Shown: piece after piece, positions 1 to 64,000 of the stretch
How positions within the stretch are numbered: the first letter of the stretch is position 1
Layout of the letters: each line of letters starts with the position of its first letter
Assembly (NCBI GenBank): GCA_046563655.1
Contig: CM102284.1
Location: 1,302,001-1,366,000, forward strand
Length of the DNA stretch: 64,000 bases
Reading direction: 5' to 3'
Source: Yuukianura sp. NJ FZ-2021
Taxonomy: Eukaryota
Translations under genes and position numbers: made by a program
The notes under the pieces: generated by a model
What the model was told of the DNA's origin: nothing
The model's database searches: none
The model's input: only the letters and a program-made list of their open reading frames with translations

Positions 1-987
1 ATTTCAAAACATTTTACCGTCAAAGCTAATTGTATGGTTTGTATTTAACATGAAACTCATCACCAGAATATAAACCGAAAAAAGGCGTGCCAAAAGCAAT
101 GAACTTTGAAGTTTGTTTGGAAAAATTAACATAGCAGAGAAGCGAAGTCTTCAAAATGTGATCGAAATGATGCTATATAATTTGTTGAAAAGTTAATTTT
201 TAAAGGTGTTTTCTGTTTCTAAGTGAGACGTAATTCTAGTGTACTACTTTGAACAAAAATAATTATTGATTTGTACTTATTTATGTCAACTTAGCTGAAA
301 TAACAGTCGTCATCTCAAGTCATTATAAACTCATTAAGAAAAGATATGCAATGGCCAATCACGAAACCCCAAAAGAAAACATTTGAGGAATACATTTTCA
401 AAACCATGCTACATTTTTTAAAAATCCATTTAATAATACTATGCATATGCATAGAACTATTCAATGTACCACGACTTATTAGGAAAATTGGAAAATTTCA
501 TCCTAGGCCAATCTTTTTTTTTTTTTTTTTTGCTTCATTGAAAATTTTATGTGGCAGAATTTTTATTAGAATTTTGTGTGGCAAACTTTTGTTATGTGAG
601 TCTTGTTGTAGCGAGACCGTTGTTTGCAAAATACGTTTAATTAAAACTATTACAATTTACTAACGAATTTTTCAACAAAAATAGCGTGCTGAAAATGAAG
701 CCAGGTTATTTCTACAAAAGTGCGACTAGATCACACCAGTTTGGTACTTCATTTACTACGGAGTTACTTAATATTTAAATAATGTAAATAAAATGCTAAG
801 TTTTCAGTGTCATCTATCAGCTAACTAAATTATTCAACAAAGTTCTGACCACCTTGTTTTTTATGAGTAAATATGTTACAAAAGCTACTTTTTACATTGA
901 CCTTGTTTGTCCGTCGGCAGTCGGCGACTCAGCAGCAATCATCTTGGAAATAAGCTCAACATAGCAATTAATTATTGTCAATAAAAT

Positions 988-2202
988 CTAATTAAATGTA
1001 ACTAGCATAAATGCGACTCCATGCGTGATGTTGTCCAGAAGCGTCAACTTGGCTTCACTCTCCATGTAGTAGAATCCTCCAATTTTGGATTTGATAATTG
1101 GAATTGACCTCAGGTCAACTTCAAGTCTTTTCGACAAGTTTCTGCGTCTCATATTTTGATGAAATTGTTTTGAAATGTTGAAAACAAGTGACATGGCCAG
1201 TGCTCCAGGAACACAGAAAAGTACAAGGATAATCAAATAAACAAAAAACATTGAAAATACAAGTGGATCTAATTTTTCCCTGAGACAAACCAGGGCAAAT
1301 ATAACAATGTTCAAGCCAAAAATTGCAGCAAATTTTGTTAATGGAACAAAAACGGGCCCAAATACAGCGTTATGCATTTCATTCAAAATGGTCACTTTTC
1401 GGTACAACTTGATACGCTCGTTTTGCAATTCCTTGGTTTCGTCGTTATCCAGTAAAGGCCACTCCATACTACAAAAAAATATAATATTTTGCATGAAAAG
1501 GTCGGAATTTTGATGTAATAAAAGCTGAGTACGTACTTTTGAAAAAAAAAAAAAATTTTGAATGGAATTTTTTTTTACTCACCTCGATTTTTTGAGCCAA
1601 AATACAATAGTTGTAATTGACGGAGTAAAAATGACCAAATGCAAATTTAAATCCACTATCAATGATACACAAGCCAAAACTGTGCAAATAAAAAACCCAA
1701 AACCAATAATAACAGATCCAAATTTTCCACATTTAAACAAAACCATTTGAAAACCGGCACTGACAACTGCAGCGGCAGAAAAAAATAGTAATGCAAAATA
1801 TATTATTTCAGTCCAAAATTTTCTGGGACCAAATTCTTGTTTGAAAAATTTGTGTCCAAGAACTTTATTGAACAGGACCAAACTGTTTCCAATCTGAAGC
1901 AATTGATCCAATTTGGTTTGAATATTAAACTTTAACACTATTGCACAAAAGTAAATCAGACTGTACATACAATCCAAAATTCCGAGTGCTGCGTTTTCGT
2001 TTTTGAAATTATCTTTAGCGTCAACCAAAAAGAAAATGAAGAACAAAATATTCAAAATTTGTAAACATTCTGAAAACAACTTTTTCCAAATGGAATTCCG
2101 TTGAGTCAAAATTCCATTTTGAAATTGAAATTGAACAAATTTGGGTTTTGATAAAAGTGCAAGAGCAGTTGAGTAAATTTTTAATTCAGCAAAAAAATTC
2201 AT
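988..2202 (-). CDS. Gustatory-receptor-like 7TM ion channel (array copy 1), 2 exons, ~366 aa
   Basis: Exon1 2202-1583 (ATG gives the same 207-codon exon-1 ORF as paralogs; donor AG|GTGAGT). Exon2 1468-988 (acceptor tgtag|T); phase-2 join is in frame. Seven hydrophobic segments; C-terminal GGFYYM...LTLLDNI..G.AFMLVTF resembles the GR/7TMIC TM7a/b. Confidence 0.75.
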
Positions 2203-2854
2203 TGCTTTCCCTTTTTTTTTTTGCTTCAAATGGATTTCGAAAAATGAACACCTCTGTTTAATCGAAGCAACAAATTTATAAGAATTTGTCGCCAAACGTT
2301 TCAGAATTGTACAATATTCCTACACTATTGAAACAAGCAATTTTAGTGCCGAATCGTAATGTAGGGTTTGTGCTACGTCATGAAACCCATTATTATAATC
2401 AAAATAAGCCAAAACGAATGGCGTGGCAAACTAAATGAACATGGAAGTCTATCAATCAAAATCAACGGAGTGGTAGAGTAATGCCTGCGTTTAAAAATGT
2501 ACTCCAAATACGACGCTTTATAATTTGAGTAAAAGAAAAGGTTTTCATGGATTTTTGTTTTAATGTAAACCATAATAATTGTTCTTTACAACTTTGGATA
2601 AGTATAAGGTTAACCTTATGTGATTGACTTGTACAGCTAATTCCAATAAATCGAATTCAGAGCAGCGTTTAGCAAATTTATAGGAAAGGGCAAGGAAATT
2701 ACTCAAAGTAAACTGAACCTAAAACTTAAAAAAAATTGTTTAGTTTCTCACCAGGGAAAGGTCACGAATCACGCAAAACGAATTATAAGTAACATGTGAG
2801 GTTAGGCAAATATTAGCTAAATATTTTTGACAGGTCTATGAATTACAAAGAAAG

Positions 2855-3918
2855 CTAATTAAATGTAACTAGCATAAACGTAATTTCGTAAATTGTTTCG
2901 AAATATTGAAAACAAGTGACATAGCAAGTGCTCCAGGTATAAAGAGCAGTGCAAGGATTACCAAGTAAACAAAAAACAATGAAAATAGAAAGAGATCTAG
3001 TTTGGCTCTGAGGCAAACGACGGCAAATGCGACAATGTACAATGCCAAAATTGCTGCAAGTTTCATAATAGGAACAAAAATGGATCCAAATACAGCGTTA
3101 TGCATTTCATTCAAAATGGTCACTTTTCGGTACAACTTGATACGCTCCATCTGCAATTCTTCGCTTTCGTCGTTATCCATTATAGGCCACTCCATGCTAT
3201 GGAGACATGTTCAAATTATTTCTTGAGATGTTCAGAATTTTGATTTAAATATACGTTTTCGAGCATGTAATTTTGGAAAAACAATAAATGAAACTTACCA
3301 AGATTTTTTGAGCCAGAATGTAATGGTTGTAATGGAAGGAGTAAAAATGACGAAATGAAAATTCATGTCCAAAATTAGTGCTACTAAAGTCAAAACTGTG
3401 TAAACAAAAAAGAAAAAATCGAGAATGATAGATTTAAATCTTCCAAATTTAAACCAAATCATTTGAAAACCGGCACTGCCGAGTGAAGCGGCAGTAAAAA
3501 ATAATAGAGCAAAATATATTATTTCAGTCCAAAATTTTCTTGGCGCAAATTGTTGTTTGAAAAATTTGTCCCCAAGAACATTGTTGAAGAGAATCAAACT
3601 GTTTCCAAATTTAAGCAATTCATTTAATTCGCGTTGAGTGTTGAACTTAATCGGTATTGCACCAAAGTAAATTAGACAATAAAAACAATCCAGAAGTCCG
3701 AGCGCTGCCTTTCTATTTTCGAAATTATTTTTAGCTTCAACCAAGTAGAAAGTGCAAAATAAAATGTTCATAACTTGAAACTTTGCTGAAAAAAACTTGT
3801 TCCAAGCAGATGTCCGTCGCAGCAGAATTCCATTTTGAAATTCAAACGCAATAAATTTTGATTTTGATATAATTGAAAGTGTTGTTAAGTAAATTTCAAA
3901 TTCAGTGAAAGAAAGCAT
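2855..3918 (-). pseudogene. GR-like copy 2 with ~140-nt internal deletion in exon 2
   Basis: Exon1 3918-3299, exon2 from 3196. After ISKQF the sequence jumps (near 2881-2890) straight to the paralogous ...FMLVTFN* tail at 2855-2880, removing the GGFYYMESEAKLTLLDN segment and shifting frame. Confidence 0.8.
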
Positions 3919-4865
3919 GGCTTTTTTTTTCTTTTGCTAAATTGAGTTTCGAGAAATGAGCTTCATTGTCTTCGTAGGTAGCAAATTTACAGCAAATCTT
4001 TGAATACGTGGGACTTACGATTGGATCACTCCAAACTAAAATTATATGATTTTAGACTTGAGTCAACAAAATTACAAAATTTACATTTCGCAGAAGCTAA
4101 GCGTGAAAACATATGTAAGAATAGTGTTAGAATATGAAATCTACTACTCGGAGTATATAATTTAAGTAAACTGACGAGGCGTGTCAACGTTAAATAACTG
4201 TCGGTGTATCGACAATAATTAAAAGACACCGATTTACATCGGGTGTTGAAAACCACATTCATCTGAACTCTTCAATTATAGAAAACACCAAGCGTTTTCC
4301 TAAACTCCAAAGCATTCTATTAACTAAAAGTTTATGGACTTTTACGTTTACTATATAGTGAATTGTAATTATACCTCACCATTTCGAATTATAACAACCT
4401 TCATCGATTTGTCGATAACCAATGGAGTAGAAATATTGGCGTCGTTAGTTTTTCGGCTTAGACTATTTTTTCTTTAAATGTCTGTTTTTTTTAAAGGGTG
4501 CTTCAATATATTCAAATTATTAATAACCTTGCTACCCAGGCCAAGGTAAAAGACGATAAGTCTTAGCACTGTCTAAAATTGGGTTTAGTATTAGTAATTT
4601 AAAACAAAGTACATAACAATATGCATGAAATGGCATACCCAAGCGAAATTTTTTCTATTTCACATATTGATTTTTGTTGAAGTCCATTCCAGGATTGGCA
4701 CATCATGCTAGTCAAGCATTAACATGATTAATCAACATTATGAGAAATAATTCATTAAGCTTCAAACACATTAAGATTCACACTTATGATGATCTAGTAT
4801 GATTTTGCTTCCTGGCCACAGGTTTGATAGAATTTGTCAAAAAAAATTTTACCCAAAAGTATACA

Positions 4866-7235
4866 ATGGAAGTGCTAACTCTGTTTTGGGTTGTAATGCA
4901 AAATATCATTCTAGTTTTTCAAAGCTTCAAAATCAGTGCAAATGCCGATCATGTTGGATCAGTTGGAACAAAAATTAATCGAAATTGGTATTTTGAAGTG
5001 AATCCACTCCTGGACTCTTTGCAGTCATGTGACATTCAATTTTACTTTTACTCTTTCCGTATAGCTGATGTCCAACTTCACACAACGGAATTTCCATTTT
5101 CAATATTTTTTCATCAAAATTTCAAAAACGGAATGTTGACAGATATGCGCAACCCTCCACCAAAAGCAATCGTTCGGCGTCGAAGAGCTATATTTTGCCA
5201 ACTATTCCTACTAATTCCTGCCGTATTACAAAGAGTAAAAGACTTTGAGGGAATTGTGCATACAAGAGTTGGATACATTGACCCGCATGGTTGGCACACT
5301 GAACTCCCTTCGTACATTTTCCTGTTTTCATTTCACAATGACCAATTCCCGCTAGAAAGCTACTTTTACCATGGAAACGGTGCTTACAGGCTTCAAATCG
5401 AAAGAAAATTTATCATTTTTTACATTTACGAAGCCACGACTGCGCAGGAAGGAGTTTTTGAATTGCAAATTTTCTGGGCCCAAGTTTGCTGGAATTCCTT
5501 TCTTGCGCATGTGAAAAATTCAAACAAATCCAAAAACGGGCGCTACTTCTACTCATTTACTGCTGCACAACAAAGTTTGGCAAACCTTGAGCGGCAAGTT
5601 GGAAAAGTTCTTAAACCGAGAAAAACCATCGATGAACAAAACATAAACAACATCCGGCAATTTTTGAAAACGCCTTTTGAAAATCCAAAAAAGTTTGCAA
5701 AGTATTACACTATTGAAGCGATGCTATTAAAAATTTTGTTCGAGGACATAGTCTTCTATGAGCCAGTTTACACCTCAAAACTACCCGAACCAGTTGTGGC
5801 TTTTGATATCATAGTTAGATTTGTTGAGGGTACAGCAATTTTTAAATCCAAGCGAATGTCAGAGTGGACTGGGCACAATGACATGGCCAGACCAACACGC
5901 CTCGTGGTATACAAATTTTCAAGTTATAATTTTGCCGTCTGTGCAAAAACTGAACAAATTTTGTCATTTGACCTCTACCACTCTCCGTTCAAACACAAAT
6001 TTTGGACTGCCTACCTCATACTACTATGCATTATGCCAAATTTACTCATTTTAGTATACTTTACCAAAATTTCAAAACCGCGCCGTCACCCATGGAACTT
6101 TGTTTACAACGTCTGGGCTATTATAGTTGGAACAATACTTGAAACCGCTCCAGATCCGAACCGGGATATCGGTTCAACCGAAACGTTGCACCGAATTTAC
6201 CGGATTCTGATCGGCATGTGGGGAATTCAGGCATTCTTTGTTGCAAATTTGTATCGGAACTGGTGGGCCGTTGATCAAATTGTGCGAATTTCCGCCGTTC
6301 ACCACTTTACAAGTTTTAAAGATACTAAACATTTTAAGTTTTACGGTTCCGAGGAGTTTAAAGAGACAGTTGCCGACTATTGCTTAATATTGTATGGAGC
6401 AGCGGAATACCGCATTGACTTTGCCCGGTATGGCTATTTACATGTATGTGCAGGGAATGCGTCCGCCGATGTTGTTAACCATTATGGTTTTCAACATGTT
6501 TTTGGAAATTGTGTACAAGTGAAACAGTTGGCTTCGTCATACGGAATGTCAAATATGACGGATCTTCAAAATTGGCGTCTACTAGTGAACTACAATCCAC
6601 AAAAAAAGAAACAAGTCGTTGACAAATATCCATTTCCCACACCGTTCTTGTTCACACAGGAATACCAAAGTGTAGAATCCATGTATGAACAAGTATCAAA
6701 GTGTGATCGTGTCGCACTTTTAGAAAATAATGAGGCTATAGACTCATTTTTAGACTACAGTAAGTACAAATCCAACGATGTTGAATTTGCAAAAGGCAAA
6801 GAAGAAGCGTTTAGTCAAGCAGTTGTTTTTTGGTTTAGAGATTGGAATTCAGAGTATTTTTACAACAGAATGCAAAGGATAATGGAATCTGGAATTTACT
6901 TTATTTGCTACAAGTATTGGCACAAACACTATCCACAAAAATGGGCCAATGAGTTACAGCCCATGCGCAGAAATGAAACTGCCACGTATCAAGTTGCTCC
7001 ACTTGCAATCAAAATGGAAGTTGTTTACTTGTATACAACGGCCGTAATTTTAGTACTTGTTGTGGGGTTAGGAGAAGTCGTGTTGTGTTGGAATGCAAAG
7101 GCGAGTATGCTAATTTTGAGAAAACGACTACAAAAAGTCAAATTTTGTTCTAAATTCAAAGTTGTCAATTCTTTTAAAAAGAAAAAACAAAGAAAAATAT
7201 ATATAAACCGATTTGGTCGAAAAGTGCTTTTTTAA
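4866..7235 (+). CDS. Divergent ionotropic receptor (IR)-like protein, intronless, ~789 aa
   Basis: Single long ORF with hydrophobic N-terminus. IR-like landmarks: YNFAVC...LSFDLYHSPF..KFW (pre-M1), RILIGMW...FVANLYRN (M2/M3), RMQRIMESGIY (S2), and a C-terminal TM. Confidence 0.7.
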   Translation: MEVLTLFWVVMQNIILVFQSFKISANADHVGSVGTKINRNWYFEVNPLLDSLQSCDIQFYFYSFRIADVQLHTTEFPFSIFFHQNFKNGMLTDMRNPPPKAIVRRRRAIFCQLFLLIPAVLQRVKDFEGIVHTRVGYIDPHGWHTELPSYIFLFSFHNDQFPLESYFYHGNGAYRLQIERKFIIFYIYEATTAQEGVFELQIFWAQVCWNSFLAHVKNSNKSKNGRYFYSFTAAQQSLANLERQVGKVLKPRKTIDEQNINNIRQFLKTPFENPKKFAKYYTIEAMLLKILFEDIVFYEPVYTSKLPEPVVAFDIIVRFVEGTAIFKSKRMSEWTGHNDMARPTRLVVYKFSSYNFAVCAKTEQILSFDLYHSPFKHKFWTAYLILLCIMPNLLILVYFTKISKPRRHPWNFVYNVWAIIVGTILETAPDPNRDIGSTETLHRIYRILIGMWGIQAFFVANLYRNWWAVDQIVRISAVHHFTSFKDTKHFKFYGSEEFKETVADYCLILYGAAEYRIDFARYGYLHVCAGNASADVVNHYGFQHVFGNCVQVKQLASSYGMSNMTDLQNWRLLVNYNPQKKKQVVDKYPFPTPFLFTQEYQSVESMYEQVSKCDRVALLENNEAIDSFLDYSKYKSNDVEFAKGKEEAFSQAVVFWFRDWNSEYFYNRMQRIMESGIYFICYKYWHKHYPQKWANELQPMRRNETATYQVAPLAIKMEVVYLYTTAVILVLVVGLGEVVLCWNAKASMLILRKRLQKVKFCSKFKVVNSFKKKKQRKIYINRFGRKVLF

Positions 7236-7748
7236 AGTCGATAATTTGTTTTCGTATGTAAATAGCTTTTCTTTGCTGTTTTAGCTATTTATGATTTCAA
7301 AGCAAATATTTCTTGAAGTGCTTGTGCAATGAATGAGGCCGAAATCGACTAACTTGGAATTAACTATTGGTCAAAATAACCACATGCTTGTTAAACAACA
7401 TAACTAAAGTTAGTTTAGGACCTTAGAAAAGTAGATTTTATTTTAAAATTAATTAATTACTTAAAATAAAAATTAATTACAATTAATTAATTAATTAATT
7501 AAAAGTAATTAATTACAATTAATTTTCAAATTAATTAATTAATTTGTAAATTAGTTAATTTATTTGCTTTTAAAGCAAGAAAATGCAACCAAGAACAGTA
7601 ACAGCTTAACTTAAATAGGCCTACTTCGACATACATGTTTGTCCGACTTTTTGGTCGGCTGTGGGTTAGTCAGCTGCAATTATTTAGGAAATAGCTCACC
7701 TTTCTCCGTAACTTTGAATTAAGTTTATATCAGTGTTAGCTACTAAAA

Positions 7749-8984
7749 CTAATTGAACGTAACAAGCATAAATGCGATTCCACGCGCTAAGTTGTCTAAG
7801 ATTGTCAACTTCGCTTCACTCTCCATGTAGTAGAATCCTCCAATTTTGGATTTGATGACAGGAATTGACTTTAGGTCAACTTGAAGTTCAACGTGACTGT
7901 TACCTCTCATGCTCCGATGAAACTGTTTTGAAATGTTGAAAACCAGTGACATGGCAAGCGCCCCACATACCAAGACAAGCACAACAAAAATCAAATAAAC
8001 AAAAAACAATGAAAATAAAAACGGATCTAGTTTCGCCCTGAGGCAAACCACGGCAAATACGACAATGTACAAGGTCAACATTGCTGTAAGTTTTGTCACT
8101 GGCACAAATACGGCTCCAAATACAGCGTTATGCATTTCGTTCAAAATCGTCACTTTTCGGTACAACTTGATACGCTCCTTCAGCAATTCTGTGGTTTCGT
8201 CATTGTGTAGTACAGGCCGTTGTGTACTGCAGAATAAAATTTAAAATTCTTCGTTAGAAGCGCGGAATTTTGATTTAGGGAAAAGCTGAGTACGTACTTT
8301 TAAATAATGAAAATTAGATTAGTAATTAGTAAATTGTAATTAGTAAATGTAATTCTTTACTTACCATGACTTTTTGAGCCAGAACGCAATAGTTATGATG
8401 GAAGGAGCGAAGATAACCAAATAAAAATTTAAATCTAACATTGCTGATACACAGGTTAGAACAGTGCAAAGCACAAAGTAAAAATTACAAATAGCAGATA
8501 CAAATTTTCTGGATTTGAACCAAATCATTTGAATACTGGCACTGGCAACTGAAGCCGGAATAAGAAATAATAGAGTAAAATATATTATTTCTGTCCAGAA
8601 TTTTTTCGGGGCAAATTTTTGTTTGAAATACTTTTCCCCTAGAACTTTGTTGAAAAGAATCAAACTGTTTCCAAATTGAAGCAATTCATCCAATTCGTGT
8701 AGAAGACTGAACTTAAACACGGCTGCATAAAAGTAAATTAGGCCATACAAAGAATCCAAAATTGCAAATGCTGCGTTATTTTTGTCGAAATTATTTTTAG
8801 CTTCAGCCAAGTAGAAAATGCAAAACAAAATGTTCACAAATAGCAACTTTACAGAAAAAAACTTCTTCCAAATAAAATTGCGTGGTAGCAGAATTCCATT
8901 TTTAAATTCAAATTGAACAAATTTTGATTTTGAAATAAGTGCAAGCGTAATAGAGTAAATTTTGTATTCAGTCTCCGAAATCAT
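7749..8984 (-). CDS. GR-like copy 3
   Basis: Exon1 8984-8365 (TG|GTAAGT), exon2 8226-7749; in frame, paralogous to copy 1. Confidence 0.8.
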
Positions 8985-9029
8985 CGCTAAGATTTTTGCT
9001 TGGATATTAAACTTGGAAGAATAAATTCA

Positions 9030-9075
9030 AAAAAATGAACACTATTGTACACTGGGGACAAGAAATTTATAGGAA
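9030..9075 (-). promoter_or_regulatory. Conserved TATA/Inr-like core promoter of GR-like genes (example: copy 3)
   Basis: Minus-strand CCTATAAATTT followed ~28-35 nt later by TAGT/TCATTT. Recurs ~65-115 nt upstream of the ATG of most copies (e.g. ~2275, 11285, 14510, 16660, 18860, 21580, 23420, 50925). Confidence 0.55.
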
Positions 9076-10016
9076 ACCGTGAGCCTAATTGCCTAGCCTT
9101 GATACGGAAAATCGTTGTTTCAAAATGATTTTACCGTCAAAGCTTAATGTATGGTTTGTACTTAACATGAAACTCATTACCACAGAGCAAACCGAAAAAA
9201 GGTGTGCCAAATGCAATGAAAATTGAAGTCTCACTATTTGAACAAACTGTGAGAGTAGTAAAGTAACGTTTGCGATTGGACATTTCTTCCAAGTCATTCT
9301 ATATAATTTGCGGAAAAGTTAATTTTTAAAGGACTTCTGTTTTTAATTGAGACGTAATTCTAGCTTTCTTACTTTGAATAAGAATTATTGACTTGTACTT
9401 ATGATGTCAACTGACCTGAAATAACAGTCGCCATTTCATGTCGTGAGACATTTGAGGACTATATTTTAAAATTGACACTATATTTTCAAAAATCGATTTG
9501 ATTTGACTATGCATGAATAAAATTATTTAATGCTCAACGACTTATTTGGTAAATTTCATCCTAGGACAATTCTCTCTTTTTTTTTGTTTCATTGGGACTT
9601 TTATGTAAATTTAGAATCTTTAATTTGCAAACTTATTTGAGTGTTGTCAGGAATCCGCTACTTAAAAATAAGGTTAAAATAAGCTATTAGATAACAAATT
9701 ATTCTACAAGAATGGCGTAGGTTATTTCTCCAAAATTGCAACCAGACGCACGTTTTAGATTTAAGTTATTTACTTAAATTTAACTAATATAAATAGAATG
9801 ATTCGTGTGCAATGTCATCTAGCAATCAAGTAAATTATTCAACTAAATTCTGACCACCTTGTCTTATATTAGTAAATATGTTACGAGAACTACTTTTTAC
9901 ATTGACCACGTCTGTCCATCAGTTTAGTCGGCAGTCGGTGAGTCAGCAGTCATCTTGGAAATAGCTCAACATTTGCAATAACTCTGAATTAGCAATGAAT
10001 TATTACCAACAAAAAT

Positions 10017-11206
10017 CTAGTTGAACGTAACTAGCATAAATACGATTCCATGCGCTATGTTGTCCAGAAGCGTCAATTTGGCTTCACCCTCCATATGGTA
10101 GAACCCTCCAATTTTGGATTTGATGACAAAAACTGACCTCAGTTCTACTTCTAATTGTTTCGTCAATGTTTTTCGTCTCATATTCTGGTGAAACTGTTCC
10201 GAAATGTTGAAAACAAGTGACATGGCTAATGCTCCAAATGCAAAAAACAGAGCAAAGACAATCAAGTAAACAAAAAACAATGAAAATACAAATGGATCTA
10301 GCATGGCCCTGAGGCGAGCCACGGCAAATGCGACAATGTACAAAGCCAAAATTGCACCAAGTTTAGTCACGGGAACAAAAACGGGTCCAAATACGGCGTT
10401 ATGCATTTCATTTAAAATAGCCACTTTTCGGTACAACTTGATAGTGGTTTCGAAGCTACTCAGCATAGTCCCCTCCACACTGTAGAAGAAAATTTAAAAA
10501 AAATTTCTTAGAAATCCGGAATTTTGATTTACGGAAAAGCTGAGCACCTACTTTTTAGAAACAAGTGAATGAAATTTTTTACTTACCACGATTTTTTGAG
10601 CCAAAACACAATAGTTGTAATCGAAGGAGTAAAAATAGCCACATAAAAATTTACATCCAATATTGTCGAAACACAAGTCAAAATTGTGTAAATAAAAAAG
10701 CAGAAATCGTAACTAACAGACCCAAATCCTCCACATTTAAACCAAATCATTTGAACAGCGGCACTGCTAAATGAAACGGCAATTAAAAATATAAGCGCAA
10801 AATATATTACTTCAGTCCAAAATTTTCTCGGGCCAAATTGTTGTTTGAATAATTCTTTTCCAAGGACTTTGTTAAAAAGGATTAAACTGTTTCCATATTG
10901 AAGCATTTCATCCAATCCGTGTAGAACATTAAACTTTAACACGGTTGCATAAAAGTAAATTAGACAATAATAACAATCTAAAAGTCCGAGCGCCGCCTTT
11001 CTGTTTTCGAAATTATTTTTAGCTTCAACCAAGTAGAAAGTGCAAAACAAAATGTTTATAACTTGCAATTTTGCTGAAAAAAACTTTGTCCAAAGAGATT
11101 TGCGTTGTAGCAGAACTCCATTTTTAAATTCAAATTCACCAAATTTTGGTTTTGAAATAATTGCAAGCGTGGTAGAGTAAATTTTGAATTCAGTCAACGA
11201 AGTCAT
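10017..11206 (-). CDS. GR-like copy 4
   Basis: Exon1 11206-10587, exon2 10479-10017; in frame; closest to copy 6. Confidence 0.8.
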
Positions 11207-13152
11207 TGCTCAAATTTTTTTTGGATATTAAAGTTGAGAATAAATTCAAAAAAATGAACACTATTTTGCACTGGGGACAAGATATTTATAGAAAACCGTG
11301 AGCTTGATAACGTAACCTTAATACGACAAGTCATTATTTCAAAAACATTTTAACGTCAAAGGTTAATAGTTTAATGTATGGTGTGTACGTAACGTGAAAC
11401 ATGAAACTACAATGTAAACCAAAAAAAGGCGTGTCAAATACAATGACCTTTGAAGTCTAACTATTAACAGACTTCTAGAGAATGACGTCGTCATTATTTT
11501 TTCGAAATGATGCTATATAATTTGTGGAGAAGTTAATTCTAAGAGCATTTTCGTTTTTAAGCGAGGCTTAAATTCTAGCTTACTACTTTGAATAAAAAAT
11601 AATAATTTGTACTTATGATGTCAGTAATAACAGTCGTCATTTCAAGTCATTCAAAACTCATTAAGAAAAGATGGGCAATTAGATCAATCAAGAAATCTCG
11701 AAAGAAAACATGTATTTGAGAAACATGTATAATTTTCAAAACCACACTATATTTTTAAAATCGATTTGATCATACTATGCTTGAATTAAATTATTTAAGT
11801 TTTTATTTATTGAGTTTAATTTATTTAGGAAATAAAGCATTAGAAATCATTGTTCAAGCTTTTTTTTAAAAGAAGGCATGAACAAATTACCAGAAGTTGA
11901 ACTACGTTTGTATACACTACAAGCAACAAACCCATTAATTAAAAAAATTACAGCCGCAGGTTAATGTACGGTGTGTGCTGCAACTTGAAACCCATTACTA
12001 TAATTTAAAAAAAACGAAAACAAGGTGTCGTAAATAAGATAAAAATTGAGGTCGATTGACAAAAATTAACGGAGCAGAAAGATAATTCCTGCATTTAAAA
12101 ATTTCTTTGGTGCTTTATAATTTGCGATGAAGTTAATTTTCTTGGATGCTTGTTTTGGCTTTTGTTTTAATGTGACATATGTAATTGTAGCGAACAACTT
12201 TGAATAAGCATAAGGTTAAAACCTTATACTTTGACTTATACTTATAACATCAGTAAATCATCGAATTGAGAACCAGGTTTTTATATATTTGTTCTAATGT
12301 AAGGCGTAATTGTATCTTATGAGGTACAATCATAACTTTGCATATATTTTTATTACTTACAACTTTGAGTAAACATAAGGTTATAACCTGCAATTGACTT
12401 GTTAATTTATACCAATAAATCGAATTCAGAAACGCTTGTTATTCTTTCTGCAAAAGCATTTTAAGCTTTAATAAAATCGTTTTCCTTTGTTATACTTTTT
12501 GAATAAAAATGCTGCAATTCCGTTTTTAACACCATTTATTAACATTTTCAAACATTAAGAAATAACTGGACGAGCCTTTTTCAAAAAAACTACAGCCAAT
12601 AATGCCTGCCAAATTTCTTTTTCCAGTGTCTGTATTATTTTAATTTGGGGTTTTTGTCAACAGTAATGTCCGATTTTGTTTATTTGAAAACCGTCAGTTA
12701 CGGAAAGCTCTACCGCCACAAGCTGTCAATTCTTATTATTTTTTTTTAAGTTAAGCCTGTAAAGTCTTAAAGATTTGTTTCAGTACTTTCCAATTTTAGT
12801 AGTTTCCAATTTGAGGAATATAATGCGGGAAAATAGGTATTTTTTTAACATTTTCCATAAATTTGAGTTTGTAATTAATTAATTACTAACATAAAAAGCT
12901 AATTGAACGTAAATCAGCATAAATCCGATTCCACACGTTGTTGTTGCTGTGAACAAAACTTACTCAACAGCACAACGGCATTCGGTGTTTGAATTTAGTA
13001 AGTTATACAAACAAATTCTAACCAACTATAAGAACTACTTTATTACATTTATACTGTTTGCCCGTCTGTCGATTAATTGGCTGCAATTGTCTAAGAAATA
13101 TTTGAAAATTACCCTTAACCTTGAACTAGTAAGTAACTATTAACAAGAACAT

Positions 13153-14408
13153 CTAGTTGAACGTAGCTAGCATAAATGCAATTCCACGTGCTATGTTGTC
13201 CAGAAACGTCAACTTGGCTTCACTCTCCATGTAATAGAATCCTCCAATTTTGGATTTGATGACAGGAATTGACCTCAGGTCAACTTCAAGTTTTTTCGAC
13301 ACAGTTACACGTCTCATGTTCGTATGAAATTGCTTTGAAATGTTGAAAACAAGTGACATGGCAAGTGGTCCAGTTACAGACAGAACTGTAAGGACAATCA
13401 AATAAACAAAAAACAACGAGAATAGAAGTGTATCCAGTTTTGCCTTGAGGCAAACTAAGGCAAATACAACAATATACAAAGACAAAATGCTTGCAAGTTT
13501 CGTCGCAGTGACAAAAATGGCGCCAAATACGGCGTTATGCATCTCATTCAGAATGGTCACTTTTCGGTACAACATAATTCGCTCCCTCTGCAATGTTGTT
13601 GTATCGTCGCTTCTATCCACAGGCCAATCTGCACTGTAAGTAATAAATGCAAAATTTGAGTAACGAATTCAATAACTTTGACAAATATAGACAAATGTGA
13701 TGAAATTTTAGAGTCAGTATATTGAATATAAAGCATTTCGGTTTAAACAAAGTATTAAGAAACGTATCGGTTAATGAAATTTTACTCACCTCGACTTTTT
13801 GAGCCAGAAAACTATAGTTGTAATCGAAGGGATGAAAATGACAAAATGAAAAGTTACATCCAATGTTGTCAATATGCAAGTCAAAAATGTTCCAACCACA
13901 AAACAATAGTTGACAACCACAGATTCAAATTCTCCAAATTTAAGCCAAATCATTTGGATACCAACGCTAGTAGTGGTAATGGGAATAAAAATCAGAATTG
14001 CAAAATATGTTATTTCACTCCAGAATTTCCTCGGGCCAAACTCTTTTTGAACAATCTGTCCCCAAATACTTTGTTGAAGAAAATCAAGCTGTTTCCAAAT
14101 TGAAGGATTTGGTCCAATTGGTATTGAATATTAAACTTAAACGCTATTTCAGTAAAGTAATACAAACCATACCAAAAATCCAATATTCCGAGTGCTGCGT
14201 TGCTAGTTTCAAATTTTTGTTTAGCTTCAACCAAATAGAAAATGAAAAACAAAATGTTCAGAAATTGTGTACTTTCTGAAAAGAACTTTCTCCAAACGGA
14301 TTTCCGTTGTAACAGGATTCCATTTTGAAATTGAAATTGAACAAAGTTTGGTTTTGATAAAATTGCAACCGTGGTTGAGTAAATTTTGAATTCAGTCAAC
14401 GAAATCAT
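13153..14408 (-). pseudogene. GR-like copy 5 with single -1 frameshift (pseudogene or sequencing error)
   Basis: Exon1 14408-13790 lacks one base in the T-run 14044-14048. Adding one base restores FKKEFGPRKFWSE... through WLKKS with no stops. Exon2 13633-13153 is intact. Confidence 0.7.
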
Positions 14409-15388
14409 TGCTAAGCTTTTTTTTTATATTAAATTTTGGATATTTAAGGTACTTAAAAATATTAGATTAAAATTCAAAAAACGACAACTATTGTGCACTG
14501 GGTACTAGAAATTTATAGGAAAGCGTGAGCATAATTGCCTAACCAATAAACTTTTCAAAAAATTTTACCCTCAACACTTAATGCATGGTTTGTATTAACA
14601 TGAAACTCATCACTTACAAAGTAAACCGGAAAAAGGCGTGCCAAATGCAATGAAGTTTGAAGTCTAACACTTCGGGAACATTAACAAAGTAGACAAGTGA
14701 CGTTTTGAAACGATGCCATAATTCGCGAAACCGGTAATTTTAAATGATTTCTGTTTTTAAGTGAGACGAATTCTAACTTACTACTGTGATAAAAATTATT
14801 GACTTGTACTTAAAAACTCCTTAAGAAAAATAGGCAATTGATCAATCAAGAAATCTCAAAAGAAAACAAACTTGAGAAACACAATTTCCAAGCCACACTA
14901 CATTTTTAAAAACCGATTTGATTTGACTATGCACGAATAAAATTATTTAATGTACAGCGACTTATTAGGTAAATTTCATCCTAAGACAATCCTGTTTTTT
15001 TTTTTGTTTCATTGGAAATTTTATGTAAAATAATCTTTAATTTGCAAACTTATTTGAGTGTTGTAAGGAGTCCGCTACTTAAAAAATAGGTTCAATAAAC
15101 TATTAAACAAAATGTTACTCTTACAAGAAAAGCGTAGGTTATTTCTCCAAAATCGCGACCAGATCGCACGTTATTCACTTAAAAACTAATATAAATAGAA
15201 TGCTTCGTGTGCAATGTCATCTAGCAATTAAGTAAATTATTCAACTAAATTCTGACCAAATTGTTTTGTATTAGTAAATATGTTACGAGAACTACTTTTT
15301 ACATTGACCATGTCTGTCCATCTTTTTAGTCAGCAGTCATCTTGGAAATAGCTCAACATTTGCTATAACTCTGAATTAGCAAGAAAAT

Positions 15389-16578
15389 CTAGTTGAACGT
15401 AACTAGCATAAATACGATTCCATGCGCTATGTTGTCCAGAAGCGTCAATTTGGCTTCACCCTCCATATGGTAGAACCCTCCAATTTTGGATTTGATGACA
15501 AAAACTGACCTCAGTTCTACTTCTAGTTGTTTCGTCAAAGTTCTTCGCCTCATATTCTGGTGAAATTGTTCCGAAATGTTGAAAACAAGTGACATAGCTA
15601 ATGCTCCAAATGCAAAAAACAGAGCCAAGACAATCAAGTAAACAAAAAACAATGAAAATAGAAATGGATCTAGCATGGCCCTGAGGCGAGCCACGGCAAA
15701 TACGACAATGTACAAAGCCAAAATTGCAGCAAGTTTAGTCACAGGAACAAAAACGGGTCCAAATACGGCGTTATGCATTTCATTTAAAATTGACACTTCT
15801 CGGTACAACTTGATATTGGTTTCGACGCTACTCAGCATAGTCCCCTCCTCACTGAAGAAGAAAATTTAAAACAAATTTCTTAGAAATCCGGAATTTTGAT
15901 TTACGGAAAAGCTGAGCACCTACTTTTTAGAAATAAGTGAATGAAATTTTTTACTTACCACGATTTTTTGAGCCAAAACACAATGGCTGTAATGGAAGGA
16001 GTGAAAATAGCCACATAAAAATGTACATCCAGTATCGTCGAAACACAAGTCAAAATTGTGTAAATAAAAAAGCAAAAATCGTAACTAACAGACCCAAATC
16101 CTCCACATTTAAACCAAATCATTTGAAAAGCGGCACTGCTAAATGCACCGGCCATAAAAAATAAAAGTGAAAAATATATTACTTCAGTCCAAAATTTTTT
16201 CGGGCCAAATTCTTGTTTGAACAATTTTTTTCCAAGAATTTTGTTAAAGAGGATTAAACTGTTTCCGTATTGAAGCAGTTGATCCAATCCGTGTAGAACA
16301 TTCAACTTCAACACGGTTGCATAAAAGTAAATTAGGCAGTACAAAGAATCTAAAATTCCAAGTGCTGCGTTTTCTTTGTCGAAATTATTTTTAGCTTCAA
16401 CCAAGTAAAAAATACAAAACAAAATGTTTACAAATTGCAACTTTACAGAAAAAAGCTTTTTCCAAATAGATTTGCGTTGTAGCAAAACTCCATTTTTAAA
16501 TTCAAATTGAACAAATTTTGGTTTTGAAATAATTGCAAGCGTGGTAGAGTAAATTTTGAATTCAGTCAACGAAATCAT
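15389..16578 (-). CDS. GR-like copy 6
   Basis: Exon1 16578-15959, exon2 15851-15389; exon 2 and intron nearly identical to copy 4. Confidence 0.8.
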
Positions 16579-17537
16579 TTTTCAGACTTTTTTTGGATAT
16601 TAAATTTGGAAGAATAAATTTTAAAAAATGAACACTAGTGTACACTGGGGACAAGAAATTTATAGGAAAGCGTGAACATACCTAGTAGCCTAGCCTTGAA
16701 ACGACAAATCACTATTTCAAAAAATTTTACCGTCAAAGCATAATGTATGGTTTGTAGTATTTACCATGAAACTCATTACTAGAATGTAAACCAAAAAAAG
16801 GCGTGCCACAAGCAATGAACTTTGAAGTCTAACTATTTGAAAAAAAATTAACAGAGTAAAGAAGTGACATCTTAAACATGTGTTCGAAACTATGACATAT
16901 AATTTGCTGAAACGTTAATATGGAAAGAGGATTTCTGTTTTTAAGTGAGACGTAATTCTAGTTTACTACTTGGTATAATATTTAATGATTTGTACTTATG
17001 ATGTCAACTGACTTGTAATAACAGTCGTCATTTCAAGTCATGAAAAACTTATTAAGAAATGATAAGGAATGGATCAATCACGAAACCTCAAAAGAAAACA
17101 CTTTTGAGGAATATATTTGCAAAGCCACGCTACATTTTTTTAAAATCAATATGATCATACTTTGCATTATGAGTAGAATAATTTAGTGTATACCACGACT
17201 TATTAAGAAAATTTCATCCTAGGCCACTCTTCTTTTTTTTGTTTCATTGCAAATTTTATGTAAATTTAGAATTTTATGTTGCAAACTTTGGTTATGTGAG
17301 TCTTGTTGTAGCGAGTCCGTTGCTTACAAAATAGATTTAATTAAAGCTATTAGAATTTATTAACAAATTTTTCAACAAAAATAGTCTGAATAAGTATTTA
17401 AATTGCCATCAAAAAAATCTAATTCAACGTGAGTTGCATAAATGCGATTCCACGCGCTACGTTGCTAAATTATCCAGAAAATTGCTAAACATTTCCCATA
17501 ACTTTGAATTAGTAATTAGTTCATTACCAACATAAAA

Positions 17538-18779
17538 CTATTTAAAAGTAACTAGCATAAATGCGACTCCCTGCGTTATGTTGTCCAGGAGTGTCAACTT
17601 GGCTTCACTCTCCATGCAGTAGAATCCCCCAATTTTGGATTTGATCACAGGAATTGATTTTAACTCAGCTTGAAGTTCCACGTGACCTTTACGTTTCATG
17701 CTCCGATGAAACTGTTTTGAAATGTTGAAAACGAGTGACATGGCAAGCGCCCCAGATACAAAGAGAAGTACAAGGAAGATCAAATAAACAAAAAACAATG
17801 AAAATAGAAGTGGATCTAGTTTAGCCCTGAGGCGAACGACTGCAAATACGACAATGTACAAAGCCAAAATCGATGCAAGTTTCAATAATGGAACAAAAAC
17901 CGGCCCATATAAACTGTTGTGCATTTCGTTTAAAATGGTCACCTTTCGGTACAACTTGATACGCTCCTTCTGCAATTCTGTGGTTTCGTCGTTATCTAGT
18001 AAAGGCTGTTCCGCACTGCAGAATAAAAAATAAAATTCTCCGTTAGAAGGGAGTAATTTTGATTTATGGAAACGCTGAGTTACGTACTTTTAAAAAATCA
18101 AAATTAAATGTAATTAGTAATTAGTAAATTGTAATATGTAAATGAAATTCTTTAATTACCATGACTTTTTGAGCCAGAACACAATAGTTATGATGGAAGG
18201 AGTGAACATAACCAAACAAAAATTTAAATCCAACATAAATGATAAACAGGTCACAACAGTGCAAACCACAAAGAAAAAATTGCAAATAGCAGATACAAAT
18301 TTTCCGGATTTGAACCAAATCATTTGAATACCGGCACAGGCACCTGAAACCGCAATAAGAAATAATAGAGTAAAATATATTATTTCAGTCCAAAATTTTC
18401 TGGGGCCAAATTTTTGTTTGAAAATTTTTTCTCCCAGAACTTTGTTGAAGAGAATCAAACTGTTTCCAAATTGAAGCAATTGATTCAATTCGTATTGGAT
18501 ATTGAACTTAAACGTCATTGCACTAAAGTACATTATACTAAACATAGAATCCAAAATTCCAAGGGCTGCATTTCTGTTTTCAAAGTTATTTTTAGCTTCA
18601 ATTAAGTAGAAAACGCAAAACAACATGTTCAGAAGTTGTAACTTTGCAGAAAAAAACTTTTTCCAAATAGATTTGCTTTGTAGCAGAATTCCATTTTTAA
18701 ATTCAAACTGAACAAATTTTGTTTTTGAAATAAGTTCAAGTGTGATGGAGTAAATTTTGAATTCAGTCAACGAAATCAT
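17538..18779 (-). CDS. GR-like copy 7
   Basis: Exon1 18779-18160, exon2 18015-17538; in frame. Confidence 0.8.
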
Positions 18780-19219
18780 TGCTCAGATTTTTTTGGATAT
18801 AAAATTTGGAGGAATAAATTTTAAAAAATGAACACTATTGAGCACTGGGAACAAGAAATTTATAGGAAAGCGTGAGCATGATAGCGTAACCTTGAAACGT
18901 CAATTCACTACTTTCAAAAAATTTTACCGTCAAAACTGAATGTGTGGTTTGTACTTAAGATGAACCTCACTACTACAAAGTAAACCGAAAAAAGGCGTGC
19001 CAAATGCAATGAACTTTGAAGTCTAACCATTTTAAAAAAAATGAAAAGAGTAGAGAAGTGACATTTCAACATTTCTCCAAAACGATGCTTTAATGATATA
19101 ATGATATAATTTGCGGAAAAGTTAATATGGAAAGAGGATTTCTGTTTTTAAGTGAGACGTAATTCTAGCTAACTACTTGGAATAAGTTTTATTGATTTGT
19201 ACTGATGATGTCAACTCAC

Positions 19220-19748
19220 TAGGGCTCGCCGTTTCCGTTTAAAACGGGAAACGAAACGGAAAATCCGTTTTTTCCGATTTCGTTTTTCAAAATTTTGAGA
19301 ACGGTTGTACCGTGTTCGTTTTCTCCGAAACACGAATCGAAATTGGAATTTTTTAATAACAGAAATAAAGTTAAAAATCGACTCTTTCAAAATAAAGTAC
19401 CCAAACTCCAGCCTTTTCTTGAAATCTAAAATCCTAAATACTTTTATCCTTCCACTCTCCTGCTTCCTTTTAAAAGTTTCGACAGCGGGTCTTTTGAAAG
19501 TCATTGTCAGAGGGTTTCAATGATTGCGAGGCTTATGTTATTGGTACCGCAGTAAGTTAGTCATGGTAATAAATGATTGACTCCACAGCTCTATACCGTC
19601 AACCGTTTTCCCGTTTCTTAACCGTTTTTCTTGGACCGCTTCTGTTTCGTTTTTCCTGATTTCGACCGTTTCCGTCTTGTGAAATACCGTTCCGTTTCGT
19701 TTCCGTTTTTTGCTAAAAACAGAAACGAAACGCACGGCGGCAGCCCTA
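19220..19748. mobile_element. Non-autonomous hAT-like element (~529 bp)
   Basis: Ends TAGGGCT...AGCCCTA. Many subterminal AAACGG/CCGTTT motifs. Flanks CAACTCAC/CAACTGAA are a degenerate 8-bp TSD of CAACTGAC, which is present once in the paralogous spacer at ~17005. Confidence 0.8.
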
Positions 19749-20269
19749 CAACTGAAAGTCGTCATTTCGTCATTAAAAACTCATTAAGAAAAGATAGGCT
19801 ATGGATCAATCACAAAACCTCAAAAGAAAACACATTTGAGGAATCCATTTGGAAAGCCACGCTACATTTTTTTTAAATCAATATGATCATACTTTGCATA
19901 TGAGTAGAATAATTTAATGTATACCACGACTTATTAAGAAAATTTCATCCTAGGCCACTCTTCTTTTTTTTTGCTTCATTGCAAATTTTATGTAAATTTA
20001 GAACTTTATGTTGCAAACTTTGGTTATGTGAGTCTTGTTGTAGCGAGTCCGTTGCTTACAAAATAGGTTTAATTAAAGTTATTAGAATTTACTAAAAAAA
20101 TTTTCAACACAAATAGTCTGAATAAGTATTTAAATTGCCGTCAAGAAAATCTAATTCAACGTGAGTTGCATAAATGCGATTCCAGGCGCTACGTTGCTAA
20201 ATTATCCAGAAAATTGCTAAACATTTCCCATAACTTTGAATTAGTAATTAATTCATTACCAACTTAAAG

Positions 20270-21517
20270 CTATTTAAAAGTAATTAGCATAAATGCGACT
20301 CCATGCGTTATGTTGTCCAGGAGCGTCAACTTGGCTTCACTCTCCATGTAATAGAATCCTCCAATTTTGGATTTGATGACCGGAATTGACCTCAGGTCAA
20401 CTTCAAGCCTTTCCGACAAATTTCTGCATCTCATATTCTGGTGAAACTGTTTCGAAATGTTGAAAACAAGTGACATGGCAAGTGCTCCAGGGACAAAGAG
20501 CAATGCCAAGACAATCAAGTAAACAAAAAACAATGAGAACAGAAATGGATCTAGTTTAGCCCTGAGGCAAACGACGGCAAATACGACAATGTACAAGGTC
20601 AAAATTGATGAGAGTTTCATTAATGGAACAAAAACTGGCCCAAATAAACAGTTATGCAATTCGTTTAAAATGATCACTTTTCGGTACAACTTAATACGCT
20701 CGTCTGTTAATTCGGTGATGTCGAAGGTTTTAACTGTTGGCCAATCTTCACTGTAAATAGAAAAATTTAGTAGAAAATACAATAATTTAATAAGTTTGAT
20801 TAGACAATGGTAATTAGACAAAATTTAAAATCTTGATGTGAAAAAAAGTTTTTGTTAGAACAAAATTTTTAAAACTTGTTAAAAAATTTTTACTCACCAT
20901 GACTTTTTGAGCCAGAAAACAATAGTTGTAATTGATGGAATGAAAAAAACTAAATGAAAATTGAGATCACATATTTCCGATACGCCGGTCAAAACTGTCC
21001 CAACCAAAAAACAACACTTGAAAACCATGGATTCATATTCTCCAAATTTAATCCAAATTATTTGGATCATGCCACTGGTAGCAGCAGTGGCAACAAAAAA
21101 CAAAATTGCAAAATATAATACTGCATTCCACAATTTTTTTGGACCGAAATCTAGTTGGAAAAATTTGTTTCCAAGAATATTGTTGAAGAGAATCAAACTG
21201 TTTCCAAATTGAAGTAATTCATCCAATTTGTGTTGAATATTGAACTTAAGTCCTATTCCAGCAAAGTAAAGCAAACTATACATAGAATCCAAAATTCCGA
21301 GTCCTGCATTTCCACTTTCAAGTTTTTTCTTAGCCTCAGCCAAATAAAAAATGCAAATCACAATGTTCAAAACTTGCAAAATTGCTGAAAAGCACTTGTT
21401 CCAAATAGATTTCCGTTGTAGCAGAATTCCATTTTGGTATTCAAATTGAATAAATTTTGATTTTGATAAAATTTTAAGTGTAGCTGAGTAAATTTTGAAT
21501 TGAGCAAAGGAAAGCAT
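20270..21517 (-). CDS. GR-like copy 8
   Basis: Exon1 21517-20898 (ATG of MLSFAQF), exon2 20750-20270; in frame. Confidence 0.8.
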
Positions 21518-22099
21518 TGCTCGTTTTTTGTTAAAAATGGATTTCGAAAAATGAACACCCCTGTGAGTCCGAGTCCACAAATTTATAGGAGGAAGGGAAG
21601 AAATTATTCAAATTAGAACTATGTTAGACAATTGGAACGGCAAGTACTATTCGTCAAAAGAATTAGCGCCAAATCGTGTGTACGGTTTCGTCTAACACAT
21701 AAAACCCATTACAACAATTAAAGTAAACCGAAAAAAGGCGTAGCACGTGAAATGAACATGAGGTGTATCGAGAAAAATTTCACCAGAGTAGCAAATTACA
21801 GCCTGAAATTGCACACTGAAGTTTACTAATTATTCGGAAAAATTAGCAGCAAAGTAAAGTAACGTCTGCGATTCAACAATTGTTCGAAATAATTCTATAT
21901 AATTTGCGCAAAACTTAATTTTTAACGGATTTTTGTTTTTAAGTGAGGAGTAATTTTAGCTTACTACTTTAAATAAGTAACAAGGATAATTCATGTGTAG
22001 GTACAATATCAATAAATCGAATTTAAAAAAAATACAATTCTATCACTCCTGCAGACTTTAACGATCAGATATAACAATTAGTTAACTAACAAAGAAAAC

Positions 22100-23346
22100 C
22101 TAATTGAACGTAACTAGCATAAATGCGATTCCTTGCGTTATGTTGTCCAGAAGCGTCAACTTGGCTTCACTCTCCATGTAATAGAACCGTCCAATCTTGG
22201 ATTTGATGACAGGAATTGACCTCAGGTCAGCTTCAAATTTTTTTGACAAACTTCGGCGTCTCATATTTGGAACAAATTGTTTTGAAATGTTGAAAACCAG
22301 TGACATGGCATGTGATCCAGGTACAAAGAGAAGTAGAAAGAAAATCACATAAATAAAAAACATTGAGAACAGGAATGGATCTAGTTTTGTCCTGAGACAA
22401 ACGACGGCAAATACGGAAATGTACAGGCACAATATGGCTGAAAGTTTTGTCGCAGGAACAAAAGTGGTGCCAAATACGGCGTTATGCATTTCATTCAAAA
22501 TGGTCACTTTTCTATACAACTTGATACGTTCTTTATCCACTACTGTGGCGTCGTCGGTTAAAAATGCTGGCCAATCCACACTGCATGTTGGAAAAAAACA
22601 AATTTCAGTACTTTGGTAAAAAAAAATTTAGAAGCAAAAATTGTAGAGGTGAAATATTGACTTTAAAAAAAATTTGTGCATTATCGAAGGCTTAAAAAAC
22701 CTGTCGGTTAATGAAATTTTACTCACCATGACTTTCTGAGCCAGAATACAATAGTTGTCATCGCAGGTATGAAAATGACTAAATGAAAAGTGAAATTCCA
22801 CGCCGTCAATAAGCTACTCAGAACTATTCCAAGCAGAAAACAAAAGTTTAAAACTACAGATTCAAATTGTCCAAATTTAAACCAAATCATTTGGAAACAA
22901 CCAGTGGCACCAGCAGTAGCAATAGAAAATAAAATTGCAAAATATAATACTGCATTCCACAATTTTCTGGGACCAACACTATTTTTGAAAAATTTGTTTC
23001 TAAGAACTCTGTTGAAAAGGATCAGGCTGTTCCCAAATTGAAGCAGTTGATCCAGTTGTTGTTGAGTGTTGAACTGAACCGCAATTGCCAAAAAGTAAAA
23101 CAAGCCAAACATAGAATCCAAAATTCCAAGCCCTTCGTTTCTATTTTCAAATTTTTTGTGTGCTTCAACAAAATAGAAAATGCAAAGCAAAATGTTCAGA
23201 AGTTGCAAACATGCTGAACATAACTTTTTCCAAGTGGATTTCCGTTGTAGTAGAATTCCATTTTTAAATTCAAATTGAACCAATTTTAGTTTTGACAAAA
23301 TGGTAAGCGTGGTTGAGTAAATTTTGAATTCAGCAAAGGAAATCAT
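22100..23346 (-). CDS. GR-like copy 9
   Basis: Exon1 23346-22727, exon2 22580-22100; in frame. Confidence 0.8.
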
Positions 23347-23458
23347 TGCTCAGAAGTTTTTGTTTCTAGTAAAACGGGTCTTTCAAAATGAATACCACTG
23401 TGCCTTGGAGACAACAAATTTATAAGAAGTCGTTGGTAAGTTAGCCAAACTTGAACTA

Positions 23459-23672
23459 CAGTGAGTGCCACGAAAACCTGCACACCTCAAAAGCAGCTTT
23501 TTGTTTATTTTGCTAAATTGTGGGGGGAAAATGGTTTCATGAAAACAGCCGAAATGATAATTTTCCAACAGATTCAAGGTTTTCAGCGCAAAAGTTACGT
23601 TTCCGCCTCCATAATTTTAGTTGTTGCCAGGGAAACAGATTTCTGGTGTGCAGGTTTTCGTGGCACTCACTG
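23459..23672. mobile_element. Tc1/mariner-type MITE (214 bp)
   Basis: Perfect 28-bp TIR CAGTGAGTGCCACGAAAACCTGCACACC with TA on both sides. Empty site GAACTATATTTGCACAC at ~26542 in the duplicated segment. Confidence 0.9.
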
Positions 23673-23764
23673 TATATTTGCACACAAATAAAATAGGAAA
23701 ATCATCAGTTCCAAATAATTTTACTGTCAAACGGTAATGTAGGGTTAGTGTTAATACATGACAC

Positions 23765-24177
23765 TAGTGCTTCAAGTTGGAAAGTTCGAACTTTAGAGTT
23801 CGAATGCATCAACTCAAACCTAACCATTTTCCTCGATTCGAAGTACGAACTTGAGTCAAATAAGTTCGAAATTATATACCAACATTGGCGAAATATCCAA
23901 CAAATGTACGAATTTCAACCAAACTCAAGAATATTGCTACAGAAAGTAGTTTCAGTTAACTCTAAGTCCATTGTTTTAAGTTAACTTTGAAATCAATTCA
24001 AATACAAAGGAAACTATCTATTTCAGATGTGAATCGCTAAATTTATCGCCTTAATATTTTTTCAGTGCCCAATCCTTTTTCAATGTCAAGAAAAGTTCGA
24101 AAGTTCGAACTTGCTCTTCAGACGTTGGGACCGTTCGAAGTTCGAACTTTTCATTTCGATTCGAACCAGAGGCACTT
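23765..24177. mobile_element. hAT-like MITE, copy A (GTTCGAA-rich)
   Basis: Homologous to 26639-27042; degenerate TIRs and TSD (CATGACAC/CATGAAAG). Confidence 0.75.
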
Positions 24178-24919
24178 CATGAAAGCCATAACTGTAATTA
24201 AAGTAAACCAGAAAAAAGGGCGTGACAAAGAAAGTGAACAATGACGTCTATGTCAGAAACATTGACGAAAAAGTCAACTAAAGACTGAATTTAAGCATTC
24301 CAAATCCGACGCATTATAATTTGCGGAAAAGTTAATTTTTCTTCTATTTTTGTATTAATGTGAGGAGAATAATTAATTGTAATGTACATCCTTGATTAAG
24401 TATAGGTTAACATGACTGACTTGTGCTTATACCAATGAATCGAATTCAGAAGCTCGTGTTTAGCTTTTTTGTTGAAGGCATTTGAGTTTCCTTTAAGAGA
24501 AAAATCGACTCAATTTTCAAAAACATGGGCACATTATTCTTCACACAACTGCGACATTATCTACGAACTACTACTTTATTACAGTGCGCCCAACGTCACT
24601 GATCCACCTTCTTTTTAGCATACGCTTACGCATACGCTTTTTAGCTTTTAAGTGCTTAAGATCACAACAAACATCAAAAATGGTCCAAGAACTATGTTAA
24701 GTTATGTTAGTTAAGTTTACTTTAGTTTATTCTAAAATGTAAACATAATTCTAAAATTTAAACAATTTGGTTACCATCTAATTTAGTGTAGTATAATGCC
24801 TCACGAGGAAGTGATTAAACAACAAAAACGGGTCAAAGAAATATTCAAAAGTTAGATCAATACATCTAAATATTTTTGTCGCTTCTGTTAATTGATAAAT
24901 TAGTAAATTAGAAATTAAG

Positions 24920-26150
24920 CTAATTAAATGAAAGTAGCATAAATGCGATTCCATTCGCCACGTTGTCCAAAAGCGTCAACTTGGCTTCACTTTCCATATG
25001 GTAGAACCCTCCAATTTTGGATTTGATGATTGGAATTGACTTCAGCTCAGCTTCAAATATTTTTGACAAATTTCTGCTTTTCATATTTTGACGAAACTGA
25101 GCTGAAATGTTGAAAACGAGTGACATGGCAAGTGCGCCAGGTATAAAGAGAAGTGCAAGGAGAATCAAATAAACAAAAAACAATGAGAACAGAAATGGAT
25201 CTAGTTTAGCCCTGAGGCAAACGACGGCAAATACGACAATGTACAAGGTCAAAATTGATGCAAGTTTCATTAATGGAACAAAAACCGTCCCAAATACGGC
25301 ATTATGCATTTCATTCAAAATGGTCACTTTTCGGTACAACTTGATTCGCTCGTTATACAGTTCTGTGGTGTTGTCGGTCTCACTTGCAGGCCAGTCTTCA
25401 CTGTAGATTGAAAATACAAGATTATAGTTGGAAATGCAATAGGTAGATAAAAATTTAAATCTTGGCATGAAAGAAATTTTATTTTGATTGAAAATTTAAA
25501 AAACTTATCGTTTAATGGAATTTTTCTCACCATGACTTTTTGAGCCAGAAAACAATTGTCATAATTGAAGGAACGAAAATAACAAAATGAAAACCGAAAT
25601 CCAGTATTGCCGATACGATTGACAAAACTGTTGCAACCAAAAAGCAAAAATTGAGAATCACATATTCAAATTCTCCAAATTTAAGCCAAATCATTTGGAA
25701 GCCGGAAGTGATAGCACCAGCGAAAGAAAAAAACATAATTGCGAAATAGAATGCTTCGTTCCAAAATCTTCTCGGACGAACACCACTTTTGAAGAATTTG
25801 TCTCCAAGAACTTTGTCGAGAAAAATCAAACTGTTTCCAAGTTGAACCAATTGATCTAATTTGTTATGAATATTAAACCTCATTCCTATTCCAGCAAAGT
25901 ATAACACAGCATAGAGGGAATCCAAAACTGCAAGTCCTATGTTTCCATTTTCAAATTTCTTCTTAGCTTCAACCAAATAGAAAATCCAAAACAAAATGCG
26001 CAGAAGCCCCAAAAATACTGAAAAGAACTTTTTCCAAATGGATTTCCGTTGTAGCAGGCTTCCATTTTCAAATTGAAACTCAGCAAATTTTAGTTTTGAG
26101 AAAAATGAAAGTTGAGTTGAGTAAATCTTGAATTCAGTGAAAGATACCAT
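24920..26150 (-). CDS. GR-like copy 10
   Basis: Exon1 26150-25531, exon2 25400-24920; in frame. Confidence 0.8.
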
Positions 26151-26638
26151 AGTTTAGTTATTTTTCTTTCTGCCAAATTGAATTCTGCGAAATGAACAGC
26201 AGTTAGGATCAGATTTATAGCAAAACCTTGAGTACGTGGACTTGCGATTAGATCACTTCAAACAAAAATTTCAATTTTCTACTTGAGTCAACAAAATTGC
26301 ACAATTGAGATTTCGCAAAGGTGACCTTCAGGCATAGTGTTTTTGAGCATCAATCTACCCATCTCGCCAACCGGTTATGGATTTCTGATATTTGTTTTGC
26401 CGACATATTTGTTTTGTATCTTGGCGAACGATAGATCTACAGCTCACTCTAGCCTCACTCAGCTCACTCAGCTAAAATAAATACCACTGTGCATTGGAGA
26501 CAACTAATTTATTAGAAGTCGTTGGAAAGTTAGCCAAACTTGAACTATATTTGCACACAAATTAAATAGCAAAATCATCAGTTTACAAATAATTTTACTG
26601 CCAAACGGTAATGTAGGGTTAGTGGTAATACATGAAAC

Positions 26639-27042
26639 TAGTGCTTCAAGTTCGAACTTTAGAGTTCGACCGCATGAACTCAAACCTAACCATTTTCCTC
26701 GATTCAAAGTTCGAACTTGAGTCAAATGAGTTCGAAATTATATACCAATATTGGCGAAATATCCAACAATGTACGAATTTCAACCAAACCCAAGAATATT
26801 GCCACAGAAAGTAGTTTCAGTTAACTCTAAGTCCATTGTTTTAAGTTAACTTTGAAATCAATTCAAATACAAAGGAAACTATCTATTTCAGATGTGAATC
26901 GCTAAATTGATCGCCTCAATATTTTTTCAGTGCCCAATCCTTTTTCAATGTCAAGAAAAGTTCGAAAGTTCAAACATGCTCTTCAGACGTTTGAACCGTT
27001 CGAAGTTCGAACTTTTCATTTCCATTCGAACTTGAAGCACAA
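26639..27042. mobile_element. hAT-like MITE, copy B (404 bp)
   Basis: TIR TAGTGCTTCAAGTTCGAA / TTCGAACTTGAAGCACAA. Perfect 8-bp TSD CATGAAAC (26631-26638, 27043-27050). A single CATGAAAC occurs at the same position in other GR upstream regions (e.g. ~9167). Confidence 0.85.
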
Positions 27043-27787
27043 CATGAAACCCATAAAACTGTAATTAAAGTGAACAAGAGAAAAGGGCGTGACAAAGAAA
27101 GTGAACAATGACGTCTATGTCAAAAACATTGACCAAAAAGTCAGCTAAAGACTGAATTTAAACATTCCAAATCCGACGCATTATAATTTGCGGAAAAGTT
27201 AATTTTTCTTAGAATTTTGTATTAATGTGAGGCGTAATTGTAATGTACATCCTTGATTAAGTATAGGTTAATCCTTGATTAAGTATAGGTTAACATGACT
27301 GACTTGTGCTTATATCAATGAATCGAATTCAGAAGCTCGTGTTTAGCTTTTTTGTTGAAGGCATTTATTTGAGTTTACTTTAAGAGAAAAATGGACTCAA
27401 TTTTCAAAAACATGGGCACATTATTCCTCACACAACTGCGACATTATGTACGAACTACTACTTTATTACAGTGTGCCCAACGTCACAGATCCACCTTCTT
27501 TTTAGCATACGCTTACGCTTACGCATATGCTTTTTAGCTTTTAAGTGCTTAAGATCACAACAAACATCAAAAATGGTCCAAGAACTATGTTAAGTTATGT
27601 TAGTTAAGTTTAGTTAATTCTAAAATGTAAACAATTTGGTTATCATCTAATTTAGTGTAGTATAATGCCTCACGAGGAAGTGATTAAACAACAAAAACGG
27701 CTCAAAGAAATATTCAAAAGTTAGATCAATACAGCTAAATATTTTTGTCGCTTCTGTTAATTGATAATTAGTAAATTAAAAACTAAG

Positions 27788-28269
27788 CTAATTAAAAGAA
27801 AGTAGCATAAATGCGATTCCATTCGCCACGTTGTCCAAAAGCGTCAACTTGGCTTCACTTTCCATATGGTAAAACCCTCCAATTTTGGATTTGATGATTG
27901 GAATTGACTTCAGCTCAGCTTCAAATTTTTTTTGACAAATTTCTGCTTTTCATATTTTGACGAAACTGAGCTGAAATGTTGAAAACGAGTGACATGGCAA
28001 GTGCGCCAGGTATAAAGAGAAGTGCAAGGAGAATCAAATAAACAAAAAACAATGAAAATAGAAGTGGGTCCAGTTTTGCCCTGAGGCAAACGACGGCAAA
28101 TACGACAATGTACAACGTCAAAATTGATGCAAGTTTCATTAATGGAACAAAAACCGGCCCAAATACGGCGTTATGCATTTCATTCAAAATGGTCACTTTT
28201 CGGTACAACTTGATACGCTCGTTATACAATTCTGTGGTGTTGTCGGTTTCACTTGCAGGCCAGTCTTCA
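27788..28269 (-). pseudogene. GR-like copy 11: orphan exon 2 with +1 frameshift
   Basis: Near-identical to copy 10 exon 2, with one extra base in the T-run at 27926-27933. Similarity ends ~28295 inside the intron and no exon 1 follows. Confidence 0.8.
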
Positions 28270-28499
28270 CTGTAGATTGAAAATACAATTAGTTGGAAAT
28301 ACAATAAATTTGATAAAAGAACAATTTTGTTCATTTGACAACCGTCTCAGTCAGGTTGGAAAAACGAAAACAATTCAAACTGCAAACGGGTAATTTTTGC
28401 GTACACTTTTTTTTACCCGAAGCTTGGAATACTATAAAAATATAATATTATAATTTTTTTATAATTTATTGAGCACAATCATCCGCCTTTGTACAAAAA

Positions 28500-30643
28500 A
28501 TGCTACGACGCAATCGAGTTCCGACTTTGAAGATGCTTTGCATTCGGAAAATCGCTTTCCCTGCTACCGCAGAGTACCGCGTAATGTTTCATTGATTGAT
28601 TTCATCATTAAAAATTGTTTGAAATAAGCAAATCAAATTTTTCAACAAAAATAATTGAGCTTTGACCTTCCCAGTTCAAAATTGTATCAAAAGAGTTGCA
28701 AGAACGGCGTGAAGTGAAGAACCTTCCGTTTTCCAGCTACCAAAAATTCTTTAATGAAAGAACAAACTTTTTGAAATCTTTTAAACAAAAGTACCGCGGA
28801 ATGAAGCAAATGAGTTTTGGCGACATTTCATCCTCCGTAGAATCAATCGTCAACGGTTGGATTCGACTTTCTGCGTACTACCAAACGAGTCTCGAAGAGT
28901 GGCAGGACGTTAGTCACTTTTTCAGTGCAAAGTCCATTACTACTCTGGATTTTTTACATGAAGGAGCACTGTTGAGAAATGGACTCAATTTTCAAAAACA
29001 TGCGCACATTATTCCTCATACGACCTCACGTGACAAACAAAACCAAACTAAAATAAATTCAAAATTGGGGCAATGTGAGATTTTTTTTTATAGCTCAGAG
29101 TGTGTACCCAATGACATACAAGGGGCTGCTGGACATTTTAAACCATACGGACAACATGGACGCTCTCAAAAATTTGTACATCAACTTTGACTTTTCGCAG
29201 TTCAAACTAGCCGGAGCGGGAAGATTTGAATTTGAGCGGACTTTTCGATTTGTCAATCTTTATAAGTTGGTTGTACGTGGTCCAGCAGCAGACGATTCGT
29301 AAGAGACAAACCTAAAATTAACCTTTGACCTTAATATTCAGCTTGACCTTTGACCTTGAAGGCTCCTCTCGGCCATTGGCTTTTGGTGCAAAACGTTACA
29401 CTACTTGGACATTCGCGATACAAGTGTCACTGAGCATGGAATTCTCCTGCTTTTGCTCAAAAGTCCAAAGAAAGACGGCAAAAAATTTGACTTGGTTCCA
29501 GACTACCCGCACGTTCCTGATTTGCTGACGGATTTGACCAAAACGTAAGGGAGAATGCGCAAACTCATGAAAAAACTTCCGCAGCACATTTTGTGTTGTT
29601 TCACGCAGGTTGGAGTACTTGGACATGTCAACTGTACAGAAACAAGGGGAACTTTTATACCAAGACAGGATTGTTCGCATGGCTCTTCCACGGCTGCGTG
29701 AAACTCTAAAAAGAGTTTTCTTTTTGCCGCCAGGGCGCAACTTCTACACAAGCCGATCTGTCGCTGATGAAGAGCTAAAAATCCGTGTTCTGCGAAACAC
29801 TGCTTTTTCGTTTCTACGCAGTCGTGTTTTTGAAGCCTTTTCGCACATGATCACTGAAGCACACAAGAGATTTCAGTACAGCGAGAGCATAACGGCTATG
29901 GAAATTCGGCGGGATTTTGTAGACGACGAATGTGTGGTTCTTTTCCTGCATGTAAACAAATCAGCATTTTCGAAAATTTGAGGAAAAAATGTTGAAATTT
30001 TTGAAGTTTGGTTTGAATTTTTTTAAAGGAGTGTCTTGTGGTGTTGGAATTTCGACTTGCTAATCTCAACATCGTGTCAGTTCTATGTCATACAAAATCC
30101 GATTTCAACTTCCTTCCAGTCGACGTACTGTGCCGAGTGATGCCGAACCTAAAAGAAATCAAAGCATCGCTTGATGGGATTCTGACGTCTCCAAACGCCA
30201 GTTTTCAAAAATTGGAGCGCTTGACAATTCCAATGGTGAAGAACAAGAAGACGCTGATTTCAATTGTCAAGCGATCTAGAAGGCTGGTGTACTTGGAAGT
30301 TGGTGAAATGCGTGACAATTCAAACGCAGCTACTCTGTGTGACGGTGACATCTATGACATGGTCCTTCCAACTAAAACTGACGACGGAGTGGCTTCTCAT
30401 GGTTACCTGGAAGTGTTTCGCATTCACTTCAAAAACCAAATTACGCTTAGCCCTGGTCTGCGTGACCTTATCAAGTTTTGTCCACTACTGCGCATAGTGG
30501 GTGACCTCAGTCGCTGGCAAATCTCGAACACTTCTCTTCAAGACTTTGCTGCCCAACTCAGCTACCACAACTGCGACATTATCTATGAACACAACACAAT
30601 GTTGTACCACACCTCAACTCCATGCAAAGAATTCTTCCGCTGA
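28500..30643 (+). CDS. BC-box + leucine-rich-repeat protein (putative cullin-RING ligase adaptor), ~6 exons
   Basis: Exons 28500-28580, 28675-29029, 29094-29298, 29362-~29543, 29609-~29950 (donor uncertain), 30029-30643; GT-AG joins keep frame. N-terminus VPTLKMLCIRKI fits the BC-box consensus. LRR-like DDSLLSAIGFWCKTLHYLDIRDTSVTEHGI and CPLLRIVGDL. Confidence 0.65.
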
Positions 30644-31169
30644 ATAAACTTTTTTAACCCTAATTTATGCTTAAGTTACAATTTGTAACTTACATGTATG
30701 GTGGCAGTGGTTACCCGGCATGGTTATAATGGTGGGAAGGTTGACTTACTTAAGCCAAGTTCCTTTCTGCAGAATTCAGAGGAATCCGAGGTTTAGTTAA
30801 ACCCTGCCAAAGCTTGTTTGTTTGTTTTGAATCCCATGACCCAGATTATCCACCCAAGACCTACATCGTCATCATCTGTGGATCATCATTTTGGTAACCG
30901 TAGCCAATTGATGTTAGATGTGTACATCTTACAAATCACACACGACCATTATTCTCTTGAGCAGATTCATCAATTACACAGGTATAGTTGCCCCGTGGAT
31001 AATCCAGGGAATAAGAGAAATTGATAGCACAACCAGTCAAAGCAAATTACGATTCAATCTTTGCTTTTCGAATTTAGAATGTAGATTAGCATCGAGGGTA
31101 AAAGTGGAACTCTACTTGGACAGACGTTTACAGAAAGGAATCATTTAGTCTCCAATGACTTGTGCTAGG

Positions 31170-33193
31170 ATGGACAAATTACCGAATGAGGTAATCTTAG
31201 CGAACAATATTGAATTAACGATTATTGTGGACTCATGTTAAGTGATGACGTAATTTGAATATTTTCTTAGCTGTTGGAGAAGATCTTTTCGTTCGTCACA
31301 GACGAAGAGAGCCTTTGGGCTTGTCGCCGAGTATGCAGACGTTGGAATCAAGTTGCGGTTCGATTTTGGAGACAACTTTATTCTCGACGTCCTGCATTTT
31401 TGACAGATCAGTTGATGCATGAATTCATTTCGGATACGGACGGGAGAATACAAGACTTTCCGTTCTCCAGACTGCGGTTCAAGAACTTGGACACTGAAAA
31501 TATTTCTGCGGCGATGCATCTACTTCGAGAGTGCAAGAAGTACATTGTCGACATCCAAATATGCAAAATTCAGAAGTCATTGGATGGAAACGAAGAAGAC
31601 GGGGCTCAGTTCCAGTCATTTCTGAACTGCCTGGATATTTCCGTTATGCCAAATCTGGAGGAGCTGAGCTTAACAACCTCTTGGTTTCCAAATCTCATCC
31701 AGCCTGCACCAAAGCTGAACTTGAACAATTTGCGAGTCCTTCGCCTACCTTTTGGCAATACTCCATTGGAACCTCTTCCAGCTTCTCTCGTCGAGTCTGC
31801 ACCGAATCTCCAACTGTTACAAACGATACTCCCAGGAAGATTGTGTTTGACAGATCCTCCTTCCGTAATTTGGCCATTCCCAGAAGAATACAGACGAATT
31901 CGTGTGATAGAAGTTAAACTGATTCTGAAGTTTCCAAGCATATTTATATCCATTGCACACCTTGTGACTTTGTCACAAAAGTTTGAAGAATGGCAAAACG
32001 TTAAAGTGACGGACTTGTCAATCAGTACTGGAAGAGCAGGACTTAACGTGAATGATATCGTCGAAGCCAAGACGTGCCTTACTCGGATTTTGGAGTCCCA
32101 AGCACAGACGATCAAGTGCTTAGACGTTAGTCCTAATCCTGGCCCGCCTCTGCCAATTGTAGCTCAGTTTCCAGCGATGCCCAAATTGGCACTCCTTGAC
32201 ATCAGTTTTCACAATGACAGACATCCCATTACAGAAATAATTGGAAATCCATTCTCGAATTTACAGAGCGTAAGTTTCTCTAACTCTCAAAAATTATGAT
32301 GTATATAACAAGAAACGACTTTTATGTTTATAAAAACGTTTTCCTTCCGCAGGTTTCACTCCATGGGTTTTACCAGCCGACGAATGTGTTTCGTACAGCA
32401 GTTTTTGACAGCGTCAAAATCTTTCACCTATTTGATAACGGAATGTCATACAAGGACCGATGTACGACAGACAGGTTCACTAATTTTAGTAGAACATTCC
32501 CGAATCTAGTGGCCTTTACTTACGTCAACCTTAATTCAAATGACGACGTCAACGAAGAACACGTCTCCTTCTTAGTGTCAACAATGCGAATGGACTCACT
32601 TAAACATGTCAAGTATGTGTTGGGTCCAGTCAGAAAGCGGAGGGCGGACAAGTGCCAATTCGATGTGAAACGTCGGATTAATCAAATCTTCGCGGGATTT
32701 CGTGACCTGGAGACTGTCATCGAGGCAGCCAATGAAGCCAGGGAACGAGGGGTAGAGAGTGAAGAAACATTCTGGGAGGAAGTAGAAGAATTTAGGAATC
32801 CAAGTCTGGCAAACATGACAGGTATGATCATCACCTCATCAGGATATCTCACAATTGTTAATGTAATTTAAACTAATTGAATAGCAAGTGTACATTCTGT
32901 AATTTAATTCAGGGTTGAAGTCCTTTTCGCTGGATTTCCCGATTGACGACAATTTTGCTCGCGGAATATTACTGAGAATGAAACCGCTGGATCTTCTAAC
33001 AGTTTCGTCTTCGATGGTAAGTGAATGTTAGTTAACCTGAGTTAATTAGATTCGAGTCTAACCGGTTTGCGTCTTGTTCCAGCTGTCACTGCTCGTCTTC
33101 TGCAAAGTTATTGCTCGTCACCAGTCATTCTGTTCAATTCCGCCTCCAGATCTAGTAGATTCTCCAGGACGCCCAACGAGAACATATACTTGA
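31170..33193 (+). CDS. F-box/LRR-like protein A, 5 exons
   Basis: Exons 31170-31190, 31271-32269, 32353-32821, 32913-33016, 33083-33193. F-box LPNE|LLEKIFSFV...SLWACRRVCRRWNQVA followed by PNLEELSL-type repeats. Confidence 0.8.
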
Positions 33194-34068
33194 CTTTCTA
33201 GCTGCTTTTCATCGTTTATGAATGTCTCATTTCAAAACCAAAAATACGTTTTATATCCGTAACAATATTTTTATCCTTGAATCCCGAATTGGCGAAAACT
33301 AAAATAGGACTAACAGATTACCCGGTTAAGATAAGTTCGTTATCGTTCGACAAGGAAGTGTAGAGCCGAGAGGATGTCGTGGACTAGATAATGATTAAAC
33401 GGCAAAGTAGTTTACACTGTTAATTGATTGTTTATAGCATACCAATTTGTGATTTACGTTATTACTTCATTTGGAATCCGTGACGCCGTGCCTCCAGACA
33501 CCGTAAAAGTGTTGCGGTGGTAGATATTTATTAGCCCTCTTCTACAGCGCGAAACAGGCTGAATTTTTTTTATTGGTTGAAGTAAGGTCCAATGAGCGAA
33601 TCCCAGGCAGTCGGTGATGCATTGATGCATTGCCATTGCGGTGTAAATAAAAACTAATTAAAGTACATAAAAACAAATTTAAATCCGCTGACACTGTGGG
33701 CCCACAATAATATCAGAAGCACAGGCCCCAGAAACGGTTGCTACATTAGGGTAACAACAAATATAGCCTCGCTAGATTTGATACCATAAAAGCCTGCGGT
33801 AGTTTAACTAAAAAAAGTCATAAGTTATGCACTCATAAACAAACCAATCGTTAAAAGACGCCACACAGTATACCGTTCAATGGCTTTATTACAATGACTT
33901 ACGTAAACCTTACTTCAACCGCTCTCCCAGCATAGCTTCCATATCAAACAGTCTTGAACTGGGTCAGCTGATTTCCTCATTTTCGCAAAAACGTTTTAAA
34001 CCAATTACCTATGCCACAACTATTCCGTTAATGTGTCACTGGGCGACTGAGAAGACTGCAGTAGAACC

Positions 34069-36411
34069 ATGGAGATTGAATCGTTACCGAACGAGGTAAG
34101 TGTAAAGAACAGGAACGAAGTCAAACACAGTAGATGTATGTAAGCGTTCTGAAAACGAAAAGTGAACCATTCGGTTGGAGAGTAGCAATGGGGTCCGTTT
34201 TTCTTTTAGTGTGAGTTAGGTTATCAAATCAGGACACAGTGCACCTTCAACACCTAACCTAACCTAACTCAGGGACTGTGCACTGTGTCCTGATTTGATA
34301 AACATAGCTCACACTAAAAGAAAAACGGACCCCTTTGCTACTCTCCAACCAACCATTCTCAAACGATTACGAAATAAGTAGAGGCTACTTTAAACGTTAT
34401 TAACTGATGCTAACCCTGGTGTGTAACTTTTAGGTACTGGAGAAGGTGTTTCGTTATGTCACTGACGAGGAAAGCCTATTTTCATGTCGGATGGTTTCCC
34501 GGCGCTGGAATCAAGTTGCCGTACGCTTTTGGAGACAACTGAACTCAAGTCGAGCGCAGTTACCAACGACTGCTTTAATGGAGAAATTTATTGAGGACAT
34601 GGATAATCGCTTTCAAGACTTCCCATTTTCACGGGTCCGCTTCAAGGACGTCAATCCAGAAACAATCGAGGCCGTGATCAACGTACTAAGGGAGTCTTCG
34701 GGCTATATAACTGATGTGGATGTGTCACACTTTATTGTTGACGAAAATGAGGAGGATGATTCATACGATGGTAAAGAAGAGTTGAAAATCCTTCTCGAAT
34801 GTCTGGACGTTTCAGTGCTGCCAAATTTGGAAGAGCTTCGTTTTGGATCGTTCAAGTGGCCGGTTCTAGCTCCGTTGCCTTCAGTTAATCTTTCAAGCCT
34901 CCAGATTCTCAGACTTCCAAATTCATCAATTGCACCGTGGAAGTCACCAACACCCGCGGCATTGATTGCATTAGCACCAAATCTTCACCTTCTGGAAACT
35001 CAGTTTATATTGTACGCACAGCAAGCGATTCCAGTAGAACCCCATTGGCCCTTTCTGGACGAACACAAAAGAATCAATGTGATTGAGCTGAGCTTAAAAA
35101 TTACATTTTTCGGTGCTGGTCGAGAGGCTTTGGCCGACTTCGTTAAAAAGTTGGAAGAATGGAAGAATATCCGAGTCGTTGAACTTTCAGTGGACATCGC
35201 AATTATTACGCCTGGTGAAGTTCCGCAACTCAGACTTCTTACGCAAACAATTCTGGATCTCCATTCAACACACATTCGGAAGCTTGTGCTTGTAGCGTGG
35301 CCTTCAACGTTCACAGAAATACTGAAATTACCCAAGCTGCCTAACATAGTCGACTTGAAAATCAATTTTGGTTACAACCGTGAAATGGTCCAACCGATTG
35401 TTGGAACTCATTTCCCGAAGTTGACTACCGTAATTTTTTTATTCCACAAAGATGTATAAGACTACAAAGTAGGTTAGCATGGCAATCAATTAATTTATTC
35501 TTGTCTTTTCTCATAGGTTACGCTGGCCTCTTTCACCGATCCTGCCATTGTGTTCCAATCAGCTGTGTTGGACTCAGTCAAAACGTTCTGCGTTCATTAT
35601 CCGCAGGGTACTGGGCAATCGGACTCCTACACCAAATGGGGAACAGTGTTTCCAAATCTCCAAAACTTTACTTACATCAACCCATATTTAGAGGCTAACC
35701 ATATTTACCTTGGCTATGTTGGTCACCTTGTGTCAGAATTGCAAATGCAAACTTTGGAGAACGTTGCCTTCAAAATCTTTAACCCAACAGGGTCAACCGG
35801 GGCGTACGATACTCCGTGGCATCGTACGCTAAGATCCACGTATGGAAACAAGGAGCAAGTGTTCACGCGGGCTTTGTCTGGATTTTCTGTTGACTTGGAA
35901 GAGCTAGTAGGTGCCGGTGCCGCTGGTTTTGAATCGGCAGTAGGCGGAGAATCAGCTAGACAAATGTACTGGACCGATTTGGAAAGAAACCGACGTCCCT
36001 GTCTTGCAACTATGATAGGTTAGTGGAGTGTAACTCAGCAATTTTAGTTCTCGATGGTTTTTGTGTAACCGTTTACAGTGATTTCCTTTTTCTATTGTTT
36101 TATATAGGACTCAAAACGTTCTTTTACGATGATGTCGTTGACGACAATTTTGCTCAAGTTGTACTGCTTCGATTAAAGTCATTGGATCGTCTCAGCATCT
36201 GCACCAGTCAAGTTCAAGTATAAGAATTCATTTTCAAAATTACGAAAATCGAATCTTGTTATGTGAAGTTATTGTTTTGTTTTACTCCAATCAGATGTCA
36301 CAGGATGTACTGTCCCAATTAACTTCTCATCACAAGGAATTGTGTTCAATTTCTCCCACCGAGTACTCCCGAATCCGCCTTCCTGGAGAAGAGTTCGACT
36401 CTATCACGTAA
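34069..36411 (+). CDS. F-box/LRR-like protein B, 5 exons, tandem paralog of A
   Basis: Exons 34069-34095, 34434-35429, 35517-36018, 36108-~36215, 36295-36411. F-box LPNE|VLEKVFRYV...SCRMVSRRWNQVA; same intron positions as A. Confidence 0.8.
34173..34350. mobile_element. Foldback MITE (178 bp) in intron 1 of F-box gene B
   Basis: ~70-bp near-perfect TIRs (GGTTGGAGAGTAGCAA...GTGCAC) around a short CCTAA-repeat spacer; 8-bp TSD AACCATTC (34165-34172, 34351-34358). Confidence 0.85.
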
Positions 36412-36716
36412 TCTATACACGGATTCAATTCGGATTCACATATCGTAAGAATTACACAACTTACGTTGGGTTTAGGCTTTACGTTGATCTTATTTTAATT
36501 AGAATAAGATCACAATAATTTAAGCAGTTTAGACCTCCTGTTTTAACTTTTTACAATTAGCAAAAACATTCCCTTTCTCTTATAAAGTTCTACAACTTTT
36601 TTTTGGTGGGAAAAAACCTTAATTGCATCGGTTGCAACCGAGTGGTAGCAACTTCCCACTAATAGAGTAGGTTAATACCTAACGTAAAAGCTATAACTGT
36701 ACAATAACTTAACATT

Positions 36717-37499
36717 TTACTCTACTTTGCTAATTAAATATGCTACTTGGTTGCAGCCTTTTCGATGATCCGGATTCAAGTATTTCAGCAACTCAGGAGA
36801 GGCAGGCTTGTGAGACAATATTTCGACTCTTGACCAGGCTCCAAATAAATCATGGATTTCGGCTTTTCTAACTGGTCGGGGTCTCACGGGACTACAACTT
36901 CCTTTTTCAAACTCAAACACATTCAGAATATAAACGAATCCAGCACCTTCAAAACCAAGTAAGCAATTAGCATTTAGCATTGATTTAGTTCTCACAAACA
37001 AAAATATTTAAATTGTTCTAATTTTTATAGAAATATTACTGCCCAGCCCTTTACGAAGTGCTTCGACGTAAGGACGTCGGAGATGTTCTGGAATTATACT
37101 AAATGCGCCTTTGTCCCAAACTGCCTCAAATGGTCCATATTTTTCAAACGGACATTTGAAAAAGTCGCCAAGGAAAATCACTAGTCTTCCATCCTTGGAT
37201 TTGAAAACACTTTCTTCTGGCTCAAATTCCAACGAAATGTTGGTTTCCTTTTGAAAATCTTGAATCGCTTCTAGAACTGCTTCGACTCCGAAAACACTGT
37301 AACCGAGGTCCAATAAGTACGGAATGTCACGGGATTTTCCACAGAGCGGTACACAAACAGTTCCGGTTTTTGGAAACCGGTGGATATAGGCATGGAGGGT
37401 GGAGTTGACCTCTGATCTGTGCCATCCCGCCCTACCAAACCGGTAGCACTCTGTGTAGTGATCTATTTCAGCCTTCACAAGGTCAGTTTGATTAGTCAT
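36717..37499 (-). CDS. TPMT: Thiopurine S-methyltransferase family protein, 2 exons, ~229 aa
   Basis: Exons 37499-37040 and 36946-36717. TPMT motifs GWH...VN..L, VCVPLCGKSRDIPYL...GYSVFGVE, GDFF, FEAVWDKGAF. Confidence 0.85.
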
Positions 37500-38912
37500 T
37501 TTCGGTTCTAAAATAAATTATAAAATATTTTCTAAAGTATTTTGATATTATAATCAATGTTAAGATTTTTGCATCAGCAGGCGACGTTGCCATTTGCTAC
37601 AAACTTCCTTCAATCTTAGGTTCTTAGGTAAAAAAATTTTTTGACAATTTTTATCAAATGTTAAAAGTTTTCACAAATTGTTAAATTAAATGTAAAGTTT
37701 TAGAGAAGAAAAACTACTAACTACAAGAGTAGCTAAGGTTTTTTTTTATTTTGTTTCACGTTTACGTTACTGACTCTACGTGTGAATTTGGAGATGCAAC
37801 TAACATTTAAGGCTGCTCAAATTGTGAATCACTCAAAAACTAAATATTCAAATTAAGTTTTTTAGTTTTAAATCAGAAGTAGACTTTCCTAAGCAGAAAA
37901 TTAACTTAATTTGTGACCTACGATGCGTCTGGTTAGGAATTCTGCTGAGTTGTTAAGTATAAGTTATGTTTATGTAAGTCATGCAATAATAAAAATTGCG
38001 AGTCTTCCTGCCTGTTTTGACGTGCGATGAGATCAGAAGGCCATGAGGCTATGTTTAGCTTTTGCTTTTTATGAGATTGTCTAAAAGTAATTTGAGTCTG
38101 GGTTAAAAAGTTCTATCTTCTTTTACTCAAGAACAACGTTGGTGATGGTGAGGACACACTTTAACTCGTACCTTATCCGGATTAACGTTGTGACTCTTTC
38201 TGTTTCGTACAATTAACCAGTCATTTTTTTAAGTTACTTTACAGGTTTTGTTGGGTTCATCGCTGAAAGTTCACTTTATCTTTTTCATTGCAAGTGAACA
38301 GTATTTTGTGTTCCGTCCAAAAGACTTTTTTTTTCTCAATTGAAGCAGTTTATTGAAAAACCACTTGAGACAACCTGCTAAAAGTCTATATTGCGCCTCT
38401 CAAGTGGACGTAAGTTTCGAAATTATTGATTTTTAACACATCAAAACTGATGTGCTGTTAAAATGAATATTATGTAAAGTATTATTATGCTTTTAGAACT
38501 TAATACTAACTAAAATTTTACGTCAAAGGTTATGTTAGTGTGTACCTTTTGTAGAAGAACACTAAGGGCGTTGACACACAAAAGTTCTTATTGAATTCTG
38601 AATTTTATGTTGAGTGGGCTGAATGGGTGGGACGGTGGGAGTGGGAGATTTTTAGTCATCGGCTTTCGGCATTTGGACGCTTCAGACTTATGGAATTCGC
38701 AAAAACCCCACAAAACAACATTTTTTGTAACTTTTTGTAATGTTTTTTATGAACTGTCAGAACCAACTTCTATGGTTTTTTGGAAAAAATTGCAAATTTA
38801 TGAAAGGCAAATACTGCAACGATGTGGAACTTTTTTTTCAACTTTTTTTTTACTTTGTTAAACGTAGTAATTAACTCATTTTGAATTAATTTTTTGAATT
38901 TTAGTTTAGAGA

Positions 38913-39844
38913 ATGGGAGACTCTGTTGAAGAGGAAATCAGAAGAGAAGAGTACACGGGTCAAGTGGAAGGAATTCGATCTCTGGGATTGGAAGCTGCTA
39001 AAGAGTTAATTCGAAATTCAACTTCTTAGAAACCAAAACTTTTTTTTAAACTATTTTGAAAATTTCTTAAGTGTTTTTGGTGTTGAATTTTAGGCTCCTG
39101 AGAGGGAAGAACTTTGACGACGTTTTCTCCTGTTTCATCAAATCTACAGTGGAAAATCTAATCGAAAGAGTGGTGGATCCGTTTGTGCGATTTACAAAAA
39201 CAGAAGCTGAGCAACGAATTGAACCAATTCCTGTTCCCGTTGGACACTTTGACATCACTGATCAACTTTTCTGTCTTCCTTTGACCGGTAAATTTCAAAA
39301 TTTTGAGAATATTTACCAAAAAGCTTTAGATTTGAGCTAATTTTTGAATTTTGAGTAACTTTGTCTTTGGTTTCCAGGAGTTGTAGACGTTTCAGAAGGG
39401 AAAATCAGCAACTTATCGGCACTGGACAAGTCGGACGACTGCGTCGTAGATGTTCAAGGGCGCGTACTTTTTGTGCGTCTAAAATTTCAAATCTCAAATG
39501 TCTCCTACACAGCAGACTCAACACTGGCCCTCTTCTGTTCCAATTCTGCATTTAATTTGAAGGCTATTTTAGCTTCCATTTCACTTAACGTTGAACTCCA
39601 AGTGGACTTTCGATCTCTTTCGAACCTTTCCGCCGAAATTTCGAAATTTGACTTTAACGTAGGTGGATTTGACTTGGGCGTTACTGGAGACGCCATTCCT
39701 CAGCTTTTAGCGGCGTCAATTAAACACTTCTATATTCAAAAATATCAAAGTGAACTACAGGATCTGAGTGTGGAAAAAGTGAAGGAATGTATGCAAACCG
39801 CAGTCAAGAAAATTTTACCTCTTCTTAGTGAATGTGTCCCTTAG
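38913..39844 (+). CDS. TULIP-superfamily (Der p 7/JHBP/takeout-like) lipid-binding protein, copy A, ~250 aa
   Basis: Exons 38913-39004, 39094-39287, 39378-39844, in frame. Pattern EPIPVP...GVVDVSEGKISNLSALDKSDD... followed by beta strands and a long C-terminal helix. No signal peptide visible; the first donor (GTTAAT) is weak. Confidence 0.55.
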
Positions 39845-40329
39845 AAGTACTATTATTATTGTGTAAGTATTCAATTTTATATATTAAATATAATTCGTCG
39901 AAAATGGAACTGCTAAAAGTAAAAATTATTAACAAATTTTGCATATGGTGCATCTTCTGTTTCAATTTATGGAATTCATTAGTTTTGAATTTGATCGGAA
40001 CGACCATAGAAAGAATAAAGCTTAGACGAGGAACCCATGGCATTGAATCATGCTAAGCGACTTTGCGGGTGAAGAAACTGCTTACTAAAAAGTTCAAAAG
40101 TCTCTCTGCTTGAAAGTGCGGAATATTTTAGGACAAATGTGATAGACAACACAGAATTGAATTTTGACACTTTTCAGTTTAAGTTATTCCGGTTGGAGTT
40201 TGGAAGTAAAGTGATAAAAGTGACGACAAATTCGTATGTGAGCAGCAAATGATTAAAATTCGAACACTAAAGACTAAAACAACAAGACTTAGAGAATGAA
40301 CGTTCACCTGGGCATACGATTTGTTGTTA

Positions 40330-40517
40330 CCGTATTTTCCCTAATAGTACACCATACCTAAATAGTACACCAGGTCCCTAATAGTACACCAGGTCCAGGG
40401 CCCGAAAAATTAATTAGTACACCGTCCCAAATAGTACACCAGGTCTCTAATAGTACACCACCCCCAGAAGTCGAAAACAAAATTAGTACACCAGGTGTAC
40501 TATTTGGGAAAATACGG
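40330..40517. mobile_element. Tc1/mariner (pogo-like) MITE, 188 bp
   Basis: 24-bp TIR CCGTATTTTCCC[T/A]AATAGTACACC with TA TSD; internal AATAGTACACC repeats. Confidence 0.9.
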
Positions 40518-40560
40518 TATTTTTTGCGGAGTACCTTCTGTCCTATCAAAATGCACACCA

Positions 40561-41553
40561 GGGGCCCAATTACGATTGAGAGTGACAGTTGGGGTATTTT
40601 TGGGGTAAAGCGTTTACCCCTTGATTACTCCTCAAGTTACCCCCGATTACGAACTTTTTTGGAGTAATTTCGAAAAGTGTAACTTTGGAGTTTCCGCTTT
40701 ACACTTTCTATACTCCGCGCTAACTCCAAATTTTAAAAACATAAACAAACAAGCCGCATTCAAACTTCAAATCAAATAAGTCCCGGTCAGCTGTTCTTGA
40801 TTTGATTCTTACAACATCAGTTCTAACATCGACATAAGGTGTAAAGTATTGAAAAAACGTTAAGATGCAATTCTTTCACAGAATCCAGACACACCGTAGG
40901 CGTTGCCACTCCTCATGGGTCAGGGGTTGACACTACGGTGTGTTTATGACTACCAAGTACGTTTATTTCCTAAATTTAGTTGCTTTCCATAGTTTAGTCA
41001 CTGAGAGCTCATGTAAATGCATTTCAATCATGTTTTAAGTTAAATTTGTCGCAATGGGTGTATGAACGATTAGTCCCATGATACCATAGCGACCCCCGTT
41101 TTAGAAATTATTTCGAGTTCAGACTATACCATGCTAGATGAGCTATAAAATGACCCAAGTGTGATGGATGACCCTGCGGCGTTGGCACAGCTGCACTGGC
41201 ATTGACACGCAGGGTCTTAATATTGGAATTACGTAGTAACAACCGATTCCGAAGCAATTAATTCGAAATGTTTTTGGAACTTTACCCCCACTGAACCCTC
41301 TAAGAGCAGGATAACTTTTCGGGTCATTTTAGAGTATGATGATCCGGATCATAATCAACATTTGTAAAAAAGGGTTAAAATAGTGTGAGTGAGGGGTTCC
41401 GATAGGGTGTATCTGGAGTTTCGTCGGAGTATGCAGGGGTAACTGTGGAGTTGGTGTGAACTCTGAATCGTAGTTAGAGTTAGCAGATTTGGAGTTAAAA
41501 AGGTGTCACTTTCGGGTAACTTTCCCTGTCACTCTCAATCATAATTGGGCCCC
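40561..41553. mobile_element. Non-autonomous DNA transposon (~990 bp), possibly PIF/Harbinger
   Basis: 28-bp TIR GGGGCCCAATTA[C/T]GATTGAGAGTGACAG. TSD ambiguous (CAG if ends are 40562/41552). No transposase ORF; absent from paralog copy B. Confidence 0.8.
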
Positions 41554-43729
41554 AGAGATACAATAACTTATCCCTGCCGCTCGACTAAGTCCGACCCAGA
41601 AGGAAGCAAGTTAGCACCAGTGGCATGTGCCTGCCACGGGTGTGACGAAGAGCCTTTCTACGCCTGTGCAAACGCAGCAACCAAAGGGGTTGTTCCTGCA
41701 GGAAAACGTAAATATTTAATATAATTAATATAATACACTAATCCAATATGGTGTTAGCTACTCAATGTAAAACGTATAATTTGTTAGACGATGGGTGCAC
41801 TGTGGGTACTTGTTCCCAGTGCAAACCGGCCGGAACCAGTTGCAAAAAAGGCGACGTCTGCTGTGACGCTTATGTCTTCGACGATGTGTTTTACTTTTTC
41901 CCGTACAATGCAGCTCATGGTTACTGCTCTGCTCAGGGGAAGTGTGCTTTATGTGCAGCCGATAAACACCTCTGTCGCCTCAGCACAAATAACAAAATCC
42001 CATGCTGCTCATCACTCACGAATCACAGCTCACAGTCCTCTCAGTGCCTTTTGTCACGTAACGACGAATTATCCTACTGCGTAGCTGACGCCTGTAAAAA
42101 CGATCCCAAAGCGGCGCGACTGTATGGCTTCAATTGTCCTCCGATTTCCAAAGACTTTTACTTCTGCGCTTGTGGAGAAGTCAATAAGAAGGGAAAAGTC
42201 GTCAAGGACTTCAAGCAGTGCAAGGGCACCAGTTGTGAAAAGTGTATTCCGCCAGGTACTAAAACAGATATATACCAATACTTCTCATTACACAACGTGT
42301 GGCTCTTTCACAGAAGGATACCGTAAAACTTCAATTTTTTTAAAGATTTTTAGCGATTTCACCTGTATGTAATAAAGACACCAGAGCGTTACAGTTTGGG
42401 TGGTCCAATTGGCTCCAGGTTATTAGCGCGAATTTTTAAGTTGGCAACACTGTAGCTAACCTAACCTATTGCCAATGAAACGTAATCTACCATTTTAAAA
42501 TAACATAACCTACGTCTCAAAAAGGCAACCATCAGAAGATCTTTTGTTTTCGTTGTAATGTCATGCTATGGCCCCAATATCTCAAACATGTCACAATAAG
42601 TCAGGAAAACTTTTTTTCAAATCAACCAATCAGAGCGCGTTGTGAAATGAGAGGTTCTACTGTAAAATAAAATTGTGTTGAATCCATAATTCGGTGATCT
42701 TTTTGTTCCGTTTCCCGTCGCCGATATATGAGGGCGGAAGTTGGGGTATCAAAAGATTGAATAGAATTTTTGTTTAATTCCCGCCATCTAGGTCACGCAT
42801 GCACTCCCGGGAAAACGGATCGGGAATGTTGCTTTAGAGAGAAAGAACTTGCTACACACATGAACATGGAATGTCGAAATAGTAAATGTCAGGAATGTTT
42901 TGTGCCTTATGAGGTGCAAGGCCATTACAATAACATGGATTGCAACAACACTAAGATTCCGTGCTGTCTCGATGTAGATGAACCTGAAGATGTATACAAG
43001 TGTACGCTAGTTCCTGGACGTAAAAGATTCAGCTGTGAACTTGAATGATTCCGAAGAAGCTTCTTTATCAAAATTAAAGTAGCAACTATCTATTACTAAT
43101 ACATAATATTTAATACATATATAAAACAATATGAAACAATAATAATACTACAATATTGATTCACTATGGATTGTGTCTAAAACTTAATGCAGCAACTCGG
43201 AGAGGGAATTTAAGATTTTTTTTATACATTAGGTAATTAAAACTCAACTCAGGTGAAAATTCTAAAGTTAAAAATTGTTCAAAAAAGTTCTCATAGTGTG
43301 CATCTCCTGTTTAAATTCATGGAATTCATCAATTTTTTTTGATCGACAAGACGACATAGCATAAACGAAGCTTATGGTAAGTGTAGCACGTCATTGCTTC
43401 GAATTGCTAATTTCGCAGTAACTCATTCGGAGTATTGCCATGGAGCCATGCTAATATGTAGATTCACGGGCTAAGAAACTGCGTATTAAAAAGTTCAATG
43501 ATCGTTCCGTTTGAAAATGTCGCATATTTTAGGAGAAACGTGCAACTTTTTGTCACGTTTTTTATGAACTGTGAAAACCAACTTCTATGAGTTGTGGAAA
43601 AAAAATTGCAAATTTATGAAAGACCAATACTGCAACGATGTGAAACTTTTTTTTTTCAAGTTTTTTTTTACTTTTTTAAAAGTAGTTAACATATTTTGAA
43701 TTATTTTTTTTTGAATTTTACTTTAGAGA

Positions 43730-44637
43730 ATGGGAGATTCTGTTGAAGAGGAAATCAGAAGAGAAGAGTACACGGGTCAAGTGGAAGGAATTCGATCTCT
43801 GGGATTGGAAGCTGCTAAAGAGTTAATTCGAAATTCAACTTTTTAGAAACCAAGAACTATTTTTGAAAAACTATTTTGAAAATTTCTTAAATTGTTTTTT
43901 GGTTTTGAATTTTAGGCTACTGAGAGGGAAGGATTTTGACGACGTTTTTTCCTGTTTCGTAAAATCTACAGATCCGTTTGTCCGAATTACAAAAACAGAA
44001 GCTGAGCAACGGATTGAACCAATTCCTGTTCCCGTTGGACACTTTGACATCAGTGATCAACTTTTCTGACTTCCCCTGACCGGTAAATTTCATAATTTAA
44101 AATTTTTACCAAAAAATTTAAGATTTTTAACTATTCTTGAATTTTGAGTGACTTTGTCTGGTGTTTCTAGGAGTTGTAGACGTTTCAGAAGGAAAAATCA
44201 GCAACTTATCAGCATTGGACAAATCGGACGACTGCGTCGTAGATGTTCAAGGGCGCGTACTTTTTGTGCGCCTAAAATTTCAAATTTCAAATGTCTCTTA
44301 CACAGCGGATTCAACGCTGGCCCTCTTCTGTTCCAATTCTGCCTTTAATTTGAAAGCTATTTTAGCCTCCATTTCACTTAACGTTGAACTCCAAGTGGAC
44401 TTTCGATCCCTTTCGAACCTTTCCGCCGAAATTTCGAAATTTGACTTTAACGTAGCTGGATTTGACTTGGGCGTAACTGGAGACGCCATTCCACAGCTTC
44501 TAGCGGCGTCAATTAAGCACTTCTACGTTCAAAAGTATCAAAGCGAGCTACAGGATCTGAGTGTCGAAAAAGTCAAGGAATGTATGCAAACTGCAGTCAA
44601 GAAAATTTTACCTCTTCTCAGTGAATGTGTCCCCTAA
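43730..44637 (+). pseudogene. TULIP/Der p 7-like gene, copy B, nonsense-disrupted
   Basis: Highly similar to copy A but has a 27-nt in-frame deletion (VENLIERVV) and a TGT>TGA stop at 44067-44069 in exon 2. Confidence 0.8.
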
Positions 44638-45028
44638 AGTATTATTGTATAAGTATTCAATTTTATATATTAAGGATAACTCATCTAAAATAAAAATTCT
44701 GACGTTAAAAATTTATTAAAAATTCATCAATTTTAAACTTGATCGAAACGACATTTGACAGAAAAAGGAAGCTGTTGCTAGTTGGGTTCACGGGTGAAGA
44801 AGCTGCTGATTAAAAAGTTCAAAAGTCGATTCGCTTCAAAATTTCCGAATATTTTAAAATAGATGTGATAGACAAGACAAAACTGGCGTTGAACTCTGGC
44901 GCTTTCCAGTTTAAGTTATTCTTGTTGGCATTTGAAAGTAAAGTCACAAAAATGGCAAGAATTGGTGCAAGATTCGAGTAGTACAAGACTAAAATTCTAA
45001 CCCTAAACACTAAAACAAAGATTGAAAA

Positions 45029-46574
45029 ATGATCTTATATTTGGCTAAACTATTTATTCTAATTTTTTGTGGACTTGTTTCTGTCCAACCAAAATGCAAA
45101 CCAGGAGATCCATTGAATATATTCTGCAACGTCCGTAAGGCCGATCCAGAAGGAAGTAAGTTCGCACCGGTCTCATGTGCCTGCCACGAGTGTAAAGAAG
45201 ACCCTTTCTACGGCTGCGCAAACGGAGGAACCAAAGGGGTCGTTCCTGCAGGACAACGTAAATACCCAAAGTTTAATATAACTAATATAATACATTTATT
45301 GTATATAATGTAACTTAAACGTAAAGCATATAATTTGTTAGGTGACGGGTGCCCTGAGGGTACTTGCTCCCAGTGCAAACCGGTCGGAGTAGGTTGCAGA
45401 AAAGGCGATCTCTGTTGTGATGCTTACACAAACACTGTCCACGCTGATTACGCTCCGCCATACACTGCAGCCCATGGTTACTGCTCTGCTCAGGGAAAGT
45501 GTGCTTTATGCGCATCCGACAAACACCAATGTCGTTATAACTCAAATAAAATAATTCCATGCTGCTCATCACTGACAAATCACAGCTCGCCATCACAATG
45601 CCTTTTGTCACGTGACGAACGATACTCCTACTGCGTAACTGATGCTTGTGCAAGCGATCCCAATCCCAATGCCCCACGCTTGTATGGTTTCAATTGTCCT
45701 CCGATTTCCAAAGACTTTTACTTCTGCGCATGTGGAGAAGTCAATAAGAAGGGAAAAGTCATCAAGGACTTTAAGCAGTGCAAGGGCAGCAGTTGCGAAA
45801 AGTGTATTCCACCAGGTAATATATTTACAGCAGAACCTCTCATTGCACAACCTGTAGCTCCGCCTCTCTTGATGGTGGGATACCGTAAAAGTTCAATTGC
45901 TAAAGTGATTCCATTTGCTAGAAAAGCAAAATATTGGGTTGAACCCATAACTGAGGTATGGGTATTAGGTCAACACGCTATTAGTTCAAAATTAACTGTA
46001 TTCAGCAGCTTAAGTGGTTCAAAGTCATTATGCTCAATGTGTATTTATTGTATCTAGGTTTTTGAACTATTTTGTTTCAAACCCCAATTTCGTTTAACAA
46101 AACGGGATGGAACGAACTTATTTGTGACAATTTGGGGCTGTTAGGGTTGCGGCGAAAACTTTTCTTCAAATCAACCAATCAGAGGCCGTTGTGTAATGCG
46201 AGGTTCTACTGTAATTTGAATTTGTGTTTCGGTTTCCGTGCCAAAGAATGTGAGCGGAGGTAGATGGAGCGTTAAATGTTCATTATGAATTTAAGTTTGA
46301 TTGCCGCCATTTAGGTCATTCATGTACTCCCGGGAAAACTGAAAGGGAATGTTGCGTCAGAGAAGAAGAACAACTTAGACACGTTACCATGGAATGCCGA
46401 AATGGTAAATGCCAAGAATGTTTCGAGTCGCATCAGCAGCAGGGAGGCTTGTACAAGAACTACGACTGCAACAAGACCAAGATTCCGTGTTGTCTGGACA
46501 TCGAAGACCCCGAGTTTACCTACAAGTGTACACTAGATCCTGAATTTCAAACATTCAGTTGTGAACTCGAATGA
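45029..46574 (+). CDS. Secreted Cys-rich protein with four knottin-like modules, copy B, ~320 aa
   Basis: Exons 45029-45257, 45342-45815, 46315-46574, in frame. Signal peptide MILYLAKLFILIFCGLVSVQP; 39 Cys by hand count; four C-C-CC-C-C modules. Confidence 0.75.
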
Positions 46575-46968
46575 TTTCGGACAAATTACAGAATACATCC
46601 TCAAATTGCACCATTGCTGTGATTGGCTAGTTCGCTAGGAGAAAGTCTGTTTCCGTAAAGTTTAAAAGAAACGCACCCAGCCTTGCTTATTGGCACACCT
46701 AATCTAATATCAGCTGATAAGGCTCCCTCAGATTTTGAATTTATTTCACGGTACCCGCTAAAGAGAGAAAGAAAAAAGAGGCGTTTTAATGGTGTAATTT
46801 GAGGATGTATTCTGTAGTTTGTCAAAAATAGCAAAGCAGCAAAGATAATAAGGCTTATGTAATACTAATATATTAAAAATTTTGTAGTTGTTATTACTAT
46901 AATAATCATATTATATATTAATAAAAATACACATAGTATAAAATACTATGCAGTCATATAAACATAGA

Positions 46969-48234
46969 CTAACAGATAGCTAGAGAATCTGGACTTGTCT
47001 TGACAATAACAAGTCTGTTCAGTAGAACTCGGAGTTCAGGCGTGGCAGGATCCTCCTTGGTATGAATCCTCACGTGACACCCGAATTCTTCTAAACAGTT
47101 GAAGCCGAGGTCACAAAATGGACAAGTATAGTTGACCTCGGGTGACCTCTGTTGACCTTCAGATCCACTCTGTTCAGAATGCGTCTGCGTCGATTCAGTT
47201 TCTGCTTTGTTTACATTGGGTTGTTCAAGTGGCTCCAAAGCATGGTACTCTTCACCGGGCACGGAGCATGAGTAGAACGTCTCTCCAGTGTGGATCTGCA
47301 CATGCCCAACTAAATCTTCATTCACAAATGGTTGTGCAAAGATCTCACTTGTAAACTCCGCTTCCGATTGGACAGGAACTGTATGATAGCGTTGAACGTG
47401 ATTCGCTAGTCGGCATTTCTTGGAAAAACTTTTGTCACAATCTGCACACTGGTGACGCTTGCCCAATTTAAGCCTAGTAGCAACTTTTGGGGTCTTGTGA
47501 CCTTTGACCTTTGTGTGACCTACTTTGGGGATATTTTGCTTTTTCTTCATATTTGACATGGCATGTCTGCGCATGTGATGTCTGACATCAGATTTTGCAG
47601 AAAATGACATTGTGCATACTGTGCAATTGAAGGGACGTTCATTGTTGTGTCGTCGAATGTGATCTGATAAGGAGTGCATCCGATGTGTTGCAAATGGACA
47701 CAACTGACAACGGTGTTTTTTGGCGCCATGAATTTTTATATGTGAAAGCATGTAGCTTTTGTGCACAAATCGCATAGGACACTTGGTACACTTAAATGGC
47801 TGTTGTCTGGGGTAACTGCGCATGTGCGGTGCCAATTTTCTTAGAGTTTGCGCACTACTGTCACTAATTCCACACTTTTCCTTAATAGTTGGCTCATGCT
47901 TTACTGATTTCCGGCGTGATTTGGTTTTTGACGTGGTAGGGGTGTCAAGCTGCCAAGATTTTTCTGGATCCTGCGCATGAAGTTTTTGTAAATGGCGCAC
48001 AATTTGTTTTTTTCTACTAAACTTAGCGGAACACACTGTGCACTGGAATCGTTTGACCTCGAGGTGGATCTCATTCACGTGGACACGTAAGTTGCCCCGT
48101 TGTGTGAACTTTTTTGAACAAATTGTGCACTGAAATGGTTTTGGTTCACAGTGAACTTGCGTAGAGTGTAAAACAAACCACTTTTCATTAATGAAATCTT
48201 CTGCACATGCGTTACATCTATACGTTAACTTCAT
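46969..48234 (-). CDS. C2H2 zinc-finger protein (~8 intact plus degenerate fingers)
   Basis: Repeated CxxC...HxxxH with EKP/ERP-type linkers; C-terminal finger followed by LRVLLNRL. Confidence 0.85.
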   Translation of the reverse strand: MKLTYRCNACAEDFINEKWFVLHSTQVHCEPKPFQCTICSKKFTQRGNLRVHVNEIHLEVKRFQCTVCSAKFSRKKQIVRHLQKLHAQDPEKSWQLDTPTTSKTKSRRKSVKHEPTIKEKCGISDSSAQTLRKLAPHMRSYPRQQPFKCTKCPMRFVHKSYMLSHIKIHGAKKHRCQLCPFATHRMHSLSDHIRRHNNERPFNCTVCTMSFSAKSDVRHHMRRHAMSNMKKKQNIPKVGHTKVKGHKTPKVATRLKLGKRHQCADCDKSFSKKCRLANHVQRYHTVPVQSEAEFTSEIFAQPFVNEDLVGHVQIHTGETFYSCSVPGEEYHALEPLEQPNVNKAETESTQTHSEQSGSEGQQRSPEVNYTCPFCDLGFNCLEEFGCHVRIHTKEDPATPELRVLLNRLVIVKTSPDSLAIC

Positions 48235-49599
48235 TTTTCAACTTTTCTTTTACAAGGTTGCCTCGAAACAATGAACTTTTTTAGTAGCAAACACTTATGT
48301 GGAACAAATGAAAAAAAAAAGAAGTTAAAAACATTCACTTGTTGAAGGTAAAAAAAATTGAAAAATTTAACTTGTCGAACTTATACTTGGCAATATTTTC
48401 AAAATTCGGATTGAATTTTCTATTGGTGAACTGATCACATAAACTTTTGGTTTCACTTTGTCTTTTCACCTCCTTTGTCTTTTACTTATCTGAAACTAAC
48501 GGAAACCCAATGAGGTTAGTAATTTATAAAAAAGAACTATAGATTTTATAGCTCTATGAATAACTAAAGTTCAACTGACACTAAAAAGTGTGTTAAATAT
48601 CACTTTCCAAAATTCCAAATCCGAACTGGAGGCTGTATAAACTTGAACTGACGACTGAACCCTAACATTAAACTAACGTGAAGTTCGCGTAACCTTCAGT
48701 CTTTATGACAAAGAAGAAAAAGATCTACTAGCGTTACGGTTGAAGAAAAATCATTCAAACGTGACTGCTTGAGCTCCTGTGTAGTGTTTTTCAAAAAAAA
48801 TGTTAGGCTCCTCTCTTTCAAAAAAATTTCATTCTTTCAATTGAACTTCCCCTACCTTTTGAAAAAAGAATCTGCTGCAATACAACTGCTTTTCAAAAAT
48901 TTGACAAAGCAGATGTTGAGTGAAGGACCCTGTTTAGAACTGGAATTGAAAAGTGAAACGATGGGAAAGCGGTGAGGTAGAAATTGCCCAAGGCGTTTGA
49001 AAAAAAATTATTTCCAAGTTTGTTTTTTGAACCTCGGTGATTAGAAATATCAGTAAATATTTAGAGCTGGAGGTCAAACTTTTCTGAAACACAAGAAAGA
49101 AAAAGAAATGTTGTGAAGAAAAAGAACTTTTATTGAAATACCTTTATTTCTCCAATAAGTTATGTACTATGTATTCATTTCCATTTCAATTAAAAAGAAG
49201 TTTTTTTTTTAAAGAAAACAGAAACTGAAAGTTCATAAAAACGGAAACCTGTTTCTATCCTTGCTCAAATGAAAACTTTGGGTAAATTTTCTTAGTTGGT
49301 TTTGTTGACAGCTTTGACAGGCTACTAAATCGAATATTATATACTAATATTATATATAATTAAATATATATAATTTTACCTAACTACACCTATTACTTTT
49401 TATTATATATATATAATAAATACTAATACATAATAAGAGGCTAATAAATCGAATTCAAAACAAAGTTCTGATATTTTTTTTGAAAGCCTCAAGGTGCATT
49501 TTTGGAAACGGGTCAAGGAAATAAATTAAGGAAGGTAAATATTATGTAAATATTTTTGACAACTCTACTAATTGATAATAAATCAAGCACAAGTTAAGC

Positions 49600-50852
49600 C
49601 TAATTAAATGTAACTAGCATGAATGCGATTCCGCGCGCAATGTTGTCCAGAAGCGTCAACTTGGCTTCACTCTCCATGTAGTAGAATCCTCCAATTTTGG
49701 ATTTGATGACTGGAATTGACCTTAGGTCAATTTCAAGTTCCACATGACCTCTGCGTTTCATGTTCCGATGAAACTGTTTTGATATGTTGAAAACAAGTGA
49801 CATGGCAAGTGCTCCAGGTATAAAAAAGAGTATAAGGATAATAAGATAAACAAAAAACAAAGAAAACAAGAATGGATCTAGTTTTGCTCTGAGGCAAACC
49901 ACAGCAAATACAACAACGTACAATGACAAAATTGATGCAAGTTTTGTCATTGGAACAAAAATGGCGCCAAATACAGAATTATGCATTTCATTCAAAATGG
50001 TCACTGTTCGGTACAACTTAATGCGCTCGTTCTGAAATGATTTGTTGTCTTCAGTTCCAACTGCATGCGAATCCATACTGTAAGTAAAGAAACAAAATTT
50101 TAGTAGGAAACACAATAAATTTGTAAATTTTTAAGATTTGATATAATTTTACAGCCAAAATTTTGACTTGGAAAAAAACAATTAGTTTTGAACGAAATTA
50201 ACTAAACTTATTGGTGAATGAATTTTACTCACCATGACTTTTTGAGCCAAAACACAATAGTTGTAATTGATGGAATGAAAATAACTAAAAGTAAATTTGA
50301 ATCCAAGAGAAACGATGCACAAGTCAAAACTGTTCCAACTAAAAAGCAAAACTTGGAAATAACAGAACCAAATTCTCCAAATTTAAACCAAATCATTTGA
50401 AGACCGGCACTGCAAGCTGCAGCGGAGGCAAAAACTAAAATTGCGAAATATATTATTTCCGTCCAAAAATTTTTCGGACAAAAATCTTTTTTGAAAAATT
50501 TGTCCCTAAGAACTTTATCGCAGAGAATCAAACTGTTTCCAAATTGAAGTAGTTGATCCAAATCGTGTTGAATATTGAACTTAAGGACCATCCCAGTAAA
50601 GTAAAACAGGCCATACAAGGAATCCAAAATTCCGAGTGCTGCATTTTCATTTCTAAAGTGAGTTTTAGCTTCAGTCAAATAGAAAATGAAAAGCAAAATG
50701 TTCAGAAGCTGCAAAATTGCTGAGAAGAACGTTTTCCAAATGGATTTCCGTTGCAGCAGAATCCCATTTTGAAATTCAAATTGAACAAATTTTGGTTTTG
50801 ATAAAATTGTCAACGTAGTTGAGTAAATTTTGAATTCAGCAACGGAAATCAT
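49600..50852 (-). CDS. GR-like copy 12 (displaced from main array)
   Basis: Exon1 50852-50233, exon2 50077-49600; in frame; same upstream motifs as array copies. Confidence 0.8.
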
Positions 50853-51704
50853 AGCTCAGCAAATTTTTTGTTGCTTAAAATGGGTTTTGAAAAATGAAAC
50901 CCTTCTGTGTATTGGAGACAACGAATTTATAGGGAATCGTGAGCAAATTAGTCGGAATAGAATATAATCATTCTGTGTATGTATTTCAAGACATTTAAAC
51001 TAAACTGAAAATTTAGTTGAAGTAAAAGTTGTTTACCTAACTAAGCTAAGTAAACTGAAAAAGAGGCGTAACACATTACATGACAAATAACGGCCGTAAT
51101 AACAAATAACTTTTTCCTAATTAACGTCCATCGAGAACAATTAACGGCGTATTACAATGAATAAAGGTCTTACTAAGTAAGTTAATAAAGTTAAACTGCT
51201 CCACTTAAAAATTTGTTCGTAATGATACACTATATATTTGTGGTACAGTTAATTTTCCATTGGTTTTTGTTACAAATTGAGGCGTAATTATAGCTTACCA
51301 TTTTGAACTAGTATAAGTATCATTGATTTGTACTTATAACATCAATAAATCGAATTAGCATACGTTTTAATTTTTTTTTCAAGGTTTCAAGTTTTATTGT
51401 TAACAGCAAAGCTTTATTATACTGTTTGTGTATTTGAGTAATATGCTCTTATCTATTTTTTTTCTAACCCGTTTTTGGGAATCTTCAAATGTACACAAAT
51501 TAATTGATAATTAATAAATCAGGAATTTAATTGAATTATAATTTTGTATTGTTAAAAAAACACACATTTTTTAAAGAAAATCAAAACTGAAATTTGAAAT
51601 TTCCTGAATACAGAAACCTGTTTCAATGTTTGTTCATATGAAAATTTTGCGTTTTTCTTATTGGTTTTATTGACAGCTTCGAAATGCTACAGACAGGTTC
51701 GATT

Positions 51705-53200
51705 TCATTCGGATTTGGGTTTCACTTCGGCATTCTCCGCAGGAGCTTTTGATTCTTCTGCGGCAACTTTTGGTATGTCGAAAGTTAGTAAGTTCGTTAT
51801 GAATTTAGCACTTTTGTCATCGAATGGCCACAGTTGCAATTGTTTACACAGAATCGTTTTCTGGAGAAGCCATTCTCCGTATGACACCAGTATGAAGATG
51901 GATCCAAGGTTGGTGATGAGTGGAAAAAGTGTAGAAACCGATACTGAAACAATTTCTACTGCTACGATAATGTTCGGAACGTAAGCCCACAGCCATGGGA
52001 CAGGAACTGCCAATCCAAACGGTTTTAGCACAATTTCTGTTATGTCAATCAGTTCACAGTTGAGGATGAAGTCAATTAAATAACCCACGAAGAGCACAAT
52101 TCCGACAAAAGTGACAAGGCGCATGACCGGAATCAAAATCATTCCCACGGCGACAATCGTGTACAGCAGCAGCAAAATGTTGGCCACGATGAGCTCGTTG
52201 TAGCGAATTATGTAGTTGGTTAGGTTTGATTCGAAAGCGATACCTAAGAAAAAATGAAAATTTCAAAAAATTTAGCAACACAAAACTTATTTATTGAAAA
52301 AGTTGTGTTTTTTGTTATGTTTGTATATGTTATTTCACTTCACTTACGCAAGCGTCCTAGAATAGTTTTGACCAAGGCCTCAACCAGTTCCATACTCAAA
52401 TTTTTGAAGACGTCTCGCAATGTTGTTAGCAATAAACTTGTAAGCACATTTCCGGAAGACAGCACACTCGTAAGCGCTCCGATGCTGCCAGTCAGCGTTC
52501 CAGCAGTTCCAGCAAGTACATCTGTTGTACCGGAAAGTAAACTTGCACTTCCGCTGGTGAGTGCTCCTGCCCCACCGGCCACCAAAGAAGTCCCACCGGA
52601 AACCAATTGGGTCCCACCGGAAATTAGGCTGCTTGTTCCGGAAGATGTCAGCTCGACTCCAGTTGATGCAAGGCTTGTAGCTCCGCTAGAAACAGTTTTG
52701 GCTCCACTGGTTAAAATCGAAGCCCCACCGGAAAGAATTTGAGTCCCACCGGAAAGTAAACTTGACCCACCATCAGAAAGCGAAGATGCTGTAAGAACAG
52801 AATCTGCCATACTCGAAACAACCGTAGTGGCTCCACTTGCCAGCAAAGAGGTCCCACCAGAGAGAAGTTGAGCCCCACCAGAAAAAAGTTGAGTCCCACC
52901 GGAAAACAAGCTTCCTCCTTTTTCAGAATTTGAATTTTGTTTCAACATTGTGGAATCTGTAGGTTTGGAATCCGATACAGGCATGCTGGTGGCTCCAGTT
53001 GCAATGTCTTGTGCCCCACTTGTCAGAAATGTGGTCCCACCGGAAACTAGGTTTGACCCACCGGCAGCAAGCTCAGACGTAGTAGGAACAGAATCTTTAA
53101 CGGTGGATGCAAAAGCAGCGGCTCCGCTGGTAAGCAAGTTTGTTCCGGGCAGTGAAACGGAAGGCAATGAGGGAACTTTCAAATTTTTTAAAGGAAACAT
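51705..53200 (-). CDS. G/S/A/T-rich amphipathic-repeat protein with hydrophobic C-terminal domain, paralog 1, ~463 aa
   Basis: Exon1 53200-52348 (C|GTAAGT) and exon2 52243-51705 (ttag|GT) join ORFs 52340..53200 and 51705..52187 in frame. Confidence 0.75.
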
Positions 53201-53525
53201 TTTTAAAAACGGCTTTAAACTTTGAGCAAAATTTGAAAATCCTTTTGATTTAAAATTTGAACAAGATTTAAATTTTTAAGTCTGCTTCGTCTAGTGAATG
53301 ACCACCACTTGAAAATTTTCCAATTTTTGAATTGGCCAAATTGAAGTATAAACCACAAAACCGCCGTCTATTTTTTGTTAATTAGCCCAGCAATTGATAA
53401 TTTGATAAAAATTCAAGGAAATACAAGTCTTCACCTGCAATGTCCATAAAACTTATTATGTTTATAGGTATGCATTATATGCACTTTCATTACTTGCAAT
53501 ACATAAAATTTCACCTCTTTAAATT

Positions 53526-53629
53526 AAATTTCTTCCTTTACATCAAATTTCAATCCTTACATAAAATTTATGTTGTAAATTTCTTCCTTTACATCAAATT
53601 TCAATCCTTACATAAAATTTATGTTGTAA
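53526..53629. repeat. Perfect 51-bp tandem duplication
   Basis: AAATTTCTTCCTTTACATCAAATTTCAATCCTTACATAAAATTTATGTTGT x2. Confidence 0.9.
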
Positions 53630-53784
53630 CACAAGAATTTACTTGTTAAAAATTCGTGAATTTATATAAATTAAAACATATTCTCTAATACATAACATTT
53701 GTTGCCTAGCAGCAAGCCTGGTTTCAGTCACTATGTCGTTGGTATCAAGAGTTTTAGTTTTAAAAATTTAAAAATTTCTTTGAA

Positions 53785-55831
53785 TCATTCTGATTTGACT
53801 TTTGTGGCCTCTTGTTGATCAAAAATGAGTTTGATCAGAAGCCAATCAGTAAAAGCCACAAAGTACCCAATCGTACCGAGGTATGTAATTATCGGTAGCT
53901 CCACCCAGACAAGAATAACGAATCCATAGTAAATGCAAAATGTTGGAACGTATGGCCATAACCATGGAAACGGTATTCCAAGTCCAAGCGGCTTCAGAAG
54001 GATTTCAGTGATATCGAACAATCCACACGTGAAGAGAAATTCTATTAGAAATCCAGCCAACCACACAACTGCAGCGAAAACCAAATAGGCCAAAATCGGT
54101 ACCGCGATGATTGCGCCGGCAACGATTGAAAACAATATGAGAAGGAGGTTGCACGTAACAATGTCTGTAACGGGCGATATGAAGTTGGTTAGGTTTGATC
54201 CCAGAAGTGTGCCTGAAACGAATTTAAATTTTAGCGCCAAATTTTTGTATTAACTAATGTTATGTATACGTTATACTATGTTATTATATGCTATATTATG
54301 CTATGTTTATGTTATTATGGGCTATATGTTATGCATAAGAAATGATATGCTTACGGAGTTGAGATAGAAGTGTTGTGACTAGCGCCACAATGTACTTGAT
54401 GTTTAAATTTTTAAGCACCTCCATGAGTATTTGAGTAACAAGAGTAGTGAGAATGTTGCCTACCAACAGAGCGTTTGTGAGTGCACCGACGCTTCCGAGT
54501 AGAGCACCGGTCGTACCGACCAAAGCTCCGGTCGTATGTCCCAAAACCTGGGTGGTACCGGAGAGCAGAGTGGAGGTACCGGTACTGAGAAGACCGATAC
54601 CGCCAGATGCACCGGACACTAACAAGTTGGCTCCACCGGATAACAAATCCGTTGCACCAACAGAAGAAACTCCGCTGGCAAGAGCTCCAGCTCCACTTGT
54701 CAGCATTGTGGCCCCACCAGAAACGAGATCGGCCCCACCATGTAAGAGACTGCTAGTACCGGAAGTTGTGATTTCCGCAGCACTTGAAGCCACGTCGGTT
54801 ACTCCTGAAACGAAAGTTGTAGCTCCACTGGTTAAAAGTGTGGCCCCACCAGAAACGAGATCGGCCCCACCATGCAAAAGACTGCTAGTACCGGATGTTG
54901 TAATTTCGGCTGCACTTGAAGCCACATCAGCTACACCAGAAAGGAGCGTTGTAGTTCCACTTGTTAAAAGCGAGGCCCCACCAGAAAGCAGCGAAGTCCC
55001 ACCATAAAACAAACTCGCTCCGGCACCGAACAACGAGCTTCCGCCACTAGGAGCTTCTTCTGCAGGAGTGTTGGATTCGTGGGAAGCTTCTGTTGGGAGC
55101 ACTTCCGTTCCACTTGTTAGCAGTGTGGCCCCACCAGAAACTAAATCGGCCCCACCTGAAACTAATTCCGCTCCATCAGAAATAAAGCTAATTGTTCCAG
55201 AAGTTGTTACTTCTGCTGCACTTGAGGCCAAATCCGCTCCACTGGAAACTAGCGTAGTCGCTCCGCTTGTCAGAGCTTCAGCTCCACTCGTCAAAAGCGA
55301 GGCCCCACCGGATAAAAGCGCCGTCCCACCAGAAAACAATTTTGATCCGGCACTGAGAAATGAACTTCCGGTTGTTACTTGATCATCGTGGCTGGCCTCA
55401 TGTTGAGAAGTTTCGTTTGAAATAGTTCCCGTTCCGTTTGTAACTCCTTCCGCTCCGCTTGATATTAGAGCCGCTCCACTTGAACTTACATCGGCTCCAC
55501 CAGAAAGAAGGTTGGTGGCTCCAGAAGTGGTAACTTCGGCTGCAATAGAAACAATATCCACTCCACTCGAAACGAACGTTGTAGTTCCGCTCGCGACCGC
55601 TTCCGCTCCGCTTGCTAACACTGAAGTTCCGCTCGAAATCAAGTCGACTCCACCGTGTAAAATGGTTCCAGCACCAGAAGTCGTAAGATCGGCTGCACTG
55701 GAAACAAAAGTTGTAGCTCCGGTTGTGAGCCCCTGGACACCACTTGTTAAAAATGAGGCTCCGCTTGTAAGCAAACCTGTTCCAGGAATAGATGGAGTTG
55801 GTAACGAAGGAATTTTGAAACTTTTGAACAT
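53785..55831 (-). CDS. G/S/A/T-rich amphipathic-repeat protein with hydrophobic C-terminal domain, paralog 2, ~634 aa
   Basis: Exon1 55831-54355 (C|GTAAGC), exon2 54212-53785 (tcag|GC); same intron position as paralog 1; 132-nt internal repeat. Confidence 0.75.
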
Positions 55832-56352
55832 TTTTAAATAATTTTGAAATAAAAGATGAAAAAGTAATGACTTTGCTTAAAGCAAGTCACAAATTTAACT
55901 CTAGCGTTTTTTGGAGTTGATCTGTAATTATTAGCAATGACGGAATAAAAAATGTTAATAACCGCAAAACCGCACGGCTTTTCTTAGTTAATTGAAAGAT
56001 TGGAAGTAATTAAAATTTGAAAGCCATTCGTCACCTGTCTGGTCATCCTTGTACAAACAGAATATTAATTTAATTTAAAAAAAAATGAAATTTCACTACA
56101 AATACATACCAATTCAAATATTAATATAGAAATACAATGAATACGGTTTAAGTTATTTTGACATTTACCAGTATTTTACTATATAAGTTCATTTAAATTT
56201 TAAGCAGTTTAAGGAAATTTGAACAAAAAAAAATGATACAATGATGATTATTCAATGATAAAAAAATGATAACTATTGAAAAAAAATATTTCAAAAGTAA
56301 TTTTGACAAAGGTCAAGTTAGTTTTAAAATATGAAATATAGACAGAGTTGGA

Positions 56353-57420
56353 TTAAATTTGAATTCGTGTAAGGACTATTTTGAGTACTCGCGGAGTAGA
56401 CTCTTTCGTGTGGATTTTGAAATGACGTCCAAATTCATTATAGCATTCGAAACCAGCGTTGCAAAATTCACAACTGAATTTGAATTTCCTTCCGAGTTGA
56501 TTTTCACTTTCCCGCTTCTCCAATTCTTCCTTCATTTCTTTCTTCTGACGTTGCTCTAGTTTTTTGTGGCGTGTTGTTACCTGATGTTTCTTTAAATTCC
56601 GAGCAGATGCAAAGTCGACTGCGCATGTTTGGCAGGAATAAGGCTTCTCTCCTGTGTGTCGCCTAACGTGGATGTTCAAATTTACCTTTAGGTCAAATTG
56701 ACTTGCACACAGTTTACACTTGAAAAGTTTTTCCTCTTTGTGTTTCTGCTCATGGTGTAGCAAATTATGTTTTGTGGGAAATCCTTCTCCGCATGTTGAG
56801 CACTGGAATCTGTTCCGCCATTCTGAATGTGTCTTTAAATGAGCCCGTCGGTTGCCTCTGATTTGTTGTTGACAGAATTGACAGAAGAAGGGTTTTCCTA
56901 TTCCATGTATTCTGCGCATGTGTTTCTTCAAATCCATATTCCGTGGGAAAACTTTGGGACATAATGTACATTTCTGAGGACTCTGTATATTATGAAGCTC
57001 TACATGAGCCAAAAGATCTTGCTTCTGTCGAGCAGCATAAGGGCAAAGTGAACATGAAAATTCCTTGTTGAGGTCGTGAACTTTTTCATGACTTTCTTTA
57101 CTCTGTTTTCTTGAAAATCGTCGCGAACATATTTTGCATTTAAATGGTTTTTCGCCTGTGTGACTTCGCATGTGTTGCGCGAGGAGGGCGGGAATTCCAA
57201 ACGCATGTTCACAGACGTTGCATTTGTAATTCTTAGTTTCATCGTGCACCCTTTGATGTGTTTTGAATCCGTTCCTGGATGTAAATTCTTTTCCGCATTC
57301 CTCACATTTGTCCAAATCCTGTCCAGTGTGTATGCGCAAGTGATACGCCAAGTCTATCTTCTTATCAAACGTTTTGAGACACAGTGTACAGTTGTGGCGC
57401 TTGTCTTCCGTTTTTCTCAT
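56353..57420 (-). CDS. C2H2 zinc-finger protein, cluster copy 1 (11 fingers, 355 aa)
   Basis: ATG of MRKTED chosen by alignment to paralogs; TGEKP linkers; C-terminus RVLKIVLTRIQI. Confidence 0.85.
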   Translation of the reverse strand: MRKTEDKRHNCTLCLKTFDKKIDLAYHLRIHTGQDLDKCEECGKEFTSRNGFKTHQRVHDETKNYKCNVCEHAFGIPALLAQHMRSHTGEKPFKCKICSRRFSRKQSKESHEKVHDLNKEFSCSLCPYAARQKQDLLAHVELHNIQSPQKCTLCPKVFPRNMDLKKHMRRIHGIGKPFFCQFCQQQIRGNRRAHLKTHSEWRNRFQCSTCGEGFPTKHNLLHHEQKHKEEKLFKCKLCASQFDLKVNLNIHVRRHTGEKPYSCQTCAVDFASARNLKKHQVTTRHKKLEQRQKKEMKEELEKRESENQLGRKFKFSCEFCNAGFECYNEFGRHFKIHTKESTPRVLKIVLTRIQI

Positions 57421-58288
57421 TTTGATTTCCGGTAACAGCTCTAGAACAAAATTCAACATTCAATTGTGAAAAATTGTAAAACAAAATAAGTAATGTTCTT
57501 ATCACATTTCCAAGCTATTTCGATTGTATCAACGCTCAACTGTGTCATACTTGTGTCAACGAACATAAACAAGCCTAACCTTAGCTAAATGAAGTTTTAT
57601 ACACACATTAACACAATTACCGTGTTGACACAATTCAGTTGATGCAATGGCAGTTGATAGATTGACGCAATGGTGTGCTCTTCTCATAACCTACTAATTA
57701 GCAGTTAGTTGAGTTAAAATTAAACTGACCTGCCTAGAAAAAACTGCCAGTACTCACCAGTAATTTTTTTCAGAATGTAAAGTTTCTACTAAATTTTTTG
57801 AAAATCACAACAAGGAATGGAAAGTTAGGCAAATGATTCTTGTCATCTTGTTCCTCGTTCAAAAGTTTTTTAACTCCAACACTGCATACAAAAACGTACA
57901 GGATGATCACTATTTTTAGAAAATATTTTTGAAACAACATGGCCTGGGGCTTATGCTTAAATATAAATTCGTGGAAGAAATTTAGAGTTCAAGTAGTATT
58001 TTACTTCTGAAACTTTTCTGTATGCTCCCCTAACCGTCAACGCGATTTTATTTTTTTCACAACAAAAACTTCATTATAAAAATTTATGTAACCTGACTTA
58101 ACCAACTTGAACTAAGAAAAATCAAAGTAAAATTTAGTAGAATTAAAAATCTTTGCAGTATATTGTCATTAAAATAAAAACTTGCTTGAAAAATGTTAAA
58201 ATTCATGCCCAGCAGATTTTTCAGGTTTAAATTGAAATATAATACAACTAAAAGTGGATTTAAAATATCAAATATACAAAGAGTTCGG

Positions 58289-59362
58289 TTAAATTTGAAT
58301 TCGTGTAAGAACAATTTTGAGTACTCGCATCGTAAACTCTTTCGTGTGGATTTTCAAATGATGTCCAAATTCATCATAGCAATCGAAACCAACGTCGCAA
58401 AATTCACAAATGAATTTGAGTTGCCCGCCGAGTTGCATCTCACCTTCCCGCGTTTCCAATTCTTCCTTCCCTTGCATTTTTTGACTTTGCTCTACTGCTT
58501 TTTTATGTCTAGTAGCGAGATGATGTTTTTTTAAATCCTGAGCAGATACAAACGCGACAGTGCATGTTTCGCACGAATAAGGCTTCTCCCCTGTGTGTCT
58601 CCGAACATGGACATCCAACTTCGCCTTTTCAGTAAATTGTCTTGCGCACAATTTGCAAATGAAAAGTTTTATTCCTTTGTGTCTCTGTTCGTGGAGTTGC
58701 AAATTATGTTTTCGGAAAAATCCTTTTCCGCATGTTGGACATCGGAATTTGTTTCGCCATTCTTCATGTGTCATTAAATGAGCCCGTTGGTTACCTCTGA
58801 TTTGTTGTTGACAGTATTTGCAGGAGAAGGGTTTTCCTATTCCATGTATTCTGCGCATGTGATTCTTCAAATCCACACCCCGTGGGAAAACCTTGGGACA
58901 TGCTGTACATTTCTGAGGAGTCTGCTTGTTATGTACTAGTTGCATGTGGCGAACAAGAAGGCAGCGGTGTCGAGCAGCGTAAGAGCAAAGTGAACATAGA
59001 AATTCCTTGTTTGCGTTGTGAACTTTTTCATGACTTTGCATATTCTGTTTTGTTGCAAATCTTCGGGAGCATATTTTGCACTGAAATGGTTTTTCGCCGG
59101 TGTGACGACGCATGTGTATCGTGAGTTTTGCGGGAATTGCAAATGCATGATGACAGACGCTGCATTTATAACTCTGAGTTTCATCGTGTACCCTTTGATG
59201 TGTTCTGAGTCCGTTCCTGGATGCAAATGTTTTTCCGCATTGCTCACATTTGTCCAAAACCTGTCCAGTGTGTATACGCAAGTGATACGCCAAGTCTCCT
59301 TCTTTAGGAAACGTTTTGGGACATAATGTACATTTGTGTCGCTGGTCTGCCGCTTTCCTCAT
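58289..59362 (-). CDS. C2H2 zinc-finger protein, cluster copy 2 (11 fingers)
   Basis: ATG of MRKAADQ; colinear with copy 1. Confidence 0.85.
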   Translation of the reverse strand: MRKAADQRHKCTLCPKTFPKEGDLAYHLRIHTGQVLDKCEQCGKTFASRNGLRTHQRVHDETQSYKCSVCHHAFAIPAKLTIHMRRHTGEKPFQCKICSRRFATKQNMQSHEKVHNANKEFLCSLCSYAARHRCLLVRHMQLVHNKQTPQKCTACPKVFPRGVDLKNHMRRIHGIGKPFSCKYCQQQIRGNQRAHLMTHEEWRNKFRCPTCGKGFFRKHNLQLHEQRHKGIKLFICKLCARQFTEKAKLDVHVRRHTGEKPYSCETCTVAFVSAQDLKKHHLATRHKKAVEQSQKMQGKEELETREGEMQLGGQLKFICEFCDVGFDCYDEFGHHLKIHTKEFTMRVLKIVLTRIQI

Positions 59363-60300
59363 TTTGATTTGCGGCAACACACCTCTAGAAAAAAATGCAA
59401 CATTCAATTTTGAAAAAAAAACTAAATGCAACAAAAAATGTTGTTGTTTTTTTGATAAAGTATCATGTCTGTAGTCTGTATTAAATTTCATATCCCAGAT
59501 TTGTTCCATGCTATTGGGTCAATTGTATCAATTACCATTCCATCAACTTATTTGTGTCAAGTGGAATTCCATCAACACTCAACTGTGTCAGCGGCTACTT
59601 GTTTCAACGAACCTCATCAAATCTAACCCATGCGATATTTAACCTTACATATGCTGACACAATTGGCAGGTTGACACGTTTCTAGTTTACACAGTTCAGT
59701 TGATACAATGGCAGTTGATACGATTGAGTTGACACAAGGCGTGTTACCTAATAGTTAGCCGAGTAATACTAATTAGTAGTTAGTTGAGTTAAAATTAAAC
59801 TGACCTGCCTTAAGAAAACTGCCACAACTTGTTAAATATTTTCAGATTGTGCAAAGGCGATACTTTCTTTTATGAAAATCACAAAAGAGTGGAAGAGCTA
59901 CGCAAATGACTCTTGTTCCCTCCTTTTTTAAGTTTTTTAATTCCAACTGCATAGAAAAACGTACAGGACGGTCCGTATTTTTAGAAAAGTTTTTTGAAAC
60001 AGAATAGCCTTGGGCTTGTGCTTAAATTTAAATTCGTTTAAGAACTTATTTGAACTCCCACGCTATCCATTTCAAAACTTTTATGTACTCATGTTTAAAT
60101 AGGAATTTCACTATCCTATATGAACATTGAAACCGATTTAAGTAATGTTTAGCAGCATTTAATTTACAATGGTTGAACATATTGACTTTGTCAAATTTTA
60201 AAGGTTTCCATAAAATTTAAACAGAAAAAAATGTTATATCATTTCAAATTCAAATGTAGCGCAACCAAGTTTTAGAATATGAAATATACAAAAGCTTGAA

Positions 60301-61275
60301 TTAAATTTGAATTCGTGTAAGTACTACTTTGAGTACTCGCGTCGTAGACTCTTTCGTGTGGATTTTCAAATGACGTCCAAATTCATCGCAGCAATCGAAA
60401 CCGGCGTTGCAAAATTCACAAATGAATTTGAATCTCCCACCGAGTTGATTTTGACTTCCCGGCTTTTCCAATTCGTCCTTCACTTCTTTCTTTTGACGTT
60501 GCTCAACTTTTTTGTGGCGAGTAGTCCGCTGATGACTCTTTAAATTTTGGGCGGATACAAAGTCGATCGCGCACTTGAAAAGTTTTTCTTCTTTGTGTTT
60601 CTGCTCATGGAATTTCAAATTATATTTTGTGGGAAATCCTTCTCCGCATGTTTCACACTGGAATCTGTTCCGCCATTCTTCATGTGTCATTAAATGAGTC
60701 CATCGGCTACCACTGATTTGTTGTTGACAGAATTTGCAGAAAAAGGGTTTTCCTATTCCATGTATTCTGCGCATGTGATTCTTCAAATCCACACCCCGTA
60801 GGAAAACTTTGCGACATGCTGTACATTTTTGAGGAGTCTGCATGTTGTGGAATTCCATGTGAACCAAGAGACTGTGCTTTCGTCGAGCAGCATAAGGGCA
60901 AAGGGAACACGAAAATTCTTTGTTGACGTCGTGAACTTTTCGATGCCTTTGTAAATTCTGCTTTGTTGAAAATCGTCGAAAACATATTTTGCACGTGAAT
61001 GGTTTTTCGCCTGTGTGACTGCGCATATGCTCCTCGAGGTTGGCGGCAATCGAAAACCCATGATTACATACGTCGCATTTATAATTCTTAGTTTCATCGT
61101 GTACCTTTAGGTGTAATTTGAGTCCGCACCTTGATGTAAATTCTTTCCCGCATTGTTCACATTTGTCTAAATCCTGTCCAGTGTGTATACGCAAGTGATA
61201 CGCCAAGTCTACTTTTTCAGTAAATCCTTTTGGACACAGTGTACATTTGTGTCGTTTGTCTGCCGCTTTCCGCAT
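60301..61275 (-). CDS. C2H2 zinc-finger protein, cluster copy 3 (31-aa in-frame deletion)
   Basis: Colinear with copy 1 except LFKC|AIDF junction removing finger 9 and one Cys ligand of finger 10. Confidence 0.85.
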   Translation of the reverse strand: MRKAADKRHKCTLCPKGFTEKVDLAYHLRIHTGQDLDKCEQCGKEFTSRCGLKLHLKVHDETKNYKCDVCNHGFSIAANLEEHMRSHTGEKPFTCKICFRRFSTKQNLQRHRKVHDVNKEFSCSLCPYAARRKHSLLVHMEFHNMQTPQKCTACRKVFLRGVDLKNHMRRIHGIGKPFFCKFCQQQISGSRWTHLMTHEEWRNRFQCETCGEGFPTKYNLKFHEQKHKEEKLFKCAIDFVSAQNLKSHQRTTRHKKVEQRQKKEVKDELEKPGSQNQLGGRFKFICEFCNAGFDCCDEFGRHLKIHTKESTTRVLKVVLTRIQI

Positions 61276-62345
61276 TTTTAATTTTCAGCAACAGCTCTAC
61301 AACGAACATGCAAAATTCAATTTTAAGCGATTGTAAGAAAAATGTTATAGAAAAAAATAAGTTGTTATTAGATCCCAAAGTTGTTTCATGTCATTGTCAA
61401 TTGAATTGTATCAACTACCATTGTATCAACTAAACTGTGTCGACTGGAATTCCATCAACGCTCAACTGTGGAAACGTCTACTTGAATCAACCTAGCATAA
61501 TCAAACCTTCAGCAAAAGTAAATTTAGCTATTCACGTTGCCAGTATCACTGTTGACACATTTTAAGTTTACAAATTGATACAAATCTATTGATACAATGC
61601 CGTACTGCCTCCAGAGCTATTAATAAGCAACTAGTTGAGTTTAAATTATACTGACTTGTCTGAAGAAAAATGCCAATTCTTGTTAAATTTTTCCGGAATG
61701 TGCAAAGTTGGTAGTTTCTTTTTGTTTCGAATATCACAATTGGTGGAAGCTGAGGAATGATTTTTGCCTTTTCTTCAAAGTTCTTTTAATTTCGACTGCA
61801 AACAAAAACGTATAGCACAGTGCGTATTTTTAGAAAAGGTTTGTGAAACAACATAGCTTGGGGCTTTGTGCTTAAATAATTCGTTTAAGAGCTTATTTTG
61901 AGCTACGCTTTATTATTTTTTTCAAACATTCATGTAATCTATAACAGTAAACGTGAATTATATTTTTTTTAGAAACAAAAACTTCATTTAAGGAAAAATT
62001 ATGTAACCTAACTTGGCCAACTTGAACTGAGCAAAGTCAAAGTAAAATTTAGTACAGTTAAAAAATCTCTTTTTTTTTATATATTACCTTTGTGGTGAGT
62101 AGTGCTCTTGAATACACTCTGCTAGTCTTGTATAAGCGGAACTCTGATTTAATTTAAAATTAAATTAATTTTCTATAGCTGATAAACATGCCAACACATA
62201 TAAAACGGTTTATATTAGTTTATGCGTAGTTTGTATTTCAAAAATTTCCATAAAATTTAAATATAGAAAATGTAATATTGACAAATGTGGCACAATTGCG
62301 TAAAATTAGTTTAAAATATCAAATATACAAAACATTCAATTAAAT

Positions 62346-63395
62346 TTAAGTTCGTGTAAGCACTATTTTTAGTTCTCGTGTCGTAGACTCTTTCGTGTGG
62401 ATTTTCAAATGACGTCTAAATACATCGTTGCAATCAAATCCAGCGTCACAAAATTCACAACAGTATTTGAATCTCCCGCCGAGTTGATTTTTACTTCCCC
62501 GTTTTTCTAATTCGTCCTTCTTACGTTGCTCAAGTATTTTGTGACCAGTAGTGCCAAGATGCTTCCATAAACTCTGAGCGGATACAAACTCCACTGAACA
62601 GGTTTGGCACGAATAAGGTTTTTCCCCTGTGTGTCTCCTGACATGAACATCTAAGTATGTCTTTACAGCGAATTGCCTTGCGCACAATTTGCAATTGAAA
62701 AGTTTGTCCTGTTTGTGCTTCTGTTCATGGCGTTGCAATTGTACTTTTAGTGGAAATCCTTCTCCGCATGTTTCACACTGGAGTCTGTTTCGCCATTCTT
62801 CATGCGTCATTAAATGAGCCCAGTGGTTACCGCTGATTTGCTGTTGACAGAATTTGCAGAAGACAGGTTTTCCTATTCCATGCACTTGGCGCATGTGAAT
62901 CTTCAAATCCATTTCACGTACGAACACCTTGGGACATGCTGTACATTTCTGAGGAGTTTGCTTGTTGTGTAGTTCCAAATGGACCAACAGATTCTGCTTC
63001 TGCCGAGCAGCGTAAGGGCAAAGCGAACACCGAAAATCTTTGTTGAGGTCGTGAACTTTTTCATGACATTCTTTATTATATTTTGTTGTAAATCGTCGCG
63101 GGCATATTTTGCACTGAAATGGTTTCTCGCCTGTATGACGACGCATGTGTATCGCGAGGTTAGCGGCAAATGGAAACGCATGATTACAGACGTTGCATTT
63201 GTAATTCTTGGTTTCATCGTGCGACCTTTGATGTGTTTTGAGTCCATTCCTTGATGCAAATTCCTTTCCGCATTGCTTACATTTATCCAAATCCTGTGCA
63301 GTGTGTATGCGTAAGTGATACGCCAAGTCTTCCCTATGAGCAAACCCTTTGCGACACAGTGTACATTTATGTCGCTTGTCTCCCGCTTTCCCCAT
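62346..63395 (-). CDS. C2H2 zinc-finger protein, cluster copy 4 (11 fingers)
   Basis: Colinear with copies 1-3; ends RELKIVLTRT. Confidence 0.85.
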   Translation of the reverse strand: MGKAGDKRHKCTLCRKGFAHREDLAYHLRIHTAQDLDKCKQCGKEFASRNGLKTHQRSHDETKNYKCNVCNHAFPFAANLAIHMRRHTGEKPFQCKICPRRFTTKYNKECHEKVHDLNKDFRCSLCPYAARQKQNLLVHLELHNKQTPQKCTACPKVFVREMDLKIHMRQVHGIGKPVFCKFCQQQISGNHWAHLMTHEEWRNRLQCETCGEGFPLKVQLQRHEQKHKQDKLFNCKLCARQFAVKTYLDVHVRRHTGEKPYSCQTCSVEFVSAQSLWKHLGTTGHKILEQRKKDELEKRGSKNQLGGRFKYCCEFCDAGFDCNDVFRRHLKIHTKESTTRELKIVLTRT

Positions 63396-63492
63396 TTTGA
63401 TTGAGCTCTAGAACAAGATTAAACATTAAATTGTGAGGAGCTGCAAAAAAGTAATATAATGTGTTATTAATGATGTTATTAATTGTATTAGT

Positions 63493-63940
63493 CCAAGGCC
63501 CGTAGGCCGGGGGGACTAGAGCTCCGGCTCTATCCTACTAACACCTTGGACGGGCGCGGGTTCGAGTCCCGGCGTCGCCGACACGAAAGTCGTTTTCCAG
63601 AAATGGTTTTTCCACTTTCCTAGCCCAGATGGGGTGTTCGGATGATAGGTCAGTTTGGGGGTTATGGGTGCGTGTGAAGAGGTCAGTAGTTGCTGTTGTG
63701 GAGGGGGGTCGTGGGCCGGTATGCGTACGATGCTGTTCCTGTCACTTGCCTGGAGCTGTGATATGTGGTAGGGCCCTAGCCCGTTCAGCTCTAGCAGAAA
63801 GCCTTTCGTCCTTCCCTCAGAACTTCTCGCCAACTATCTGACTGTACCACCGCCCCACCCCATAGGACCTCAACCCAACCCAGAAATTCCCTAACCCTTG
63901 TTGATAGAGCATATGCTAAAGTCAATAAATCCCGCAAAAA
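63493..63940 (+). mobile_element. tRNA-derived SINE (~448 bp)
   Basis: GC-rich island with Pol III B-box GGTTCGAGTCC (63559-63569) in a CGGG/CCCG T-arm stem, short A tail, and a perfect 15-bp TSD ATTAATTGTATTAGT (63478-63492, 63941-63955). Confidence 0.8.
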
Positions 63941-64000
63941 ATTAATTGTATTAGTAGTTGTATCAACTACCATTACATCAAGTGAATTGCATCAACTGTA

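Follow-up and report, generated by a model that had tools for sequence, protein, structure and literature searches.

There is continuing debate over how amphipathic helices distinguish the monolayer of a lipid droplet from a bilayer, and perilipin 4 is the main natural case, in which great length offsets weak hydrophobicity and polar-face charges have a stabilising effect. ALPS motifs, for their part, carry bulky hydrophobic residues. Oleosin and LDAF1/promethin, to which the proteins described here may be likened, possess extended hydrophobic segments with prolines in the middle and amphipathic sequence on either side; they insert into the ER and gain access to the droplet monolayer. In the Reticulon/REEP group the inter-hairpin loop is about 60 residues long, and reticulon C-termini also bear dilysine-type signals. 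According to Table 1 of PMC5889406, Plin4 has a hydrophobic moment (muH) of 0.257, a hydrophobic fraction of 0.35 and a charged fraction of 0.15; the corresponding values for the ALPS motif of GMAP210 are 0.48, 0.37 and 0.05, while the charged fraction reaches 0.35 in apoA-I and 0.24 in synuclein. As described in PMC4569407, ALPS motifs have few charges and a Gly/Ser/Thr polar face, and they prefer the weakly charged membranes of the ER and the cis- or early Golgi.

The locus described here lies in a window of 64,000 nucleotides, that is, the whole stretch of DNA that was analysed, and comprises two genes, A and B, which are head-to-tail neighbours on the minus strand with two exons each (Table 1). 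Script checks gave a spliced coding sequence of 1905 nt and 634 aa with one terminal stop for gene A, and of 1392 nt and 463 aa with a single stop for gene B, which are exactly the lengths proposed in the first-pass annotation. The exon joins are predicted from GT..AG logic and from a drop in composition, the GC content of exons 1 and 2 being 0.50 and 0.43 in gene A and 0.49 and 0.43 in gene B, against the far lower values of the introns. The intron position is homologous in the two genes, and the ATG context AAAAATG is common to both.

Table 1. Predicted features of genes A and B; positions are those of the window.
Feature	Position	Strand	Description
Gene A exon 1	54355-55831	-	Residues 1-492 and first base of codon 493; ATG at 55831; N-terminal motif, repeat region, conserved hydrophobic helix before membrane domain
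Gene A intron	54213-54354	-	142 nt, phase 1, GC 0.25, GTAAGC...TTTCAG; donor directly after 54355
Gene A exon 2	53785-54212	-	Residues 493-634 and stop; membrane domain
Gene A repeat region	54497-55783	-	Residues 17-445; unit segmentation, autocorrelation, muH
Gene A, youngest part of array	54689-54987	-	132-nt (44-aa) tandem unit x2.3; TRF, 86% matches
Gene A hydrophobic domain	53821-54162	-	KD19 up to 2.91
Gene A C-terminal K-V-K-S-E	53788-53802	-	Lysines at -3 and -5
Gene B exon 1	52348-53200	-	Residues 1-284 and first base of codon 285
Gene B intron	52244-52347	-	104 nt, phase 1, GC 0.21, GTAAGT...TCTTAG
Gene B exon 2	51705-52243	-	Residues 285-463 and stop; membrane domain, longer tail
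Gene B repeat region	52466-53146	-	Residues 19-245; segmentation, autocorrelation, composition
Gene B C-terminal K-P-K-S-E	51708-51722	-	Translation, alignment

Alignment bears out the earlier proposal that the two proteins are paralogues: overall identity is about 42–43%, with 42% in exon 1 (E 9e-40) and 56 of 130 positions in exon 2 (E 3e-35), and no further copies were found by tblastn within the window. Two 44-aa copies of gene A (residues 284–327 and 328–371) share 39 of 44 amino acids, and of the nucleotide differences between them 13 are synonymous and 5 non-synonymous; since dN/dS between them is 0.117, the gene A repeat is regarded as constrained coding sequence. For the C-terminal part of A and B, dN/dS is 0.154 over 193 aligned codons, a comparison in which dS is saturated. 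Judged from these sequence features, genes A and B appear to be real, tandemly duplicated protein-coding genes.

In both exons 1 the basic unit is G-[GAT]-x-x-[LVIF]-[LV]-[ST](S), which is 7 or 8 residues long (mean 7.24–7.29), with positions 3, 4, 7 and 8 occupied mostly by T, S, A, D or E. Segmentation of gene A exon 1 gave 67 units (51 of 7 residues and 16 of 8), most of them in the repeat region, where two short acidic/His-rich breaks occur near residues 137–161 and 246–261; gene B exon 1 gave 38 units (27 of 7 and 11 of 8), so that the variable repeat number noticed earlier can be expressed as 67 versus 38. Super-periods of 22 and 44 aa are present, and the autocorrelation of residues is highest at lags 7, 22, 44 and 51 (0.26–0.32 versus 0.124 expected), in agreement with the 7+7+8, 22 and 44 rhythm originally described. 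An 11-residue sequence period, which had also been suggested, is absent, the base unit being 7/8 residues: identity is not raised at lag 11 (0.09 in A and 0.14 in B versus 0.124 expected) or at lag 33 (0.11 and 0.09). At the DNA level, TRF recovered the 132-nt period given in the first-pass annotation, together with several 21-nt arrays, and GCCCCACCAG occurs at 54711, 54843, 54975, 55128 and 52872, with 0 occurrences expected from 100 shuffles. The repeat regions are composed of Ser, Thr and Gly at 0.51–0.53, with a hydrophobic fraction of 0.34–0.38, a charged fraction of 0.066–0.070 and an aromatic fraction of 0.018–0.023; such charges as there are come mostly from acidic residues (net -28 in A and -5 in B), and the composition count thus upholds the statement that basic and aromatic residues are almost lacking. 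Across exon 1, Gly accounts for 15–16%, Ser plus Thr for about 31–32% and Pro for 1.4–2.5%. No hydrophobic segment is present at the N-terminus, the first stretch with KD19>=1.6 beginning at residue 443 of A and at residue 299 of B, and KD19 hydropathy agrees with the claim that a signal peptide is lacking.

It was found that the hydrophobic residues of the repeats form a coherent stripe. Kyte-Doolittle power peaks at 98–100 degrees (87–90 versus a shuffle maximum of 48–67) and Fauchere-Pliska power at 99–100 degrees (7.5–7.7 versus 4.6–5.3 in shuffles), and nothing is seen at 160–180 degrees. When muH is averaged over windows of 33 residues at 3-11 pitch, A gives 0.24 and B 0.21, against 0.112 in shuffles (maximum 0.16–0.17). 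Over whole blocks of 84–184 residues, muH is 0.19–0.27 at 97.25–99.5 degrees (3.62–3.70 residues per turn); in none of the four blocks did any of 500 residue shuffles attain this value, and when the order of the units was shuffled instead, 1, 1, 23 and 16 of 500 trials did so. The 11/3 helical wheel suggested as a check in the first-pass annotation therefore does present a hydrophobic face, coherent over up to 184 residues. The stripe fits a helix of about 3.6–3.7 residues per turn, with which it is compatible rather than specific for it, because the 98–100 degree peak is also the second harmonic of a 7.3-residue repeat with adjacent hydrophobic residues and on its own does not discriminate between helix and beta-roll. 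The AF2 model of the repeat exon consists of helix throughout and favours the helical reading, at low confidence (pLDDT 47.7).

The conserved hydrophobic domain and the motifs quoted from it at the outset are present in both paralogues. In exon 2, where 61 of 141 aligned positions are invariant, two hydrophobic stretches of about 49 residues (gene A exon-2 residues 17–65 and 80–130) each contain a central proline that is invariant between the paralogues (P38 and P106), and a conserved N-L-T sequon lies just before the first stretch. The loop that joins the two stretches, at exon-2 residues 66–89, shows the highest conservation anywhere in the protein: 18 of its 24 positions are invariant. K137, K139, S140 and E141 are likewise invariant although the tails otherwise diverge, and the lysines at -3 and -5 from the free end agree with the KxKxx form of the KKxx/KxKxx dilysine motif, as the definition given in PMC3521961 sets it out for COPI-retrieved membrane proteins.

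The reading that we prefer, tentatively and at slightly less than an even chance, is that A and B are ER-anchored double-hairpin proteins with a giant Ser/Thr/Gly-rich cytosolic amphipathic helix, close to ALPS motifs in charge and to perilipin 4 in moment. What we infer from the features above is the fold, the topology, residence in the ER, binding to lipid and any function at lipid droplets; the cuticular-lipid and stress roles raised in the first-pass annotation are conjectural. The C-terminal 130 or so residues would form two helix-Pro-helix hydrophobic hairpins, either as four tight membrane spans or as two monotopic hairpins, and the N- and C-termini would lie, with the conserved loop, on the cytosolic face of the ER, a topology deduced solely from there being an even number of hydrophobic arms; the terminal K-x-K-x-x may confer ER residence through COPI retrieval. 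The N-terminal 230–430 residues would probably be unfolded in solution, and on a surface with packing defects, such as a lipid-droplet monolayer or curved ER, they may fold as a long, weakly hydrophobic and nearly uncharged amphipathic helix, whose lipid-facing stripe would consist of Leu and Val at unit positions 5 and 6 plus Gly/Ala at 1 and 2, and whose polar face would consist of Ser, Thr and a few Asp/Glu. The mixture of 7- and 8-residue units would hold this stripe straight at about 3.6–3.7 residues per turn. Because the membrane anchor would supply local concentration, a weak but very long helix could act as a tethered coat or sensor, and unequal exchange of the 132-nt unit could change its repeat number.

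However, several observations weigh against a lipid-binding helix. The repeat moment of 0.21–0.27 is that of the weakest lipid-binding helix in PMC5889406, as far as its table goes, and about half that of the ALPS motifs; the net charge is negative, and in experiments reported in the same paper Plin4 lost droplet targeting when its net charge was reversed to -1 per 33-mer, unless hydrophobicity was raised. The Gly content of exon 1 disfavours helices, the sole database signal points to a beta-roll, and both AF2 models, each computed from an alignment of just 2 sequences, are of low confidence (pLDDT 47.7 for the repeat exon and 64.7 for the C-terminal part), and the C-terminal one consists of long straight helices where hairpins are proposed. 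In addition, the N-L-T sequon makes sense only if that side is luminal, which speaks against a cytosolic N-terminus, and K-x-K-x-x is short and could be kept for another reason than ER retrieval.

A different reading is that the repeats form a cytosolic low-complexity domain which stays disordered at all times, never binds lipid and serves as a spacer, a brush or a means of cohesive self-association, the function residing in the conserved membrane domain and its loop. The pLDDT across the repeats is only 39–48, Gly, Ser and Thr make up about half of the residues, one paralogue has nearly twice as many repeats as the other, and the inter-hairpin loop is the best conserved segment. Such a domain does not explain the strict Leu/Val pairs and the 7/8 interleaving in helical phase, matched by so few of the unit-order shuffles, and the low dN/dS between the two 44-aa copies implies that the exact sequence is under tighter constraint than a spacer would require; we consider disorder rather unlikely, if the strongest of the alternatives.

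A folded beta-roll or beta-solenoid on a membrane anchor, similar to the Lolium perenne ice-recrystallisation-inhibition protein, is less probable again, and would be built from 7/8-residue units made of a short strand and an S-G turn, with 14–15 or 22 residues per coil and flat Ser/Thr faces binding ice or another surface. The LbR_Ice_bind beta-roll fold has a 7/7.5-residue rhythm, which the mean unit length of A and B resembles, and 22 residues, equal to 7+7+8, is a common coil length in three-sided beta-helices; the regular S-G-G turn-formers and the high Gly, Ser and Thr content point in the same direction. LbR_Ice_bind is also the only family returned when the four exon translations were searched against Pfam-A by hmmscan at E<=1, with 27.4 bits (E 4e-6) for A exon 1 and 28.6 bits (E 1.5e-6) for B exon 1, but both scores are under the curated cut-off of 30 bits. 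Similarly, B exon 1 aligns with PDB 3ULT at an E-value of 0.008, but 12.6 of the 18.3 bits are bias, the alignment accuracy is 0.55 and the match is driven by S-G spacing. The absence of hydrophobic power at 160–180 degrees argues against strands, and the best AF2 model of gene B exon 1, itself of low confidence, has helices at residues 20–37, 41–71, 95–141, 146–267 and 270–283 and no strand. Moreover, one of the two adjacent Leu/Val residues per unit would be solvent-exposed on each strand, and an ice-binding domain retained at the ER and facing the cytosol would have no obvious use.

A luminal or extracellular repeat, heavily O- or N-glycosylated as a mucin-like stalk on the membrane anchor, is improbable by a wide measure. 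Although the Ser plus Thr content of exon 1 and the conserved N-L-T sequon beside the first hydrophobic stretch would suit it, 285–500 residues would have to be translocated with no N-terminal hydrophobic segment or signal peptide, Pro is scarcer than in mucin domains, and the hydrophobic arms, being even in number, place the N-terminus in the cytosol when taken with the C-terminal K-x-K-x-x. That the locus is non-functional, whether as duplicates in decay or as a GC-rich tandem repeat whose frames happen to have stayed open, is hardly credible, for although the searches made returned no homologue and the opposite strand also has open frames of 124–190 aa, these plus-strand frames are split into several pieces, the ATG context, phase-1 intron site, C-terminus and intact frames have been kept at only 42–43% identity, and dN/dS is 0.12–0.15.

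Comparison with known families places A and B apart from each of them. No relative of A or B was found above threshold in Pfam, PDB or a large sequence library, in line with the initial description of an unrecognised family; for the predicted hairpin membrane domain, there was no PDB sequence match at E<=10 and no Foldseek match at E<=0.001. A and B are a constrained orphan family of the kind that standard annotation would call low complexity, and from these searches the family appears to be restricted to one lineage. Pfam-A presumably includes models for perilipin, reticulon and TB2/DP1/HVA22. With the Lolium perenne protein (LbR_Ice_bind, 3ULT) A and B share the 7/7.5-residue rhythm and an S-G and an aliphatic residue per unit, but scores are below the cut-off, A and B lack faces rich in Asn and Thr and have pairs of Leu where the grass protein has a single Val, and helix rather than strand is predicted. 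Unlike oleosin and LDAF1/promethin, A and B have no Pfam match to those families, which are not known to have a long tandem repeat, and they have two predicted hairpins of about 49 residues instead of one 72-residue hairpin with a proline knot. Unlike Reticulon/REEP, both exon 2 translations lack a Pfam match to the reticulon-homology or TB2/DP1/HVA22 families at E<=1, the amphipathic region is N-terminal and 10–20 times longer, and the inter-hairpin loop is only about 15–24 residues; the pattern of two hydrophobic segment pairs plus an amphipathic helix, which PMC7835363 describes for reticulons and REEPs (Yop1), would be common to them if A and B form the predicted hairpins, and ER residence is likely.

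Apolipoproteins, synuclein and group-3 LEA proteins, named as analogues in the first-pass annotation, turn out to be poor ones, their polar faces being highly charged versus 7% charged residues in A and B; no Pfam match to any of the three was obtained, and their Lys/Glu-rich 11/22-mer pattern is absent. ALPS motifs and perilipin 4 are closer. Like the ALPS motifs of ArfGAP1, GMAP-210 and Nup133, A and B combine a Gly/Ser/Thr polar face with very few charges, but ALPS motifs are 20–40 residues long with moments of 0.44–0.48 in Table 1 of PMC5889406, whereas the repeats of A and B extend over 227–429 residues at 0.21–0.27, have just one Leu/Val pair per two turns and are tethered to a membrane domain. 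Perilipin 4 (33-mer, 3x11) likewise has a very long tandem repeat of small residues almost without aromatics, and its tabulated moment and hydrophobic fraction (PMC5889406) are close to those of A and B, so that length would offset weak binding in both. Unlike perilipin 4, A and B show no sequence homology to it and no perilipin profile match in Pfam, their unit is 7/8 (22/44) and identity shows no period of 11 or 33 residues, they have Leu pairs instead of Val/Thr/Ala, and they carry a membrane anchor whereas Plin4 is soluble; they are also net negative, with 7% charged residues against 15% in Plin4, whose conserved Lys, Asp and Glu mediate lateral contacts according to PMC8064757. It is conceivable, though on balance doubtful, that A and B arose independently as an equivalent of perilipin 4 tethered to the membrane: an integral ER protein of one lineage, in which hundreds of cytosolic residues form an uncharged, ALPS-like amphipathic helix and serve as a built-in coat or sensor for lipid-droplet monolayers or strongly curved ER. 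If so, this would be the first case in nature of a double-hairpin anchor joined to a giant helix that senses packing defects, the repeat number being tuned by unequal crossing-over; and if the repeats do bind lipid, this second, unrelated giant repeat, near-uncharged, with Leu pairs and a permanent ER tether, would be a natural test case beside perilipin 4, showing which of length, charge pattern or tethering is needed.

As shown in the table below, genes A and B, the two neighbouring paralogues on the minus strand, each consist of a first exon encoding the repeat region and a second exon encoding the hydrophobic membrane domain, and they lie head to tail with 584 nt between them (stop-to-stop frames, 51000–56500 of the window). 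When the exons are joined by coordinates in a script, the spliced coding sequences measure 1905 nt for A and 1392 nt for B, each with a single terminal stop, and the lengths of 634 and 463 aa proposed in the first-pass annotation are reproduced exactly. Both introns start with GTAAG, end with a pyrimidine-rich tract and AG, and split one and the same codon (phase 1); their GC content is 21–25%, against 43–50% in the exons. The start context AAAAATG is common to A and B.

Exons and introns of the paralogous genes A and B (positions in the window)
Feature	Position	Strand	Basis
Gene A exon 1	54355-55831	-	sequence reading, frame listing
Gene A intron, 142 nt	54213-54354	-	sequence reading
Gene A exon 2	53785-54212	-	sequence reading, frame listing
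Gene B exon 1	52348-53200	-	sequence reading, frame listing
Gene B intron, 104 nt	52244-52347	-	sequence reading
Gene B exon 2	51705-52243	-	sequence reading, frame listing

Collinear short words are found 5' of both ATGs (55960–56037 and 53351–53437, minus strand), namely CAGGTGA, AATTAAC and then GCGGTTTTG[CT]GGTT, and after them an Inr-like GTCATT can be recognised by eye about 110–120 nt before each ATG. Comparison of the two promoters gave these short collinear words and one 14-mer with one mismatch, which is not significant (E 0.12); since the 14-mer alone nears significance, the upstream words may reflect either a promoter common to A and B or a coincidence in AT-rich sequence. The downstream comparison of A with B gave nothing of note. 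Between the stop of A and the start of B, at 53525–53629, a 51-nt sequence is tandemly duplicated without mismatch (2.1 copies, 100% matches). On the plus strand opposite the gene A repeats (54435–55841), open frames of 124–190 aa contain Pro-rich repeats of the A-P-P-E-T type; they are split over several frames, and the simplest view is that they arise as a by-product of the codon content of the repeat.

The surrounding DNA holds several other genes. A tandem array of two-exon genes occupies 991–28313 and 49603–50855 on the minus strand, each with a 208-aa ORF followed by a 160–190-aa ORF, both rich in hydrophobic segments; the first exon has 11 tblastn loci (one in two pieces; 61–68% identity) and the second has 12 (one split, one partial; 70–80% identity), while a further 208-aa ORF on the plus strand (30017–30643) is unmatched. 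Against Pfam, the array genes give no family at E ≤ 5 except a meaningless tetraspanin row (E 0.25), and they have the look of a family specific to one lineage, of multi-pass membrane or receptor-like proteins. A thiopurine S-methyltransferase ORF (37011–37517, minus; PF05724, E 6e-26) has as its best named relative a hypothetical protein of Bradysia odoriphaga (40% identity) and as its next named match a bacterial thiopurine S-methyltransferase from Methyloprofundus (31%), which hints at bacterial ancestry of a gene common to some lower Diptera. The 40% match to Bradysia odoriphaga also suggests that the window stems from a lower dipteran with no more than a remote relationship to that species. 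Two similar plus-strand genes (31271–32871 and 34434–36023) have first ORFs of 342 and 341 aa that open with a domain resembling an F-box (PF12937; E 2.5e-8 and 9.5e-7), while their second ORFs, of 168–195 aa, are unmatched in Pfam. Directly adjoining genes A and B, five minus-strand ORFs of 327–422 aa (46972–48237 and 56356–63407) make up a C2H2 zinc-finger cluster, in which the E-values for zf-H2C2_2 fall as low as 4e-42. At 4803–7235 (plus) lies an intronless open frame of 810 aa whose hydrophobic segments are in the second half and at the end; it has no Pfam match (best E 0.028, a DUF) and looks, by eye, channel- or receptor-like. Neither Rfam nor tRNA scanning gave a match anywhere in the window.

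Aligned over 130 residues, the exon 2 products of A and B have 56 identities (E 3e-35), and the exon 1 products show 42% identity (E 9e-40); tblastn found no third copy within the window. In the exon 2 alignment, 61 of 141 positions are invariant, including six prolines and three tryptophans, and the loop D-I-T-E-I-x-L-K-P-x-G-L-x-x-P-x-P-W-L-W-x-Y-V-P is invariant at 18 of its 24 positions. Over 193 aligned C-terminal codons, dN/dS between A and B is 0.154, with dS saturated. Within gene A, the two youngest 44-aa copies (residues 284–327 and 328–371) share 39 of 44 residues, and the 13 synonymous and 5 non-synonymous changes that separate them correspond to a dN/dS of 0.117; the other repeat pairs were left out, being out of register in an ungapped comparison. 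These low ratios indicate, at the level of sequence comparison, that the repeat is translated in this frame and constrained.

The repeat architecture is evident in both DNA and protein. TRF reports a 132-nt unit in 2.3 copies at 54689–54987, plus several 21-nt arrays, and the recurrent 10-mer noticed earlier is found at 54711, 54843 and 54975; the expectation from 100 shuffles is 0. In the protein, identity peaks at lags 7, 22, 44 and 51 (0.26–0.32 vs 0.124 expected); identity at lag 11 is not raised, and the 11-residue periodicity claimed in the first-pass annotation is therefore not borne out. Segmentation by simple dynamic programming divides A into 67 units, 51 of 7 residues and 16 of 8, and B into 38 units, 27 of 7 residues and 11 of 8, with the profile G-[GAT]-[TAS]-[TSDE]-[LVIF]-[LVT]-[ST](-S). 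Serine, threonine and glycine make up 0.51–0.53 of the repeat regions, whose net charge is -28 in A and -5 in B.

The hydrophobicity spectrum of the repeats has its strongest lines at 49–50 and 98–100 degrees per residue, where it exceeds all shuffles, and shows nothing at 160–180 degrees. One reservation covers this spectrum as well as the moments, the phase and the wheel described next: any repeat of 7.3 residues in which two hydrophobic residues stand side by side has its second harmonic at 98–100 degrees, so that these measures are compatible with a helix without proving one. At the 3-11 pitch (11 residues per 3 helical turns), the mean hydrophobic moment in 33-residue windows is 0.24 for A and 0.21 for B, compared with 0.112 in shuffles (maximum 0.16–0.17). 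Whole blocks of 84, 120, 151 and 184 residues have moments of 0.19–0.27 at 3.62–3.70 residues per turn, values matched by 0 of 500 residue shuffles in every block and by unit-order shuffles in 1, 1, 23 and 16 of 500, respectively; since the latter seldom reach the whole-block moment, the interleaving of 7- and 8-residue units looks tuned to hold the stripe straight. Arithmetic from the unit profile places positions 1, 5, 2 and 6 (G, L, G/A, L/V) inside about 130 degrees of the 3-11 wheel, the opposite face being formed by positions 3, 7, 4 and 8 (T/A/S, S, T/D/E, S). The AF2 model of B exon 1, built on an alignment of only two sequences, is all helix with no strand (pLDDT 47.7) and lends weak support to helical repeats. 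The repeats might instead form a beta-roll like that of the ice-recrystallisation-inhibition protein of Lolium perenne, the fold behind their sole database signal, which consists of a match to Pfam LbR_Ice_bind (27.4 and 28.6 bits) and one to the structure that goes with it, 3ULT (E 0.008). These bit scores are under the cut-off of 30, and the 3ULT alignment rests on S-G spacing, with a bias of 12.6 of 18.3 bits and an accuracy of 0.55; we keep a beta-roll as an unlikely alternative.

The membrane domain encoded by exon 2 is matched by no Pfam family at E ≤ 1, and its profile has 0 matches to PDB sequences at E ≤ 10. Its Kyte-Doolittle windows reach 2.7–2.9. The hydrophobic stretches of gene A exon 2 (I17–F65 and P80–F130) each carry an invariant proline near the centre (P38 and P106), and their arms of 21–27 residues could each span a bilayer, so that the domain may consist of four closely spaced spans or of a pair of hairpins almost unexposed on the far side. 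The AF2 model of this domain consists of long helices (pLDDT 64.7, pTM 0.36), which is not informative, and Foldseek of this low-confidence model against the PDB says little, with a single row at E 8.5 and nothing at E ≤ 0.001. The C-terminal K-x-K-S-E is common to A and B, the tails otherwise differing by about 37 residues. It has been reported that COPI returns membrane proteins to the ER via KxKxx, with lysines at -3 and -5 of the free C-terminus (PMC3521961). Neither protein has an N-terminal hydrophobic segment. From the even number of arms, and with K-x-K-S-E taken as a KxKxx signal, the N-terminal repeat region is predicted to lie in the cytosol.

Searches for relatives covered a protein collection that includes lower-dipteran proteins, as the Bradysia odoriphaga match of the neighbouring gene indicates. 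None of the 873 candidates scored for A exon 2 ("longer" lengths) and none of the 8000 sharing most words with B exon 1 ("near" lengths) was found at E ≤ 0.001, and a profile of both second exons against 1.84 billion representatives likewise gave 0 at that threshold. Among metagenome contigs, 110 stretches fitted the pattern and one was kept (L001); it is a chance match to PFPWLWPY, on a bacterial contig of 58–63% GC, where its frame runs antisense to another ORF and adjoins a 530-aa bacterial ORF that is helicase-like by look. A keyword search of the literature, which cannot prove absence, gave no description of such a protein family.

The first-pass observation on 51705–55831 is confirmed in its gene models, paralogy and repeats; its interpretation as an 11-mer-type lipid-surface helix fused to a membrane domain is supported in part: the stripe compatible with a helix stands, while the 11-residue period and the charged analogue families do not. 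Beyond gene structure, constraint and periodicity, all that is said of A and B is what we infer. In the reading that is the likeliest, though with a probability just short of even, they would be ER-retained double-hairpin proteins, each bearing in the cytosol an amphipathic helix of giant length and almost no charge that would adsorb to lipid surfaces rich in packing defects; a role specific to lipid droplets would be one possibility inside this reading, and a rather improbable one.

In Table 1 of PMC5889406, Plin4 has a moment of 0.257 and hydrophobic, aromatic and charged fractions of 0.35, 0.002 and 0.15, the ALPS motif of GMAP210 has 0.48, 0.37, 0.05 and 0.05, and the charged fractions of apoA-I and synuclein are 0.35 and 0.24. 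The A and B repeats, for the same measures, give 0.21–0.27, 0.34–0.38, 0.02 and 0.07; by these values they are Plin4-like in moment and hydrophobic fraction (PMC5889406) and ALPS-like in charge, as also in their polar face (PMC4569407), and they are unlike the charged families that had been offered as analogues. The conserved charged residues that are described as giving Plin4 its lateral packing (PMC8064757) are missing from the repeats. A net-negative Plin4 mutant is reported to lose droplet targeting unless its hydrophobicity is raised (PMC5889406); in A and B, the Leu pairs and permanent tethering might compensate for the net-negative charge. Reticulons and REEPs, which have no sequence similarity to A and B, likewise combine two hydrophobic pairs with an amphipathic helix as presented in PMC7835363. 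As sequences, A and B form a new family; in physical terms they would be a fresh variation on a known principle.
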